Below, one piece after another: positions 1 through 64,000 of a stretch of DNA of 64,000 nucleotides. Positions within the stretch are counted from its first letter, which is position 1. The number at the start of each line of letters is the position of its first letter. The notes beneath the pieces are model-generated. The model did no database searches. It had not been told where the DNA came from and saw nothing but the letters and a program-made list of their open reading frames with translations. The translations under genes were made by a program, and so were the position numbers. This DNA is from Azolla caroliniana (taxonomy: Eukaryota; Plantae; Polypodiophyta). The stretch spans positions 19,468,001 to 19,532,000 of the forward strand of contig JBHGNT010000001.1 of the NCBI GenBank assembly GCA_043228905.1. The letters are read 5' to 3'.

Positions 1-3000
1 TAAGTACAAGCCGGTGATGTAACTATCCTAAGTAGCACTAGCTCATTAAGTAGGGAACCGAGGAGAATAACAGGGATTTAACGGTCTGTAAACGGCTCTC
101 TCCTTGTGCTATAAAAGGAGAGGAAAGGGGCTTGAGTGGGAAGAAGCGGACCGTGCAGAGCAGCAAGTCTGGGAGGTCACTGGATGGGGTGATCCCGTTG
201 AGGAGAAGACCGGTTTCGTGGAAGTTGCGTGCCAGAACTACGAGGTTCTGATAGAAGACAAGCACGTGGGAAAGGCCGGAGGTGCTGGTCCCTCATAGCG
301 GTATGAGACCCGGTTCGGGTAGAAGCAAAATGATGTCGGCAACCCCGACGCACCGGACAAAGCGAAGCGGGCCAGTTACTGGCTGAGCACGAAGATCGAG
401 AGGTCGACAGACCTGCGGAAGGTCCTCAAAGAGTGGATCCTCGACAGCAAGGGAGGTGCTCGAAATCACCAAGGAGTTCCACGATTCCATCGTGGACTTG
501 GTGAAACGTAAATGGCTCTCGACGGAGCTGGAACCGGAGAAGCCGGTGGAGGTGCAAACGACGCGCCTGGAAGACATGGCCCTAGAATATGAGTTGGTGG
601 AAAGCCACTATATGAGGTGGCACTGGGCCAGAGCCACTACGGATACCCCTGTTCGGATCGGGGACATCCAGGAGCGAGTGGTGGCATTGATAGACCATGG
701 CTCGGAGATCAACCTGATGTCCATGGACTTCTATAAGAAGGGGAAGTGGCCAATCAACACCAAGCACGGCTAGAAAATACGCGCGGCGACACGCGCTACG
801 GAGGAGCTACACAGGGCATGCCCGAACGTGCGTGTCAAGATCGGTGACGTCGTGATCGATCAACACTTTTTCGTGCAGGAGACGTCCTCGCACCAAGTGA
901 TACTCGACGAGCCGTACATTACGGCGGCACATATGGAGACAAGGGTGTTGGATAACAGTTCAGCGTACGCACGCGTAAAGAGCCAAGATGGACGACACTT
1001 CATCCAATTCCTGATTGTGCAACCGAACCATGAGCGGAACCGGAAAACCCTCGGCAACGGCGAACGAGGGGATTTTTAGAGAGGGCTATCAAGGTGTGGG
1101 GCCGTGAGTCTACGGTATCCGGCCAACATAGGACACCAGTTCAGCAACACAACGCTATGGGAGCTCCAGGTTGGTGGGGGTGGCTTTCTACTGTCGCCGG
1201 AGGAGGACCGGTTTCGGAGAATGCTCAGGAGGCATGGGAAGGCCTTCGCATTCTCGCAAGGAGAGATTGGGTGCGTGGACCCGACGGTCATTGAGCCGAT
1301 GGTTATTTTTACAGTACCGCATGTGCCGTGGAATTTCAAACCGATTCCAGTACCCAGAGCTTACATCCCGATGTTGATGGAGCTGCTAAAGTAGAAGGTG
1401 GAGATGGGCATCCTCGAACCGTCGAGTGCCCCATACTTGAATCGGTGATTTACTGTGCCTAAGAAGAACGGCACGTTGCGCTTCATTCAAGACCTGCAAC
1501 TGATCAATAAAGTGACCATTCGGAACGCAGGAGTCGAACCGACAATCAACGAGTTTGTAGAGGCCTTCGCTGGGAGTTCGATCTATCCGGTCGGGGATCT
1601 ACACTCAGGGTATGACTAGTTCCAACTAGCCGAGGAGAGCAAGGATATCACGACGATGCGGACACCTCTCGGATTAGTGCGGATGCGTACCCTGCCGCAG
1701 GGAGGGACAAACTCAGTGGCGCACATGGTGAATGCGATGAACAAGGTGCCAAGGGACTGCATCCCAGATATCACCATGCCCTTTTTGAACGATATACCAA
1801 TAAAGGGGTGCCCGGTGGAGGATAAGGATGAAACGGTTGGGCTGAACGGATGCCGAAGATTCGTGGTGCACCACATTGACGACTACGAGAAGGTACTGCA
1901 AAGGCTAGGGGGTGCACGACTCACCCTCTTGTTATTCCTTAGGGCCGGGCAATGGCCTAACACAAGGTGTCTACGGAAGACACTTCACCAAAGGGTGCTA
2001 CGGCGAGATAACTTAAGACTCAACGATTAATCAGACTTTAATTGGTTACTTAGCACTATGGCATTAGACTTGATACACGCGTATGATAGAACAATTAGCA
2101 AAGAACAATAATCAACACTTAAAGATAAAACAAGAAGCTCTATTAATTATCCATCAAAGTTTTACATTGTAATTGGGCCTTTATATAGGTCACTGATGCT
2201 GAGTACAAAACGGTGCCAACCGGCACCTGTTCAGAACCGGTCCGGATCGGGATCGGCATACCGATTCCGGTCCGTCCGTTCACGTCTCATAAACTACTTA
2301 ATTATAATAGATTCCGAATATACAATCCCTTTCACATTCTGGTCTTTAACTCCTTTGTCGGCCGGGTAACACCTCTCCGGAGAGAAGTCGGCTTTCGGGC
2401 AACCAGAGATCCTTGTGGTCGGTCACTTGTGCGGGCCTTACAGCCGGAAACCGTCTCTGGAGAAGATAGAGGCCATTTCTGCGATGAAGGAAGAATGCAA
2501 GTTGGTTATGAAGGTGCAGAGATTCCTGGGGGCATGCGCGTTCTATCACATTTGGGTCCCGCACTACACACACATCGCGGAACCGCTCTACGGATTGCTT
2601 AAGAAAGGGAGAAAATTTGAATGGAGTAACGAACATACGGAATCAATCCAAAGATTAAAAGAGGTGCTTACCGCAGCACCGGCTCTTCAGAAGGCGGTCT
2701 ATGGCAAGAAGGTCCCCATCTACGTAACCGTAGACACAAGCCCGACCGGGATTAGATGGGTGATCAATCAGGAGGACGAGAGCGGTAAGGACAACACCAT
2801 GGCCGATATGCTTTTAAGAGCATGGTTTGACGATGAAGATGGCATGGTTTTGGAGAATGAAGAAGTTAGTGAGGACTTCTTCGAGTCGGTTCACATAGTG
2901 GCAAAGGTTGGGAGCACTCCGGTGCTTAATGAGTTCAACAAGAGCAGGTACAACGAGGGCTAGTTCCATATCGCTAGGTTCTTGATGATGGCGGGAGCGG

Positions 3001-3046
3001 CATGGACAAGGGAAGAGGCTAACCGGATCTGGAAGAAAGCGTACCG
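1..3046 (+). mobile_element. Decayed Ty3/gypsy LTR retrotransposon internal region (gag end, protease, RT, partial RNase H); no LTR in window
   Basis: Protease motif LIDHGSEINLMS (456-773); RT motifs FTVPKKNG..RFIQDLQ, TLPQGGTNSVAHM, MPFLNDIPIKG; RT thumb FLGACAFYHIWVPHY; RNase H start YVTVDTSPTG; many stops and deletions. Confidence 0.9.
1930..2371 (-). mobile_element. Solo LTR (gypsy-type family) inserted in the RT above
   Basis: TGTTA...TAACA termini; 5-bp TSD CCTCT (1925-1929, 2372-2376); removing it restores RT frame RLTLSGEKSAFG; strand inferred from the related LTR at 41378. Confidence 0.9.
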
Positions 3047-4466
3047 GATCTGGAAGAGGCTAACCGGATCTGGCTAACGATTATAACGATAATAGTTTAT
3101 CAACCAACTGGTCGACTAGTCAATTCGACTAGCCGACTCCTCTGTCGACTGTCCACTCGGCCTGACTAGTCAGCCATAACTTTGACCCAGATCAACATAT
3201 TGTTGACTCTCCATGTCGACTCCCCTTTGTCTTTGACTGTCGACTGCCGACCCGACCAATCGTCTCCTCCCATAGGAGGGAAATATTCCTACCAAACTCC
3301 CCTTTCACTCCTAGGGGTGGAGTGGGTGAGTCATATCCTCTGTCGACGGACTTTGAGTTTTGTTTGGGTGTGGTACACAACATTCTTGGCTAGATGTATG
3401 GCCCTTTGGCTATCATAATGAAGCAAGAACTCCCTTTGCTTCAATCCCAACTCACTGAGAAAGACTCTCATCCAAAACAGCTCTTTGTAGGCCTCTACCG
3501 TTGCCATATATTGCCTCTGTGGTTGACAAGGCCACAAACTTCTGTAGTCGTGACTGCCATGATGTTGCTCCCCCTTCATAGGACATCACGTACCCTGATG
3601 TGGATTAGCTGGATTCTATATCCCCTGACATGTCTAAAGCGGTAAACCCTTCGAGCATGGGTTTTCTGACACTATACCTTAGGCATACCTTTGAGGTGCC
3701 TTTCAAGTACCTGAGTATCCACTTCATGGTTGCCTAGTGTTCTTTTCTTGGATTACTTATGTATCGTCTTATCACTCCCACGACAAATGCTATGTTTTGT
3801 CTCGTGCATACCATATCATACATTAAAGTGCTGACGGATAAGGCATATGGTACTTTCCTCATTTCAACCTTTTCTTTTTCCCCTCTAGGACATTGCTTCG
3901 CATTCAGCTTGCAGTTAGTTGGTAACACATAACTTACTAGCTTTGCTTCTAACATGTTGAACCTCTCCAAGATCTTTATCACATACTTCTCCTATGACAA
4001 CCACAACACTTTCTTAGTTTTGTCCTGAACTATGTGCATTCCTAAGATCTGTTTTGTCGGTCCAAGATCTTTCATTGCAAATGACTTGCCTAATGCTTTC
4101 TTCAAGCTCACGATCTTCTTCGTGTCTTGTCCGACTATTAACATGTCTTCCACATATAACAAGAGAATTAAGAAGTCTCCTTCATCGTACCTTTTGGTGA
4201 ACACATAATGATCAACCTGTGTTTTCTAGAACCTATGTTCCACCATGAAGGACTCAAACTTCTTGTACCAGTGGCATGGAGTTTGTGTCAACCCATACAA
4301 GCTTTTCTTCAGTCGACACACCATGTTCTCGTTCCCCTACTCCACAAAGCCTTCAGGCTACTGCATGTAGATCTCCTCATATCCAGCTCCCCATGCAAGA
4401 ATGTTGTCTTGACATCCAATTGTTCGATCTCCAGATCCATGCTCGCAACAATGCTCAGAACAATTT

Positions 4467-7400
4467 TGTTGAGAGACAAGCTCAACATCGGTCGGATCGG
4501 CTGAAGAAGCCGAGGACCGGATCGGTTGGGACCGATCGGTTAGGCTGAGTGCGTAAACCGGGAGGCCGTTAGGAAAGATATTCCGTGAGGAATATATTTG
4601 GGAGTTAGTGTAGGAGCTCTTAAAGAGCATTGAAGTACGCTCAGTACTTCGGTCAGTCCTTCGAGGACTTCTATAAAAGTGTTCATGGAACACACATATG
4701 TGTAGAGTAGTGAATCGAGATCTTTTGTTGAATATAGTTCTTGTGTTTCCTCTCTATCACTCTCTCTGTCTCTCCCACGTATACTGCGTAAGTTCAACCT
4801 CTCCATTAAACCTGATTTTTCTTCCTTCTGTTCGGTCTTCATACTTGCTTCCGCACGTTACTCTTTACAAATTTGGATGGATGTCATCTTCACGACTAGT
4901 GCGAATATTTCGTCAAAGTCAACACCCTTTTTCTGTTGGAATTCCTTCACCACAATTCACGCTTTAAATTTGGGTGTGTTGTAGACTTCTCCAGTCTTCG
5001 TCTTGTAGATGCATTTATTCCTAAGTGCTCTCCTACCTTTTGGTAGCTCCACCAAAGTTGTAAGTATATTTTTCGTGACTCCGAGGGAACCGGTGAAGGA
5101 TCTTTAAAGGTGAAGACCGCGTCGACCGAGAAGGCCTCGACATCGGCTAATGTGAGATTACGTCGATCTACCGGCCAAAAGAATCCTGTTTTGTGGTTCG
5201 GATACAACGAGTACATGGCACATCATTATGCGTACATGACCCGTGTAGTGGAAGTGCATGAGCCGGAGAGCTACGTAGAAGCGGCTAAAGACGCGAATTG
5301 GCGTGCCACGATGGAGGAAGAGATGCACGCATTGGCGGAGAACTAGACCTGGGACCTGGTTGACGCACCAAGAGGGGTAAAAATGATCGGGTGTAGGTGA
5401 GTGTACAGGGCCAAGTACAACACCAATGGCTCGGTCAACCGGTACAAGGCTCGGCTAGTGGCAAAGGGCTACGCGCAGAAACACGGCATCGACTATGATG
5501 AGACATTTGCGCCAGTCGCGAAAATGACGATCGTCCGTGTTTTGCTTGCAGTAGCTGCGGTGAAGGAGTGGCCCTTACATCAGATGGATGTAAAGAATGT
5601 GTTCCTGCAAGGTGACCTTGAGGAACAGGTGTACATGGTACAGCCCCCCGGATTTCATTTTGGAACGAACTCCTCGACAGTATGCCGACTGAAGAAGTCC
5701 CTTTACGGACTGAAGCAAGCCCCGCGTGCCTGGAACGCGAAGATCACGCAACAACTGTGTCGAATGGGCTTCTTCACGTCAAAATCGGACTCTTCCCTGT
5801 TCATCTGGAAAGGTCGACTCGGACCAGTTAGTATTTTACTATATGTTGATGACTTGGTCATCACCGGCGCCGACCTACGTGAAATTGACCGCGTGAAGCT
5901 CCAGCTTGCGGCATCGTTCGACATGAAGGATCTAGGGGACCTTCATTACTTCCTCGGGATCGAAGTGATCCGTACCCCCAAAGGCATATTGATCATCCAA
6001 CGTCACTACGTGCTGAGTATGCTCTTCAAATTCGGGATGGCCAACTGTAAGTCAGTCTCAACTCCTCTGGACAGAACCGTCAAGCTTCGTCTCGATACGG
6101 GAACGGTATGCGACCCGACGAGGTTCCGACAAATTGTCGGAAGCCTCATATATTTGACCATCACCCGACCCGACCTCAGTTATCCGGTCGGAGTGATCAA
6201 TCAGTTCATGGTGCGACCTACCGAGGAGCACCTTCAGTGTGCGCAACGCATACTTCGGTATGTCAACGGCACTAAGGACCGGGGACTGCTATATCGGACC
6301 GGTGCAGCCGCGCAGTTAGTCGGCTACACTGATGCTGATTGGGCTGGCAACGCCGCCGATCGCCGATCCACGTCCGGATACACGTTCTCCCTTGGGAGTG
6401 CCGCGATCGCGTGGAGTAGTAAGAAGCAGCCGACAGTTGCACTGTCGAGCACCGAAGCTGAGTACCGAGGAGCTGTTGTCGCGACATGCGAAGCCATATG
6501 GTTGAAGCGGCTACTTAAGGACCTGCAAGAGGAGATGTCAGATCCGACGCCGATCTACTGCGACAACCTCATCAGCATCCAACTCGCGAAAAACCCCATT
6601 TTCCACGCACAGACCAAGCACATTGAGGTGCACTACCATTTCGTCCGTGAGCGTGTCCTTTCCGGTGAAGTCAAACTTCAGTACGTTCGGACGGACCGGC
6701 AGACTGCCGACATCTTCACTAAGCCCCTTGGTCTGGACAAGTTGCGGCAATTCTCCAGTGCGCTTGGATTGCGTCACCTCGACGTGCCAAACTTGAGGGG
6801 GAGAACAGTCCCGAACGACCAAGCAAAGCAGCAGGAAAGGAGCGGAGGCCGCGACACCGAGTCGGTTGACTCGGCTGTTGACTCGGTTGTCGAGTTCGAC
6901 TTCGGATCGGCTGAAGAAGCCGAGGGCGGACCCGCGGAAAAGTTCGAAAGCGGACAGAAGGGGAGCAGCCGAAGGAGAGAGCCAAAGCCAACCATGCATG
7001 GGGAAGATGACGCCACCAAGGGTGAGAAGACCGAAGATGAGTTGGAGACAACCAACTCGGACGGGAGCGAAAACCGATCGGAGGTAGTCGAGTCGGTTCG
7101 GATGTTTGATTCAGATACGCTGAATCAACCGAGGCCCAAGCGGAAGAAAAGGCAGCAGGAGAAGCGTCAACACCGCCACAGTAGAAGAGCTGATCAGGGC
7201 CGCATGAGCAGACAAGCCGACCGGAAGGGTCGAAGCGCGCGGAGTCCAACAGGTCGAGGAGCACGAGCGAGGCGTGAAGCCAGGAGGAACCAGAGTTGTG
7301 AGCCCGAGGATCCCGAAGAGCCTCGAGTTGAGCTTGAGGGGGAGTGTTGAGAGACAAGCTCAACATCGGCCGGATCGGCTGAAGAAGCCGAGGACCGGAT

Positions 7401-7747
7401 CGGTTGGGACCGATCGGTTAGGTCGAGTGTGTAAACCGGGAGGCTGTTAGGAAAGATATTCTGTGAGGAATATATTTGGGAGTTAGTGTAGGAGCTCTTA
7501 AAGAGCATTGAAGTATGCTCAGTACTTCGGTCAGTCCTTCGAGGACTTCTATAAAAGTGTTCATGGAACACACATATGTGTAGAGTAGTGAATCGAGATC
7601 TTTTGTTGAATATAGTTCTTGTGTTTCCTCTCTATCACTCTCTCTATCTCTCCCGCGTATACTGCGTAAGCTCAACCTCTCCATTAAACCTGATTTTTCT
7701 TCCTTTTGTTCGGTCTTCATACTTGCTTCCGCACGTTACTCTTTACA
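4467..7747 (+). mobile_element. Ty1/copia element A, 403-bp LTRs (4467-4869, 7345-7747), 5' internal part replaced by host flank
   Basis: TGTTG...TTACA LTRs; TSD AATTT (4462-4466, 7748-7752); PPT GAGGGGGAG at 7336-7344. Confidence 0.92.
5401..7350 (+). CDS. Copia RT-RNase H open frame with ~185-aa charged C-terminal extension (5'-truncated pol of element A)
   Basis: [52 protein letters not shown]; stop codon lies inside the 3' LTR. Confidence 0.85.
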   Translation: MYRAKYNTNGSVNRYKARLVAKGYAQKHGIDYDETFAPVAKMTIVRVLLAVAAVKEWPLHQMDVKNVFLQGDLEEQVYMVQPPGFHFGTNSSTVCRLKKSLYGLKQAPRAWNAKITQQLCRMGFFTSKSDSSLFIWKGRLGPVSILLYVDDLVITGADLREIDRVKLQLAASFDMKDLGDLHYFLGIEVIRTPKGILIIQRHYVLSMLFKFGMANCKSVSTPLDRTVKLRLDTGTVCDPTRFRQIVGSLIYLTITRPDLSYPVGVINQFMVRPTEEHLQCAQRILRYVNGTKDRGLLYRTGAAAQLVGYTDADWAGNAADRRSTSGYTFSLGSAAIAWSSKKQPTVALSSTEAEYRGAVVATCEAIWLKRLLKDLQEEMSDPTPIYCDNLISIQLAKNPIFHAQTKHIEVHYHFVRERVLSGEVKLQYVRTDRQTADIFTKPLGLDKLRQFSSALGLRHLDVPNLRGRTVPNDQAKQQERSGGRDTESVDSAVDSVVEFDFGSAEEAEGGPAEKFESGQKGSSRRREPKPTMHGEDDATKGEKTEDELETTNSDGSENRSEVVESVRMFDSDTLNQPRPKRKKRQQEKRQHRHSRRADQGRMSRQADRKGRSARSPTGRGARARREARRNQSCEPEDPEEPRVELEGEC

Positions 7748-9213
7748 AATTTGGATGGATGTCATCTTCACGACTAGTGCGAATATTTCGTCAAAGTCAA
7801 CACCCTTTTTCTGTTGGAATTCCTTCACCACAATTCACGCTTTAAATTTGGGTGTGTTGTAGACTTCTCCAGTCTTCGTCTTGTAGATGCATTTATTCCT
7901 AAGTGCTCTCCTACCTTTTGGTAGCTCCACCAAAGTTGTAAGTATATTTTTCGTGCAAGGAGTCCATCTCATCTTGTATCGCACTCTGCCATTTTTTTTT
8001 ATGCTCATTGGCTATGGGTTCTTCAGAGCACTCCGGCTCTCCTTCATCAGTCAAGAGGATGTATTGACTATCATATCTCGTCGGTGCTCTTCGTTCTCTG
8101 AGCGGGTATCTCCTTCCACTCGTTGTTGGCTCCAGTTCGGATGTCTCTGCCAACTCTACTTTTGGCTCAGATTCATATGTGTCAATCTGTCGTCGGGGTT
8201 TAGAAGATTCCGATTCGTAGTCCTCGATCGACTTCAATAGGTATGTTGACTCCTACTCATCTGTGTTGATTGGATGCTCTGAGTCAACCGACTTGGATTC
8301 GGCTGTGCCGATTGGCTGTCACTGAGTAGCCAACTGTGTTGGTTCACTTTGCCTTAAGTCAGTGGTAGTGGGAGTCAATTGAGAAGTCGATTCCGACTTC
8401 TGTTGCTTCCACTCCTCAATCGTCTTGTTTTCCAAGAAGATTACGTCCTGACTCCTCACTACTTTCTTATTGGCTAAGTCCCATAGCCTGTAGCTGAAGT
8501 CGTCCTCCGAGTATCCCATGAATATGCATGGTTTCGACTTATTGTTGAGCTTCGAACTCTGATCCTTAGCCACATGCATATACACTAAGCATCCAAACAC
8601 CCTGAGGTGTCGGTGGGAGACATCCTTTCTTGTCCAGAACCTCTGTGGGACATCACCTTTCAATGGTACTAAGGGAGACTTGTTGATCATATAAACAACC
8701 GTGTACATCCCCTCAACCCAATACGATTTCGGCAGCTTGGCATGTGACAAAATGCTCCTTACTCTCTCCAGAATTGTTCGATTCATTCTCTCTACAAGCC
8801 TGTTCAACTCAGGGATCTTTGGTAAAGTGTATTTGATTTGAATACCCTAGGCCTTGCAGTATTCCTCAAACTGCCCATTATATTCGCCACCATTGTCGGT
8901 TCGGACAACCTTCAGCTTCCAACCCGACTCCCATTCGGTTCTTGCCTAGAACTCCTTGACCATTGACAGTACTTGATCCTTCGACTTTTGTAAGAAGGCC
9001 CATGTCTTTCGACTATAGTCGTCAATACACGTTACAAAGTACTGTCCACCTCGATGCGATGGAGCATCTAGATAGCACACATATATGTGTACTAGTTCCA
9101 GTGCAACTTTTCTTCTTCTTGGTGGTCTGTGTGGAATGTTGTCATGTTCTGCTTCCCGACTAAGCAATCGATACACTTCTCCAAGTGTACTCCTTTCACT
9201 TCTGGAAGAAGTT

Positions 9214-10216
9214 AACATGTTCGCATTCAGAAGTGGAAGGATAGCACAATTCGAAGGATAGGGAATATTCCATTAGATTTCAAGGTTTTTTTAACCATCT
9301 CACAAAAGATGTGATACCTATATCACATGTGCTCAAAGACTCAAAGGAAAAGCTTAAAATATCACCATGTAATAAAATTGAAAATTCACAAAATTAGAAA
9401 AATGGAAGAATTTTACAACATGTTTTTTATCGTAAAAATAACAACTCATGTTGTTTATAACAAACAATTTTCACAATGAGCGATTGATTTAAAAACAATT
9501 AAGCTTTATATCCTTTGAGTTCTTACAAGCTTATATTGTTAACTGTTCATGCCAAAAAATACAATGAAGATTTATTCCTCGCATAAGAATCACTACTATA
9601 AAGCCTAGTATACAATGATGATTCATTATCCTCATCATCAGATGTACCAATCAAAGCATTGTCTTCATCTAAAAGTGAATGGTGTGACTCCAAATCGTGT
9701 GTAGAAGATCTGTCTGCCTTCGATCTGAGAAGCCTTGTAGACTTGGTAATTTCTCTTTTATTATGTCTATTGTTGACTTCCTTAAACGTCCAACTTTTGT
9801 TAGTGTAAAGTCGTACACATTGATATCCACATCTTGCATGTCAAGGGTCGATGTGTTACGAATATTTCTTTTCAGCTTTCTATTTCCTCTTGACGTTGGG
9901 CATTCCATCATCTCCAATGTATACTTGCTTGTAAATACATTCTTGCTTTTAGTGTTGTACCAATGCACCTTTGTAGACTTTATCTAATTTTGGTTTTCAT
10001 GCATCACCATGTCCAATACTTTACCAATCCAGAATTGGTGCCCCATGTCATTGTCATTGGCAGGTGTGGCAATTAACATCACAACCTTTATTTCTTGCGT
10101 GTTTCCTTTCCAATGGGCTTTTCCTACTTTTGTCATCCTCGGTCCCACATAGATGTCTCTCTGTTGTAGATGGAGCACGTTGTCAAGATCCACATTAGTT
10201 GTACAAGGTGAAGTTT
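9214..10216 (-). mobile_element. DNA transposon D1, 3' part (DUF7869-like transposase C-terminus and terminus)
   Basis: FWIGKV...VHWY...VYDFTLTKVGRLRKSTI peptide; continues in frame from 24141-24694 once D2 is removed; terminus AACATGTTCGCATT resembles the D2 TIR. Confidence 0.7.
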
Positions 10217-11340
10217 AACACCGGGTCATTTGAAACATGTAATATGTCACATTCTCTTTTTCATAACTTAGTGAGATGTTAAAAAATGCCTTATTTAAGC
10301 AGAATTTCAAAAAGGCATGACGCATGCGTATGTGGTTTATGAAAAAATAGCGAAAAATAGAACTAACTAATATCACGTCAACAAAATCATCCGACATATA
10401 TTCTATCTACCATGTTTTTGTCCAAATCTTAGACAGGGGTATATTTGTCAATGCAACTATAATAGTAACACGAGTCCTTGTGCATATTCTAAAAAGCATA
10501 CCCCACTGAATAAGTGGCTTCTTCTAAATATGTGTGTATATTTTTATATAATATATCTTAAAGCAAATTGTGAACCTTGCAATTAAGAGATACTACTATG
10601 TCAAGAGAAGAAAATTTCCATTGACACGTGATACATGACACCGTCAATGTATAAATAAACTAGTCTACAATAACATTCCAATCATACGAGTAAATAATAG
10701 AGTATAATTTTATCTCCCATATACCCCAAACGATAAAGGAGACTTTAGACAACATGCACACATACAAATTATACTTAATCTCTAAGTTCAATGAGTGTTA
10801 CACGAAAATTATAAATAAGCTCAACTTATATATTACATCAAAATTTAACAATTCATATTGTTCAAATTTTACAATAAGACATATCCATTCAATTGAATAA
10901 TAAGTCTGGTAAAGCCGTCTTTTTAGGATTAGCTCTTTCATCATGATTGTCCTCATTGGCTTTGTCGGTACGCTAAGTTGAATCGTTAGTATGTTCAGAC
11001 TCTAACATGTCTTCTAGTTCAACAAGGTTCCATGCTTCTTCATCTATAGGTTCCATAGGTTCTCTAGAAATCATTTAGAACATCTCAGTTTCATTGATAT
11101 GCTTTGCCCCAACTTCTTGGTCTTGATTAGGACAGTCCCAGATGTCAAGATTCAAACTCTTGACATAACCATGTTGTAATCGAGTGTTATGTGTTAACCA
11201 CACATCTAACATATAATCATGTATATACTTCCTCATTGTAGGTTTTAGCTAGCATCACATGCATGCGTACCTACTGCCTACATGCTCTATTGTATCACAT
11301 GCGTGCAACAAGTATGCATGCCACTTAGTATAAATAGTTA

Positions 11341-11376
11341 GTTCACCTTGAAGGAATTCAAGGTGAACAACGCTAG
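11341..11376 (+). mobile_element. Probable Helitron 3' terminus
   Basis: Perfect 12-bp hairpin GTTCACCTTGAA-ggaa-TTCAAGGTGAAC, 4 nt, then CTAG followed by T; 5' end not located. Confidence 0.5.
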
Positions 11377-11779
11377 TCATGGACATATCAATCTAGTATT
11401 CTCGTTTCGCCCATCTTCTCTCCTTAATCTTCGTCTCTATCTTTATGTTGTGGTGTCATTACGTCATCGCTCCGTCGTAGCCTCATCATCTATGCTCCGT
11501 CTTAGTCCGCGCTTGGTGTGTCCGTGACACCAGATACCTTGGATCCTCATTTTGATGAAAATAACCTGCTCAGGGTCCTTCTATAATGCAACAGAGTTCT
11601 TGAACTTCTCTTAAGGTGCATGTTGTAGTAGTACATGACAATTATAAAATTAAATTGCACATGTAACATCAAACTAAAGAATAGACTATAACGTTACTCT
11701 AAATTGATGTGACAAGTTTTATATACCTGTGTCGGAAAACAAATCTAAAACCCATTGAAATTTTGAAAAAATAATAAAT

Positions 11780-13125
11780 CCTAGATTTTCAACTAGAATC
11801 CAATGCAATGCACTAGATTCCAATTGAAATCCAAGATTTTTTTTTATTTTGTAACTTTTAAAATTTTTCCCATAAAAAAATAAAAAAGGATTTTCAGCTA
11901 AAATACGATCCACTACATGTATTTTAGTTTATACAACTAGAATCCAATGCAATGCATTGGATTAAAGTCAAAAATCCATTTTTCTATTTCCTTTTTTCAA
12001 TGTTATTTATTTATTTATTTATTATATTTTTTTCCCTATAAAAAATAATAATAAATGGCTTTTCAACTAAAATCTAATGCCATTCATCGGATTGTACTTT
12101 ATACAACTACACATCGATGCCGTGCATCAGATTTTAGGTGGCAATCCTTTTTCTTTTCAATTGTTTTTCATTTTTTCGACAAATGAAAGAAAAATATTGG
12201 ACTTTCAACGGAAATCCGATGCAGTGCATCGGATTTCCGTTGAAAATGATGGATTTTTCTTTCATTTTTTTCATTTATCATGTATTTTCAACTGAAATCC
12301 GATGCAGTGCATCCGATTTCCGTTGAAAATGCATTTTTTTTTCATTGTTTTATGAAAGAACTAAAAGAAATTTGGATTTTCAATTGAAATTCGATGCAAT
12401 GCATAAGATTTCAGTTGGAAATCCATTTTTTAAAATATTTTTATTTATTTGTCGAAAAAATGAAAATCCATTTTTTCAATTTTTATTTATTTATTTATGG
12501 GAAAAATACAAAAATATAAAAAAACATTTAAAAAAAAAGAAAATTCGGAAACAAATAAGAGAAAATGGACTTTCAATGGAAATCTGATGTAGTGCATTGG
12601 ATTTCTGTTGAAAATCCTTTTTTTCATTATTTATTTATTTATTTATTTATGGGAAAAATAAAAACATTTCAAAAACATACAAACAAAATTCAAAAATTAC
12701 AAAAATTTGGAAACAAATAAGAAAAAGTGCACTTTCAACTGAAATACGATGCACTGCATCCGATTTCCATTGAAAATCCATTTTTTCAATTTTCATTTAT
12801 TTATTTATGGAAAAATAAAAAAAAATTTAAAAATTGCGAAAAATAAGAAAATTCGGAAACAACTAAGAAAAAGTAGACTTTCAACTGAAATCCATTGCAG
12901 CGCATCAAAATTTGTTTTCAACTAAAATATAATGCAGTGTATCTCATTTTAGTCTATATATCTAGAATTCGATGCAATGCGTAATGTCTCAATTGAAAAT
13001 GCAAGAGTATTTTTTTAATGGAAAATTTTTTTAAATTGAAAGACTTACAACAGGAATTTGATGCATTACATCCAATTCTAGATGTATAGAGTTAAATTCA
13101 ATACAGTGCATCAGATCTAGATGGA
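11780..13125. repeat. Array of ~15 imperfect 43-bp palindromes with AT-rich spacers
   Basis: Best copy 12203-12245 TTTCAACGGAAATCCGATGCA-G-TGCATCGGATTTCCGTTGAAA is a perfect 21-bp-arm palindrome; degenerate copies throughout. Confidence 0.9.
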
Positions 13126-13745
13126 ATGAATCTCGTTTCTATTTGACATCAAAGGCTTACTATGAGAATCTACAAAAAACAAAAAACATCTTTACGACAT
13201 TTTTTAGATTCTAATGATTTTAGTAGAAGGTTTCTCTCACATAATCAAATATCATAAATAGAAAGTACGTAATTAAATATCATAACCAAAAAGTGAAGAA
13301 GAAAGAATGCATCAAGCACATCTACTCATACATTGGAGAATGTTTATATACTAGTGTTGTTGGCATAAAATGCCGACTCCTTCCAAGTTGTATCCATCCT
13401 AGTGTGAACTCGTCAATAAGTTAGGGCTTAGTATATAAGCGAATACCTAACATTGTATAGTGTGACAAGTGATAGAGAGACGAACTGTCTGTGCATTGTA
13501 TCTCAGAGAACGAAGCAATACAGCTTTCCATTAGAGCTTGCATTATGTAAGTCCACTCCGACTTTATTTTCTTCCTGTGTTGTTTGTTGTATAGAACCGA
13601 CAACAGATCCATACATGTTTCCGCAAATCGCACTTGTTACCGACAGCTAGTATCAGAGTAGAATCTTTGTTGTTCGGCGGCAACAGACAATAGAAGAAGC
13701 TAATAGAAAAGACCAGGTCAGAAATCTCAAATTCACAAAAAGAAT

Positions 13746-14471
13746 ATGGCTTCAACATCCAGAACAAGAGTTGAAATCAGAAAATTGGACGGCAAAAACT
13801 TTGCCTTGTGGAAGGAGATGATGCAGGATGTGTTGATCATTCAAAGACAGGTCGAAGCCATTCGGCACAACGAAAAACCTGCTTCAATGACAAGCGAGGA
13901 GTGGAGGTCAACGGACGAAATCGCACGCTCCACCATCCGAATGCATCTGGCCAAAAACGTCTATTTCAGCATGGCGAAAGAGACGATAGCATTCTCATTG
14001 TGGGAGAAGCTACAGGTCGTTTATGAAAAGAAGTCGTCATCTTCGAAATTGATTTTGATCAAACAACTGTTCAACATGAAGATGAGAGAGACTGATCCGG
14101 CAACCTCCCACATCAACTCCTTCAGCCGAGTGTTGTCTGAGCTCTCGTCAAAAGGGATCAACTTCGAAGAAGAAGTGAAAGCCCTTGCCCTCCTATCGAG
14201 CTTGCCGGCGAGTTGGGAGGTATTCTACACAACATACACCAATAGCCGACCGATCCTAAACTTGGACGAAACAATCGGCCAAGTCCTCACAGAGGATATC
14301 AAGCGAAAATTGATGGGACTAACCATCGATGAGTCAACAAAAGCCCATCACTCAACCGAGTCGTTCGACCGACAGAGTCGAACCAAAGAACAAGCCGACA
14401 AAACCGGTCGACGCTACAACCGATCGAAAACAAGGGGAGACCAACATTGGTCGAAGTCGAAAATGGGTTGA
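13746..14471 (+). pseudogene. Copia gag (UBN2-type) of element C
   Basis: KLDGKNFALWK, LWEKLQVVYE, ALALLSSLPASWE; ends before a disrupted zinc knuckle. Confidence 0.8.
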
Positions 14472-15310
14472 TCAAGCGAGTACTGCACATACTACAAAAA
14501 AGTTGGCCACAATGTTTCTGACTGTTGGTCATTAAAAATAAAAGAGAGTGGTCCGTGATCCAAGCGGAATCGGGGATGTTTCATCTCGGATCACTCTCCC
14601 GTTCTAGAGAAATCCTCTCCCTAGAGGACTCAATGATCGGAGAAGTCCTCTACAGTGCACAAGTTGCACACACTTGGCTACTAGACTCCGGCGCCACATT
14701 TCACGTGACCCTCAACATTGAACAGTTCTCAAACTATTCAGCCGACGCCAGCGGCACAGTCCAACTGGGAAACGGGTAGGAGTGCAAGATAGTCGAAACC
14801 AGGGAGGTTCCCATCAGATTGCCAAATGGCAACACAATAACCTTGCACTGAGTTCGGCATGTACCCAATCTAAAGAGGAGTCTGGTCTCTATCGACATGT
14901 TAGCCGAAGACGGGTATAGAATGACTCTACACGAGTCGACATGGGTGATCAGCCAAGGAAACCTCAAAATCGGTAGTGGGTACAAGTATAATAATCTATA
15001 CCCATTGATGGTGATCAACCCTGAAGGAGCCGTGAACGTAGCCGAGAAAACCGACCTGAATTTATGGTATGGTCGACTTGGCCACATGTCTCAAGCCGGA
15101 CTTGATCAGCTAATGTCGGTTGGCTAATCCCGAAACTCCAAGCAAAGACAAACTTCTTCCAGCATTGTCGATATGGGAAACAGACCCAAAGTCCGCACTC
15201 TCTCCACTACGAGATAGTACAACAGCCCCTAGAGCTCATGCACACAGACATATGTGGGCCCATGCTGGAGCGATCACTAGGAGGCTCCTGATACTTCATC
15301 ACATTCCTAG

Positions 15311-16754
15311 ATGACTGTACACGGAAAGTTTGGGCATACTCCATCAAATCCAAAGATGAAGTCCAAACAGTCAACCTACGATAGGCTCCGTATATTCGGA
15401 TGCGAAGCCTACGCATTCATCCCCAGGGAAAAAAGGACGAAGTTGGCACCCCATGCAACAAAGTGCATATTTCTCAGTTATGGAACCGATGGGGACTTCG
15501 GCTACCAGTTATGGCACCCTGAGAACCGGAAATTGATCCGGAGTAGCGACGTATTCTTCAATGAAGAATCCATCTTCTCTCAGCGAAACCAACAGAAAAC
15601 AGTTGGTAAGAAGGTATCCTTCGAAGATGACAACACTGTCGTAGAAGGACCAACCCATCGGGCCAAATCGGAGACTCGACAAACAGTCAAACTCCAACAA
15701 GCTGATAACTTCCCTGCCGACACCGAATCGGCAACAAGTCCTATCGTCGAACTCAAAGATAAAGTCATCAAAGACACAGACGAATCAACAAGGATTGATA
15801 AAGGCAAAGTCACCAAGAGACAAGTCAAGAAAGAGTCGACGACAACCACAGGGGAGGATAACCCGACACCGTCAAAATCCCAATCTAGGGACGGGACACC
15901 TAACAAGACTCCTAATACAGATGGTTCAACTAATATCGATCGACCAACAAAGCTGATAGAAGGTTCCGAACCAAACATCTCGGCACACAGGAGATCTAGA
16001 CAAGCTCAAAGGCAAACAGAGTTCTACCAACCGGGCCTCGACTACGTCAACAACATCGATGCAGGTGAACCAAGCACCTATGAAGAAGCTATGGCTGCAC
16101 TGGATGCCGAAACATGGCTACAAGCCATGAAATCCGAAATGGACTCAATTCATCAGAATCAGACATGGGAGTTGGTCGAACTACCAGCTAAAAGGAAGCC
16201 GCTACCCTGCAAATGGGTTTTCCGATACAAGTATGTATCTAACTCAGAGAAACCCAAGTACAAAGCTCAACTTGTCTCGAAAGGATTCAAACAGGAACAT
16301 GGGGTCGACTACGACGACATATTCTCACCAGTAGTCAAGATGACCACCCTCCGACCCCTACTAGGAGTCAGGGCGACAAAAGATCTAGAGCTCGAGCAGA
16401 TGGACGTAAAGACGACATTTCTACACAGAGATCTAGAAGAAGACATATACATGTCCCAACCGGTAGGCTTCACGGCGATGGGGGAGGACAATCACCTCGT
16501 ATGTCGACTAAAGAAAAGTCTATATGGCCTAAAAGAAGCGTCGAGAATGTGGTACCAGAAGTTTGACTCCTACATACGGCAACTTGGATACAACAGATCA
16601 GATTCCGACCCATGCATCTATTTTTGGCAACTGGCCAATGGGTCCAAGATCTATTTGATCCTATACGTCGACGCCATGTTGATTGCAGGAAGCAATCAAG
16701 CAGAGATCAGTAAGCTGAAGCGAAGCCTTCATGCAAAGTTCGCGATGAAGGAAC
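15311..16754 (+). pseudogene. Integrase C-terminus, spacer and RT of element C
   Basis: LRIFGCEAYAFIP, KCIFLSY, EPSTYEEAM, CKWVF, QMDVKTTFL, LILYVDAML; interrupted by element D. Confidence 0.85.
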
Positions 16755-17045
16755 TGAAGAGAATATGCGGAATAATGCTCGCCCACAACCGAGTCTTCGA
16801 TTACTTCGTTGAGAATTACAAACACAGAAATGGGAATGTGGAGATAGATGCACGTATACACAAAAAACACTGAAAGAGAGTACATTGTATGTTTACGTGG
16901 AAAACCCTAAACAGGAAAAACCATAGGAGCCCACAAGCTCCAAACTATCACTATGTCTAAGAGGAATACAACAGGGGAACACAGAGGCAACAACCGCGTG
17001 CTCACAATCTTCACCTAGTGGCGGTTACAACATAGACACACTCTG

Positions 17046-17061
17046 TCTCTCTCTCTCTCAC

Positions 17062-17112
<51 letters not shown>
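17046..17112. repeat. (CT)n microsatellite in the 3' LTR of D
   Basis: Visible dinucleotide run; much shorter in the other LTR (~21926-21938). Confidence 0.9.
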
Positions 17113-17115
<3 letters not shown>

Positions 17116-20100
17116 CTCTACTATGCTCTGTACAGCAGTTACACCAATAACTCTATACAAAATAATGACAACACCATGATACTCTCAAGTTTGCCCTAGG
17201 TCGTATTTATACTAATATGAATTTCGGGCTATTTACAAATATAGCCCCAGTGGGCTCTCTAGAACATATTTACATATATGTCCCTTCATCCGGTGAGAGG
17301 TTCTCACCGGGTCTACAACATCTGGTTCTCACCGGGTCTTCCTTGCCAAGTACTCATCATCCGGTTCTCACCGGGCCTCCATCATCCCATCCAGTTGTAC
17401 CTCCGCGGGATGTGCTTCGTCCTGGAATGATACGTTGCGTTCTTCGCTAGGTGGATGGCACTTTGACTGTCGCAATAGAGCCAGTATTCCTCTTTCCGAA
17501 TCACTAGCTCTTCGATGAAGTCCTTCATCCATAGTATTTCCTTGTTGACTTCCACAGCCGCCATGTACTCCGCCTCCGTGGTTGACAACGCAACCGTCTT
17601 CCCCCTGCATATGCCATAACATATCCCGATGTTGATCGGCTGGTATCTGCATCAGCCGACATATCTGAATCAATGAAACTGTCAAGTTGGGGTTTACCGG
17701 AGCCAAATCAGAGACACATAGTTGAGGTGCCTTTCAAGTACTAGAGTATCCATTTTACCGCATTCCAGTGCTCCTTGCCGGGATTGCTCATAAACCGGCT
17801 CACCACTCTGACTGCATATCCGATATCCGGTCGGGTACACACCATTGCGTACATTAAGCTCCTGATGACAGAGGCATATGGTATCTTCATCATATCCACC
17901 TTCTTTGCCTTTGTCTTCGGGCTTTGCTTACTAGATAACCTGCAGTTTGCCGGGAGTGTCGATCCGACCGGTTTCGCATCTGACATGTTGAACCGTTGAA
18001 GCACCTTGGTCACATACTTCTCCTGTGACAGCCACAATTGCTTCTTTGACCGGTCCCAGATGATATGCATCCCCAATATCTATCTTGTCGGACCCAAGTC
18101 TTTCATTGAGAAGGTCCGGTTCAGAGCCTTCTTCAGCGTCCGTATCTTGACTTGGTCTCGTCCGACAATCAACATGTCGTCCACGTACAGGTGGAGTATC
18201 AGGAAGTCTCCACCTTCGAATTTCTTCACAAATACGCAGTGATCGGCCTGCGTCTTGTGGTACCCTTGATCGGTCATGAAGGAGTCGAACTTCTGATACC
18301 ATTGTTGGGTAGCCTGCTTCAAACCGTAGAGGCTCTCCTTCAACCGGCAAACCAGGTGCTCCTTCCCTTTCTTCACAAATCCCTTCGGTTGCTGCATGTA
18401 GATCTCCTCTTCGAGGTCGTCGTGGAGGAACGTCGTCTTCACGTCCAACTACTCTACCTCGAGGTCCATGCTTTCCGCTATGCTCAGCATCGTCCAGATG
18501 GAAGTCATCTTTACTACCAGGGCAAATATCTCGTCGAAGTCCATGCCCTTCTTCTGCTGGAACCCCTTCACCACGATCCTGGCTTTCCGGAGTGCCCCCA
18601 CTTATTCCGGAGTGCCCGCTTTCCTTTTGGCAACTCCACCAATTCATATGTGTGGATCTCATGCAGGGAATCCATCTCGTCCTGCATGGCACTCAACCAC
18701 TTGCGGCTATGGGTGTCATCCTTCGCTTCTTCGAAGCTTTTTGGCTCCCCCTCATCGGTCAGCAACATGCGTTTTGCATGCGGAAATCTCCGGGGGGCAC
18801 TTCTTTCCCGGAGAGGATATCTCCGTCCTCAGTTTTCGGTAACCGGCTCCTGTGTCTGTTCTTCATCCGAATCCGATTCGAGGTCTTGTCCGGTTCCGGT
18901 TTCAGCTTCCTCTCCTTCTTCTGCCGGTTTAGTATCCTCACTGTAACCGGCCGATTCTTCAAGTGTCAACCGGCTCCTAGCCGGGTAGGTCCGAATCTCA
19001 TCAAACCAATCCTTACCGGTCGACTCTGACTTCATTATCTTCTTCTCCGACTCCCAGTCGGCAAGGGCCTTGTCCTCCATGAAGATAATATCTCGACTAC
19101 AGAAAACCTTCTTGTCGACTGGATCCCACACTCAGTAGTCAAACTCATCATCGTTGTATCCGAGGAATATGCAAGGCCAGGACTTTGGGTCCAGCTCTCC
19201 GGTCCTTTGCCACATGCACGTAAGCGAGACACCTGAACACCTTCAAATGCTGGTAAGACACATCCTTACCGGTTCATACTTTCTGTGGTGAGTCTCCGTC
19301 CAAGGGTATTGAGGGTGATCTGTTTATCACATACGTCATTGTCGACAACACCTCAGCCCAAAACGTCTTGAGTAACTTATCATGAGCAAGCATACTTCGG
19401 ACCCTCTCCATTATGGTCCGATTCATCCTCTCGGCCAGCCCGCTTAGTTCTGGCATCTTTGGCACGGTAAATTCAAGCGGCAATACTCCTCAAATTTCCC
19501 CCAGTACTCTCCTCCGTTATCTGCTCGAACCGCCTTCAGTTTCTAGCCGATTTCTCTTTCCACTCTTGCGTAGAACTCCTTGTAGACGGAAAACACATGA
19601 TCCTTCGTCTTCAGTTGTGTGGCCCACAGCTTCCAGCTGTGATCATCTAGGAACATCACGAAGTACTGCAATTCGGCATGTGACTTCGTGTCCACTTGAC
19701 ACACATCGGTATGCACTAGCTCTAGTGGTGCATTACGCCTCATCGGTGGCCTTGATCGGAAGGAGGTCTGGTTCTGCTTACCGGTCAGGCAGTCAGTGCA
19801 CTTCTCAAAATGCACATCTTTCACCAGAATGAGGTTGTCATCGGCAAGCCGCTTCATCCCCTTCTCGCTCATGTGACACAGTCTCTTGTGCCACAGCTCA
19901 CCGGGAGTGTCAGATGCAACGTTCACTTATTCCCAGCATAACCAGGCATTCATTAAGTAGCCCGAGCCACTATTAGGCTCCCTTTGTTGAACTTCATGTC
20001 TCCGTTCCGGATGCTACCTGAGTAGCCTTCATCGTCTACCCGACCGGGTGATATTAGGTTCAGTCGAACCTCCGAAATGTCTCAAACATCCTTCAGCAGC

Positions 20101-20610
20101 AGCTTGCATTCGGTTGATGTCGTCAATAGCACATCTCCTATGCCTATAATTTGGCATGTCCCTTCATTCCCCATCCAGACACACCCGTGCTCACCGGTTG
20201 TGTAGGATGAGAAGCATTTCCGGTCCGGGGACAGGTGGAACGACGCTCCGGAATCGACAACCCACGTTGTCTCGTGACCGGCAAGGTTCAACTCACTCTC
20301 CTCGGTGATGAGCATCAACTCCTCTTCACTTGTCGCGATTGTCGTCGTTCCCTTCCGGTCCGGTCCCCTCCGGTCTTTATTGTTCCGGTCCGGTGACCAC
20401 TTCGAATCGGTACTGTCGGTTTCCATCTCTTTCCGGAAATGCCGACAATTCTTCTAGAAGTGCCCCGACTTCCCACAGTAGAAGCAAGTGGCCCTTCCCC
20501 TTGACTTTGACCGTGTCCCCGACTTTTCCCGGTTCTGGGGACTCCAGTTCCTTTGTCTTTCACGTTCCGATTCGGTAAGGAGCGCCTTGGAGTCGGAGCT
20601 CGTATCCTTG

Positions 20611-21030
20611 TGTTATTCTCTTAGCCGGACAAGGCCTAACACAAGGTGTCACGGAGACACTTCACCAAAGGGTGATTACGGCATAGGATTAAGATTCAAC
20701 GATTACACCGACTTACGTAGGTTACACGATTAGATTGCTTTGGTTAATTACACGCGTAAGATATAACAGCGATTACAGAACGGAAATCAAGACAGAAGTA
20801 TAAACAACATAAGCTCTACTAATTATCCGCTGCTATTACAATGGGGTCCGGGCCTTTAAATAGGTTTCCGGCCCGTAGTACAAAACGGTGCCTCTCGCAC
20901 CTATTCGGGATCCGTCCGGATCTGGAACGGCATACCGTTTCCAGTCCGTCCGTCCACACTATGCTCATTTACAACCATATCTAATTAATTCCTTCACTCC
21001 GTATTTTGGACTCCTTGCCGGCCGGTAACA
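20611..21030 (-). mobile_element. Solo LTR, same family as 1930-2371, inserted in gag of D
   Basis: TGTTA...TAACA; TSD CCTTG; shares GGCCTAACACAAGGTGTC...GACACTTCACCAAAGGGTG with the 1930 copy. Confidence 0.92.
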
Positions 21031-24000
21031 CCTTGTCTTTCCGACACGCCTCCTCATCTAGCAAGTTCGACTTGACTCTTGCTAGGGATAATTGTTTCCC
21101 TTCCAGCCTGGCATTGCCCAACGTGACAACTAACGTCTCCCAGCTATCTGGGAGGGAACCAAGCAGGAGCAGTGCTAGTACCTCATCGGCGAGAGGTACT
21201 TCCAACAATGTTGCCTGGTGAATCAGTCCCTGGAAGGCATTCATGTGCTCCACCATACTGGAGCCATCTTGATACCGGAGTCTTACTAGCTTCCGAAATA
21301 CCAAAACCCGATTAACAACATTTTTGTTCTGAAACATAATGCCGATCTTCTCCCAGAGCTCATGAGCCTTGGTCTTTTCATTGAAGTTGTTGTACAGACT
21401 CATGTTGATGAAGCACGTATGTATGTCGTCGTCTTCATTTGCATCACCTCCCACACTGTGGCATCGATCTTGTCCAGTTTCTTGTCCCCGAACTGAACCG
21501 GCAACCAAAGACCTTTGACCATGAGCATGTCCCTCATCTTCGACTTCCACACTGAGTAGTTGGAGCCGGTGAGCTTGAACATGCCGTCGAACGATTCTTC
21601 CATTTTCTGTTTTGTTCGCTCTGATACCAGTTTGAAGAGAATATGTGGAATAATGCTCACCCACAACCGAGTCTTCGATTACTTTGTTGAGAATTACAAA
21701 TACAGAAATGGGAATGTGGAGATAGATGCACGTATACACAAAAAACACTGAAAGAGAGTACACAGTATGTTTACGTGGAAAACCCTAAACGGGAAAAACC
21801 ACGGGAGCCCACAAGCTCCAAACTATCACTATGTCTAAGAGGAATACAACAGGGGAACACAAAGGCAACGATCTCGTGTTCATAATCTTTGCCTGGCGGC
21901 GGTTACAACAGAGACACACTCTGTCTCTCTCTCTCTCTTTCGCTCTACTACGCTCTGTACAGCATTTACACCAATAACTCTATACAAAATAATGACAACA
22001 CCATGATATTCTCAAGTTTGCCCTAGGTCATATTTATACTAATATGACTTTCGGGCTATTTACAAATATAGCCCTAGTGGGCTCTTTGGAACATATTTAC
22101 CTATATGTCCCTTCATCCGGTAAGAGGTTCTCACCGGGCCTGCAACATCCGGTTCTCACCGGGCCTCCATCATCCCATCCGGAGGGACCTAAATCCTAAC
22201 AGGACCTCAGACAAGCCAGACACATACTCGGCATGAGGATAGACCGAAATCGGACGACCAAAACTCTCCGACTCTCCCAGTCCGAATACATCCGCAAGGT
22301 GTTGAAGCGCTTCAACATGGAGAATGCGAAGCCATCACCAACACCGCTTCCGACGTCGATCGGAATATCAGACAGAGACTCTTCTTCGATGGACAAGAAG
22401 AAAGAACTTAATGGAAAGATACCCTACGCATCAGCAATAGGAAGTATCATGTACGCAATGGTGGCGACCCGACCTAGCCTATGTCGTAGGGGTGGTCAGT
22501 AGGTACATGTCAAACCCAGGAAAGAAGCATTGGGAGGTCGTCAAGCACATCCATAGGTATCTAAAAGGAACCCTGGATGCAAGGTTGACTTTCAGACTGA
22601 CAACCTCAGCCGAAGTCGAAGGCTACACCGATTCCGAATATGCTAGAAATGCAGATAATCGGAAATCGACATCAGGCTACATCTTCACCTATGGTGGCGG
22701 GGAGATATCATGGAGGTCGAAACTTCAAGAGTGCACGGCTCTATCTACCACAGAAGCTGAGTACATAGCAGCATCGGAAGCAGCGAAGGAAGCGATCTGG
22801 CTGCACCGACTGACTGCCGACTTCGGAACTGCAAGCCGAAACAACCAACTAGCACCGACCATCTATTGCGACTCACAGAGCGCAATACACCTCATCAACA
22901 ATACCTTCTATCATGCGAAGACAAAGCACATTGAGGTGCAGTATCATCATATCCGAGAGCTCGTAAACGAAAAGAAACTCGAAGTCGGAAAGATCCACAC
23001 CGAGGTGAACATCGTTGATTGCCTAACGAAGCCACTCCCAGATCTACGCTTCGGAGCACTAAGGACAAAAATGGGGCTACGATAAGTGACCGAGCAGAAG
23101 AAAGCCAAATGAGGAGTAGAAGGTAAGATATGATTGGAACAATAACGACACATCCTATACATCTGCCGACTCGGCTACATGCCAACCGACTTGTAACATA
23201 TAAACTTAGATCAATTTTGTAATCTAGGCTTACGGGGGAGATAACCCCAAATACTTGTACATGCAAGAAAGAGTAGTCCTTTTACGAGGGAGTTTGTTGG
23301 CATAAAAGGCCGACTCCTTCCAAGTTGTATCCGTCTAAGTGTGAACTCATCAATAAGTTAGGGCTTAGTATATAAGTGAATACCTAACATTGTATAGTGT
23401 GACAAGTGACAGAGAGATGAACTGTCTGTGCATTGTATCTCAAAGAACGAAGCAATAAAGCTTTCCATTAGAGCTTGCATTGTGTAAGTCCACGCCTACT
23501 TTATTTTCTGTCTACGTTGTTTGTTGTACAAAACCAACAACAGATCCATACACGTTTCCTCAAATCGCACTCGTTACCGACAAGTGTATGACTTATCTTT
23601 GTCCAAAATAAGTTATCTGCGACAGACCACAATGAAGATACTAAAAGAGGATCTCGAATGTGGCTTCAGACACAACACAAAGACAAACAAGAAGCATGAC
23701 TCATAACCTCGATGAGATTGGATTGCAATTGGATGAAGACAATGCATTAGTTGACATTGATGATGAGGATGAGACCTCATTAACTCTTACTAGTTCATCT
23801 AATGGGTATGAAGATGATGGCATAAACTTGGAAAACGATTGTCCTGATACGTTAACTGTAAATATTGTATTGTACATCAAGATTTGGATTCAGGAATTTC
23901 TATAAATATTGGTGTTAGTCATTGTGGACATTCATTTGTAAGTTTGGCATGTCCATTATTTAGGCCTTTTTTTTAACACCTAAATTTTCGTACATGCTAG

Positions 24001-24140
24001 ATATCAATATATTTTTGGGTCATTTTTTAAATCCTTTACGCATGCGGCACCCCTTTTTTTGAATCTCCCTAATTTGTGTCATTTTTTTATGGATAGTTCT
24101 CAAAATGCGACATATTACCTGTTTCAAATGTCCCGGTGTT

Positions 24141-24694
24141 GTTTGAGAATTAGGCGTGTGTTGTACGGACCACGTAAATGGTATTTGCAAGGGCCAAATA
24201 CCAGTGAAGGAATTATCAATAATTCCTTGTTGATCACTAAACAACATGTCCCACCATGAGGTATCTTGTGGTCCAGCATACTTCTTTGCATTATCAATGT
24301 GCTTCCTTTTGTCCTGTAAGGCTTGCATCCAAAAGTTCCTTTGTTCATCTAACAAGTCATTGTACATTTCCTTTTTAGTCTCAATCGGCATTTGTTTTGC
24401 ACCATGAACAATAGTTATAGATGGCATATGAAGCAAGAATTGGCAACCGCCTTCTGGCTCCCACTGTGGGGAAGATGAATATTGTTTTGCATTCAATAGT
24501 GTACAACCACTTATATCACTTTTCTTTATCAAGAACACGTGATTGAAGCTAATATTGTTTAATTGGGCTAACACTTTCACATTCTCCTCCCCACCATCTG
24601 CTATGTATCTCTTAAAGTAGTATATCTCCTTTAAGGGGAGCATATTTGGACGTGGCGTATATGCATCACAAATCATATCAAATAACTTTGGTAA
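24141..24694 (-). pseudogene. DNA transposon D1 transposase, middle part (DUF7869-like)
   Basis: ICDAYTPRP..LKEIYYFKRYI..LNNISFNHVFLIKK..AKQYSSSPQWEP; family assignment from memory of similar plant proteins, not from a search. Confidence 0.6.
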
Positions 24695-25021
24695 TGTGAA
24701 AGCATCCTATCGAGAAAATGGTCTAGAGAATTATCAAAGAGAGAGAGAGAGAGAAGAGCGTAAGAGTGGCGCCATAGTTGTGTTCGTAACAGCTGACGCC
24801 AAGAGCTATGTGAGGCTGATACACTCCATAGTCGAGAGTGTTGTAATCTTCTCCCTTATAAATCCATTGTATAGTGAAGTTGTGTCCTCCCATGGTTTTC
24901 TCCCATTTTAGGGTTTCCACGTAAAATTTGTGTACATTGTTGTTGTGTGTGTGTTCCGAGTTGTGTATTTCAACATATCTATTGTGGATTGACGATCTAG
25001 TTCACAACACAAACCCTAACA
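24695..25021 (+). mobile_element. Orphan copia-type LTR with degenerate PBS
   Basis: TGTGA...TAACA, TATA-like CTTATAAAT, followed by CCTGGTAAAGAAC; no partner LTR in the window. Confidence 0.6.
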
Positions 25022-28000
25022 CCTGGTAAAGAACAGGAAGGAGAATCTTTCTCCCGACGGAGAAGCTCGACAGATCCAACTATGCATCTTGGTTGTACAA
25101 GATGCACTAGTACCTGTGCGGGCATGGCTACTGGAGTTATGTTGACAGAGCTAACGATACAACACTTGATGCGGCACACAGGGACTTTCCGGCTTGGGAA
25201 CAAGCGGCAAGCAGGGTAATGTGTTGCTTTGCGGCTAGTGTCGGTGATCAACTACTCAGCCATATCTGGGACACCAAGACGCCAAAGGAAGCTTGAGGAA
25301 ACCTGAAAAAGGTCTTCGCCGCAAACACCACGGCCCGAAAGCTACAACTCTGACAAGAGTTGAGCAATGTCCGACAAAAGGACATGTCGGTGGCCAACTA
25401 CACGGCCTGGATCAAAGACATATGCAACTCACTTGCCTCCATCAACGTGATCGTCGAGGAAGATGAGATGAGGTTTGTCTCTGGGGCCTCGCATCAAAGT
25501 TTGGAGCATTCCAGACAACGGTATGTACAAGGGAGAATACACCCTCCTTTTTCGACTTACACCTCCTTGTGGAGGAGAACCATGCGGGTGCGTCAACGAG
25601 TATGCACACCGACAACAAGATGTTGTACACGAAGGTAGAGAGCCCCCAAGGTCATGGCAGTCGAGGCAGATCGGTGCGCAATGCAAGCAGCCAACAAGAG
25701 AAGAATCGGAGGCACAAAGATGGTGCCGACAGTAATTCCAAACCCTTCGGAAATAGGGGGAGTCAAAGCGGCACCGGAAACCGGCAAGGAAAAACAGACA
25801 TGGAATGTTGGTACTGTGGCCGGAAGAGCCACAGAGAAATCAAGTGTTGGAAGAAAAGAGCCGATTCAGACAAAGCTAGATCGAGGCGGAATGACGCCGA
25901 CATGCGTCACCGATCGCACTACGTCGGAAGCTTGAAGAGAGCCGGGTCGGGACTAGCCCTCGTAATGAAGCATAAGGCCAACAAAAAGGCTACATCTGAC
26001 TCAAAGTCGGAAGAAGTTTGGTACATGGACTTCAGAGCTTCAAACCACATGACGAACCATAAGGAGTAGTTCTCTTTTCTCGAGCAGCCGGAGAAGCCAG
26101 GGGTAGTCGAAACCGGAGACAACACCCCACATCCCATTGAGCACATCGGAGATTTCCCACTAACCCATGTCGGCCAGAAAGGGGTCATGCGGTCCTGCAT
26201 GTTCCAACGATCACCAAGAACTTGGTGTCGGTCAGCCAAATCGTAGATCAAGGAATGTAGGTCCGATTTACTCACCGCAGTTGCTTCACCGAGCAGGAAG
26301 ACCGAATCATTACGCAAGGGTGCTAGAATGGAAGAATGTTCATCCTCGAAACCAACGATGTAGGCACCGCTATGTTCGCAAAAGGGCAAAAGGTCAAGTT
26401 GGACATCGACCTCTAGCCGATGTTTCGTGGCCGGAAAGGCCAAATATGTGAAGCTTGCCAACTTGGGAAGCCTCATAGGCTTCCATTCCCCAATGAGAAG
26501 AATCGGGGCCGGAATCAGCTCGATCTCATCCATTCGGATGTGTGGGGACTAGCTCAAAATGTGAGCATCGAAGGGAGTCGATATTTCATCTCCTTCATTG
26601 ACGATTTTAGCCGACACACCTAGATCTACTTAATCAGGAAGAAGAGCGAAGTCTTCTCATGCTTCCAGGACTTAAAGAATCATGTTGAACGAGAAACCGG
26701 AAGGAAGATCAAGTTTCTGAGATTGGATGGCGAAAAAGAGTACTTTTTCGGCCAGCTCACTACTTACCTGCAGACCAAAGGAATCTGACGAGAGTTCTCC
26801 TGCAGATACACGCCAGAGCATAATGGCATGGTCGAACATCAAAATCGGGCGTTGGTAGAAGCGGCAAGGGCAATGCTAGAAGAGAAGTGCATGCCCCAGA
26901 TTTATTGGGCCGAAGCAATTCGGATTGTCGTCTACATACAGAATTGGATATTTTCCTCAGGGACAAAGGTGTCGCCGTACGAACTGTATTTCGAGCGGAA
27001 ACCTTTGGGTATTCGGAAGAATTGCCAATGTGCATGTGTCAAATGATAAGCAGAAGAAACTGGATGCAAAATTCGAGAAGTGCTTCCTGGTTGGCTACTT
27101 CGACAAACAGAAGGGGTACTAGTGCTACAACCCTCATTCATAGAAATTCCTTGTTAGCCGTGATGTCGTCTTCGACGAATCCACATCTTAGTACTTCTCA
27201 TCACACGAACCTAAACAGATTGATGTGGACGATGCAACTGATTCCGGATTAGAAGGAAGCATAGAGGAATCCGAACCGGATTGTCCGACCTCTCTCTAGA
27301 TCAATGGACTGAATCTAGACTGGTTGAGCGGGAGCAGTCAACCGGATGACGAGCTGGAGAGTAGCGAAGGCTCGGTCGTGCTCTCCCCGCACAAGGAACC
27401 GAGGAGACGGTTCACACACAAAGAGAAAGGGAAGGAGAAGATGTCGGAGTACGGCACGAATAGGGAAGAGAAGGATCGGAGCGAATCCAATTCCGGAAAG
27501 AACAAAGATAGATCTTCAGAAGAGAAGTCTGCGTCGGCCAAGAGGGCCACGAAATCGGCAAACCAGAAGTTGCACTGATCCACCCACCAAAAGCACCCCG
27601 TAGTTCGGTATGGATATAATGAGTATATGGTTCATCATTATGCGTACATGGTGAAGGTGGTTGTGCATGAGCCGGAGAGCTATGCAGAAGCTGCTAAGGA
27701 TCCGAATTGACAAAAGATCATGGAGGAAGAGATGCACGCGCTCATGGAAAATGAGACATGGGACTTAGTGGACGTACTGAAAAGAGTGAAGTCGATCAGT
27801 TGTCGGTGGGTGTATAAAGTCAAACACAATGTTGACGGCTTCGTCAACCGCTACAAGGCCCAATTAGTGGCGAAGGGTTACGCGTAGTGGCACGGAATCG
27901 ATTATGACGAGACCTTCGCGCCGGTTGCGAAGATGACAACATTCTATGTCTTGCTTGCAATGGTAGCGGCGAAGGGGTGGCATCTACATCAAATGGATGT

Positions 28001-29469
28001 GAAAAAAACGTTCCTGCAAGGCGACCTTGAGGAGCATGTATATATGATTCAGCCCCCCGTATATCAGTCCGGAATGAACACGTCGGTTGTTTGCCGACTG
28101 AAGAAGTCTCTTTACGGACTAAAGCAAGTGCCACGTGCCTGGAACGCGAAGATCACGCAGCAATTGCGTCGGCTGGGGTTTGCCACATCCAAGTCAGATT
28201 CTTCACTCTTCATCCAGCAAGGTTGGAATAGACCGGTTAGTATTCTACTTTATGTTGATGATTTAGTCATCATCGGTGCCGACCTAGCAGAAATCGACCC
28301 TGTCAAGTCAGAACTCACCGCATCGTTCAAAATGAAGGATCTTGGGGACCTTCATTACTTCCTCAGGATCGAAGTGATCCGCACCCCAAAAGGCATAATG
28401 ATCAGTCAACACCAATATGTGTTGAGTATGCTCTTCAAATTTGGTCTGACGGAATGCAAGTTCATCTCAACTCCTCTAGATAGGAATGTGAAGCTCCGCC
28501 CCGACTCCGGAACGGCATGTGACCTGAAATGGTTCCGACAGATAGTCGGAAGCCTTATATACCTGACCATCACCGGCCGGATCTCAGCTATCCGGTCGGC
28601 TTGATAAGTCAATTCATGGCAAATTTGACCGTGGAGCACCTTCAATGTGCACACTGAATACTCAAGTATGTTAGCGGAACTAAGGACAGGGGGTTGCTAT
28701 ATCGGGCCAGGCCGGTCAGCTTGTTGGTCATACAGATGCCGATTGGGCCGGAAATGCCGGCGATTGAAGGTCAACTTCCGGATTCACGTTTTCACTTGGG
28801 AGTTTCACGGTCGCCTAGAGTAACAAGAAGAAGCCGACAATCGCATTGTCGAGCACTGAGGCCAAGTATCGAGGACCAGTTGTCGCAATGTGCGAAGCCA
28901 TTTGGCTCAAATGGTTATTGAAGCATCTGCAAGTGGAGGTGTCCAATCCCACGACGATCTACTACGACAACCTCATCAGCATCCGACTGGCGAAGAACCC
29001 CATCTTCCATGTGTTGTTCGTCGGAATAGTAACCGACAGACAAGAGCGCAAGAATACGGAATAGTATAATATTGTAACACATGTAACGGTTCACGCGGGA
29101 AGCGTGAACGGCTAAAAGACCCTGCCCTACGTATATAAAGGGCAGAAAACCTCTGTTAGAAGCAGCATGTAATTTTGAATGTAAGAGGCGTATTGTAATA
29201 GAGTTCTATCTTCTCTGATATCTATGTATAGCTACGGCTAATCTATTGTGTGTCTGTAACACTTGAGAGCATAGGAGTAAGTAACGGTGTGTGCGCTAGC
29301 CCACTGTCAAAGGAGTTCGGTTGTAGTCGTCTCCCTTATACGCTGCTAGGTTACGGGGAATATCCCACTAAGTATTACGCACAGACTCTACCCTTTGTTG
29401 TCATACAGTCACTTGGGGGTCTAGGTCGAAGGACTGACCGTAGACCGTGTCCTTAGTCGGTAACACTTT

Positions 29470-29483
29470 TGGCACGCTTGGTG
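29470..29483 (+). promoter_or_regulatory. Primer binding site of E, tRNA-Arg(UCU)-type
   Basis: TGGCACGCTTGGTG, 4 nt after the LTR; near-complement of the plant tRNA-Arg 3' end as recalled. Confidence 0.75.
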
Positions 29484-32400
29484 ATCTGTGTCTTCTCACA
29501 GACGAACAACGACAAATGGATGTTTAGCCGCAGACGCCCCAGAGAACCAACACGACCAGACCAGCCAATCACAAGGTCCATCACACGCCAGGCAAAGGAA
29601 CGTGCACGGCAAAAGCCTCGCCTTAGCGACCTTAGCACTACATGTCAGTACCACAAAGGTGATTTCCCGCTCTCCAAATACCTCGATGATACGCGGGAAG
29701 CACGCTCACCACACCAGCACTGTGGTCTTTCCCTGCCCATCGTAGCCCCCAGCATGGTCTTTGCCTATCCCCGCTTTAACGGCGAAACCGACGCCGCAAC
29801 CCACATTCGCCTATTCCTCAATGTTTGGAATGCAAACCACATGGCACAGAGCCTTTCTTAGGCAGTAGCGCACCAGTCCAAAATGACGGAGTTTGGGTTA
29901 ACATTGGATGGGTGAGCGGTGTTTTGGCATTCACAGATGGATCTGCCAGCAATCACGACCTTCGACTAGCTGCAGTGCGCCTTTTTGCGGTTCTTCCATC
30001 GGAGGGTTCTACAATGCGAAATCCTTGGACAGTTCTACAAAATTAAGCAGCTGCCGACCGAGATGATCGCGGATTTCAGGTTACGTTTCCAAAATTTACG
30101 GCGGAAACTAGAACGAGGCCCCGCGAAGGACGAGGCTCGCGAGACATTTCTGGCGGCATTACGCCGACCTATACGGACAACGCTCAACAACAATAGCGTG
30201 AAAGGGGAAACAGCCGATATGGTCATCGAACAAGCGTTACAACTCGAGTTGGACGACAAAGAGGAAAGGTTTTCTATGTCCGCATTACGACAAGCGTTAC
30301 CTCAGGATGAGGAACGACATTTTTGTCAAGCAATCTAGTGCACGATTTCCTTGAATTCGGGGCATTCCGCAGTGGAGTGCAACATGCGAATCCACTACCC
30401 AATCTGTCACTAGAAGGCTCACATAGTCGAGCAATGCGAATACAATATGTTGAATAGAGCCGCTCCCACAGTACGCAGCATGGACACACAACATCCCCCA
30501 CGTCGTACTGAACAAAGGAGGCAAGAAGACCGACCACGGTATATGGATCGTAACCCACGTGATGACCGGCACTACCGGAATCACCGGAATCACAACGATT
30601 CCGAGGAAGACAAGCCAGAGGATGAGGACTACCGTGGGCCACCCAGATATGCTAAAGGGGGCCGGCGCTATGAGAATCACCGGCCTCCAAACAAACGTGG
30701 TAGCTTCAATGGACCTCGTGGAAAGCAGCGGCAATATCGGGACCACTGGCAATATGATGAAAGCTCGAACGATGACCAGCACCAAGAACCACGCCGGGAC
30801 CAACAGCAATCACCGCGTACGCTCCAACAAACGAAGTTGGACTGTGAGGAGCAAGTCGCACCGGGGGGTCGGCACACACCACCAGGGGCCGAGAAGGGTG
30901 AATCTAGCATCCATTGTTTTGTTTGTCAACAGCCCGGACATTATGCCACACAATGCCCAATACGCAAGGGCAAAGGGCCCACCGTCAATACGATTACGGC
31001 AGAAGTGCAGTAAGTCACGACACGTTAGCAAACAAAAACGGTTGATTGGGCCGCGCAAGATGAGTTACGACGAATAGCCCAGGCATGGGTTGAAAAAGCA
31101 AACGCGACAAATACGGAATGAATGCGGAAGGAATCCGCAAAAACGATGGAGCTAGTGGAGGACGAAGGACTGGCCCCGGACCCCATTTGGCAAGCACTAG
31201 CAGGATGCGAGATAATGTTAACCATGGAGAAGCTACTGCAACTAGTCCCATGCTTCCGCCAGACCGTGGAAGAGCGGGTGACGAGCATACCCGGGGTGAG
31301 CATCGCTACGAATTTCACTGACATTAGCGACGGACCGTCTGTAGTGGATCACCACAACCCAGCTATTACGTTGATATTACACGGTCAGGAAATCCCAAGA
31401 TGCGTAATCGATGGCGGCTCGGGCGTTAATGTAATTAGCGCGAAAACATGCGAGTGGTTAGGAATTTCAGAATGGGAGGCTTGCCCGTTTTGGCTCCGTA
31501 TGGCAGATACCCGCTCAGTACGACCATTGGGGTTGATACGCAAGGTAGGCATTATCGTTGGAGGACATCGCTTCGACATCTCGGCGGTAGTCCTCACCCT
31601 GGACGCCCCAGGGGCGTACCCTGTGCTGCTAGGCAGACCGTGGCTTCGTGCAGTGAATATCAACCAGAGCTGGCAACACAAGTGTATCAGTTTTCGACAC
31701 GGACGCACCAAGGTTCGCGTACCAATGGAGGAAAGGACAACACAATACAAGGGTATAACACCATTATACGCAGAAGATATAAATATGTTGGCTGGGGTGG
31801 ATGATACAGAATTAGAGGCATACCTAGACGAGCACCCTCGGATTATTCCGTTGTTCGAAATCGACTTTATCGCAACCGCAGCAGAATATGCCACGGCCAC
31901 TACTCTCCACGACGAGGCATACGAACCAAACCCAGAGTCAATATTAGAACTAAGCAGAGCATCTAATAAGCAGAACACGGGCAGCGTTCGAGAGGGAAAT
32001 GGAAATTTCACAACGAGTCACCACCTCAGCCCTGGAAGAAGTAAACGTGGGTACGACGTCAGAACCCCGTTTCCTCTCCATCGCAAAAGAATTAAGGGCG
32101 GACCAGAGAGACGCGATGATCGTCATGATGTTCGAGCTAAAGACGGCGTCGGCGACATTTCAACGGACAATCACAGAGATCTTTGGGGAATATATTCCGG
32201 CATTCATGCAAGTTTTTTTAGACGATTTTGCAGTATATGGGAAAACAACCGACCATTTTACGCATCTGCAACTATGCCTGGAACGTTGCCGCACCGCAAG
32301 CTTAAGATTGAATCCCGTGAAATGTGCCTTTGGCATTACCAGTGGGGCTCTCCTAGGCCATATAGTCAGCAAGGAAGGGATAGCGGTCTATCTAAACAAA

Positions 32401-34424
32401 ATCTCCGCGATTACTCAAGCTAAAACTCCGACAAACGCGAAATCACTCAGCCGGTTTTTAGGACAAATACGATGGCATTATCGGATGATACGATACTTGG
32501 CGGACTTCGCCACGCCGTTACATGGACTGCAATGGAAGACAAGGCCTATGATGCGTTCAAGATAATGCTCACGCAGGCACCCGTCGTACAGCCACTAGTT
32601 TGGGCGAAGCCATTCCACGTGTTCGTAGATGCCTCGGACATAGCAATAGGAAGTGTGCTAATGCAGCTCACCGAACCGAATTGGCACCGGCCAATGTACT
32701 ACGCTAGTCGCAAATTATCAACAACAGAGCGTAACTATTCCACAACGGAACGTGAATTTCCTCCCTAGCAGATAATGCCGGAATTTATTGATGATATAGA
32801 TCATCCCCAATGCACTAACGGGGAAATTGGCACGATGGATGTTGCTACTCCAAGAATTCGATTTTGTAATTCAGCACCGCCCAAGTACGCAACACGCAGT
32901 GGCAGATTTTTTGAGTAGACTCGATAATGGAGAAACGGCGCAGAAGGACGACGACGACTTTCCGGACGCAGACATTCTGCGGGTAGTAGCACTAGCTAGA
33001 AGAACGGAAACGGCCTTTCCAGACCGATGGCTCATAGAAATTACATACTTTTTGACTATGGGACTGCCTCCACCACAATTACGCACGGACGAGAAGAAAC
33101 GATTAGCCATCCAGAGCCGTAACTTCTTCCTGGTAGAAGGAATCTTATATCACAAAGGTAGTGATGGCATTTGGCGACGCAATGTACGCCAGGATGAGAA
33201 AGAAGCGGTCTTACGGGAGGCTCATTGCAGCACGGCAGGCGGACACTACGCGGGCGATGTTACGGCCGGGAAAATATGGCAAGCAGGCCTATGGTGGCCG
33301 ACTACACAGAAAGTGCGATTTGTGTCAACGGATGGGCCAGCCCACGGAGGGCGCAAGAATGTCACACCAGCCCGTATTACCGTTAGATCCCTTCCAAAAG
33401 TGGGGATTGGATTTTGTGGGCCCCTTCACACCGGCGGCGGCCCGAACGGGCAATAAATACATATTGGTAGCCACGGATTATTGCACCAAGTGGGTAGAAG
33501 CAAAGGCACTACGAGAGAATACGGCGGCCATCACAACAAGATTCCTTTACGAACACATCTGGTGTCGGTTCGGTTGTCCGATTGAGTTTATCAGTGATCA
33601 GGGGAGCCACTTTCTCAATACGGTCATTCAGGAACTGACACATCATTACGCCGTAGTCCACAAGAAAAGTACGCCATATTATCCACAGGCAAATGGGTTG
33701 GCGGAATCCACCAACAAGACGTTGCAGACCATATTAAAGAAAATCATCAATGAAAATAGAACGGACTGGGATACCAATTTACATAGTGCGTTATGGGCGT
33801 ACAAAACCAGCTACAAAACAAGCATACAATCAACACCGTTTCGACTAGAGTTTGGGCTGGAGGTCGTTATGCCGGTAGAGTTTCAGATACCCAGTTTACG
33901 GATTCAGGTACGGGACCGACTATCAGAAGCAAAGTCGGAGGAAGTATGACTCCTACCAGCTACTCGAACTCGGCGAAACGCGCATACACAACATGGTTGT
34001 GTTGGAGCAGGAACAACGACGGCGTAAAGCGTTTGTGGATCGACATCAGAACGCATGGGAAAAGGATTTCGCTGTCCGTAGAGTGGTACTGGTTTTCCAA
34101 ACCCGCATGGGCCATATGCCAGGAAAGTTACGATTCTGGTGGACAGGCCTGTACTGGATAATAGGAGTGGAACAAGGCACGTTCCAACTGGGCACGCTGG
34201 CCGGGGAAGTCTTACGACAAAAGGTGAATGGGTTTCGCCTTAAACCTTATTTGGGACCTACGCCACCTAACCCATTCCCCGCCGGACAGGACAAAGCCGA
34301 AGAACCCGCGGCGTAAGAGGATGGCCCTACTTGTATCATAGTGTAAAAATTGGCTTGTATGTAACCATTACGGAAAAAAAAAAAAAAAGGAGAGAAGATA
34401 GCGACATTATTAAAAAAGGATTGA

Positions 34425-37400
34425 ATGCATGCACAGACTTCTAGACCAAGAACACGCGGCACCACGATGGCTCACCGCCCAATAAACCCTAGGCCACAAA
34501 AAGAAGGAAATCGAAGGTCTTCTGCACAATACAGAAATCCACCTCCTAACTCTCAGCGCTCTCATCGCTCCCCTCCCCCACCTTCTCCTCCATCCTATCA
34601 TAGAGCTCCAAGCCCACCGCAACCAACAATCTTCCCCCCACGAGCCTACTCTGACTATGTCGATATTTATCTCTACCGCCTTACGTCGATGGCTCGTGGA
34701 GAAACGCCTGGATGGGTACATCAGGGTCGCAAAGGCACCTCCACACCCGGATGCATTGGACATTGCCAGAAAGCTCAACATTGACACTGTCACCAACTCA
34801 TCCATCCGGAAAAAGTTGGACATGTCATCACTAGGGGAAAGGCATTTCGAAATCCCTCCTGCGGAGTCACTGTAGAGATATTTCGGTCCATATTCGTCCT
34901 CCGCCAAGGCATATAGAACGAAGGAGATCCTGGATCCCTTTTTCCGTGAAGTGGCCAAATTCCTAATAGAGGTCGGATGCATACATGTAAACGCATATGG
35001 GATGCCCAAGCAGAAGGCAGGTATCATTATTGATACCTTTGAAGGGCGTACGGTCGATTGGGGGGTCATCACGGGGCCGACATTAAGGGAAGGCCTGCAC
35101 GTGTATCAAGGAGGCAAGAAGCTCAGGCCTATCATACAACAGTACCTGATGGTACTATTCCCACCCCAAAGCCTACCGGCACCGCAGCCCAGCAGGCCCA
35201 CGCCGTTGCCTCGATCCGTGAAGCGCAGGTTAACGGAGTTAGCCACCACAGAGTGGGAGGATGAACCCCAACCCACCCAGCCGGACACACGGACAACACC
35301 GGAAGAGCAGGCGGCGCGCTCCAAGGAAGTGGCACCAAAGCCAAACACCGAACCACAACAGGAAAGCCCCAAGCCGAAACGGCGGAGGCTGGACAGGAAA
35401 GATGGGCGAGGATTAGTTAAAGACGTACTCGTGGCAACGAAGACAACGGCCGTAGGCAACAACTCCGTAGCTACGAAGCCCAACACCACCTTCGAAATAA
35501 TCCGGGAGCCACGGCCGATCATTACGGCCCAGTCACAACGAGGGAAAGCCGTATTGACAGCGGAAAGTGAGGTCTTGGCATATCCAGATATCCCGAACAC
35601 GGCCCATGAGTTCAGTACACTATTACAGTTCGGAACCTCTTTTGAGCTCATGCAATTCTTGGCAACGCAACAGATAAAGGTCTCACAACGAATGGTCGAG
35701 GAGCAAGCGCAACGCCAGATGATCGAGCGAGCCTTAACACAAACGACGGAGAGCGACGATGAGGACCAGTTAGCCAGAGTCAGCAGACAGAGGAACGTCG
35801 GTATACGGCGAATGGGGATGGAACTACCCCCATTAAATGCGGCCCTAGTCGAACTTCATAGGGAACTGGCAAAGGTCAGCATGGGCGCCAAGGAGATGGC
35901 CATTAAAAATAAGAATGTCTGGAAGAAGGTTAAACTAACCCAAGCCGAGCTGCAAAAAGCCAACGAACGCATCGCGGAGTTGGAAAATAACGTGACTACG
36001 GTGCAACAGGCAGCTACACCACAAAACAACGCCATCGAAGCCTTGAAGGAAGAGATTGAGGCTCAGACCGCCATTGCCTCAAAAGCAAAACGGGCCATAC
36101 AACTAGCGAAATCAGAAATTGACCACCTCCGCGCTAAACTTCACCAGTCCTCAGACAGGGAAAAGGACATCCGGGCCAATGGCCGAAAGGCAGTAAAAAC
36201 CCTTGAAGAGAAACTCATTGCGGAGACAGCACAACACACCCGGACAAAAGAAGAAACCGCCCAATTACAGGAGGAAGCGAAAAAATCGGAGGCGGCAATC
36301 GTGGGATTCCGGGCCTTATTGGAGAAAAAGAAAACATTGTTCAACGAGCAGCTGGTGGGCGAACAGTTGAAGAGAAACTCGTTGCGGAGACAACACAACA
36401 CACCCGGACAAAAGAAGAAACCACCCAATTACAGGAGGAAGCGAAAAAATCGGAGGCGGCAATCGCGGGATTCCGGGCCTTATTGGAGAAAAAGAAAACA
36501 TGGTTCAACGAGCAGCTGGTGGGCGAACAGGAAAGAAGGCATCAGCTCGAAATCCGCCTGAACAATGAAATGGGAAAACTAGAAGAACTACATGCAAAGG
36601 AATCCCAGTTGTGGGCAGGTATGAAGAGCACGTATGAAGAAGTGACGGTAGTTAGTTAGCAAGAAATTGCAAACCTCAAGAAGTCTGTGGAAGAAGCACG
36701 CAACCGTTGTCAGGCCATCACAGACAACGTGTGTATCCTTCTACAAACGAATTGGGAGAGGTTTACGGCGCTAGACAAAGGATGGATGGTGTGGGCGGCA
36801 CAAGCGGCGGAATTGCACGCGTATCGAGCGGACTGGGAGAACTGGAGAAAAGACGGCCCAGGCTTCTATAAACTCAATGAGGAAAGCATTGTGGCAGTAC
36901 GCGAGGACCTAGCGCAGGACTATCACATGCTAGCGGATCAACATTCCGAAGAACTCACGCAGCTATTAGATGATTTTGGTGAAAGTCAAGACGATCTGTT
37001 TCACCAGATCACGCAAGCCGGTAGCACGCAAACAAACGAGGAATCCATCGCAACACCAATTCCGGATACTGCCGAAGAAGAGGAACCTCAGGCCAAGTCA
37101 CCAAAAATTACAACTACGGTGAACAGCGCGGAACGGCGAGCGGAGTCCCCCACAACACCGGACAGCGAAACCACTGCCCAAGAGGAACCCCATCTACCGG
37201 AGCATACGCTATCAACCAACCGCACGGAGAACATTGCGGACCAAGAGGAACCGCAACCCCACTCCCCAGAGCATACAACGACGACCGACATCACGGAGGA
37301 AGTGACGGACGAAACGGAGCCGCGACCGACCGCAAGCCCGCCGACAGTTGAGCCAACCCCCCCTAGCCCAAGAAAAGCCCACAGAACCCAGACCGCCCAC

Positions 37401-37542
37401 ACAGGACGATCGCAACACTATGAGAAGCCCTCCCGACCAAACAGGGGAACCACACCACGATGCACCTACGGGTCCTACGTCGTCCCCAGACACAGACACC
37501 ATAGCAGAGCCAAACATCAGGGCCATTTTGGAAGAAGATTAA
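34425..37542 (+). pseudogene. Extra ORF of E downstream of integrase (Pro-rich N-terminus, globular domain, long coiled coil, acidic Pro/Thr tail); frameshifted
   Basis: Consecutive plus-strand ORFs at 34425, 34657, 34951-36561, 36687-37607 and 37348-37542; heptad-rich segments. Confidence 0.7.
36203..36530. repeat. 164-bp tandem duplication in the extra ORF
   Basis: TTGAAGAGAAACTC...GGCGAACAG starts at 36203 and 36367. Confidence 0.9.
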
Positions 37543-37571
37543 AGGGATGGGTCCGACGTGCCATGGCACTA

Positions 37572-37587
37572 TCCCACTGGCATGCCA
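37572..37587 (-). promoter_or_regulatory. Inverted PBS-like site at the PPT position of E
   Basis: Plus strand TCCCACTGGCATGCCA ends 2 nt before the 3' LTR; minus strand reads TGGCATGCCAGTGGGA. Confidence 0.65.
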
Positions 37588-39333
37588 AGTGTTTTCCGCC
37601 GGAATAGTAACCGATAGACAAGAGCACAGGAATACGGAATAGTATAATATTGTAACGCATGTAACGGTTCACGCGGGAAGCGTGAACGGCTAAAAGGCCC
37701 TCCGTATATAAAGGGCAGAAAACCTTTGTTAGAAGCGGCGTGTAATTTTGAATTTAAGAGGCGTATCATACTGTGTGTAGCTACAGCTAATCTACTGTGT
37801 GTCTGTAACACTTGAGAGCGTAGAAGTAAGTAACGGTGTGTGCGCTAGCCAACTGTCAAAGGAGTTCGGTTGTAGCCGTCTCCCTTATACGCTGCTAGGT
37901 TACGAGGAATATCCCACTAAGTATTACGTACAGACTTTACCCTTCCTTGTCATACAATCACTTGGAGGTCTAGGTCGAAGGATTGACCGTAGATCGTGTT
38001 CCTAGTCGGTAACACCATGCCCGGACAAAGCACATTGAGGTGTATTACCATTTTGTCCGAGAGCAAGTCCTCTCTAGTGAAGTTGAACTAGTGTATGTTC
38101 TGATGGATCGGCAAATTGCCGACATCTTCACCAAACCTCTCGGCCTGGACAAGTTGCGGCACTTTTCAGGTCTACTTGGTCTCCAACACCTCGATATGCC
38201 GAATTTGAGGGAGATAGGTGAAGTCGAAAACAATGAGGAGAGAGATGATGATGTCCGAAAAACCGAATCGGATACCGAACTCAATTTCGATTCGACTGAA
38301 GGAGTCAGAGCGTTCAGGTCGGCTAAAGAGGGCGAGAATGGATGGACATGTGCAGATAGAACGGACAAGTGGAGACTTTTCACACGTAGGGGGCGCGACA
38401 TCAAAGGGAAGCCAAAACCAACCGAAAATGGGGAAGGTAAAGCCGACAAGTCCAAGAAAACCAAGACACAAACGTGGTCTGATGTCGTGAAGGGTTTGAA
38501 GATCGGAAATGAATCAAAGACAGCCGATTCGGCCAAGAGTCGGAGCGAATCGGAAGCATCTGATTCAATCGAAATGTTCGATTCAAATAGACCGAATCGA
38601 TTGGCCACACAGTCAAAAGGGCAGCAAAAGTCGACTATGACACAGAGGAGCCGGTGGGTCGAGAAACACCAGGCGCTAGGACCACAACAGCGAGGCAGCT
38701 GACAATGGACAAGGGAGCAGACAAACCGACCAAGAAGGTCGAAGTGAGCATAATCGAACGGGTCATGCGAAGAGGAACCAGACCGAGCGAGGAGCGTGAG
38801 CCAAGCGGGAAGACGCCAGGAGGAGCCGGAGGAAAGGACCGGCGAACACACACAACAATCCGACCTCAAGTTGAGCTTGAGGGGGAGTGTTGAGCGGGCA
38901 AGCTCAACCGGATGCAGATCGGTTGAAAAAGACAAAGCCAGAGCGGAGAACTGGATCGGTATCTGGATAGATCAAAGTCGAACCAGAGAACCAGATCGTA
39001 CTCCGAAATAGTGAGAACCGGTAGGTCATTAGAGGCCTACGGTCTGAGCCTAGTACGAAGACATATTCCTTGGAGTTAGTGTCAATCGCTCGTATGAGGA
39101 TTAAAGTACATGTCAATACTTCTGTTAGTCTTTTTAAGGACTTGTATAAAAAGTGTTTTGTAGGATATTTGTATGTACATAGTGTTATTTTTTTAATTGA
39201 GTTTACGTTGTTCTGCTCTCTTTCTCTCCCATGTATTCCAGCTTTCCATTAAACCTATGTTCTGTGTTATGTTGTACCTCTTTCACTCCCGTGTATCCGG
39301 TTTTTTCTTAGCTTTCGCACAATATCTTTTACA

Positions 39334-41849
39334 GCCCACCAAATATCTAAACACATGCTTAACTACATTCCAATGCGATCGATCGGGATTGTGCATAAAT
39401 CTGTTGACGACTCCTACGGCATGAGCAATGTCAAGCCGTGTTGCAGTTATGCCGATTGCTTCGTCCGACTGGAGTTTCGGTGTTTGCTTGGCCTATTCTT
39501 GTTGCATATTAGCGATATTTCATTGATTAGCCTTTTCCACCCATTCCATGGCCACCTTCCGGACCGCTTCTTATGCCCCCCATTCTATGGTTTTCCCCTT
39601 CAACCGGGTCGTGACTTGTTGTACGTCCATGACTTCGGCTATCACCATATTTACCACCAACTATTTTTCCTTAACCTTGACTGGGCACTAGCTACTATAG
39701 TGCCCTTCTTGTTGGCAATAATAGTAATATAATTTCCAGCCCCCGCTCGATTTGCCTTTATCTCCGCCTGTCAAGTGTATATCGGGAGCCATCCGATTGA
39801 TTTCTTCTGTTCTTCATTGCTCTAGCTGTGCTACTGCTTTACTTGTGTCTGGCCCATGTCGGTACTCTTGTTCCATGTCTCAGCGCTCATTTCTGCAATT
39901 GTAATTACCACGTCGGTGGTTTTGATTGCGGCACTGGTTATGGTACCACTACTTGTCCTGATACCTCTGTTCTACTCCTCTCATCCAGTTTTATTCTGGA
40001 GAGTAATCTCTATCGTATCAGTTCCATGGGTACTCTTCCCTTCTCCGGACGTCGTCGTACCGGAATCTGTCTTCCGGTCCGTATCGGTCCCCTCCTTGGA
40101 TATGAACTTCTTCTAGTCGTCGTTCTTCGCGGGGCTCTATTTGTCTTACCGGTGTTGCTTGCCTATTCAGCAAGTTATATTCGCATCGCTCGATGGTATG
40201 TGCCCGTGAGTGGCACGGTGCACATTGCATTCGCATTGTACATTCTAAACTTGAATGTCCCGGATTGAGGCATGTTGTACATTGTATTGCTTACCGGAAC
40301 TAGAGGTCCTCCTCCTTGGGCAGTTTTCGTTGTAAGGCTCCCATCACCATGTGATTACCATTTTGGACCCGATCCATGTCGAGCACCCGGTCAATTACTT
40401 GATCGATTGTACTTGTCCAGAAATCCAAAACCGTCAAAGTGGTCCAAAGTGCTTCTCGTAGAGCCGCCAGAAATATTTCTTTGTACTTCTTCTTCTGGAG
40501 GTGCCCGCATCAATTTGTTGTGAAGGTTCTAAAACCTGATAATAAACTGTGGTATTGTTTCATGCGCCTCTAGGTAGGTGGCATAAAACCGTCCGACTAG
40601 TTCACTTTGCACCACCTGCCGATGGAACAACCGCAGGTCTTGGAATGTAGCAAAACTCCCTGGGTTATGCTATGCATACCATCTTGTGGCTTGTCCTTCT
40701 AGCAATAACCCAAACTCAGCAATTCTTGATCTCTCTGCTTTTGGTTCTGAAAGTCGTTGGGAGACGTGGTTGGCCTCTTACGTCGTCAAGGATGCGCAAC
40801 GTCTTCTTTTGCGTCCAACTCCTCCTAGTCCTTAGGATAAGCATATGGCATTGTATCTTCTTCTTCGGCACGTACTGGTTCCGATATGATTTCTTGTGCC
40901 GGTGGCGTTGGCACTGGATTGGCTTCCTCTATCGGTGGTTGTAGCGGGATAACTTCTTCCACCTCGGTGTTGGAACTAGAATTACTTGTTCTGTCGGGGG
41001 TGTCAGTGTCATAGTGTTCGACTCTAGTGTTGGTGTTTGCTCGAACTCATCTTCCTCCAGCTCGTTCGGAGTATTGTGACTGGATCTATAATTGGAATGG
41101 GTGCTTCGCTCATCGCTCATGTCGTTGTCCAATCCCAACTCAACGTCGTTCGAATGGCATTGGTTCCATCTATGAATTGTTTCTTCGGCCAGCCTCCACA
41201 ACTCTCTAGGAAATGACCGATCCTGCCGGATTTCCTCTGCTGCCTGCTGGTATGCCTCCTGCCTCCGCAAGTGTTCGGCTAATCTCCTCGTTCGCTCGGT
41301 GACCAATTCTTTCGTCTGTCTAGACACATCCATCCTCCGGTGTTCCTGCTCCATGCAACAATCATGGTCGCCAAAATTGTGTTTATCCTAGGCTGGACTT
41401 AGCCGCAAACACAAGGTATCCATTTCCGGAATACTTATCCAAAGGGGTGGTCAAAGATATGGATTATTATTCCCCACTCATACACTTATAACTATCTAGT
41501 TCCTGTCCAGAATACATACACCATATCCGGCAATCAATTCCACGCATAAGATAACAAGATATAGCACAGACGGCAAATACACAAGATAGACAAAAAGATA
41601 GACAGTCAATCACTTAACCTACATTACTTCCGCACTAATACAATCAATCTGAATCCTTTATATAGGCATCCGGTAAGGTCACAAAATGGTACTTCGTCCG
41701 GCTACCCGATTACAAAACAGTGCAGATCTGGATCCGTACATCCATCCGGACCCGTCATTTCCTTAATACAAATTATCTATAATATCTATTATTCTCTAGC
41801 CTCTGGTTCACACCTCCGCCTCCGAATCATACTCTTTCTTCGGCCAACA
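39334..41849 (-). mobile_element. 5' half of gypsy element G (LTR ~41378-41849, PBS, gag, start of protease region), relative of E and of the solo LTRs
   Basis: PBS TGGCGACCA (tRNA-Arg(UCG)-like) at ~41373-41365; gag peptide CAPCHSRAHTIERCEYNLLNR matches E; LTR shares AACACAAGGT..CCAAAGGG with the solo LTRs. Confidence 0.75.
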
Positions 41850-42170
41850 GAGAGCCAAATCACATGAAGGCCAAGCAAACGAGAGGGCAGTCGAAGCCGA
41901 CACCGAAACGAAGGAGCAAACAAGTCGAGGGGCGCCAATAGCGAGGGAGCTGAGAAGGGCCTGTTGAGCAGACAACCCGATCATAGGGGTCGAGGAGCGC
42001 GAAACCAGATGAGTCGAGGGGCATCGGACCAGAGGGGTCGTGGGACACAGAACTGGGGGCTGGACATGGAGCTTGTGCGAGCGTGTTCTCTCTAGTGAAG
42101 TGGAACTGCAATATGTTCCATCTAATCAACAATTGGTCGGCATCTTCACCAAACCCCTTGGCTTGGACCA
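41850..42170 (+). mobile_element. Scrambled fragments of the A/F copia family (3' extension followed by RNase H end)
   Basis: ERVLSSEVELQYVP..GIFTKPLGLD at 42075-42168; preceding sequence resembles 38660-38790. Confidence 0.65.
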
Positions 42171-42804
42171 AGAATATCACGTACAGTCCATGCAAGATGA
42201 CAAGGAAATTTGCATGAGCTACAAGTTGGGATGTTGGTTGTAACATTAGCAGGGGATAACGAGTTTGATCATCCATTTTGGGTTGCTAAGATTCTTTAGA
42301 TAATGAAGAATGAAAAAAGCAATCAACTTAAGTCAATTGTGGTCCATTAGTATCATACATCACACATCTTCCCCTTGGCTTGGACCAAGAATATCACGTA
42401 CAGTCCATGCAAGATGACAAGGAAATTTGCATGAGCTACAAGTTGGGATGTTGGTTGTAACATTAGCGGGGGATAATGAGTTTGATCATCCATTTTGGGT
42501 TGTTAAGATTCTTGAGATAATGAAGAATGAAAAAAGCAATCAACTTAAGTCAATTGTGGTCCATTAGTATCATACATCACACATATTCCCCTTGGCTTGG
42601 ACCAAGAATATCACGTACAGTCCATGCAAGATGACAAGGAAATTTGCATGAGCTACAAGTTGGGATGTTGGTTGTAACATTAGCGGGGGATAACGAGTTT
42701 GATCATCCATTTTGGGTTGCTAAGATTCTTGAGATAATGAAGAATGAAAAAAGCAATCAACTTAAGTCAATTGTGGTCCATTAGTATCATACATCACACA
42801 TCTT
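42154..42804. repeat. Three tandem copies of a 217-bp unit
   Basis: CCCCTTGGCTTGGACC starts at 42154, 42371 and 42588; copies are nearly identical. Confidence 0.95.
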
Positions 42805-43477
42805 CCCCTGATATATTTACTGGAAAGTATTCTTTAGAGATGGTCAAGGACGTTAAAAGCACAAGCAAAAATTGAAGAAGAAAAAATGTACCTAGCATAT
42901 CAACTCTCACACTTGATTTTGTTGATATACTTGTGTATGACTTCTCTTTAACAAAAACAGGCCATCTGAGACAAACTACAATCAAAATATTAAAAGAGAA
43001 GCTCCCTAATGTAGCGCAAGAAACAACACAAAGACAAACAAGAAGCATGTCTCATAACCACATTTCAGTTGGCTAGCAATTGGATGAAGACGATGAATTA
43101 GTCGCCAATAAGGAAGAGGACGAAACTTCACAATGTGCTACAAGTTCATCAGATGGATCTGAAAACGATGGAATAGACTTGGAAAGCGACATTTTTCACT
43201 CATAAACTGTAAATATTGTATTCTAGTTTAAATTGTTAAATACCGACTATATATAGATTTAGATGTTAGTCATTTTGTATATTATTTTGTAAGTTTGGCT
43301 TGCCGCCACCAATTTTCAACATATTAAAAATCAATATATTTATGGAGCATTTTTAAATCTCCTTTATGCATACACATGCCCTTCTTGTGAATCAACCTAT
43401 TTTTGGTCTTTTTTTGTCCTCTTTTACGGGGCATTCTCAAATTGCAACATATTACCTATTTCAAATGTCCTCATGTT
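42171..43477 (+). mobile_element. DNA transposon D3, 3' end (D2 subfamily)
   Basis: HPFWVAKI..FTGKYSLEM..VYDFSLTKTGHLRQTTI peptide; degenerate TIR ACATATTACCTATTTCAAATGTCCTCATGTT ending at 43477. Confidence 0.78.
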
Positions 43478-44978
43478 TCAAGTAATAACATGCAACTATT
43501 AAGCATTTGGGTGATGCAAAAACTCTAGAGGTAGTGTTATAAAACTTATTGTTACGAGCATAATTGTAATTGTAGTTGTGGGCTAATTCATAAGGAATGA
43601 AGGGTACCATGGGAGATCATGTTAAGTATTTCATCAATTGGCTACTTTATATAAAAAAAGCAACCAAGTCTGAAACACACAAGGGCGTAGGGTTTGACCC
43701 TATATAGCAAGTCTCCTTTTTTCTTCAAACTCAAGCATGATCCATGTCCATACACAACAATATGGCACACCAACAAGGGACTTGGATCCGTCTCACCTTT
43801 ACTAAGGGACAATAGGGTTGATTAGCACCCTTTTTTCCTAATGTTCCTCTTTAATTTTGCTCAATGTTAATTAAGTTTCTAACACATTCCCTCTCAAAAC
43901 ACCCCACCATTGACCACCACATTATTTTCTTCAGCCTCCTACAAATTCAATCAATGTTTTTTCTTGGTATAGACAATCATTATTCCACTTACTACAATTC
44001 AATCATTTCATCATTCCTTGTATGCTCTTATCTCAAGTTCTTTTATTATCATAATTTGTAATTAACTCCAACAGCTAGGTTTGAGATTTTTTTGGTTCAA
44101 ATGGTTCAAGTGCTAGAAACGTTTCATGGCTCTATTTGGTTCAATCTTAACTTTCAAAAAATTTAACAATCAAAGTTTAAGACTCCAGAACCGACAAAAA
44201 CTGACTTGTTAACTATTACTAACTAAAACAAATGACAAACCAAACCACACAAATGACAGAAAATAAGCAGTGATACAATTCATTTTTGTTAGACTTATGT
44301 TTTTCGGAAGAGTTTTATAAACATAAAACACTAAGAAAATCAAAGATAAACCAAAAAACAGTTAGCTTCCCCAAGTTTACTTCGTAACTGCTAGAATATG
44401 AATTTTTGCCAACTAAGTTATATTCATGAGACAGAAAGTTTTCAGTGAATGTACTCTACTGGCCTACTTATTTACTTAGCCTACATGTGGGCAATTTCCC
44501 TTTTACAGTTGATATTCAGGGCAAAAAATCAAAACCATATCAGCCCCCAGCAGAATCAAAGAAAAAAAGGACAAATATACATCTTTGTTACATCTTGTGT
44601 TGTGAGAGCTCAACGATTTCCAAACTTCGAAATGGTTCATCTATTGCTGTCATTAAAATACTATCACTTTGGTGCCTTGTTCTTGTGAATCAATGTTCTA
44701 TTATAAGGTCTCAAAACATAACAGTTGATAACCACAAGGTTACATATCAAAACCATTGGGAGTCATAACACTTTCAAAACATAACCATTTCTTTGGTGAT
44801 TGAAATATCATGAAGACATAATATAATGCTGAAGAAACGAACCCTCAGTACCACACATAAGATTTACATTTAATACAAAAAATCTACATTACCCAGAGAG
44901 AATTACGAAGGTTTTCGATGTCGCCCATACTAGTGCGTGAAACAAAAATTCCTTCTTAAAGATAACCAACAGACCCAC

Positions 44979-45179
44979 TTACAGAAATTGTTGAAGCCAT
45001 GTATTCCCAATAGCATCTTGATCAAGACCACTTTTTAACCTTTTAATATTGGAAATAGCATCTTCATAGTTCATTTGTTCTAATGGAAGTGATGCAAAGT
45101 CTTTAAGAAACTTTCTTGCACGCGTTGCACCCCATACCACATCATCTGGACAACATACACGTTTGCACTTTGTTCCAAC
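44979..45179 (-). CDS. MSH2: MSH2 exon 13
   Basis: [27 protein letters not shown]-stop. Confidence 0.9.
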   Translation of the reverse strand, partial: VGTKCKRVCCPDDVVWGATRARKFLKDFASLPLEQMNYEDAISNIKRLKSGLDQDAIGNTWLQQFL

Positions 45180-48100
45180 CTATTATATTAATTTCCACAC
45201 GCAAAAAACCCAAAATCTCAACATTTAGAATCATTAAATATAAAACAACAAATGCCTAAGCAACAAACATGAAGAGAAATTTATTTATATAGAACTAAGT
45301 TTTAGTAGGTTTTACTTCTTCCTTGCAACACTCTTCCTTTTGGGACGCATTAGAAAAATCCTCCAATTCGTTAGCTTTTTCACGTGCAAGTTTAATAACA
45401 CTTTCAGGGAAATGAGCAAACTCGGCCACATGAATCCCAAAGCTCTGATCACATGCTCCTTGCTCGACCTTTCATATTATAAACAGTTACAAATTCTAAG
45501 AAATATGCATTAAATGTGAGCACATATCACCTCTATTCACTCTCTCTTTTCCTGACTGTCTCGCTCTCAGAAATAGTGAGCGCTCCCTCTCTCTCTCCAA
45601 TGACCCTGCTAGAGAACTGTTGAAGACAAATTTCAATCCATCTGACATGCACTCACACCCACGGACATCTCAGAATAGTCTCATGACTCACAATTATGAC
45701 ATACAATACCCCTTGAAGGACCAATCACTGTTGTTGATGACAAAGTCCACAAAGACCTTACAAAAAACTCAGATTCAACAAAGGAAGACCATTTCAAGAC
45801 ACCAAAATTTGATGATAAGTACAATTCTTCATCTTCTTCTCTTGAATGCATAGGATATGATCTTACCAAGTCAACTATCAAAGGACTCTACAGTTCCATA
45901 GGATATGATCTTACAAAGTCAACTACTAACGAACTCTACAGTTCCATACAATATGATCTTACCGACTCAACTACAGAAGGAATCTACAGTTTCACATTAC
46001 CATCCATCATACTATCTTCATCTAGTAGACAGTTCTCCAGTCTATTAACATGAAACGCTGGCTGGATACAACTAAACAGCCTCTAGGAGTAATCAAAAGT
46101 ATATGTTCTTCTACCTCAAAGGAGCTTGGAGTATATCTCTTTTGTTGGCAGTATATGTTGCTCTATCCATTGTGGAACAGACTTTTCTCTTTGCAATACC
46201 CAACACATCTTCCATACCTTCCAAATACTCCAAGATACATGGATTACAACTACTTAATCTTATGAAATATGGACAACCTAGCTGAAACCCAGCTTGAACG
46301 AGGAAAACAGTCATCAAATGATTGCATGAGTTATTGGCAAAATGACGGAACGACAAATAACTTTCTCTGCCCTAAATATATATTCCAACATGTGGTTAAC
46401 CCATTTCTTGTGATCACTGGTTCCTCGTCATTCCAACCCTTAAATTTAGTGCATGGCTTCACAAACAAACTAATCCAAAACTGTCCTATCAAGTATCTTA
46501 GTCTGAGATTAATAGTTTTGGGCAACCCATGAACACATGCATGTTGAATGAATATATCGGCTGCCTACATAGCAGTTGCTTCATTTGTAGTGAGAACAAA
46601 ATGTGTCAATTTAGTCAACTGACTAACAGTAACAAACACTGTTTTGAGTTTATGTTGAGTATGAGGCAAACCGAAAACAAAATCCATGGAGACATTTTGT
46701 CATTTCCTATCCATAATGGCCAAAGTTTGCAAAATTCCAAGATAGCTGACTCTCAAAAACTTAGGTCTCAGAAGAAATGCATCAAGAACAGCCACACACA
46801 TCCTTGTTCGAGAATCATAGACCAATAGTAGAGCATAACCAATTCTAAAGTTTTCTCTGTCCCAAATATCCAGCAAACATGGACTATAGGTACAATTCCT
46901 GCTTGTACCCCTTCACAACCAATCTTGCTTTGTGCTTCGGCCAGGAATCAGAAGTGATCTTCATCTTGTAAACCCATTTGCATGTGTTTTCTGCCCTTTG
47001 GGCAACTGCAAGTCTCAAGTGCCATTTTTTCCAAGAGATTCCATCTCTGACAACATGGCTTTATACGATTTCTTGCTGTCCTGTCTGACCATTGCTTCCT
47101 TGAAGCAAGAAGGTTCACTACATTCTGCCACCATGAGATAAATCTACCACATTATTTGAGCTAGGAACAAATCTGTCAGGCTGTCTAGGAGCCCTAGAGG
47201 ATCTCCTGACCCAATAAGCATTGTTTGCTGGCTGTTGAGCCTGCAAATTATCATATTTAACCTGCTGTCATGGCTGTTCCTGCACATTTGATGGCTCAAC
47301 ATAATGTGCAATGGTTGGCTGATATTTCCAGCATCATTTTCTGCATTTGCAGCAGGAATTTTCTCCTGTACAGTGGAAACAATTTGCTCTCCAAAAGCTA
47401 TTGCTTCTCAGAATACAACCCACCCAGCTTCAACCAATGTGGCTAGAGGAAGAACAAAAAAGAAAAGTGAAAAAGTACAGAGGAACAGGAGCAAAAGCAA
47501 AGGCAAGGCTGAAGTGACTTGTTATCAATGTGGTAAGAAAGGTCATAAGAAGCCTGATTACAGATACTACAAAGCTGAATTAGAAAGAACGAAGAACACA
47601 GGTAACAAGAAAAAGGACAGAGAATGAAGCACTTAAAAACTTAAAGGACAAGCACAAAGAGAAGGACAATATGGCCTCTAGTGTCATCATTAAAGAGCCA
47701 TCAGATTTTACTACTATTGCAGCAGATCATTATGTGGCTCGATGATGGCATTCTACATCTTTACCATGTGGCTCATCATTATTGGCAAAGGCTGGCTGAT
47801 CATTTCCAGCCTCATTTTCTGCATTTGCAGGTAAGTTTGCAGCAGGTGTTTGCTGCTGTACAGCGGCACATTTTTCTGTCTAAAAGGTATTTCTTCTTGG
47901 AATATAACCCTACGTACTTCCTCGGTCTTTTCGGGTTGTTTACGCATGCGATTTTCCCAGAAGATAACATCATTGCTGCGTACTATTTTTCTTTTCTCGG
48001 GATCCCACAATCTATACCCCATTTCACCCTCGTCACCGTATCCTAGGAAAATACATTTGCAGGACTTTGGCTCAAGTTTGTTGTGTTCTTCTTTACGAAT

Positions 48101-51100
48101 GTGCACAAAGGACTTGTGCACAGTTTGAAGGGGCAGCACAAGGATTAGGGTTTAGGTCAACCAGAGAGGGAGAGAGTCTGAGTGAGAGACAAAGGGAGAG
48201 AGAGAGAGAGATATGTACGCTGTCTTGGGTACAAAGAGTGTACCACTTTTTTGGTTTTTCGATATTATGTATATACAAGTCAAAAATGTGCTACGAGTGC
48301 ATTCACACTCCTGCACTAATAAAAGGCATGATGGCCCTTTATTCCCAACAACCTCCCACCTAAAGGCAATGTGCCGTGAGAAAAAAAAAAAGGTCAGCTA
48401 AGTCCAAGTATGTACAAAGCTTAACTACATACATCTATCCAACTCCCATCATCTATCAGCAATGAGCAAATTGCTCAGCTGGAAGACCCTTCGTGAGAAG
48501 ATCTGCAGGATTATTATTTGTATGTACTTTGACAAGCTCAATGTTCTTGCTGTCAAGTACATCTCTGATGAACTGATACTTCACCTGTATGTGCTTCGTC
48601 TTTGCATGGAAGACGGGATTCCGAGCTAGCATGATAGCACTCTGACTGTCACAATGAAGAATAGGTAACTCTGGAATGCCAAGATCTCTCACTAGAAATG
48701 AAAGCCATAAAGACTCCTTGCATGCCTCAGTGGCAGCAACATACTCTGCCTCTGTAGTAGACAATGCAACACACTTTTGTAGTCTGGAGATCCAAGAGAC
48801 CGCTCCTGTTAAAGTAAACCACATACCCAGAAGTAAACTTTCTGCAGTCCGCATCCGTAAAACCGACGGCAGATGCCTTTTGCTTTCCAAAGCAAATGCA
48901 CAAGTCCTTTGTGCCTTTGACGTATCTCATAATACCTTTCACCCCTTCCCAATGCTTTTTGCCGGGATTTTCCATGTACCTACTAACCACTCCCACTGCA
49001 AAAGCAATGTCAGGGCGTGTAGTAACTATTGCATATATCAAACTGCCAACGGCTGAAGCATATGGAACCTTAGCCATTTCAGCCTTCTCATCGTCAGATG
49101 TAGGGCTGTCTTCTACACTGAGTTTCAAATATGGAGGCAATGGAACCCCAATTGTTTTCCCCCCTTCCATATTGAAACGCTGCAAAACCTTATAGATATA
49201 CTCCTGCTGAGATAGAAAGAGTACCCCTTTCAACCGGTTTCGGAGTATTCATCACCAAGATCCTTCATATCAAAGCTGCCATGAAGGCTTTGCTTCAATG
49301 AATCCAATGCATGAACATCCTTGCCAGCAATCAACATATCATCAACATACAAAACCAAGATAATCAGGCTGCCATCTCCTGCCTTCTTGGTGTACAAGCA
49401 GTGGTCCACGTGACTTCTACAAAAACCTTGAGACTGCATAAATGTATCAAATTTATGATACCATTCTTTTGGTGCTTGTTTCAACCCAGACAAACTCTTT
49501 TTGAGCTTACAAACCAACTTCTCTTTGCCTTTAGCCACAAAACCTTCAGGCTGCTGCATATATATGTCTTCATGCAGATCACCGTGTAAAAAGGCAGTCT
49601 TCAGATCCATCTGTATGAGCTCCATATCTTCAACTGCAACTAGGCCCAAAATGGTTCTTAATGTAGTCATCTTAACTACAAGAGAGAAGATCTCATCAAA
49701 ATCAACTCCATATTCCTGCTTGTATCCTTTTGCAACCAATCTTGCTTTGTACTTTGGCGAGAAATCAGAAATGATCTTCATTTTATAAACCCATTTGCAT
49801 GGAAGTGTTTTCTGCCCTTTAGGCAACTGCACCAAATCCCAAGTGTCATTTTTCTCAAGAGATTCCATCTCTGACAACATGGCTTTATACCATTTCTTAT
49901 TGTCCTGTCTGTCCATTGCTTCCTTGAAGCAAGACAGTTCGCCACAATCAGTCACCATAACATAATCAGCCACACTGTTTGCATCAGGAACAAATCTGCC
50001 AAGCTGTCTAGTAATTCTAGACAATCTCCTAACCCAATGCTTATTGTTTGGTAGCTGTTGAGCTTGCAAATCATCATTTTCAACTTGCTGTCCAGGTATT
50101 TCAGGCTGCAAATCAGCATTAACAGCTTGCTGTTCTAGCTGTTCACATACATATGTTACGTATGCGTATTAGGTCAATACCTGAATTTCTATGTAATTTG
50201 ATATATGATCTGTGTCGTATGCGTAAGAGGTAAATGCCTCGATTGCGTATTATGTTCACCCTTATTTTGGATGTTTCGTGTGCGTAGAGGCTATATGCCT
50301 TGATTACATATCTCGATTACATCATTCGTAGGCTATGTTATATTAACGATTCATTAATATATGCATATATAATCACTTGTATACATATTTGATCATATAC
50401 ATGTGATAAAAATATGTGTGTGTGTATTAGTATTTATTACGTGATATTGGTATATCAAAGGTTGTCCATTTTGGGGAAAGGAACATGGTGGCCATCCTCA
50501 CATTTTTTGTGCGAAAGGGGGAGTCACGACTCACCATCCTTTAAACAAATTTCTTTTTGTTATTCCCCTTGGTCACCTCGATTTCGCTACATGTTAGAAT
50601 GAAACGAGCATAGCCACAATGATGTTGTGAGCGTAAGGGCTTGACCCACTTCATGTGAGGTCGTCCATATGACACACGCATCCAACATGCCTCACTCGTT
50701 ACATGATTGCGATGCCACCATGAGATCATCATTACAAAAGGCATAAGTAATGACGTAACCATGTGATGGGCCACATGGGCCTACTACGAAAAAGAGGGCT
50801 AGTGTGGCTTGACCATTAGGTTGCACTTTGGGGTATGTCATCGTAATGATGAGACTTAAAGTTGGGTAACGTACCAACATAGTTGTCTAGTTAATGAGGG
50901 GGAAATAAGGTTTCTCGACACATATGTTTTCATTTAAAAAACATATATGGGCAAATGCCTTCGCATATCTCTCATATGCATAAACATTAAACATTCAAAA
51001 GGGGCAAACCATTTGGTTAGATCAAGTTCTTAATGTATTTTTTTTCAAGGTCTCGAGTTCAAATATGACCAAGACCATACAACATTATTGATAAATATGA

Positions 51101-54100
51101 CTATAAAACATGTTTAGACTTTAGGTCTACGTGCACTTCGAGGTCCTCGTAGTAAGACTTAAAAAGCCGAAACCACATGGATGGGCACAAAGACATAGTT
51201 TATTGTTAATATTTTTTCGTGTATAAACTATTTGTGACGCGAGCATACATGGTTGAGCCTCAGGGAGCCGCCATGAAAAAATCGATATAGAGATCAAGGA
51301 AAGACATTCATTTGTCACCCCCATGGTTTTTAAAACACCTTTGTGTTACCATAGTTACCTGATCTCATACGTCTAGAGGGGTAATGACATGAGATCATGA
51401 TATAGATCAACGTTTGCCCATGGTATGTTTACATCACGAAATTATGTTTTGACTATTTGTCTGACCCTATCCTATTTCTTTGCCAGACATTATATTCTAA
51501 TGGCTCATAATAACGACCCGATGACATCCACTCAAGGAATTCCTCCTGGGGCAATCCCCATTGAGTCGTATTTTTTACAAATACAAAATTCCATTAATTC
51601 CACCTTGAACGAGATTTCCGAACTTCGGCAATCTCATAATGTTAGGCACATGTCATTAGTATACGTGATACTAATAGACCCGATGAGTGTCAAGGTGAAC
51701 CATCATTTGTCGTAAAGCCATTTACGAGAGAAAAAAATGAAAGAACCGAAGAAGCAAACTTTGTCAAGGTTTTCAAGGGTCAATTTCTACAACCTCCATC
51801 TTGAACCAAGGCAGGACAAGTTTTAATGAACTTCTCTAGCCGAAAGTTTTCCTCGCTAGAAGACAAGGTTCACTATGCTAGAACCCAAATGCAAAAGTCG
51901 GGTCTAGAAGGGGACAATTGGTTGATAGCTTGTTTTATCAATGGCATCCCCAATTCCCATTATCACTAGATAGTGCAAGATAAGGATCCATAATCCTTCG
52001 AAGAGGCCGTTGAAATAGTTCTTCGTTATCAACGCACTTTGAGGAAGGACCATAACAAAACCAAAGAGCCCGAGACTAAGCAGTCGCAATTCGCTGGGAA
52101 ACGCAAGACACCCAACGAATTCATGGATTGCGATTGTAAGTGACAAAATCCTTTTTGCGTGTTCTACAAAAAGAAGGGTCATACAAAAGAACAATGTCGA
52201 AAGCTCCAACGAAAAGAGCACAACAAAACCAAAGTTGTTGACCACAAAGGTCAGATTCTTGATGTCCTTGAGGTTTATACACATCATTAAGTAGTTGTAA
52301 ATGTTCTTTCTCTCACTATGTATTTGGAACCAATGATTTACTATGTACAAACGGGTATATCAATGGATATCCCGTACCGTTCTTATTTGATTTGGGAAGC
52401 TCACATAACGTTGTGAATGATCGTTTGGTTCAGATACCAACAATGAGTGTCTCCATTTTCAGCCAGTTGTCTTGATGACATAAGTGCCAACCTTGGGTAC
52501 CTTCGGAACAATGCCGTGGTTATTATAGGTGTTGCTCCCATCTTTGCCCGGATTATATCGTGGAGCACCGATTCTTTGCTCCTTATCATGCGAGCAATCA
52601 TTGATACCAAAGGTCTCTCTAAATCTTTCCAATGATTTGCCTTGTTAAGACTCGGTCCCCATGTTTCTATTCCATAGAGAAGAGTTGGTGTGACTAGTGT
52701 ATCAAATAAACATAACTTTGTCTGTGGCTCTTGGAACTGCAAATGTGCACATTGTCTCTCCAAAGCACCAGGGGCTGCATATCCACGAGAAAGTCAGGCA
52801 AAGAAAGAGATAGATCAGCTTCTCCAGGTTGACAGCTAGTGAAGAAACAAACCTGGCTTAGTCTGATTGTAGTAGTCTCCAACAAGAATAGGAGCTTCAA
52901 AATGCAGTTTTCTATCGCTCTTCGGGTGACATGCCCACTTAATTATAGCTGTTGAACCCATTGAGGAAGATTTAAGTTTAATGGCCAGCCACATATACAA
53001 GATGGAGTTAGTGAAAGGGAGGGGGTGGAGCTAGTTATTGTGGGGGATTGAGGATTTGGTAGTCTTGTTCCCTCAATAATTCTTACATTATACATATAAT
53101 GTTAGGTTACAAATACTATCCTCTCATGCTCTTACTTTGCAACCAGAAGCTATCATTGGTCTCGAGAAGGTTTATACTGTGTGCCAAGGTCAACAAAACA
53201 GTGCAAGAATATGTGCATACCCGTATATGAATGCATATGCATATAAGCATACAATGTGTATGTGCGCATATCTAGATGCATATTTAAGTTTCTGCATACA
53301 CATGCATATGATACATTACCATATGTGATGCAACATATTTGTGTCCAGAATTATCACCACAGGATATACAGTCTTTGAGGACAGTTGATTACCTTGTAAA
53401 GCATGGTTAGCTTCTGAGATGCCTTGTCAAGGTGAGCTTTCACATGATAATTTGCAATGCCAACTATCGGGGAACCATTTCCAGACTCTTGATTTTTCTC
53501 CAATGCAGTGAGTTCATGAAAATGGGTAGCAAAAAGAGTAGGTGCCCTTGTCACTTCAGTCAAATGTTCACATATGGCCCAAGCCAAACCTGTATAAACC
53601 AAAAAGGAAAAAGTACCACTCATTGCCAAAAACATTAAAAAAAAATAAACACTCTATTTGTCATTCTCTTGGACGTCCTTTTTCATAATTCTTCACTTCC
53701 TGGCATGAGAGATATTGCACCACTATTACAACACTGCATTCAGTTTTTTCAAACAAGATTGTAATAAAATTTTCAGACCTATCTATTTCCTCCAGTCTAT
53801 TTTTGCTTTACGTTGTAAGATCATGCAGCAACCAATCAAAACTACTAGAATAAAGGTCATATCCAGGACTGAATTTACAAAATGGTGCTCCATGCATGTC
53901 TTTTGGGGATGATATTTTCTGCATGCAAATTATCGCATAGATAAACTAATTATTCATGTCTAAATGTACTCGACTCAATGCATTAAGGACTCAAAATTCA
54001 TTGATTTCGAAGTTTAGAAGGTAACCACAAAGACTTAACAAACATTTGCATCAGAATACATACATACATACATACATACATCAATGTGCATTTATTTACA

Positions 54101-57100
54101 TACATTTATATTGGAAGTCTTTATAAACAGATTGCCATTGACTTACCAAATCCATCATAGGTTGATGTACCTCGCCCCAATTCATCAATAATTATCAATG
54201 ATCTATCACTTGATGCTTTCAGAATTGCTGCAGTCTCAAGCATTTCAGCCATAAAAGTTGATATCCCCCGCAGCTGTATAAATAAAGTAAAATGTCCAGG
54301 ATAATTTGATCACCATCTTTAGTACACATTCTACGAAGCAAAATGCATGTTCAAAAGTACAATAATAAATTTTGGTCAAGCATGCACTAGCCACACCCAA
54401 AAAACTGTGAGATATTCAATGTCATGCCAAAACGGAAAACACCAAATGAACAAAAAACATTATGTCACAAACATTATTTACCTGGCAATCCCCTGCACCA
54501 ACCCTTGCAAAAATCGAATCCCGCACACTTATAGTTGCATATTCACATGGGACATAGCATCCTACTTGGGCCATGAGAACATTAACTCCAACCTAGTAAA
54601 AGAGATAATCTCAACAATCACGACAATTGCTAGCAAACTAAAACGTCACTGCAATTTTCAGATTTACATAACCAATAAGTAGATTAAAACCTGGCGTATA
54701 AAAGTAGATTTTCCACCCATGTTAGGGCCTGTTATGATTTGAAACCAGCTTTTGCCTCGAACCTTGATAGAAAAAAGCTAATCATTTAGGATAATCCAAA
54801 TCATAACAAAGAGAATGCTGGTATGCCTAATTAAGAAGTACCAGAAGACAATCATTTGGAATGAAGCTAACAGTGTCTTGGGCTTCTACACATGGATGTC
54901 TGCTTTCTGTCAGTATGATATCCCCTTCATCCTGGATACATATTAAAACTGAGTCAATTATAGTGCAAATGAGCATTTAATGTAGCTAGTTTGAAGAGAT
55001 TTCCTAGTTAACTCGGTATTGACTGACATAAATTTTTCCTTGTTTCAATTCCTTTTTGACATCTCTGATGGACTGGCCAAGGTAGCTAGTAAATAATAAA
55101 AAAAGATACATGATACGTGGAAATTGCTTGAAGCAAAAGTCCAGTCAGTACATGATGACCTGTAGAAGTTACTTAAAAGACCAAGATACACTGCAATAAA
55201 AAGATGAGTACATGGTGATCTGTAGAAATTAATAAAAAGATCAAGTTCATGACAAATCACAATTTTCATGTATGGTTTTTTTTTACTAGGAGACACTGGA
55301 TATATCAGGTCAAACATTCTAGAATGACTTACAAATTTCTTCTATGTTACAAGGGAAGGCTTCTCCTCAAATCAGCCTCTCTACTACCAAGATATGCCTT
55401 ATAAGATGCAGAGAAAATGTGATGCAAATATGGCAAGATAAACGAGGTCTCACTTTTCGCATACCCAACTTTTACAACTCCTCAATGTGACCCATTGATA
55501 AAAACAACCAGCATTGACCTAAACTTGATAATATAGAAACCTACTACATTATTACACATGACCTACCCAATATATGCATGAAAATTGAGATTCAAATATA
55601 AATGCTAACAATCCACATATGTAGCTGAAAAGGCATTCTTGGAAGAAGGATAACCAGCATTGATCTAATCTTGATAATATAAAAACCTATAGCATTACTT
55701 ACTACTCACAAGTACCTGCTCACTACATGAATATGGAGGTTTGAATATAAATGTTAACAATCCATGTAAAGGAAAAGGCATCATTTGAAATCCTACCGAA
55801 GAAGTGATGAGTGGCCTGACATACGGTGCTGGACTGCTAGAAGAGAGATCAGCAAAACTTGAGAGGACATCTAATTCAGCCATCAGATTTCCAACCCCTT
55901 CAAAGACCTGAACAGAGGGGAAAAAACAAATTTATACAACAAAAATATTTCAAAAAACAATATATCGATAAATTAACAGTTTGAGTATAGAAACTCTACG
56001 CATCTGCCAGATAATAACTTTTTTACCTCCAAAAATGTTGAAGTGACCTCCACCACCTTTGCCACAAGTTCACGTTGGGTGGCTGCATAGTCTTCTGTAA
56101 GTTTCATATACTGCTCACTTGCCCTTTTTAGTTTGGCATTAGTAAATTTTATTCCATCTTTGCGTGTCTCAAGAGAGATATAGTTTGCATTGAGTTGTCT
56201 CCTAACTTTAGGTTCTTCTTTCTTAGTGATCCGGAAAACGTGGCCCCATTGAGAAGTCTTATCAATCTTGAGTACTTTATCAATGGCTAAATCCAGCTCA
56301 ACAGCTGCTGTCTGATGTATCTTTTTTATTCTTTCTTCTACGTCATCCCTCTCAGTCTTTATGTTTTGCAAGTTAGAATCATATCCGGCTGAAATAATAT
56401 ATTCACCCATTTGTATTTGTTCAAGATCAACAGCTGCCTCAACAAGACCTTCGAACTTTCCAAGATGATCTGCACTTGTCCAAGTTCTTAAGGAATTCAA
56501 GAAGCGTTCCTTAATCAAGGTATCGCATTCTCCTTCATAATGCTCAAGTATGTCCCTAATGAAAGGAAGCCTAACAGCAGCCTGCATTGCAGAAATGAAA
56601 TATTACAGTATCCAACTGTATTAAAGAAACTCACAACCCAATCCAAAAAAAGGTAATGATGGTAAAAGTTTGAAACTCATATTTTTGACACTAAGAGCTA
56701 TTCACTGCGTATAGCCATTTATTGAATACTTCCTCCTCCCCATCCTATGGATACCTGATAAAGTTTCACAATATCTTGTAGGGAGGCTTTTCTCTTGTCG
56801 ACTTTCCTTATCAGCCTATCAACATCTGGAATTCTTTTCAAATGTTGGCGCATATCTTGCCGAAGAGCTGCATCCTCCACAAAAGCTTGGACAAGATCGA
56901 GTCGATGATTTATCTCGGTGACATCAAGCAATGGCTGTTTGAGCCACTTATTCAACAGTCTCTTGCCCATGCCAGCAGTACATGTCCTGTTCATGAGCCC
57001 AAATAAACTAAAATTTTTATTTCCATCAGCTTTACTCTCAAGAACATTCAGTGCCCGCAGGGCCGCTGCGTCGAGTCTCATGAAAGTGTTTACACTATAA

Positions 57101-59082
57101 GGCTCTAATACAAACTTTCCGTAATTTGAATCATCCGCTAATAATTCTGTGTAAGACAATATAGCACCGAGTGCCCCAGCGGCGATTTCAGATGCAAAAA
57201 CTTGGTCTTTGAGTTGTTCAACCGAACCCTTCACTAATCGGCCCATGTCTTGATCGACATCTTTTATTTTAAATATCATTTTCTTTCTCTTGGTCAAGAG
57301 AACATTGCACCTTGAAAATACATCATTGAGCCTCTCAGTATCTGTAACACTACCACTTTCCTGAGGGGCAACACATTCTTTACAACCAAGTGCAATAATA
57401 GCCGATTCCAGATTCGTATAATGATCATCATCCAAGAACTCCGTTAATCCCATGCTTCTTTTGGTAAGATTCACAAAAGCTAAGCCTACTAATCTTTCCC
57501 TGTCACAAATAGAAACCTGAACCGCAATAGTAGCAGGGGCATCGTGCATATCATTGCTTGCAAACAGAATATCTTCAAAACTCCCTAACTGTCCTGGTGT
57601 TCCCGTCTTTGTCACTTGCCAATTGGACCCACCTCCTTCATATAGTTCTATAATGTGATCGGTTCTCGTAAGTAATAAATCCCTTATAATTGATTCAAAC
57701 ATGCTTTTGCTTATAGAAATACTTGAAAGAGAATCTGAATCATTGTTGCCAAGCTGACGCAATGCTGTCATGGTACGATAATATGTTTTCGCAAGAAAAG
57801 TCGCGTTATCACCATGTGCAGTGTAATAGTCCTAAAGACCAACAAAACCTTCAAATGTTATGAATGAATATATAATGCAAGCATTGCTACAATGATCAGA
57901 TTACAAGATCTGTATTAAAATTATTGACATTTCAATACCAGACAAAACTGAACAAAATAGTAGATACAAAACTGGCGTGCAAGTCGCAACTTGTTTACAA
58001 CATGCAGTGAGCTTATAAAACCTTTGAAATCACATTAAAGCAGTAAATCACAATTTTCTTTACTTCAGTATATGTATGGATTTTAGGCTCTTCGCAAAAG
58101 AAAGATAAGAGAGAATGCCACAATCTTTTAAACATTTCAGAAATTTTTAAGTGTAGTTCTACCCGGTTTATTCCAGAAGAATGCTCTAAGAAATTAATTA
58201 GTTGTAGATCTACCCTGTCAATTCCCAAGTAATGTTCTTTTAAGAACATATTGGATCAGAGATGGTAATACTTATTTTCTAAATGTGCCATATTTAGGCT
58301 CAAAGATATGATTCAGAAAAATGAGCAAATAAATAAATATTCATGGATTTGGATCAATTTTAAATGAATTGGAGCTGATTTTTTTCACCCATTAGGCAAT
58401 GAACCAGTGCATAAGTTTTCAAGTATCGGGCCAGTACATAAATTTTTCATCCATTGGATTACTATGAACAATTCGATAGAAAGATCAGGAGACATTCAAT
58501 AAGAGAAAGATAAACTAAAAATCATTCACCTTCCGGTCAAAGAATCGAACAATCTGTTCATCCTGCATTTTTAACAAGAAAAATAGTATGAGCTATGAAA
58601 AATGCAGGAAAAGGCGCCCAAAAATGCATATTGAAAGTTATGTATGCATGCATGCATGTATACACATAAATATATATACTGAAACAACAAATTCAAGATC
58701 TTTTTACCTCTGTAAGCTTACGGAAAAAACTAATGAATCCTCTTACTTGTTTAGCATCTGCAAATAAGCAAAAAAATCATGCATTTTGCAGATATCAGAC
58801 TAGCAAGAAAGACGAACTAGCTCTACACAACTATCTAGATATAAATGCATGCAATATATAAATTATTATGAAAACGAGAATTATTTATGTTTTATGCACA
58901 TACATCGTGTATACATATACAAGCATATAATGTAACCCTAAAACTTATATATATAGTGCTGTATTTAGAATACATACATACATGTGTGTGTGTGTGTGTG
59001 TGTACACAATACCTAGCTTGAGGTCAGGGAGCTTGGAAGATTCGTCGATTTGATCAGTGGGTTCGTCTGCTGGAGGCGCCAT
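44979..59082 (-). CDS. MSH2: DNA mismatch repair protein MSH2 (MutS homolog 2), 13 exons, 948 aa
   Basis: Hand-spliced GT-AG exons give 2847 nt in one frame: [37 protein letters not shown], Walker [22 protein letters not shown], Walker [37 protein letters not shown]-stop. Confidence 0.97.
45316..45468 (-). CDS. MSH2: MSH2 exon 12
   Basis: [38 protein letters not shown]. Confidence 0.92.
45849..45992. repeat. Three tandem 48-bp units
   Basis: CATAGGATATGATCTTAC...CTACAGTTC at 45849, 45897 and 45945. Confidence 0.85.
46030..46900 (-). mobile_element. Highly decayed Ty3/gypsy integrase remnant in MSH2 intron 11
   Basis: [15 protein letters not shown]-like peptide on the minus strand. Confidence 0.5.
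46960..48112 (-). mobile_element. Patchwork of copia fragments (RT start and IN C-terminus on minus; gag zinc knuckle on plus at ~47430-47700)
   Basis: [30 protein letters not shown]; plus-strand [12 protein letters not shown]; 46960-47290 is paralogous to 49780-50090. Confidence 0.75.
48126..50145 (-). mobile_element. 3' half of a copia element (RT, RNase H, PPT, 3' LTR ~48126-48350) in MSH2 intron 11, co-oriented with MSH2
   Basis: [41 protein letters not shown]; PPT GGTGGGAGGT then TGTTGGG at 48350. Confidence 0.88.
50153..52270 (+). mobile_element. Decayed gypsy-like LTR/leader and gag remnant
   Basis: TGTTACG start; gag-like peptide from 51499; degenerate knuckle [14 protein letters not shown] at ~52158-52200. 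Confidence 0.45.
52401..52790 (-). mobile_element. LINE (RTE-like) ORF2 C-terminal fragment
   Basis: [22 protein letters not shown] matches the post-RT motif of RTE/L2-type LINEs. Confidence 0.7.
53393..53589 (-). CDS. MSH2: MSH2 exon 11
   Basis: [27 protein letters not shown]. Confidence 0.95.
54147..54273 (-). CDS. MSH2: MSH2 exon 10 (Walker B)
   Basis: [14 protein letters not shown]...[16 protein letters not shown]. Confidence 0.95.
54482..54592 (-). CDS. MSH2: MSH2 exon 9
   Basis: [16 protein letters not shown]...[11 protein letters not shown]. Confidence 0.95.
54691..54762 (-). CDS. MSH2: MSH2 exon 8 (Walker A)
   Basis: [24 protein letters not shown]. Confidence 0.95.
54842..54931 (-). 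CDS. MSH2: MSH2 exon 7
   Basis: [27 protein letters not shown]. Confidence 0.92.
55797..55907 (-). CDS. MSH2: MSH2 exon 6
   Basis: [21 protein letters not shown]...RPLITSS. Confidence 0.92.
56027..56581 (-). CDS. MSH2: MSH2 exon 5
   Basis: AAVRLPFI...TSTFLE, 555 nt. Confidence 0.95.
56755..57831 (-). CDS. MSH2: MSH2 exon 4
   Basis: DYYTAHGDN...DIVKLYQ, 1077 nt. Confidence 0.95.
58530..58562 (-). CDS. MSH2: MSH2 exon 3
   Basis: [15 protein letters not shown]. Confidence 0.9.
58708..58757 (-). CDS. MSH2: MSH2 exon 2
   Basis: [21 protein letters not shown]. Confidence 0.9.
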
Positions 59083-59227
59083 GGCTGGATAGAATCAAAG
59101 ACGGAGAAGACACGAAAGGCGAGGAGAAAAAGAAGGAAGTGCATGCATGTTTGTTTGTTTGTTTGTTTGTTGGCGGGAGCAGAGAGTAGAGAGTAGAGTA
59201 TGAATGTATGTATGTATGTAAAAGAAG

Positions 59228-59265
<38 letters not shown>

Positions 59266-59539
59266 AGCGCAGTGTGGTTGGTAACTTACTTGGTGGTGTC
59301 CCAACCCAAAAAAGAGTGAAAGTCCCGAATGGAACGCCAGAACGGACTGAAGAAGAAGTCCCAAAACGAAAGGAGTTGGGAGAAGGAGGAGTCCGTCCCC
59401 ATGGAGCATATATATTGATATAATTAAGAAGGAGTTTGGAAGAAGGAGTTTGGGACGGTTCCACGAAGAGAGAACCAGTCCCAATCCCAATCCCAATTAG
59501 TTTGGCCCAAAGAAGAAGAAGAAGAAGAAGAAGAAGAAG
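58983..59539. repeat. Microsatellite cluster at the MSH2 5' end: (GT)n 58983-59003, (TTTG)n ~59147-59171, (ATGT)n ~59204-59220, (GA)n ~59231-59262, (AAG)n ~59510-59539
   Basis: Visible simple repeats. Confidence 0.9.
59013..59082 (-). CDS. MSH2: MSH2 exon 1
   Basis: [25 protein letters not shown] donor. Confidence 0.85.
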
Positions 59540-59666
59540 GGGTTAGATCCACCCACCCTTGGGTTGGGGTTACCCATCCCAACCTAAGTTGGAACTAACT
59601 CAGGAAATACCCAAAACCAGACCCTGCTACAGAAATACCAACGTTCAGCCACACGAGGGGGGCCCA
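59504..59666 (-). promoter_or_regulatory. Putative MSH2 promoter site II (TCP) motifs
   Basis: TGGGCC on the minus strand at 59504-59509 and 59661-59666; near-E2F TTGGCGGGA at ~59170; short motifs, may be chance. Confidence 0.3.
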
Positions 59667-59858
59667 ATAGCCACATCGTTGCCTAACGCTAAGGGAGCCC
59701 AACATCCACCCCTTGGCCTATAGATGGAGGAGTTTCTCCTCATTTTTTATCATTCCCTGATTTACAAATGCTCTCCTGCCACTCTCATTAATTATAGTAG
59801 CTCTAAGGAGCTTGTAACTAATCATCTTGTTAATCATGCTTCCTCCACACCAGGTTTC

Positions 59859-60114
59859 GGGTTTGTTTCAAGACCCCCCATGTTTTAGGCACATTATGCG
59901 CATAGTGTTATATGTATGTATGTATGTATGTGTTGAGTGACAAGCTCAACATGAGTCGAATCGACTAGAGGCTGAAAGGCCGAGTTGGCTGAAGAAATCG
60001 AACATCGGATCAGTTGTAGGAGCCGAATGCCAAATCGGCTGCCGACAAGCTGTGTACGGCGAATGGGTTTGTTTCAAGACCCCCCATGTTTTAGGCACAT
60101 CATGCGCATAGTGT

Positions 60115-60146
<32 letters not shown>

Positions 60147-60298
60147 CGTATGTATGTATGTATGTGTTGAGTGACAAGCTCAACATGAGTCGAATCGACT
60201 AGAGGCTGAAAGGCCAAGTTGGTTAAAGAAGCCGAACGTCGGATTAGCTGTAGGAGCCAAAAGCCAGATCGGCTGCCGACGGGCTGTGTACGGCGGAT
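59859..60298. repeat. Tandem duplication (206 and 234 bp) spanning a flank/(TATG)n/LTR junction
   Basis: GGGTTTGTTTCAAGACCCCCC at 59859 and 60065; length difference equals 7 TATG units. Confidence 0.9.
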
Positions 60299-60635
60299 GG
60301 GTTGGGAGCCGACAGGCTGTTAGGGCCTACATTCCTATTTTAGTAATAGGAATATAATAGGCTATTTAGTGTCAGAGCTCATAAGTGAGCATTAAAGTAC
60401 TAGTTAGTACTTGTGTCATCCCACTATCAGGGGCTAGTATATAAAGTGCTCTGTGTTGATAATAAAATGTAGAAGAAGATGTGAGGACCTGCAAGGTAAG
60501 ATGTGTACATTAAACAACACAAATATGTAACAACAAAAAGGAGAAAGGTAGACGATAGACACGTATTTAGCTTCAATGGAAGTTCTTTCTTATTCTCTTC
60601 TTTGTAACTCTTTTTACTCCAAGATATCATTTACA
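60165..60635 (+). mobile_element. LTR of the A/F copia family, no TSD
   Basis: TGTTGAGTGACAAGCTCAAC...TTTACA; partial duplicate from 59931. Confidence 0.75.
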
Positions 60636-61260
60636 ATGTTAGGTTTGAGCTCATATACTCAAGCCCTAACTAGAGAATGTGTTCACACTAAGGATACAAA
60701 GTGGAAGGAGTCCGAAGCCAGCCTTTTATGCCAACAAACTACCTCGTAAAAGGGGCTACTCTTTCCTATGTATACAAGTAATTGGGGTTATCTCCCCTGT
60801 GAAGCTAGATTACAAATCTAATATATAGTTACAAGTATACATTCAAGATTGTTGGCATTTGGCCAAACTTGCAAAGGTAAAGTCGGGCTCTAGCCTAATT
60901 CGGCTATTTATCCGGGTCGGCTTGTTTGAGTCAGTCGGATCGACTGGTTTGGATCAAATTTCGTCCGAATTGGCTCATTTGTTCGGATCGGCTCGTGTCC
61001 GATTCCAACTCTCGGCCTCTAGTCGATCATTTGCTTCCTGCTCACACTTGTTCCTGTGCTCCTCACTGGATCCTCGATATGTCTTCCGGTTCGTTCACCC
61101 CTCGATCGTCTCTTCTCCAGTCGGTATCCTCGCTTAGTGTCGTGTCTTCAGCATTTCGGTATTTTGATTCTTTGGATTTTGCCTTTTCAGCTCGTCCGAT
61201 CGGAATGGTCTTTGACTTTCCTTCTACTAATGTTCGTCCGACAAAAACATTTGCGTGGGA
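60632..61260 (-). mobile_element. Remnant of a C-family copia (truncated 3' LTR, PPT, internal fragments)
   Basis: Reverse complement of 60632-60830 matches 23215-23395. Confidence 0.75.
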
Positions 61261-61269
61261 CCAAGGATG

Positions 61270-61690
61270 ACAAAATGAGCAAAACTCTGGTGGATATCAT
61301 TGTGTATGACTATACACTAACAAAAGTTTGACATTTAAGGAAGTCAACGATAGACATAATAAAAGAGAAATTACCAAGTCTAGAAGGTGTCTTAGATTGA
61401 AGGCGAACTTGATTTAGTGCACATAATTTGGAGACTCCATTTGGTTTTAGATAATGACAATGCTCTGATCGGTACATTTGAAAATGAGGAGGAAGAGTCA
61501 CGATTGTATATTAGCTATAGTTGTGACTCTTATGAAAGTAGTGATCACAATGATGCAAATAACTCCTAAATGTATATTTTGTGCAACGATATGTAACAGA
61601 TTTACACAACATTTTATCGAATGATATAAAATGGTTGATTGTTTTGAAATTGTAAAGAATCAATGGCGATTCTTGTGCAACGGAATAGGT
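61270..61690 (+). mobile_element. DNA transposon D4, 3' fragment (D1 subfamily)
   Basis: VDIIVYDYTLTKV.HLRKSTIDIIKEKLPSLEG is nearly identical to the D1 peptide. Confidence 0.75.
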
Positions 61691-61700
61691 TAGAGATGTG

Positions 61701-63073
61701 TGTTATGTGTGTGAGAGAGAGAGAGAGAGGGGAGAGGAGAGGAAAGAAACACAAGATAGATAGAATGGACAATAGACAATACTCAAGAAGATTGTATATT
61801 ACAAAGGAGATTAACCAACATGTTACAAAGTAGGAGGAGAGTGCTTTATATAGTATCTCTCTCTCTTCATTAACTACCAAAGCTCATGAGTCATGGGGAA
61901 TGTGGAAACTCATTAGTTATGTCATAGAATATGATTCTATGATACATAGTTAATGTGTAGAGAGTAGTGGTGTGACTTTTGACCTTTGAGTGTTCATACA
62001 CTCTCAAGGGTGTGTTCACACATTAGACTAGGTTGAGCTTGATTCTCAACAAGCCCCATCAAGCTCAACTTTGGTCGGCTTATCCACTTCGGCTGGTACC
62101 CGGTTTAGACGGTATTCGGTTCTCTCTTGTTTGGTGTTTGTTTCGGCTGATACCCGGTTCAGCGTACTCCCCCTCAAGCTTGGCAAGTTAGGGATCGTCA
62201 ATCCAATGTTTGACATGAATTGTCGAAGCTTGTCAACTCTTAGGGCTTTTGTGAAGATGTCGGTTGTCTAAAGATTCGTGCTGACGTGTTGAAGGTCGAC
62301 ATCTCCAACCTAAATGCGCTCTCGAATGAAGTGATAGTCCACTTCGATATGCTTCGTGCGTGCGTGGAACATGGGGTTCTGAGCCAAATGAATATTGCTC
62401 ATGTTGTCGCAGTAAAGGGGAATCAGATCTTTGATGGGAACACCCAGATCCTTCAATATCCTCTTGAGCCATATGGCTTCACATGCAACCACCACCACAC
62501 CCCTGTATTCGGCCTCTGTGCTCGAAAGAGAGAGGGTTGGTTGCTTCTGGCTACTCCAGGAGATGGCTCCACTTTCGAGGGAGAAGACAAAACCAGAGGT
62601 TGATCGTCAATCGGCTTCGTCGCTGCCTAGTCGGCATCTGTGTACCCTTCGAGTTGAATTGGCGTGGCCAACTTATAGAGTCATGCAGTTTGCATAATTT
62701 GGCTAAGGAGGCCGACTGCATAACTGAGGTCGGGTCGAGTGATCGTGAGATAGATGAGGCTCTCGATTAGTTGTCAGTACTGAGTCGACTCACATTCTTT
62801 TGTGCCAGAGTTGGCATCCAATTTGAGGTTTCAATCGAGAGGGGTTGCCACATATTTACACTCAGTCATTCCGAACTTGTATAACAAGTTGAGGATGTAG
62901 TGCCGTTGGGAGATCATAATACCGACTGGAGTCCGAATTACCTCGATGCCAAGGAAGTAATGGAGCTCCTTCATGTCCGTCATCTCGAATTTGTTGGAGA
63001 GAAGGGACTTCACCTTGTTGATGTCGACTAGACTTTCACCTCCAATGACCAGATCATCCACATATAGGATGAT
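61701..63073 (-). mobile_element. Copia element I, 3' part (RT end, RNase H, 3' LTR ~61701-62051)
   Basis: [30 protein letters not shown]; LTR starts TGTTGAGAATCAAGCTCAAC on the minus strand. Confidence 0.8.
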
Positions 63074-64000
63074 TGCAAAAACGAAGGTGCGGAAGCGTCA
63101 GACAAACCGACTCCGCCAGGTAGCAATAGACAGAGATAGAGAGAAACACAGAGTGTACGCGGAAGAGACAAAGAATGAGCAGAACAAAATAATCTATTCC
63201 AAAACAATAATAGTTCTCCCTCTCTTTACAACATGCTTCAACAACACTATTTATACAAGTCCTAAGAGGACTGACAGAAGTACGGTGTACTTCAATGCTC
63301 ACACGAGCGTCTGACACTAACTACAAGTCATTAACTACCTAGTAGTCTAGGCTGCTACAAGGCTTCTGGTTACTGCTAGATCCGGCTAACCGGCTCCCCA
63401 ACTCACCGGCTTACTTGCTCACCAACTCACCGATCCGGCTCATCCTTCCGGATACCGATCCGGATCCGGTTGAGCTTGCCGCTCAACACTCCCCCTCAAG
63501 CTCAACTTGAGGTCGGATCGTAGTGTCAGTTTCCATGGCAGTCGGTCCTTCCACCCGGCTCCTTCTGGCGTCACTCCACCTCGCTCGCGCTCCTCGTCCG
63601 GTCCGGTTCTGTTTGCCACGACCCTTCTGATTCTACGCACATCGACCTCCTCGGTCGGCTTGTCTGCTCAACAGGCCCAATTCAGCTCCCTCGCAGCTGT
63701 GACTTCGGTGCTTGTCGACCCGCCGGTTCCTTCGTGTTGGCGTCGACTTCCGCTGCCTTCTCGTCCGCTTGATCTTCAGTTGATCCGGTTCTTCTGAATC
63801 CGTCTGTTGAACCGAATCGGCTGTCTCCGATTCGTTCCAGCTCTTGTCCGAATTGGTCGCTCTTGATTCATCTTCCGGTTTCAAGCCCTTCACCACATTG
63901 GACCATGTCCGGGTCTTGGCCTTCTTCTTCCGGTTGGCTCTATCCTTCTTGACTCTGCCACCACTGCCGCTTGTTCTGACTTGTTCGAATGTGTCAATTT
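63074..64000 (-). mobile_element. Copia element J (A/F family), 3' LTR 63074-63488 and pol extension, inserted in the RT of I; runs off the window
   Basis: PPT GAGGGGGAG then TGTTGAGCGGCAAGCTCAAC on the minus strand; extension homologous to 38440-38887. Confidence 0.85.

What the first reader, a model, noticed from the sequence alone, without database searches (positions are those of the whole stretch)
37555..37600. Gypsy element with an inverted PBS (tRNA 3'-end copy) instead of a polypurine tract: possible tRNA priming of both strands
Seen: element E has intact termini and TSD and a tRNA-Arg-type PBS after the 5' LTR (TAACA-cttt-TGGCACGCTTGGTG). The 18 nt before the 3' LTR are not purine-rich; they read TCCCACTGGCATGCCA-AG-TGTT, which on the minus strand is AACA-ct-TGGCATGCCAGTGGGA, a second LTR-adjacent PBS. 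Known: LTR retrotransposons prime plus-strand DNA from a PPT abutting the 3' LTR. Plant tRNA-Arg(UCU), as I recall it, ends ...TCCCAC(T/C)(G/A)GGCGTG-CCA; the site differs from that by one lost G and one CpG-type G>A, and the CCA ends 2 nt from the LTR, the usual primer spacing trimmed by integrase. Inference: the same tRNA (or a 3' tRF) could anneal to minus-strand DNA and prime the plus strand, making the element PPT-less and symmetric, possibly copyable from either transcript. Alternatively the site pairs with the PBS to circularise the RNA or self-prime. I do not know this arrangement from described families.
Basis: partly seen in the sequence, partly recalled or inferred. Interest (0 to 1): 0.85.

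Follow-up and report, generated by a model that had tools for sequence, protein, structure and literature searches.

The report
Inverted tRNA site replaces polypurine tract
A group of Gypsy retrotransposon families, probably from plants, lacks the purine tract that normally starts the second DNA strand and carries at that spot a conserved 41-base copy of the end of an arginine tRNA split by a small hairpin, so a host tRNA likely primes the second strand as well as the first, a route I did not find described.

Summary
Confirmed, and larger than described. Element E (LTRs 29012-29465 and 37590-38014, TSD CCATG) is a dead non-chromovirus Ty3/gypsy copy with no polypurine tract. Bases 37547-37587 copy tRNA-Arg(UCU) positions 49-76 in sense orientation, with one base missing and a 14-nt hairpin inserted between A58 and G59; the CCA lies 2 nt before the LTR. 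Contigs of four public runs show the site is family-wide; the window's three mismatches in the 3' block are decay. A metagenome scan gave 35 sites in 10 further LTR clusters. In features the pattern left free: CCA 32/35, 2-nt spacer plus TG 33/35, fixed insert and deletion 35/35, covarying hairpin; site identity 0.83 against about 0.5 in the flanks. The 5' PBS matches only 10-14 nt and has no partner for the T-arm block, which argues against simple RNA circularisation. Best reading (0.6, inferred): host tRNA anneals to minus-strand DNA and primes the plus strand. Main rival (0.2): the element's own tRNA-like RNA is the primer. No biochemical evidence. Nine literature searches found no description. 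This scan has noted the same feature at least ten times elsewhere in this genome.

The parts
29007..29011 (+). left target-site duplication CCATG (insertion into a copia RNase H region)
29012..29465 (+). 5' LTR (454 nt, TG...CA)
29466..29483 (+). 4-nt spacer and PBS for tRNA-Arg(UCU): 14 nt complementary, two as G-U wobbles; same in most copies, 29478 T>C in 7-24% of depth
29730..34316 (+). broken gag (Retrotrans_gag, zinc knuckle), protease, RT, RNase H, integrase in Ty3/gypsy order; no chromodomain or archaeal-type RNase H hit
34425..37542 (+). broken extra forward ORF of unknown function, ending EPNIRAILEED*; homologues end ...ILDILESE* or IL(D/G)ILEE(D/E)*. The purine-rich run at 37530-37551 is largely its last codons, not a PPT
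37547..37556 (+). copy of tRNA-Arg(UCU) T-arm positions 49-58 (8/10 identical, the other two wobble-compatible on the minus strand)
37557..37570 (+). 14-nt insert with a 4-bp stem (GTGC/GCAC) between A58 and G59; 13-14 nt and covarying in relatives
37571..37587 (+). copy of tRNA positions 59-76 with one C missing, ending CCA; inverted PBS on the minus strand
37588..37589 (+). 2-nt spacer between CCA and the LTR; second base G in 33 of 35 relatives
37590..38014 (+). 3' LTR (425 nt)
38015..38019 (+). right target-site duplication CCATG
39230..41849 (-). truncated second element of the same lineage (G): 5' LTR 41849-41380, PBS TGGCGACCA from 41373 (a different tRNA end), broken gag; no 3' end

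Best explanation
The 41 bases before the 3' LTR are a conserved copy of the 3' arm of tRNA-Arg(UCU) that stands where the polypurine tract should be, and a host tRNA likely anneals there on the minus-strand DNA and primes the plus strand. Shown: position, orientation, 2-nt spacer, absence of a PPT, conservation across divergent families, covarying hairpin. Inferred steps: tRNA-Arg primes the minus strand at the 5' PBS (supported by tRNA cDNA fossils); after strand transfer RNase H clears the RNA; a second tRNA-Arg pairs through positions 59-76 (one base bulged) and 49-58, while the DNA loops out a hairpin at A58/G59, beside m1A58, which cannot pair; RT extends from the CCA, adding 2 nt and then the LTR; RNase H removes the tRNA and integrase trims the 2 nt.
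For: Family-wide: in contigs of 4 of 4 runs laid (3 samples, 2 organism labels) the three positions where the window's 3' block departs from the tRNA read G at 37571 (75-85% of depth), A at 37578 (93-99.7%), G at 37582 (82-84%); no indel is listed in the site. Across families: 35 sites in 34 loci, 10 LTR clusters at 70% besides E. Features the pattern left free: CCA 32/35 (TCA 3), TG after 2 nt 33/35, missing base 35/35, insert 13 or 14 nt 35/35, longest purine run in the last 60 nt 3-4 in 31/35. Identity among E and 10 cluster representatives: site 0.83, 40 nt upstream 0.48, LTR 0.51. Hairpin: 3 of 4 pairs change on both sides, 18 cells against 6.0 shuffled. Three more internal-LTR junctions in these loci, found by LTR similarity and not by the pattern, also carry the site. 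Ordinary 5' PBSs match the tRNA for only 10-14 nt and have no anti-T-arm sequence, so the T-arm block has a partner in the tRNA but not in the element RNA. The T-stem does not covary: its outer pairs are simply broken in 12 and 5 of 27 rows. The three majority differences of family E from the tRNA (G49>A, U55>C, G67>A) all leave G-U/G-T wobbles on the minus strand. The window site is the best tRNA partner of 12,792 stretches tested (-43.2 kcal/mol, next -39.6; RNA parameters). Close RNase H relatives keep the D, E, D motifs.
Against: The pattern required the T-arm block and most of the 3' block, so their identity is partly built in and relatives with a PPT or another tRNA could not be seen. 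All 34 loci come from one series of assemblies and share ancestry, so shuffle counts overstate independence. The site also folds as a sense-RNA hairpin (-15 to -19 kcal/mol), though the window copy folds no better than shuffles (z 0.61); covariation cannot tell the strand. The conserved missing base weakens the duplex and is unexplained. Wobble counts upstream of the pattern are weak at family level (position 49: 5 of 10 mismatched).
Confidence: 0.6

Rival explanations
1. The element's own RNA over this site resists RNase H, is cut after CCA as a tRNA primer end would be, and serves as a non-purine plus-strand primer (a tRNA-mimic PPT).
For: Same position and 2-nt spacer as a PPT; needs no second tRNA; conserved sense-strand fold with a GAC/GUC helix and covarying stem, using the flanking C and T of the insert; Ty3 PPT cleavage depends on local geometry and differs between RTs (PMC5371799, passages).
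Against: An RNA on its own cDNA pairs whatever its sequence, so staying identical to one host tRNA out to position 51 across families is not needed; the T-stem does not covary and U55 is C in 18 of 35.
Confidence: 0.2
2. The site pairs with the 5' PBS (11 bp) to circularise the RNA or help strand transfer, and the plus strand starts from some unrecognised primer.
For: PBS and site are complementary over 11 nt in E and in the L025 and L085 clusters.
Against: T-arm block, hairpin and positions 59-63 have no partner at the PBS; no other PPT abuts the LTR; element G has a different PBS while L084, whose LTR start resembles G's (49 nt, 82%, E 6e-7), has the Arg(UCU) site (indirect, different copies).
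Confidence: 0.1
3. The site is a PBS on an antisense transcript, so the element can be copied in either direction.
For: Both ends have PBS geometry, and the 3' site is the more elaborate tRNA match.
Against: No antisense transcript evidence; tRNA cDNA fossils lie at the 5' PBS, as expected for sense-RNA copying.
Confidence: 0.05
4. A neutral relic of an old copying accident, with priming elsewhere.
For: tRNA cDNA captures do occur in this lineage (L010, L038, L055).
Against: A non-coding 41-mer at 0.83 identity between flanks at about 0.5, with compensatory changes, across 11 LTR clusters.
Confidence: 0.03

Closest known systems
Ty3/gypsy reverse transcription, yeast Ty3 (PMC5371799, passages and section 2.1) and retroviruses (PMC12789967, passages)
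   Same: Domain order, LTRs, tRNA-primed minus strand; best PDB hits of a related polyprotein are Ty3 Gag-Pol and RT.
   Different: There the plus strand starts at an RNase H-resistant purine tract; here no PPT, and a sense tRNA 3'-arm copy takes its place.
Bipartite/extended PBS of Ty1 and Ty3, HIV-1 primer activation signal (PMC5371799 section 2.1; PMC13191261, passages)
   Same: tRNA acceptor end and T-arm pair with two template segments; in Ty1 they are separated by a small loop.
   Different: Those sites are complementary to tRNA on the genomic RNA and serve minus-strand initiation; this one is complementary on the minus strand and abuts U3.
Plant non-chromovirus Ty3/gypsy: Athila, Tat/Ogre/Retand, Phygy, Selgy (PMC6317226, passages and supplementary file 3)
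   Same: 5-bp TSD, no chromodomain, extra ORF 3' of pol, tRNA-Arg PBS as in TatIII, Ogre and Retand.
   Different: No archaeal-type RNase H (unlike Tat); PBS is Arg, not Asp/Asn (Athila), Trp (Phygy) or Ala (Selgy); Brassicaceae Athila have a conserved PPT junction (10.64898/2026.03.20.713144, passages).
Helenus TRIMs with tRNA-like LTR sequence (PMC10886601, passages)
   Same: tRNA-derived sequence in an LTR element.
   Different: Helenus holds it inside the LTR as a promoter and keeps PBS and PPT; here it is outside the LTR, ends in CCA and replaces the PPT.
Self-priming Tf1/Tcn1/TAR elements (PMC6317226, passages; 10.1101/2022.12.06.519325, passages)
   Same: Departure from canonical priming.
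   Different: They replace the minus-strand tRNA by self-priming; the fission-yeast elements keep a PPT.

Membership tests
Ty3/gypsy LTR retrotransposon | Paired LTRs TG...CA with target-site duplication | tested here: met
Ty3/gypsy LTR retrotransposon | Order gag-PR-RT-RH-INT | tested here: met
Ty3/gypsy LTR retrotransposon | tRNA PBS after the 5' LTR | tested here: met
   14-nt match to tRNA-Arg(TCT) of L010; tRNA cDNA at the PBS of relatives
Canonical PPT-primed LTR element | Polypurine tract abutting the 3' LTR | tested here: not met
   purine share 0.53-0.60 in the last 15 nt in the window and 35 of 35 relatives; family E copies likewise
Chromovirus | Chromodomain after integrase | tested here: not met
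   no Pfam hit in window ORFs, L025 integrase or P0191
Tat/Ogre/Retand | Additional archaeal-type RNase H | tested here: not met
   RNase H end runs into the integrase zinc finger in 32800-33456; no second RNase H family hit; the window copy has deletions, so the test rests partly on relatives
Athila | No aRH, 5-bp TSD, extra 3' ORF | tested here: met
   against the table
Athila | tRNA-Asp/Asn PBS and conserved PPT junction | tested here: not met
   Arg PBS, no PPT
Athila | RT/RH/INT phylogeny groups with REXdb Athila | not testable with these tools
   no reference protein set held
Phygy / Selgy | 4-bp TSD, Trp or Ala PBS, no extra ORF | tested here: not met
   5-bp TSD, Arg PBS, extra ORF
Helenus TRIM | tRNA-like sequence inside the LTR, PPT present, non-coding | tested here: not met

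The most novel reading that the evidence does not exclude
A successful, high-copy clade of plant Ty3/gypsy elements has abandoned the polypurine tract and starts both cDNA strands with full-length host tRNA, using a purpose-built two-part tRNA landing site on minus-strand DNA; the plus-strand tRNA may be fixed (Arg-UCU) while the minus-strand tRNA can change.
Probability: 0.55. Interest if true: 0.92.

Novelty: new variant of a known kind. Interest (0 to 1): 0.82.

Why it matters
PPT priming of the plus strand is treated as general for retroviruses and LTR retrotransposons (PMC12789967, PMC5371799, passages). A natural, abundant clade that replaces it with a tRNA site would be an exception to that rule and would show how RT and RNase H handle a tRNA primer on DNA. 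It would expose these elements to 3' tRNA fragments at two steps. Annotation tools that score a PPT would likely mis-bound or under-rate such families. The two leading mechanisms predict different primer sequences, so the question is directly testable.

Tried and rejected
No host genome is held, so copies could not be collected from an assembly and the host's tRNA set could not be read. No RNA holder was listed, which says nothing on expression. ARAGORN finds no tRNA in the window; Rfam finds nothing at 37400-37700. Viral contigs: no integrase relatives; 4 pattern hits, all unrelated to LTR elements on inspection. Prokaryote genomes: 4 hits, two tRNA genes and two chance-like. The ORF 36660-37607 that runs through the site is not the real frame end: homologues stop at the codons matching 37540-37542, so coding constraint is rejected. 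The purine run 37530-37551 is rejected as a PPT: it is mostly those last codons, ends about 38 nt from the LTR and is absent in most relatives. G-U pairs in the hairpin were not used to call the strand: the 5 rows are low-coverage contigs by their names and the C>T change fits methylation decay (inference). Dropped from the 128 pattern hits before counting: 89 gap-0 hits (mostly tRNA genes) and 4 hits (L036, L054, L079, L128) with other gaps and no CCA-LTR context; 3 sites with under 40 nt of LTR were left out of clustering, and 27 rows (26 sites plus the window) were aligned. The protein Atlas gave no answer. Paper searches for PBS strings gave nothing useful, so the tRNA behind G's PBS is not identified from a tool.

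Full report
Observation. Element E spans 29012-38014 with TSD CCATG and is inserted in a copia RNase H region. Its LTRs differ at 32 of 425 aligned positions. Broken gag, protease, RT, RNase H and integrase follow in Ty3/gypsy order, then a broken extra ORF whose homologues end at the codons matching the stop at 37540-37542. The 47 nt between that stop and the 3' LTR are non-coding and hold no purine tract.

Is it one copy's accident? No. Logan contigs of four runs (three samples, two organism labels; 1053-1851 contigs laid per run at 80% likeness or more) cover the site continuously, one listed piece bridging the LTR junction by more than 31 letters on each side, and no indel is listed inside it. 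At the three positions where the window's 3' block departs from the tRNA, most depth reads another letter: G at 37571, A at 37578, G at 37582. The window copy is simply decayed. The 5' PBS is the same in most copies.

What the site is. Earlier notes of this scan on other pieces of the same genome suggested that the match reaches the T-arm across a hairpin; I tested that. Of 128 pattern hits, 89 were uninterrupted, mostly tRNA-Arg(TCT) genes, 35 were element sites in 34 loci, and 4 were unrelated. Against the tRNA of L010, window 37547-37556 matches positions 49-58 (8/10), 37571-37587 matches 59-76 less one C (14/17), and the 14-nt insert sits between A58 and G59. m1A58 cannot form Watson-Crick pairs and marks the end of the standard 18-nt PBS (PMC13191261, passages).

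Conservation. The 35 sites fall into 10 LTR clusters at 70% (32 clustered), none of them E's. The extra ORF of E has tblastn hits in 15 of the 34 loci, and L025 runs integrase (80% identical to E's), extra ORF, site, LTR, PBS, so the site lies at the 3' end. Features not fixed by the pattern are nearly constant: CCA 32/35, 2-nt spacer then TG 33/35, missing base 35/35, insert 13-14 nt 35/35. The insert's stem changes on both sides in 3 of 4 pairs (18 cells against 6.0 shuffled; related rows inflate this). Among E and 10 representatives the site is 0.83 identical, the flanks 0.48 and 0.51 (partly built in by the pattern). Of four further LTR starts found by similarity, three are internal junctions and carry the site; the fourth has unrelated flank. 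All 34 loci come from one series of assemblies, so host breadth is not established, and relatives with a PPT could not be seen.

Mechanism. The sense RNA is identical to the tRNA, so the tRNA can pair only with the minus strand, with its 3' OH 2 nt from the LTR and pointing into it: the geometry of a plus-strand primer. Three things favour a host tRNA over alternatives. Ordinary 5' PBSs in E and two other clusters match for 10-14 nt and lack an anti-T-arm, so the T-arm block has no partner in the element. The T-stem does not covary as a structural mimic should. Family E's three majority differences from the tRNA all leave wobble pairs on the minus strand (small n). The two-part layout with a loop resembles the Ty1 PBS as described in PMC5371799 section 2.1, on the opposite strand. 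The rival, an RNase H-resistant tRNA-like fragment of the element's own RNA, is not excluded: the site folds in the sense strand too and close relatives keep the RNase H catalytic motifs. Minus-strand self-priming is disfavoured because L010 and L038 carry a whole 76-nt tRNA cDNA and L055 35 nt, CCA included, at the PBS, the mark of over-extended plus-strand strong-stop DNA (inference). I looked for the mirror fossil, a sense tRNA joined by 2 nt to an LTR start, and found none among the 89. Element G, of the same lineage, has another PBS, and L084, whose LTR start resembles G's, has the usual 3' site; this hints that the two ends are uncoupled but rests on 49 nt.

Comparison and novelty. It is a non-chromovirus Ty3/gypsy element without archaeal-type RNase H, Athila-like in layout but with an Arg PBS and no PPT; lineage placement could not be tested. 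Nine full-text searches showed no description of a tRNA site replacing the PPT. I read passages of PMC6317226 (plus supplementary file 3), PMC5371799 (plus section 2.1), PMC10886601, PMC13191261, PMC12789967, 10.1101/2022.12.06.519325 and 10.64898/2026.03.20.713144, and the abstract of PMC12220202. Subscription journals and Repbase entries were not searched, the supplements of the two preprints were closed, and the five supplementary files held for PMC6317226 did not contain the PBS string searched, so a prior mention is possible. This scan has recorded the feature in at least 11 other notes on this genome; they are not independent evidence.

Verdict. Real, conserved and functional by the usual comparative signs. 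Host-tRNA priming of the plus strand 0.6, own-RNA mimic primer 0.2, circularisation 0.1, antisense PBS 0.05, relic 0.03. New variant of a known kind, with a priming route that would be new. Interest 0.82.

Noticed in passing
L010:1190-1265, L038:2079-2154, L055:175-236: Whole (76 nt) or 35-nt cDNA of mature tRNA-Arg(UCU) at the PBS, joined to downstream internal sequence: RT of this lineage can read past A58. In both whole-tRNA cases the next five bases are TAACA although the joins fall in different genes; unexplained (tRNA leader or microhomology).
   Followed up: partly
L085 (sites 2523 nt apart), L045, L033, L058, L099: A tandem, apparently non-autonomous family with 2-nt spacers at both ends and a PBS of only 10 nt, keeping the full 3' site.
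   Followed up: partly
window 34425-37542: Extra forward ORF (about 920 aa in P0168) with no Pfam family above threshold; 141 homologues found, and a conserved acidic C-terminus IL(D/G)ILEE shared by many site-bearing families.
   Followed up: partly
window 39230-41849 (-): Truncated element G of the same lineage with a different PBS (TGGCGACCA), joined within gag-protease to copia sequence.
   Followed up: partly
L010, L025, L065 and cluster, 10-40 nt upstream of the site: T-rich tracts precede the site in the largest cluster, recalling the T/U-box upstream of PPTs (10.1101/2022.12.06.519325, passage); absent in E.
   Followed up: no
window 1929-2369 and 20610-21030: Two related solo LTRs (74% alike), each with a 5-bp TSD, one in a gypsy RT and one in a copia gag.
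   Followed up: no
window 55973-57831 (-): Long exons that read like a MutS/MSH2-type mismatch-repair gene (recognised from memory, not searched).
   Followed up: no
window 11780-13090: Array of palindromic 51-nt units in A/T-rich spacers; possibly a MITE or Helitron-type repeat.
   Followed up: no
window 42154-42809: Three tandem 217-nt units, 98-99% identical, starting at a copia RNase H end.
   Followed up: no
window 36198-36525: 164-nt tandem duplication inside the extra ORF that shifts its frame.
   Followed up: no
L065:719-1321: A phenolic acid decarboxylase ORF (PF05870, E 1e-48) lies on the same contig as a site-bearing element.
   Followed up: no
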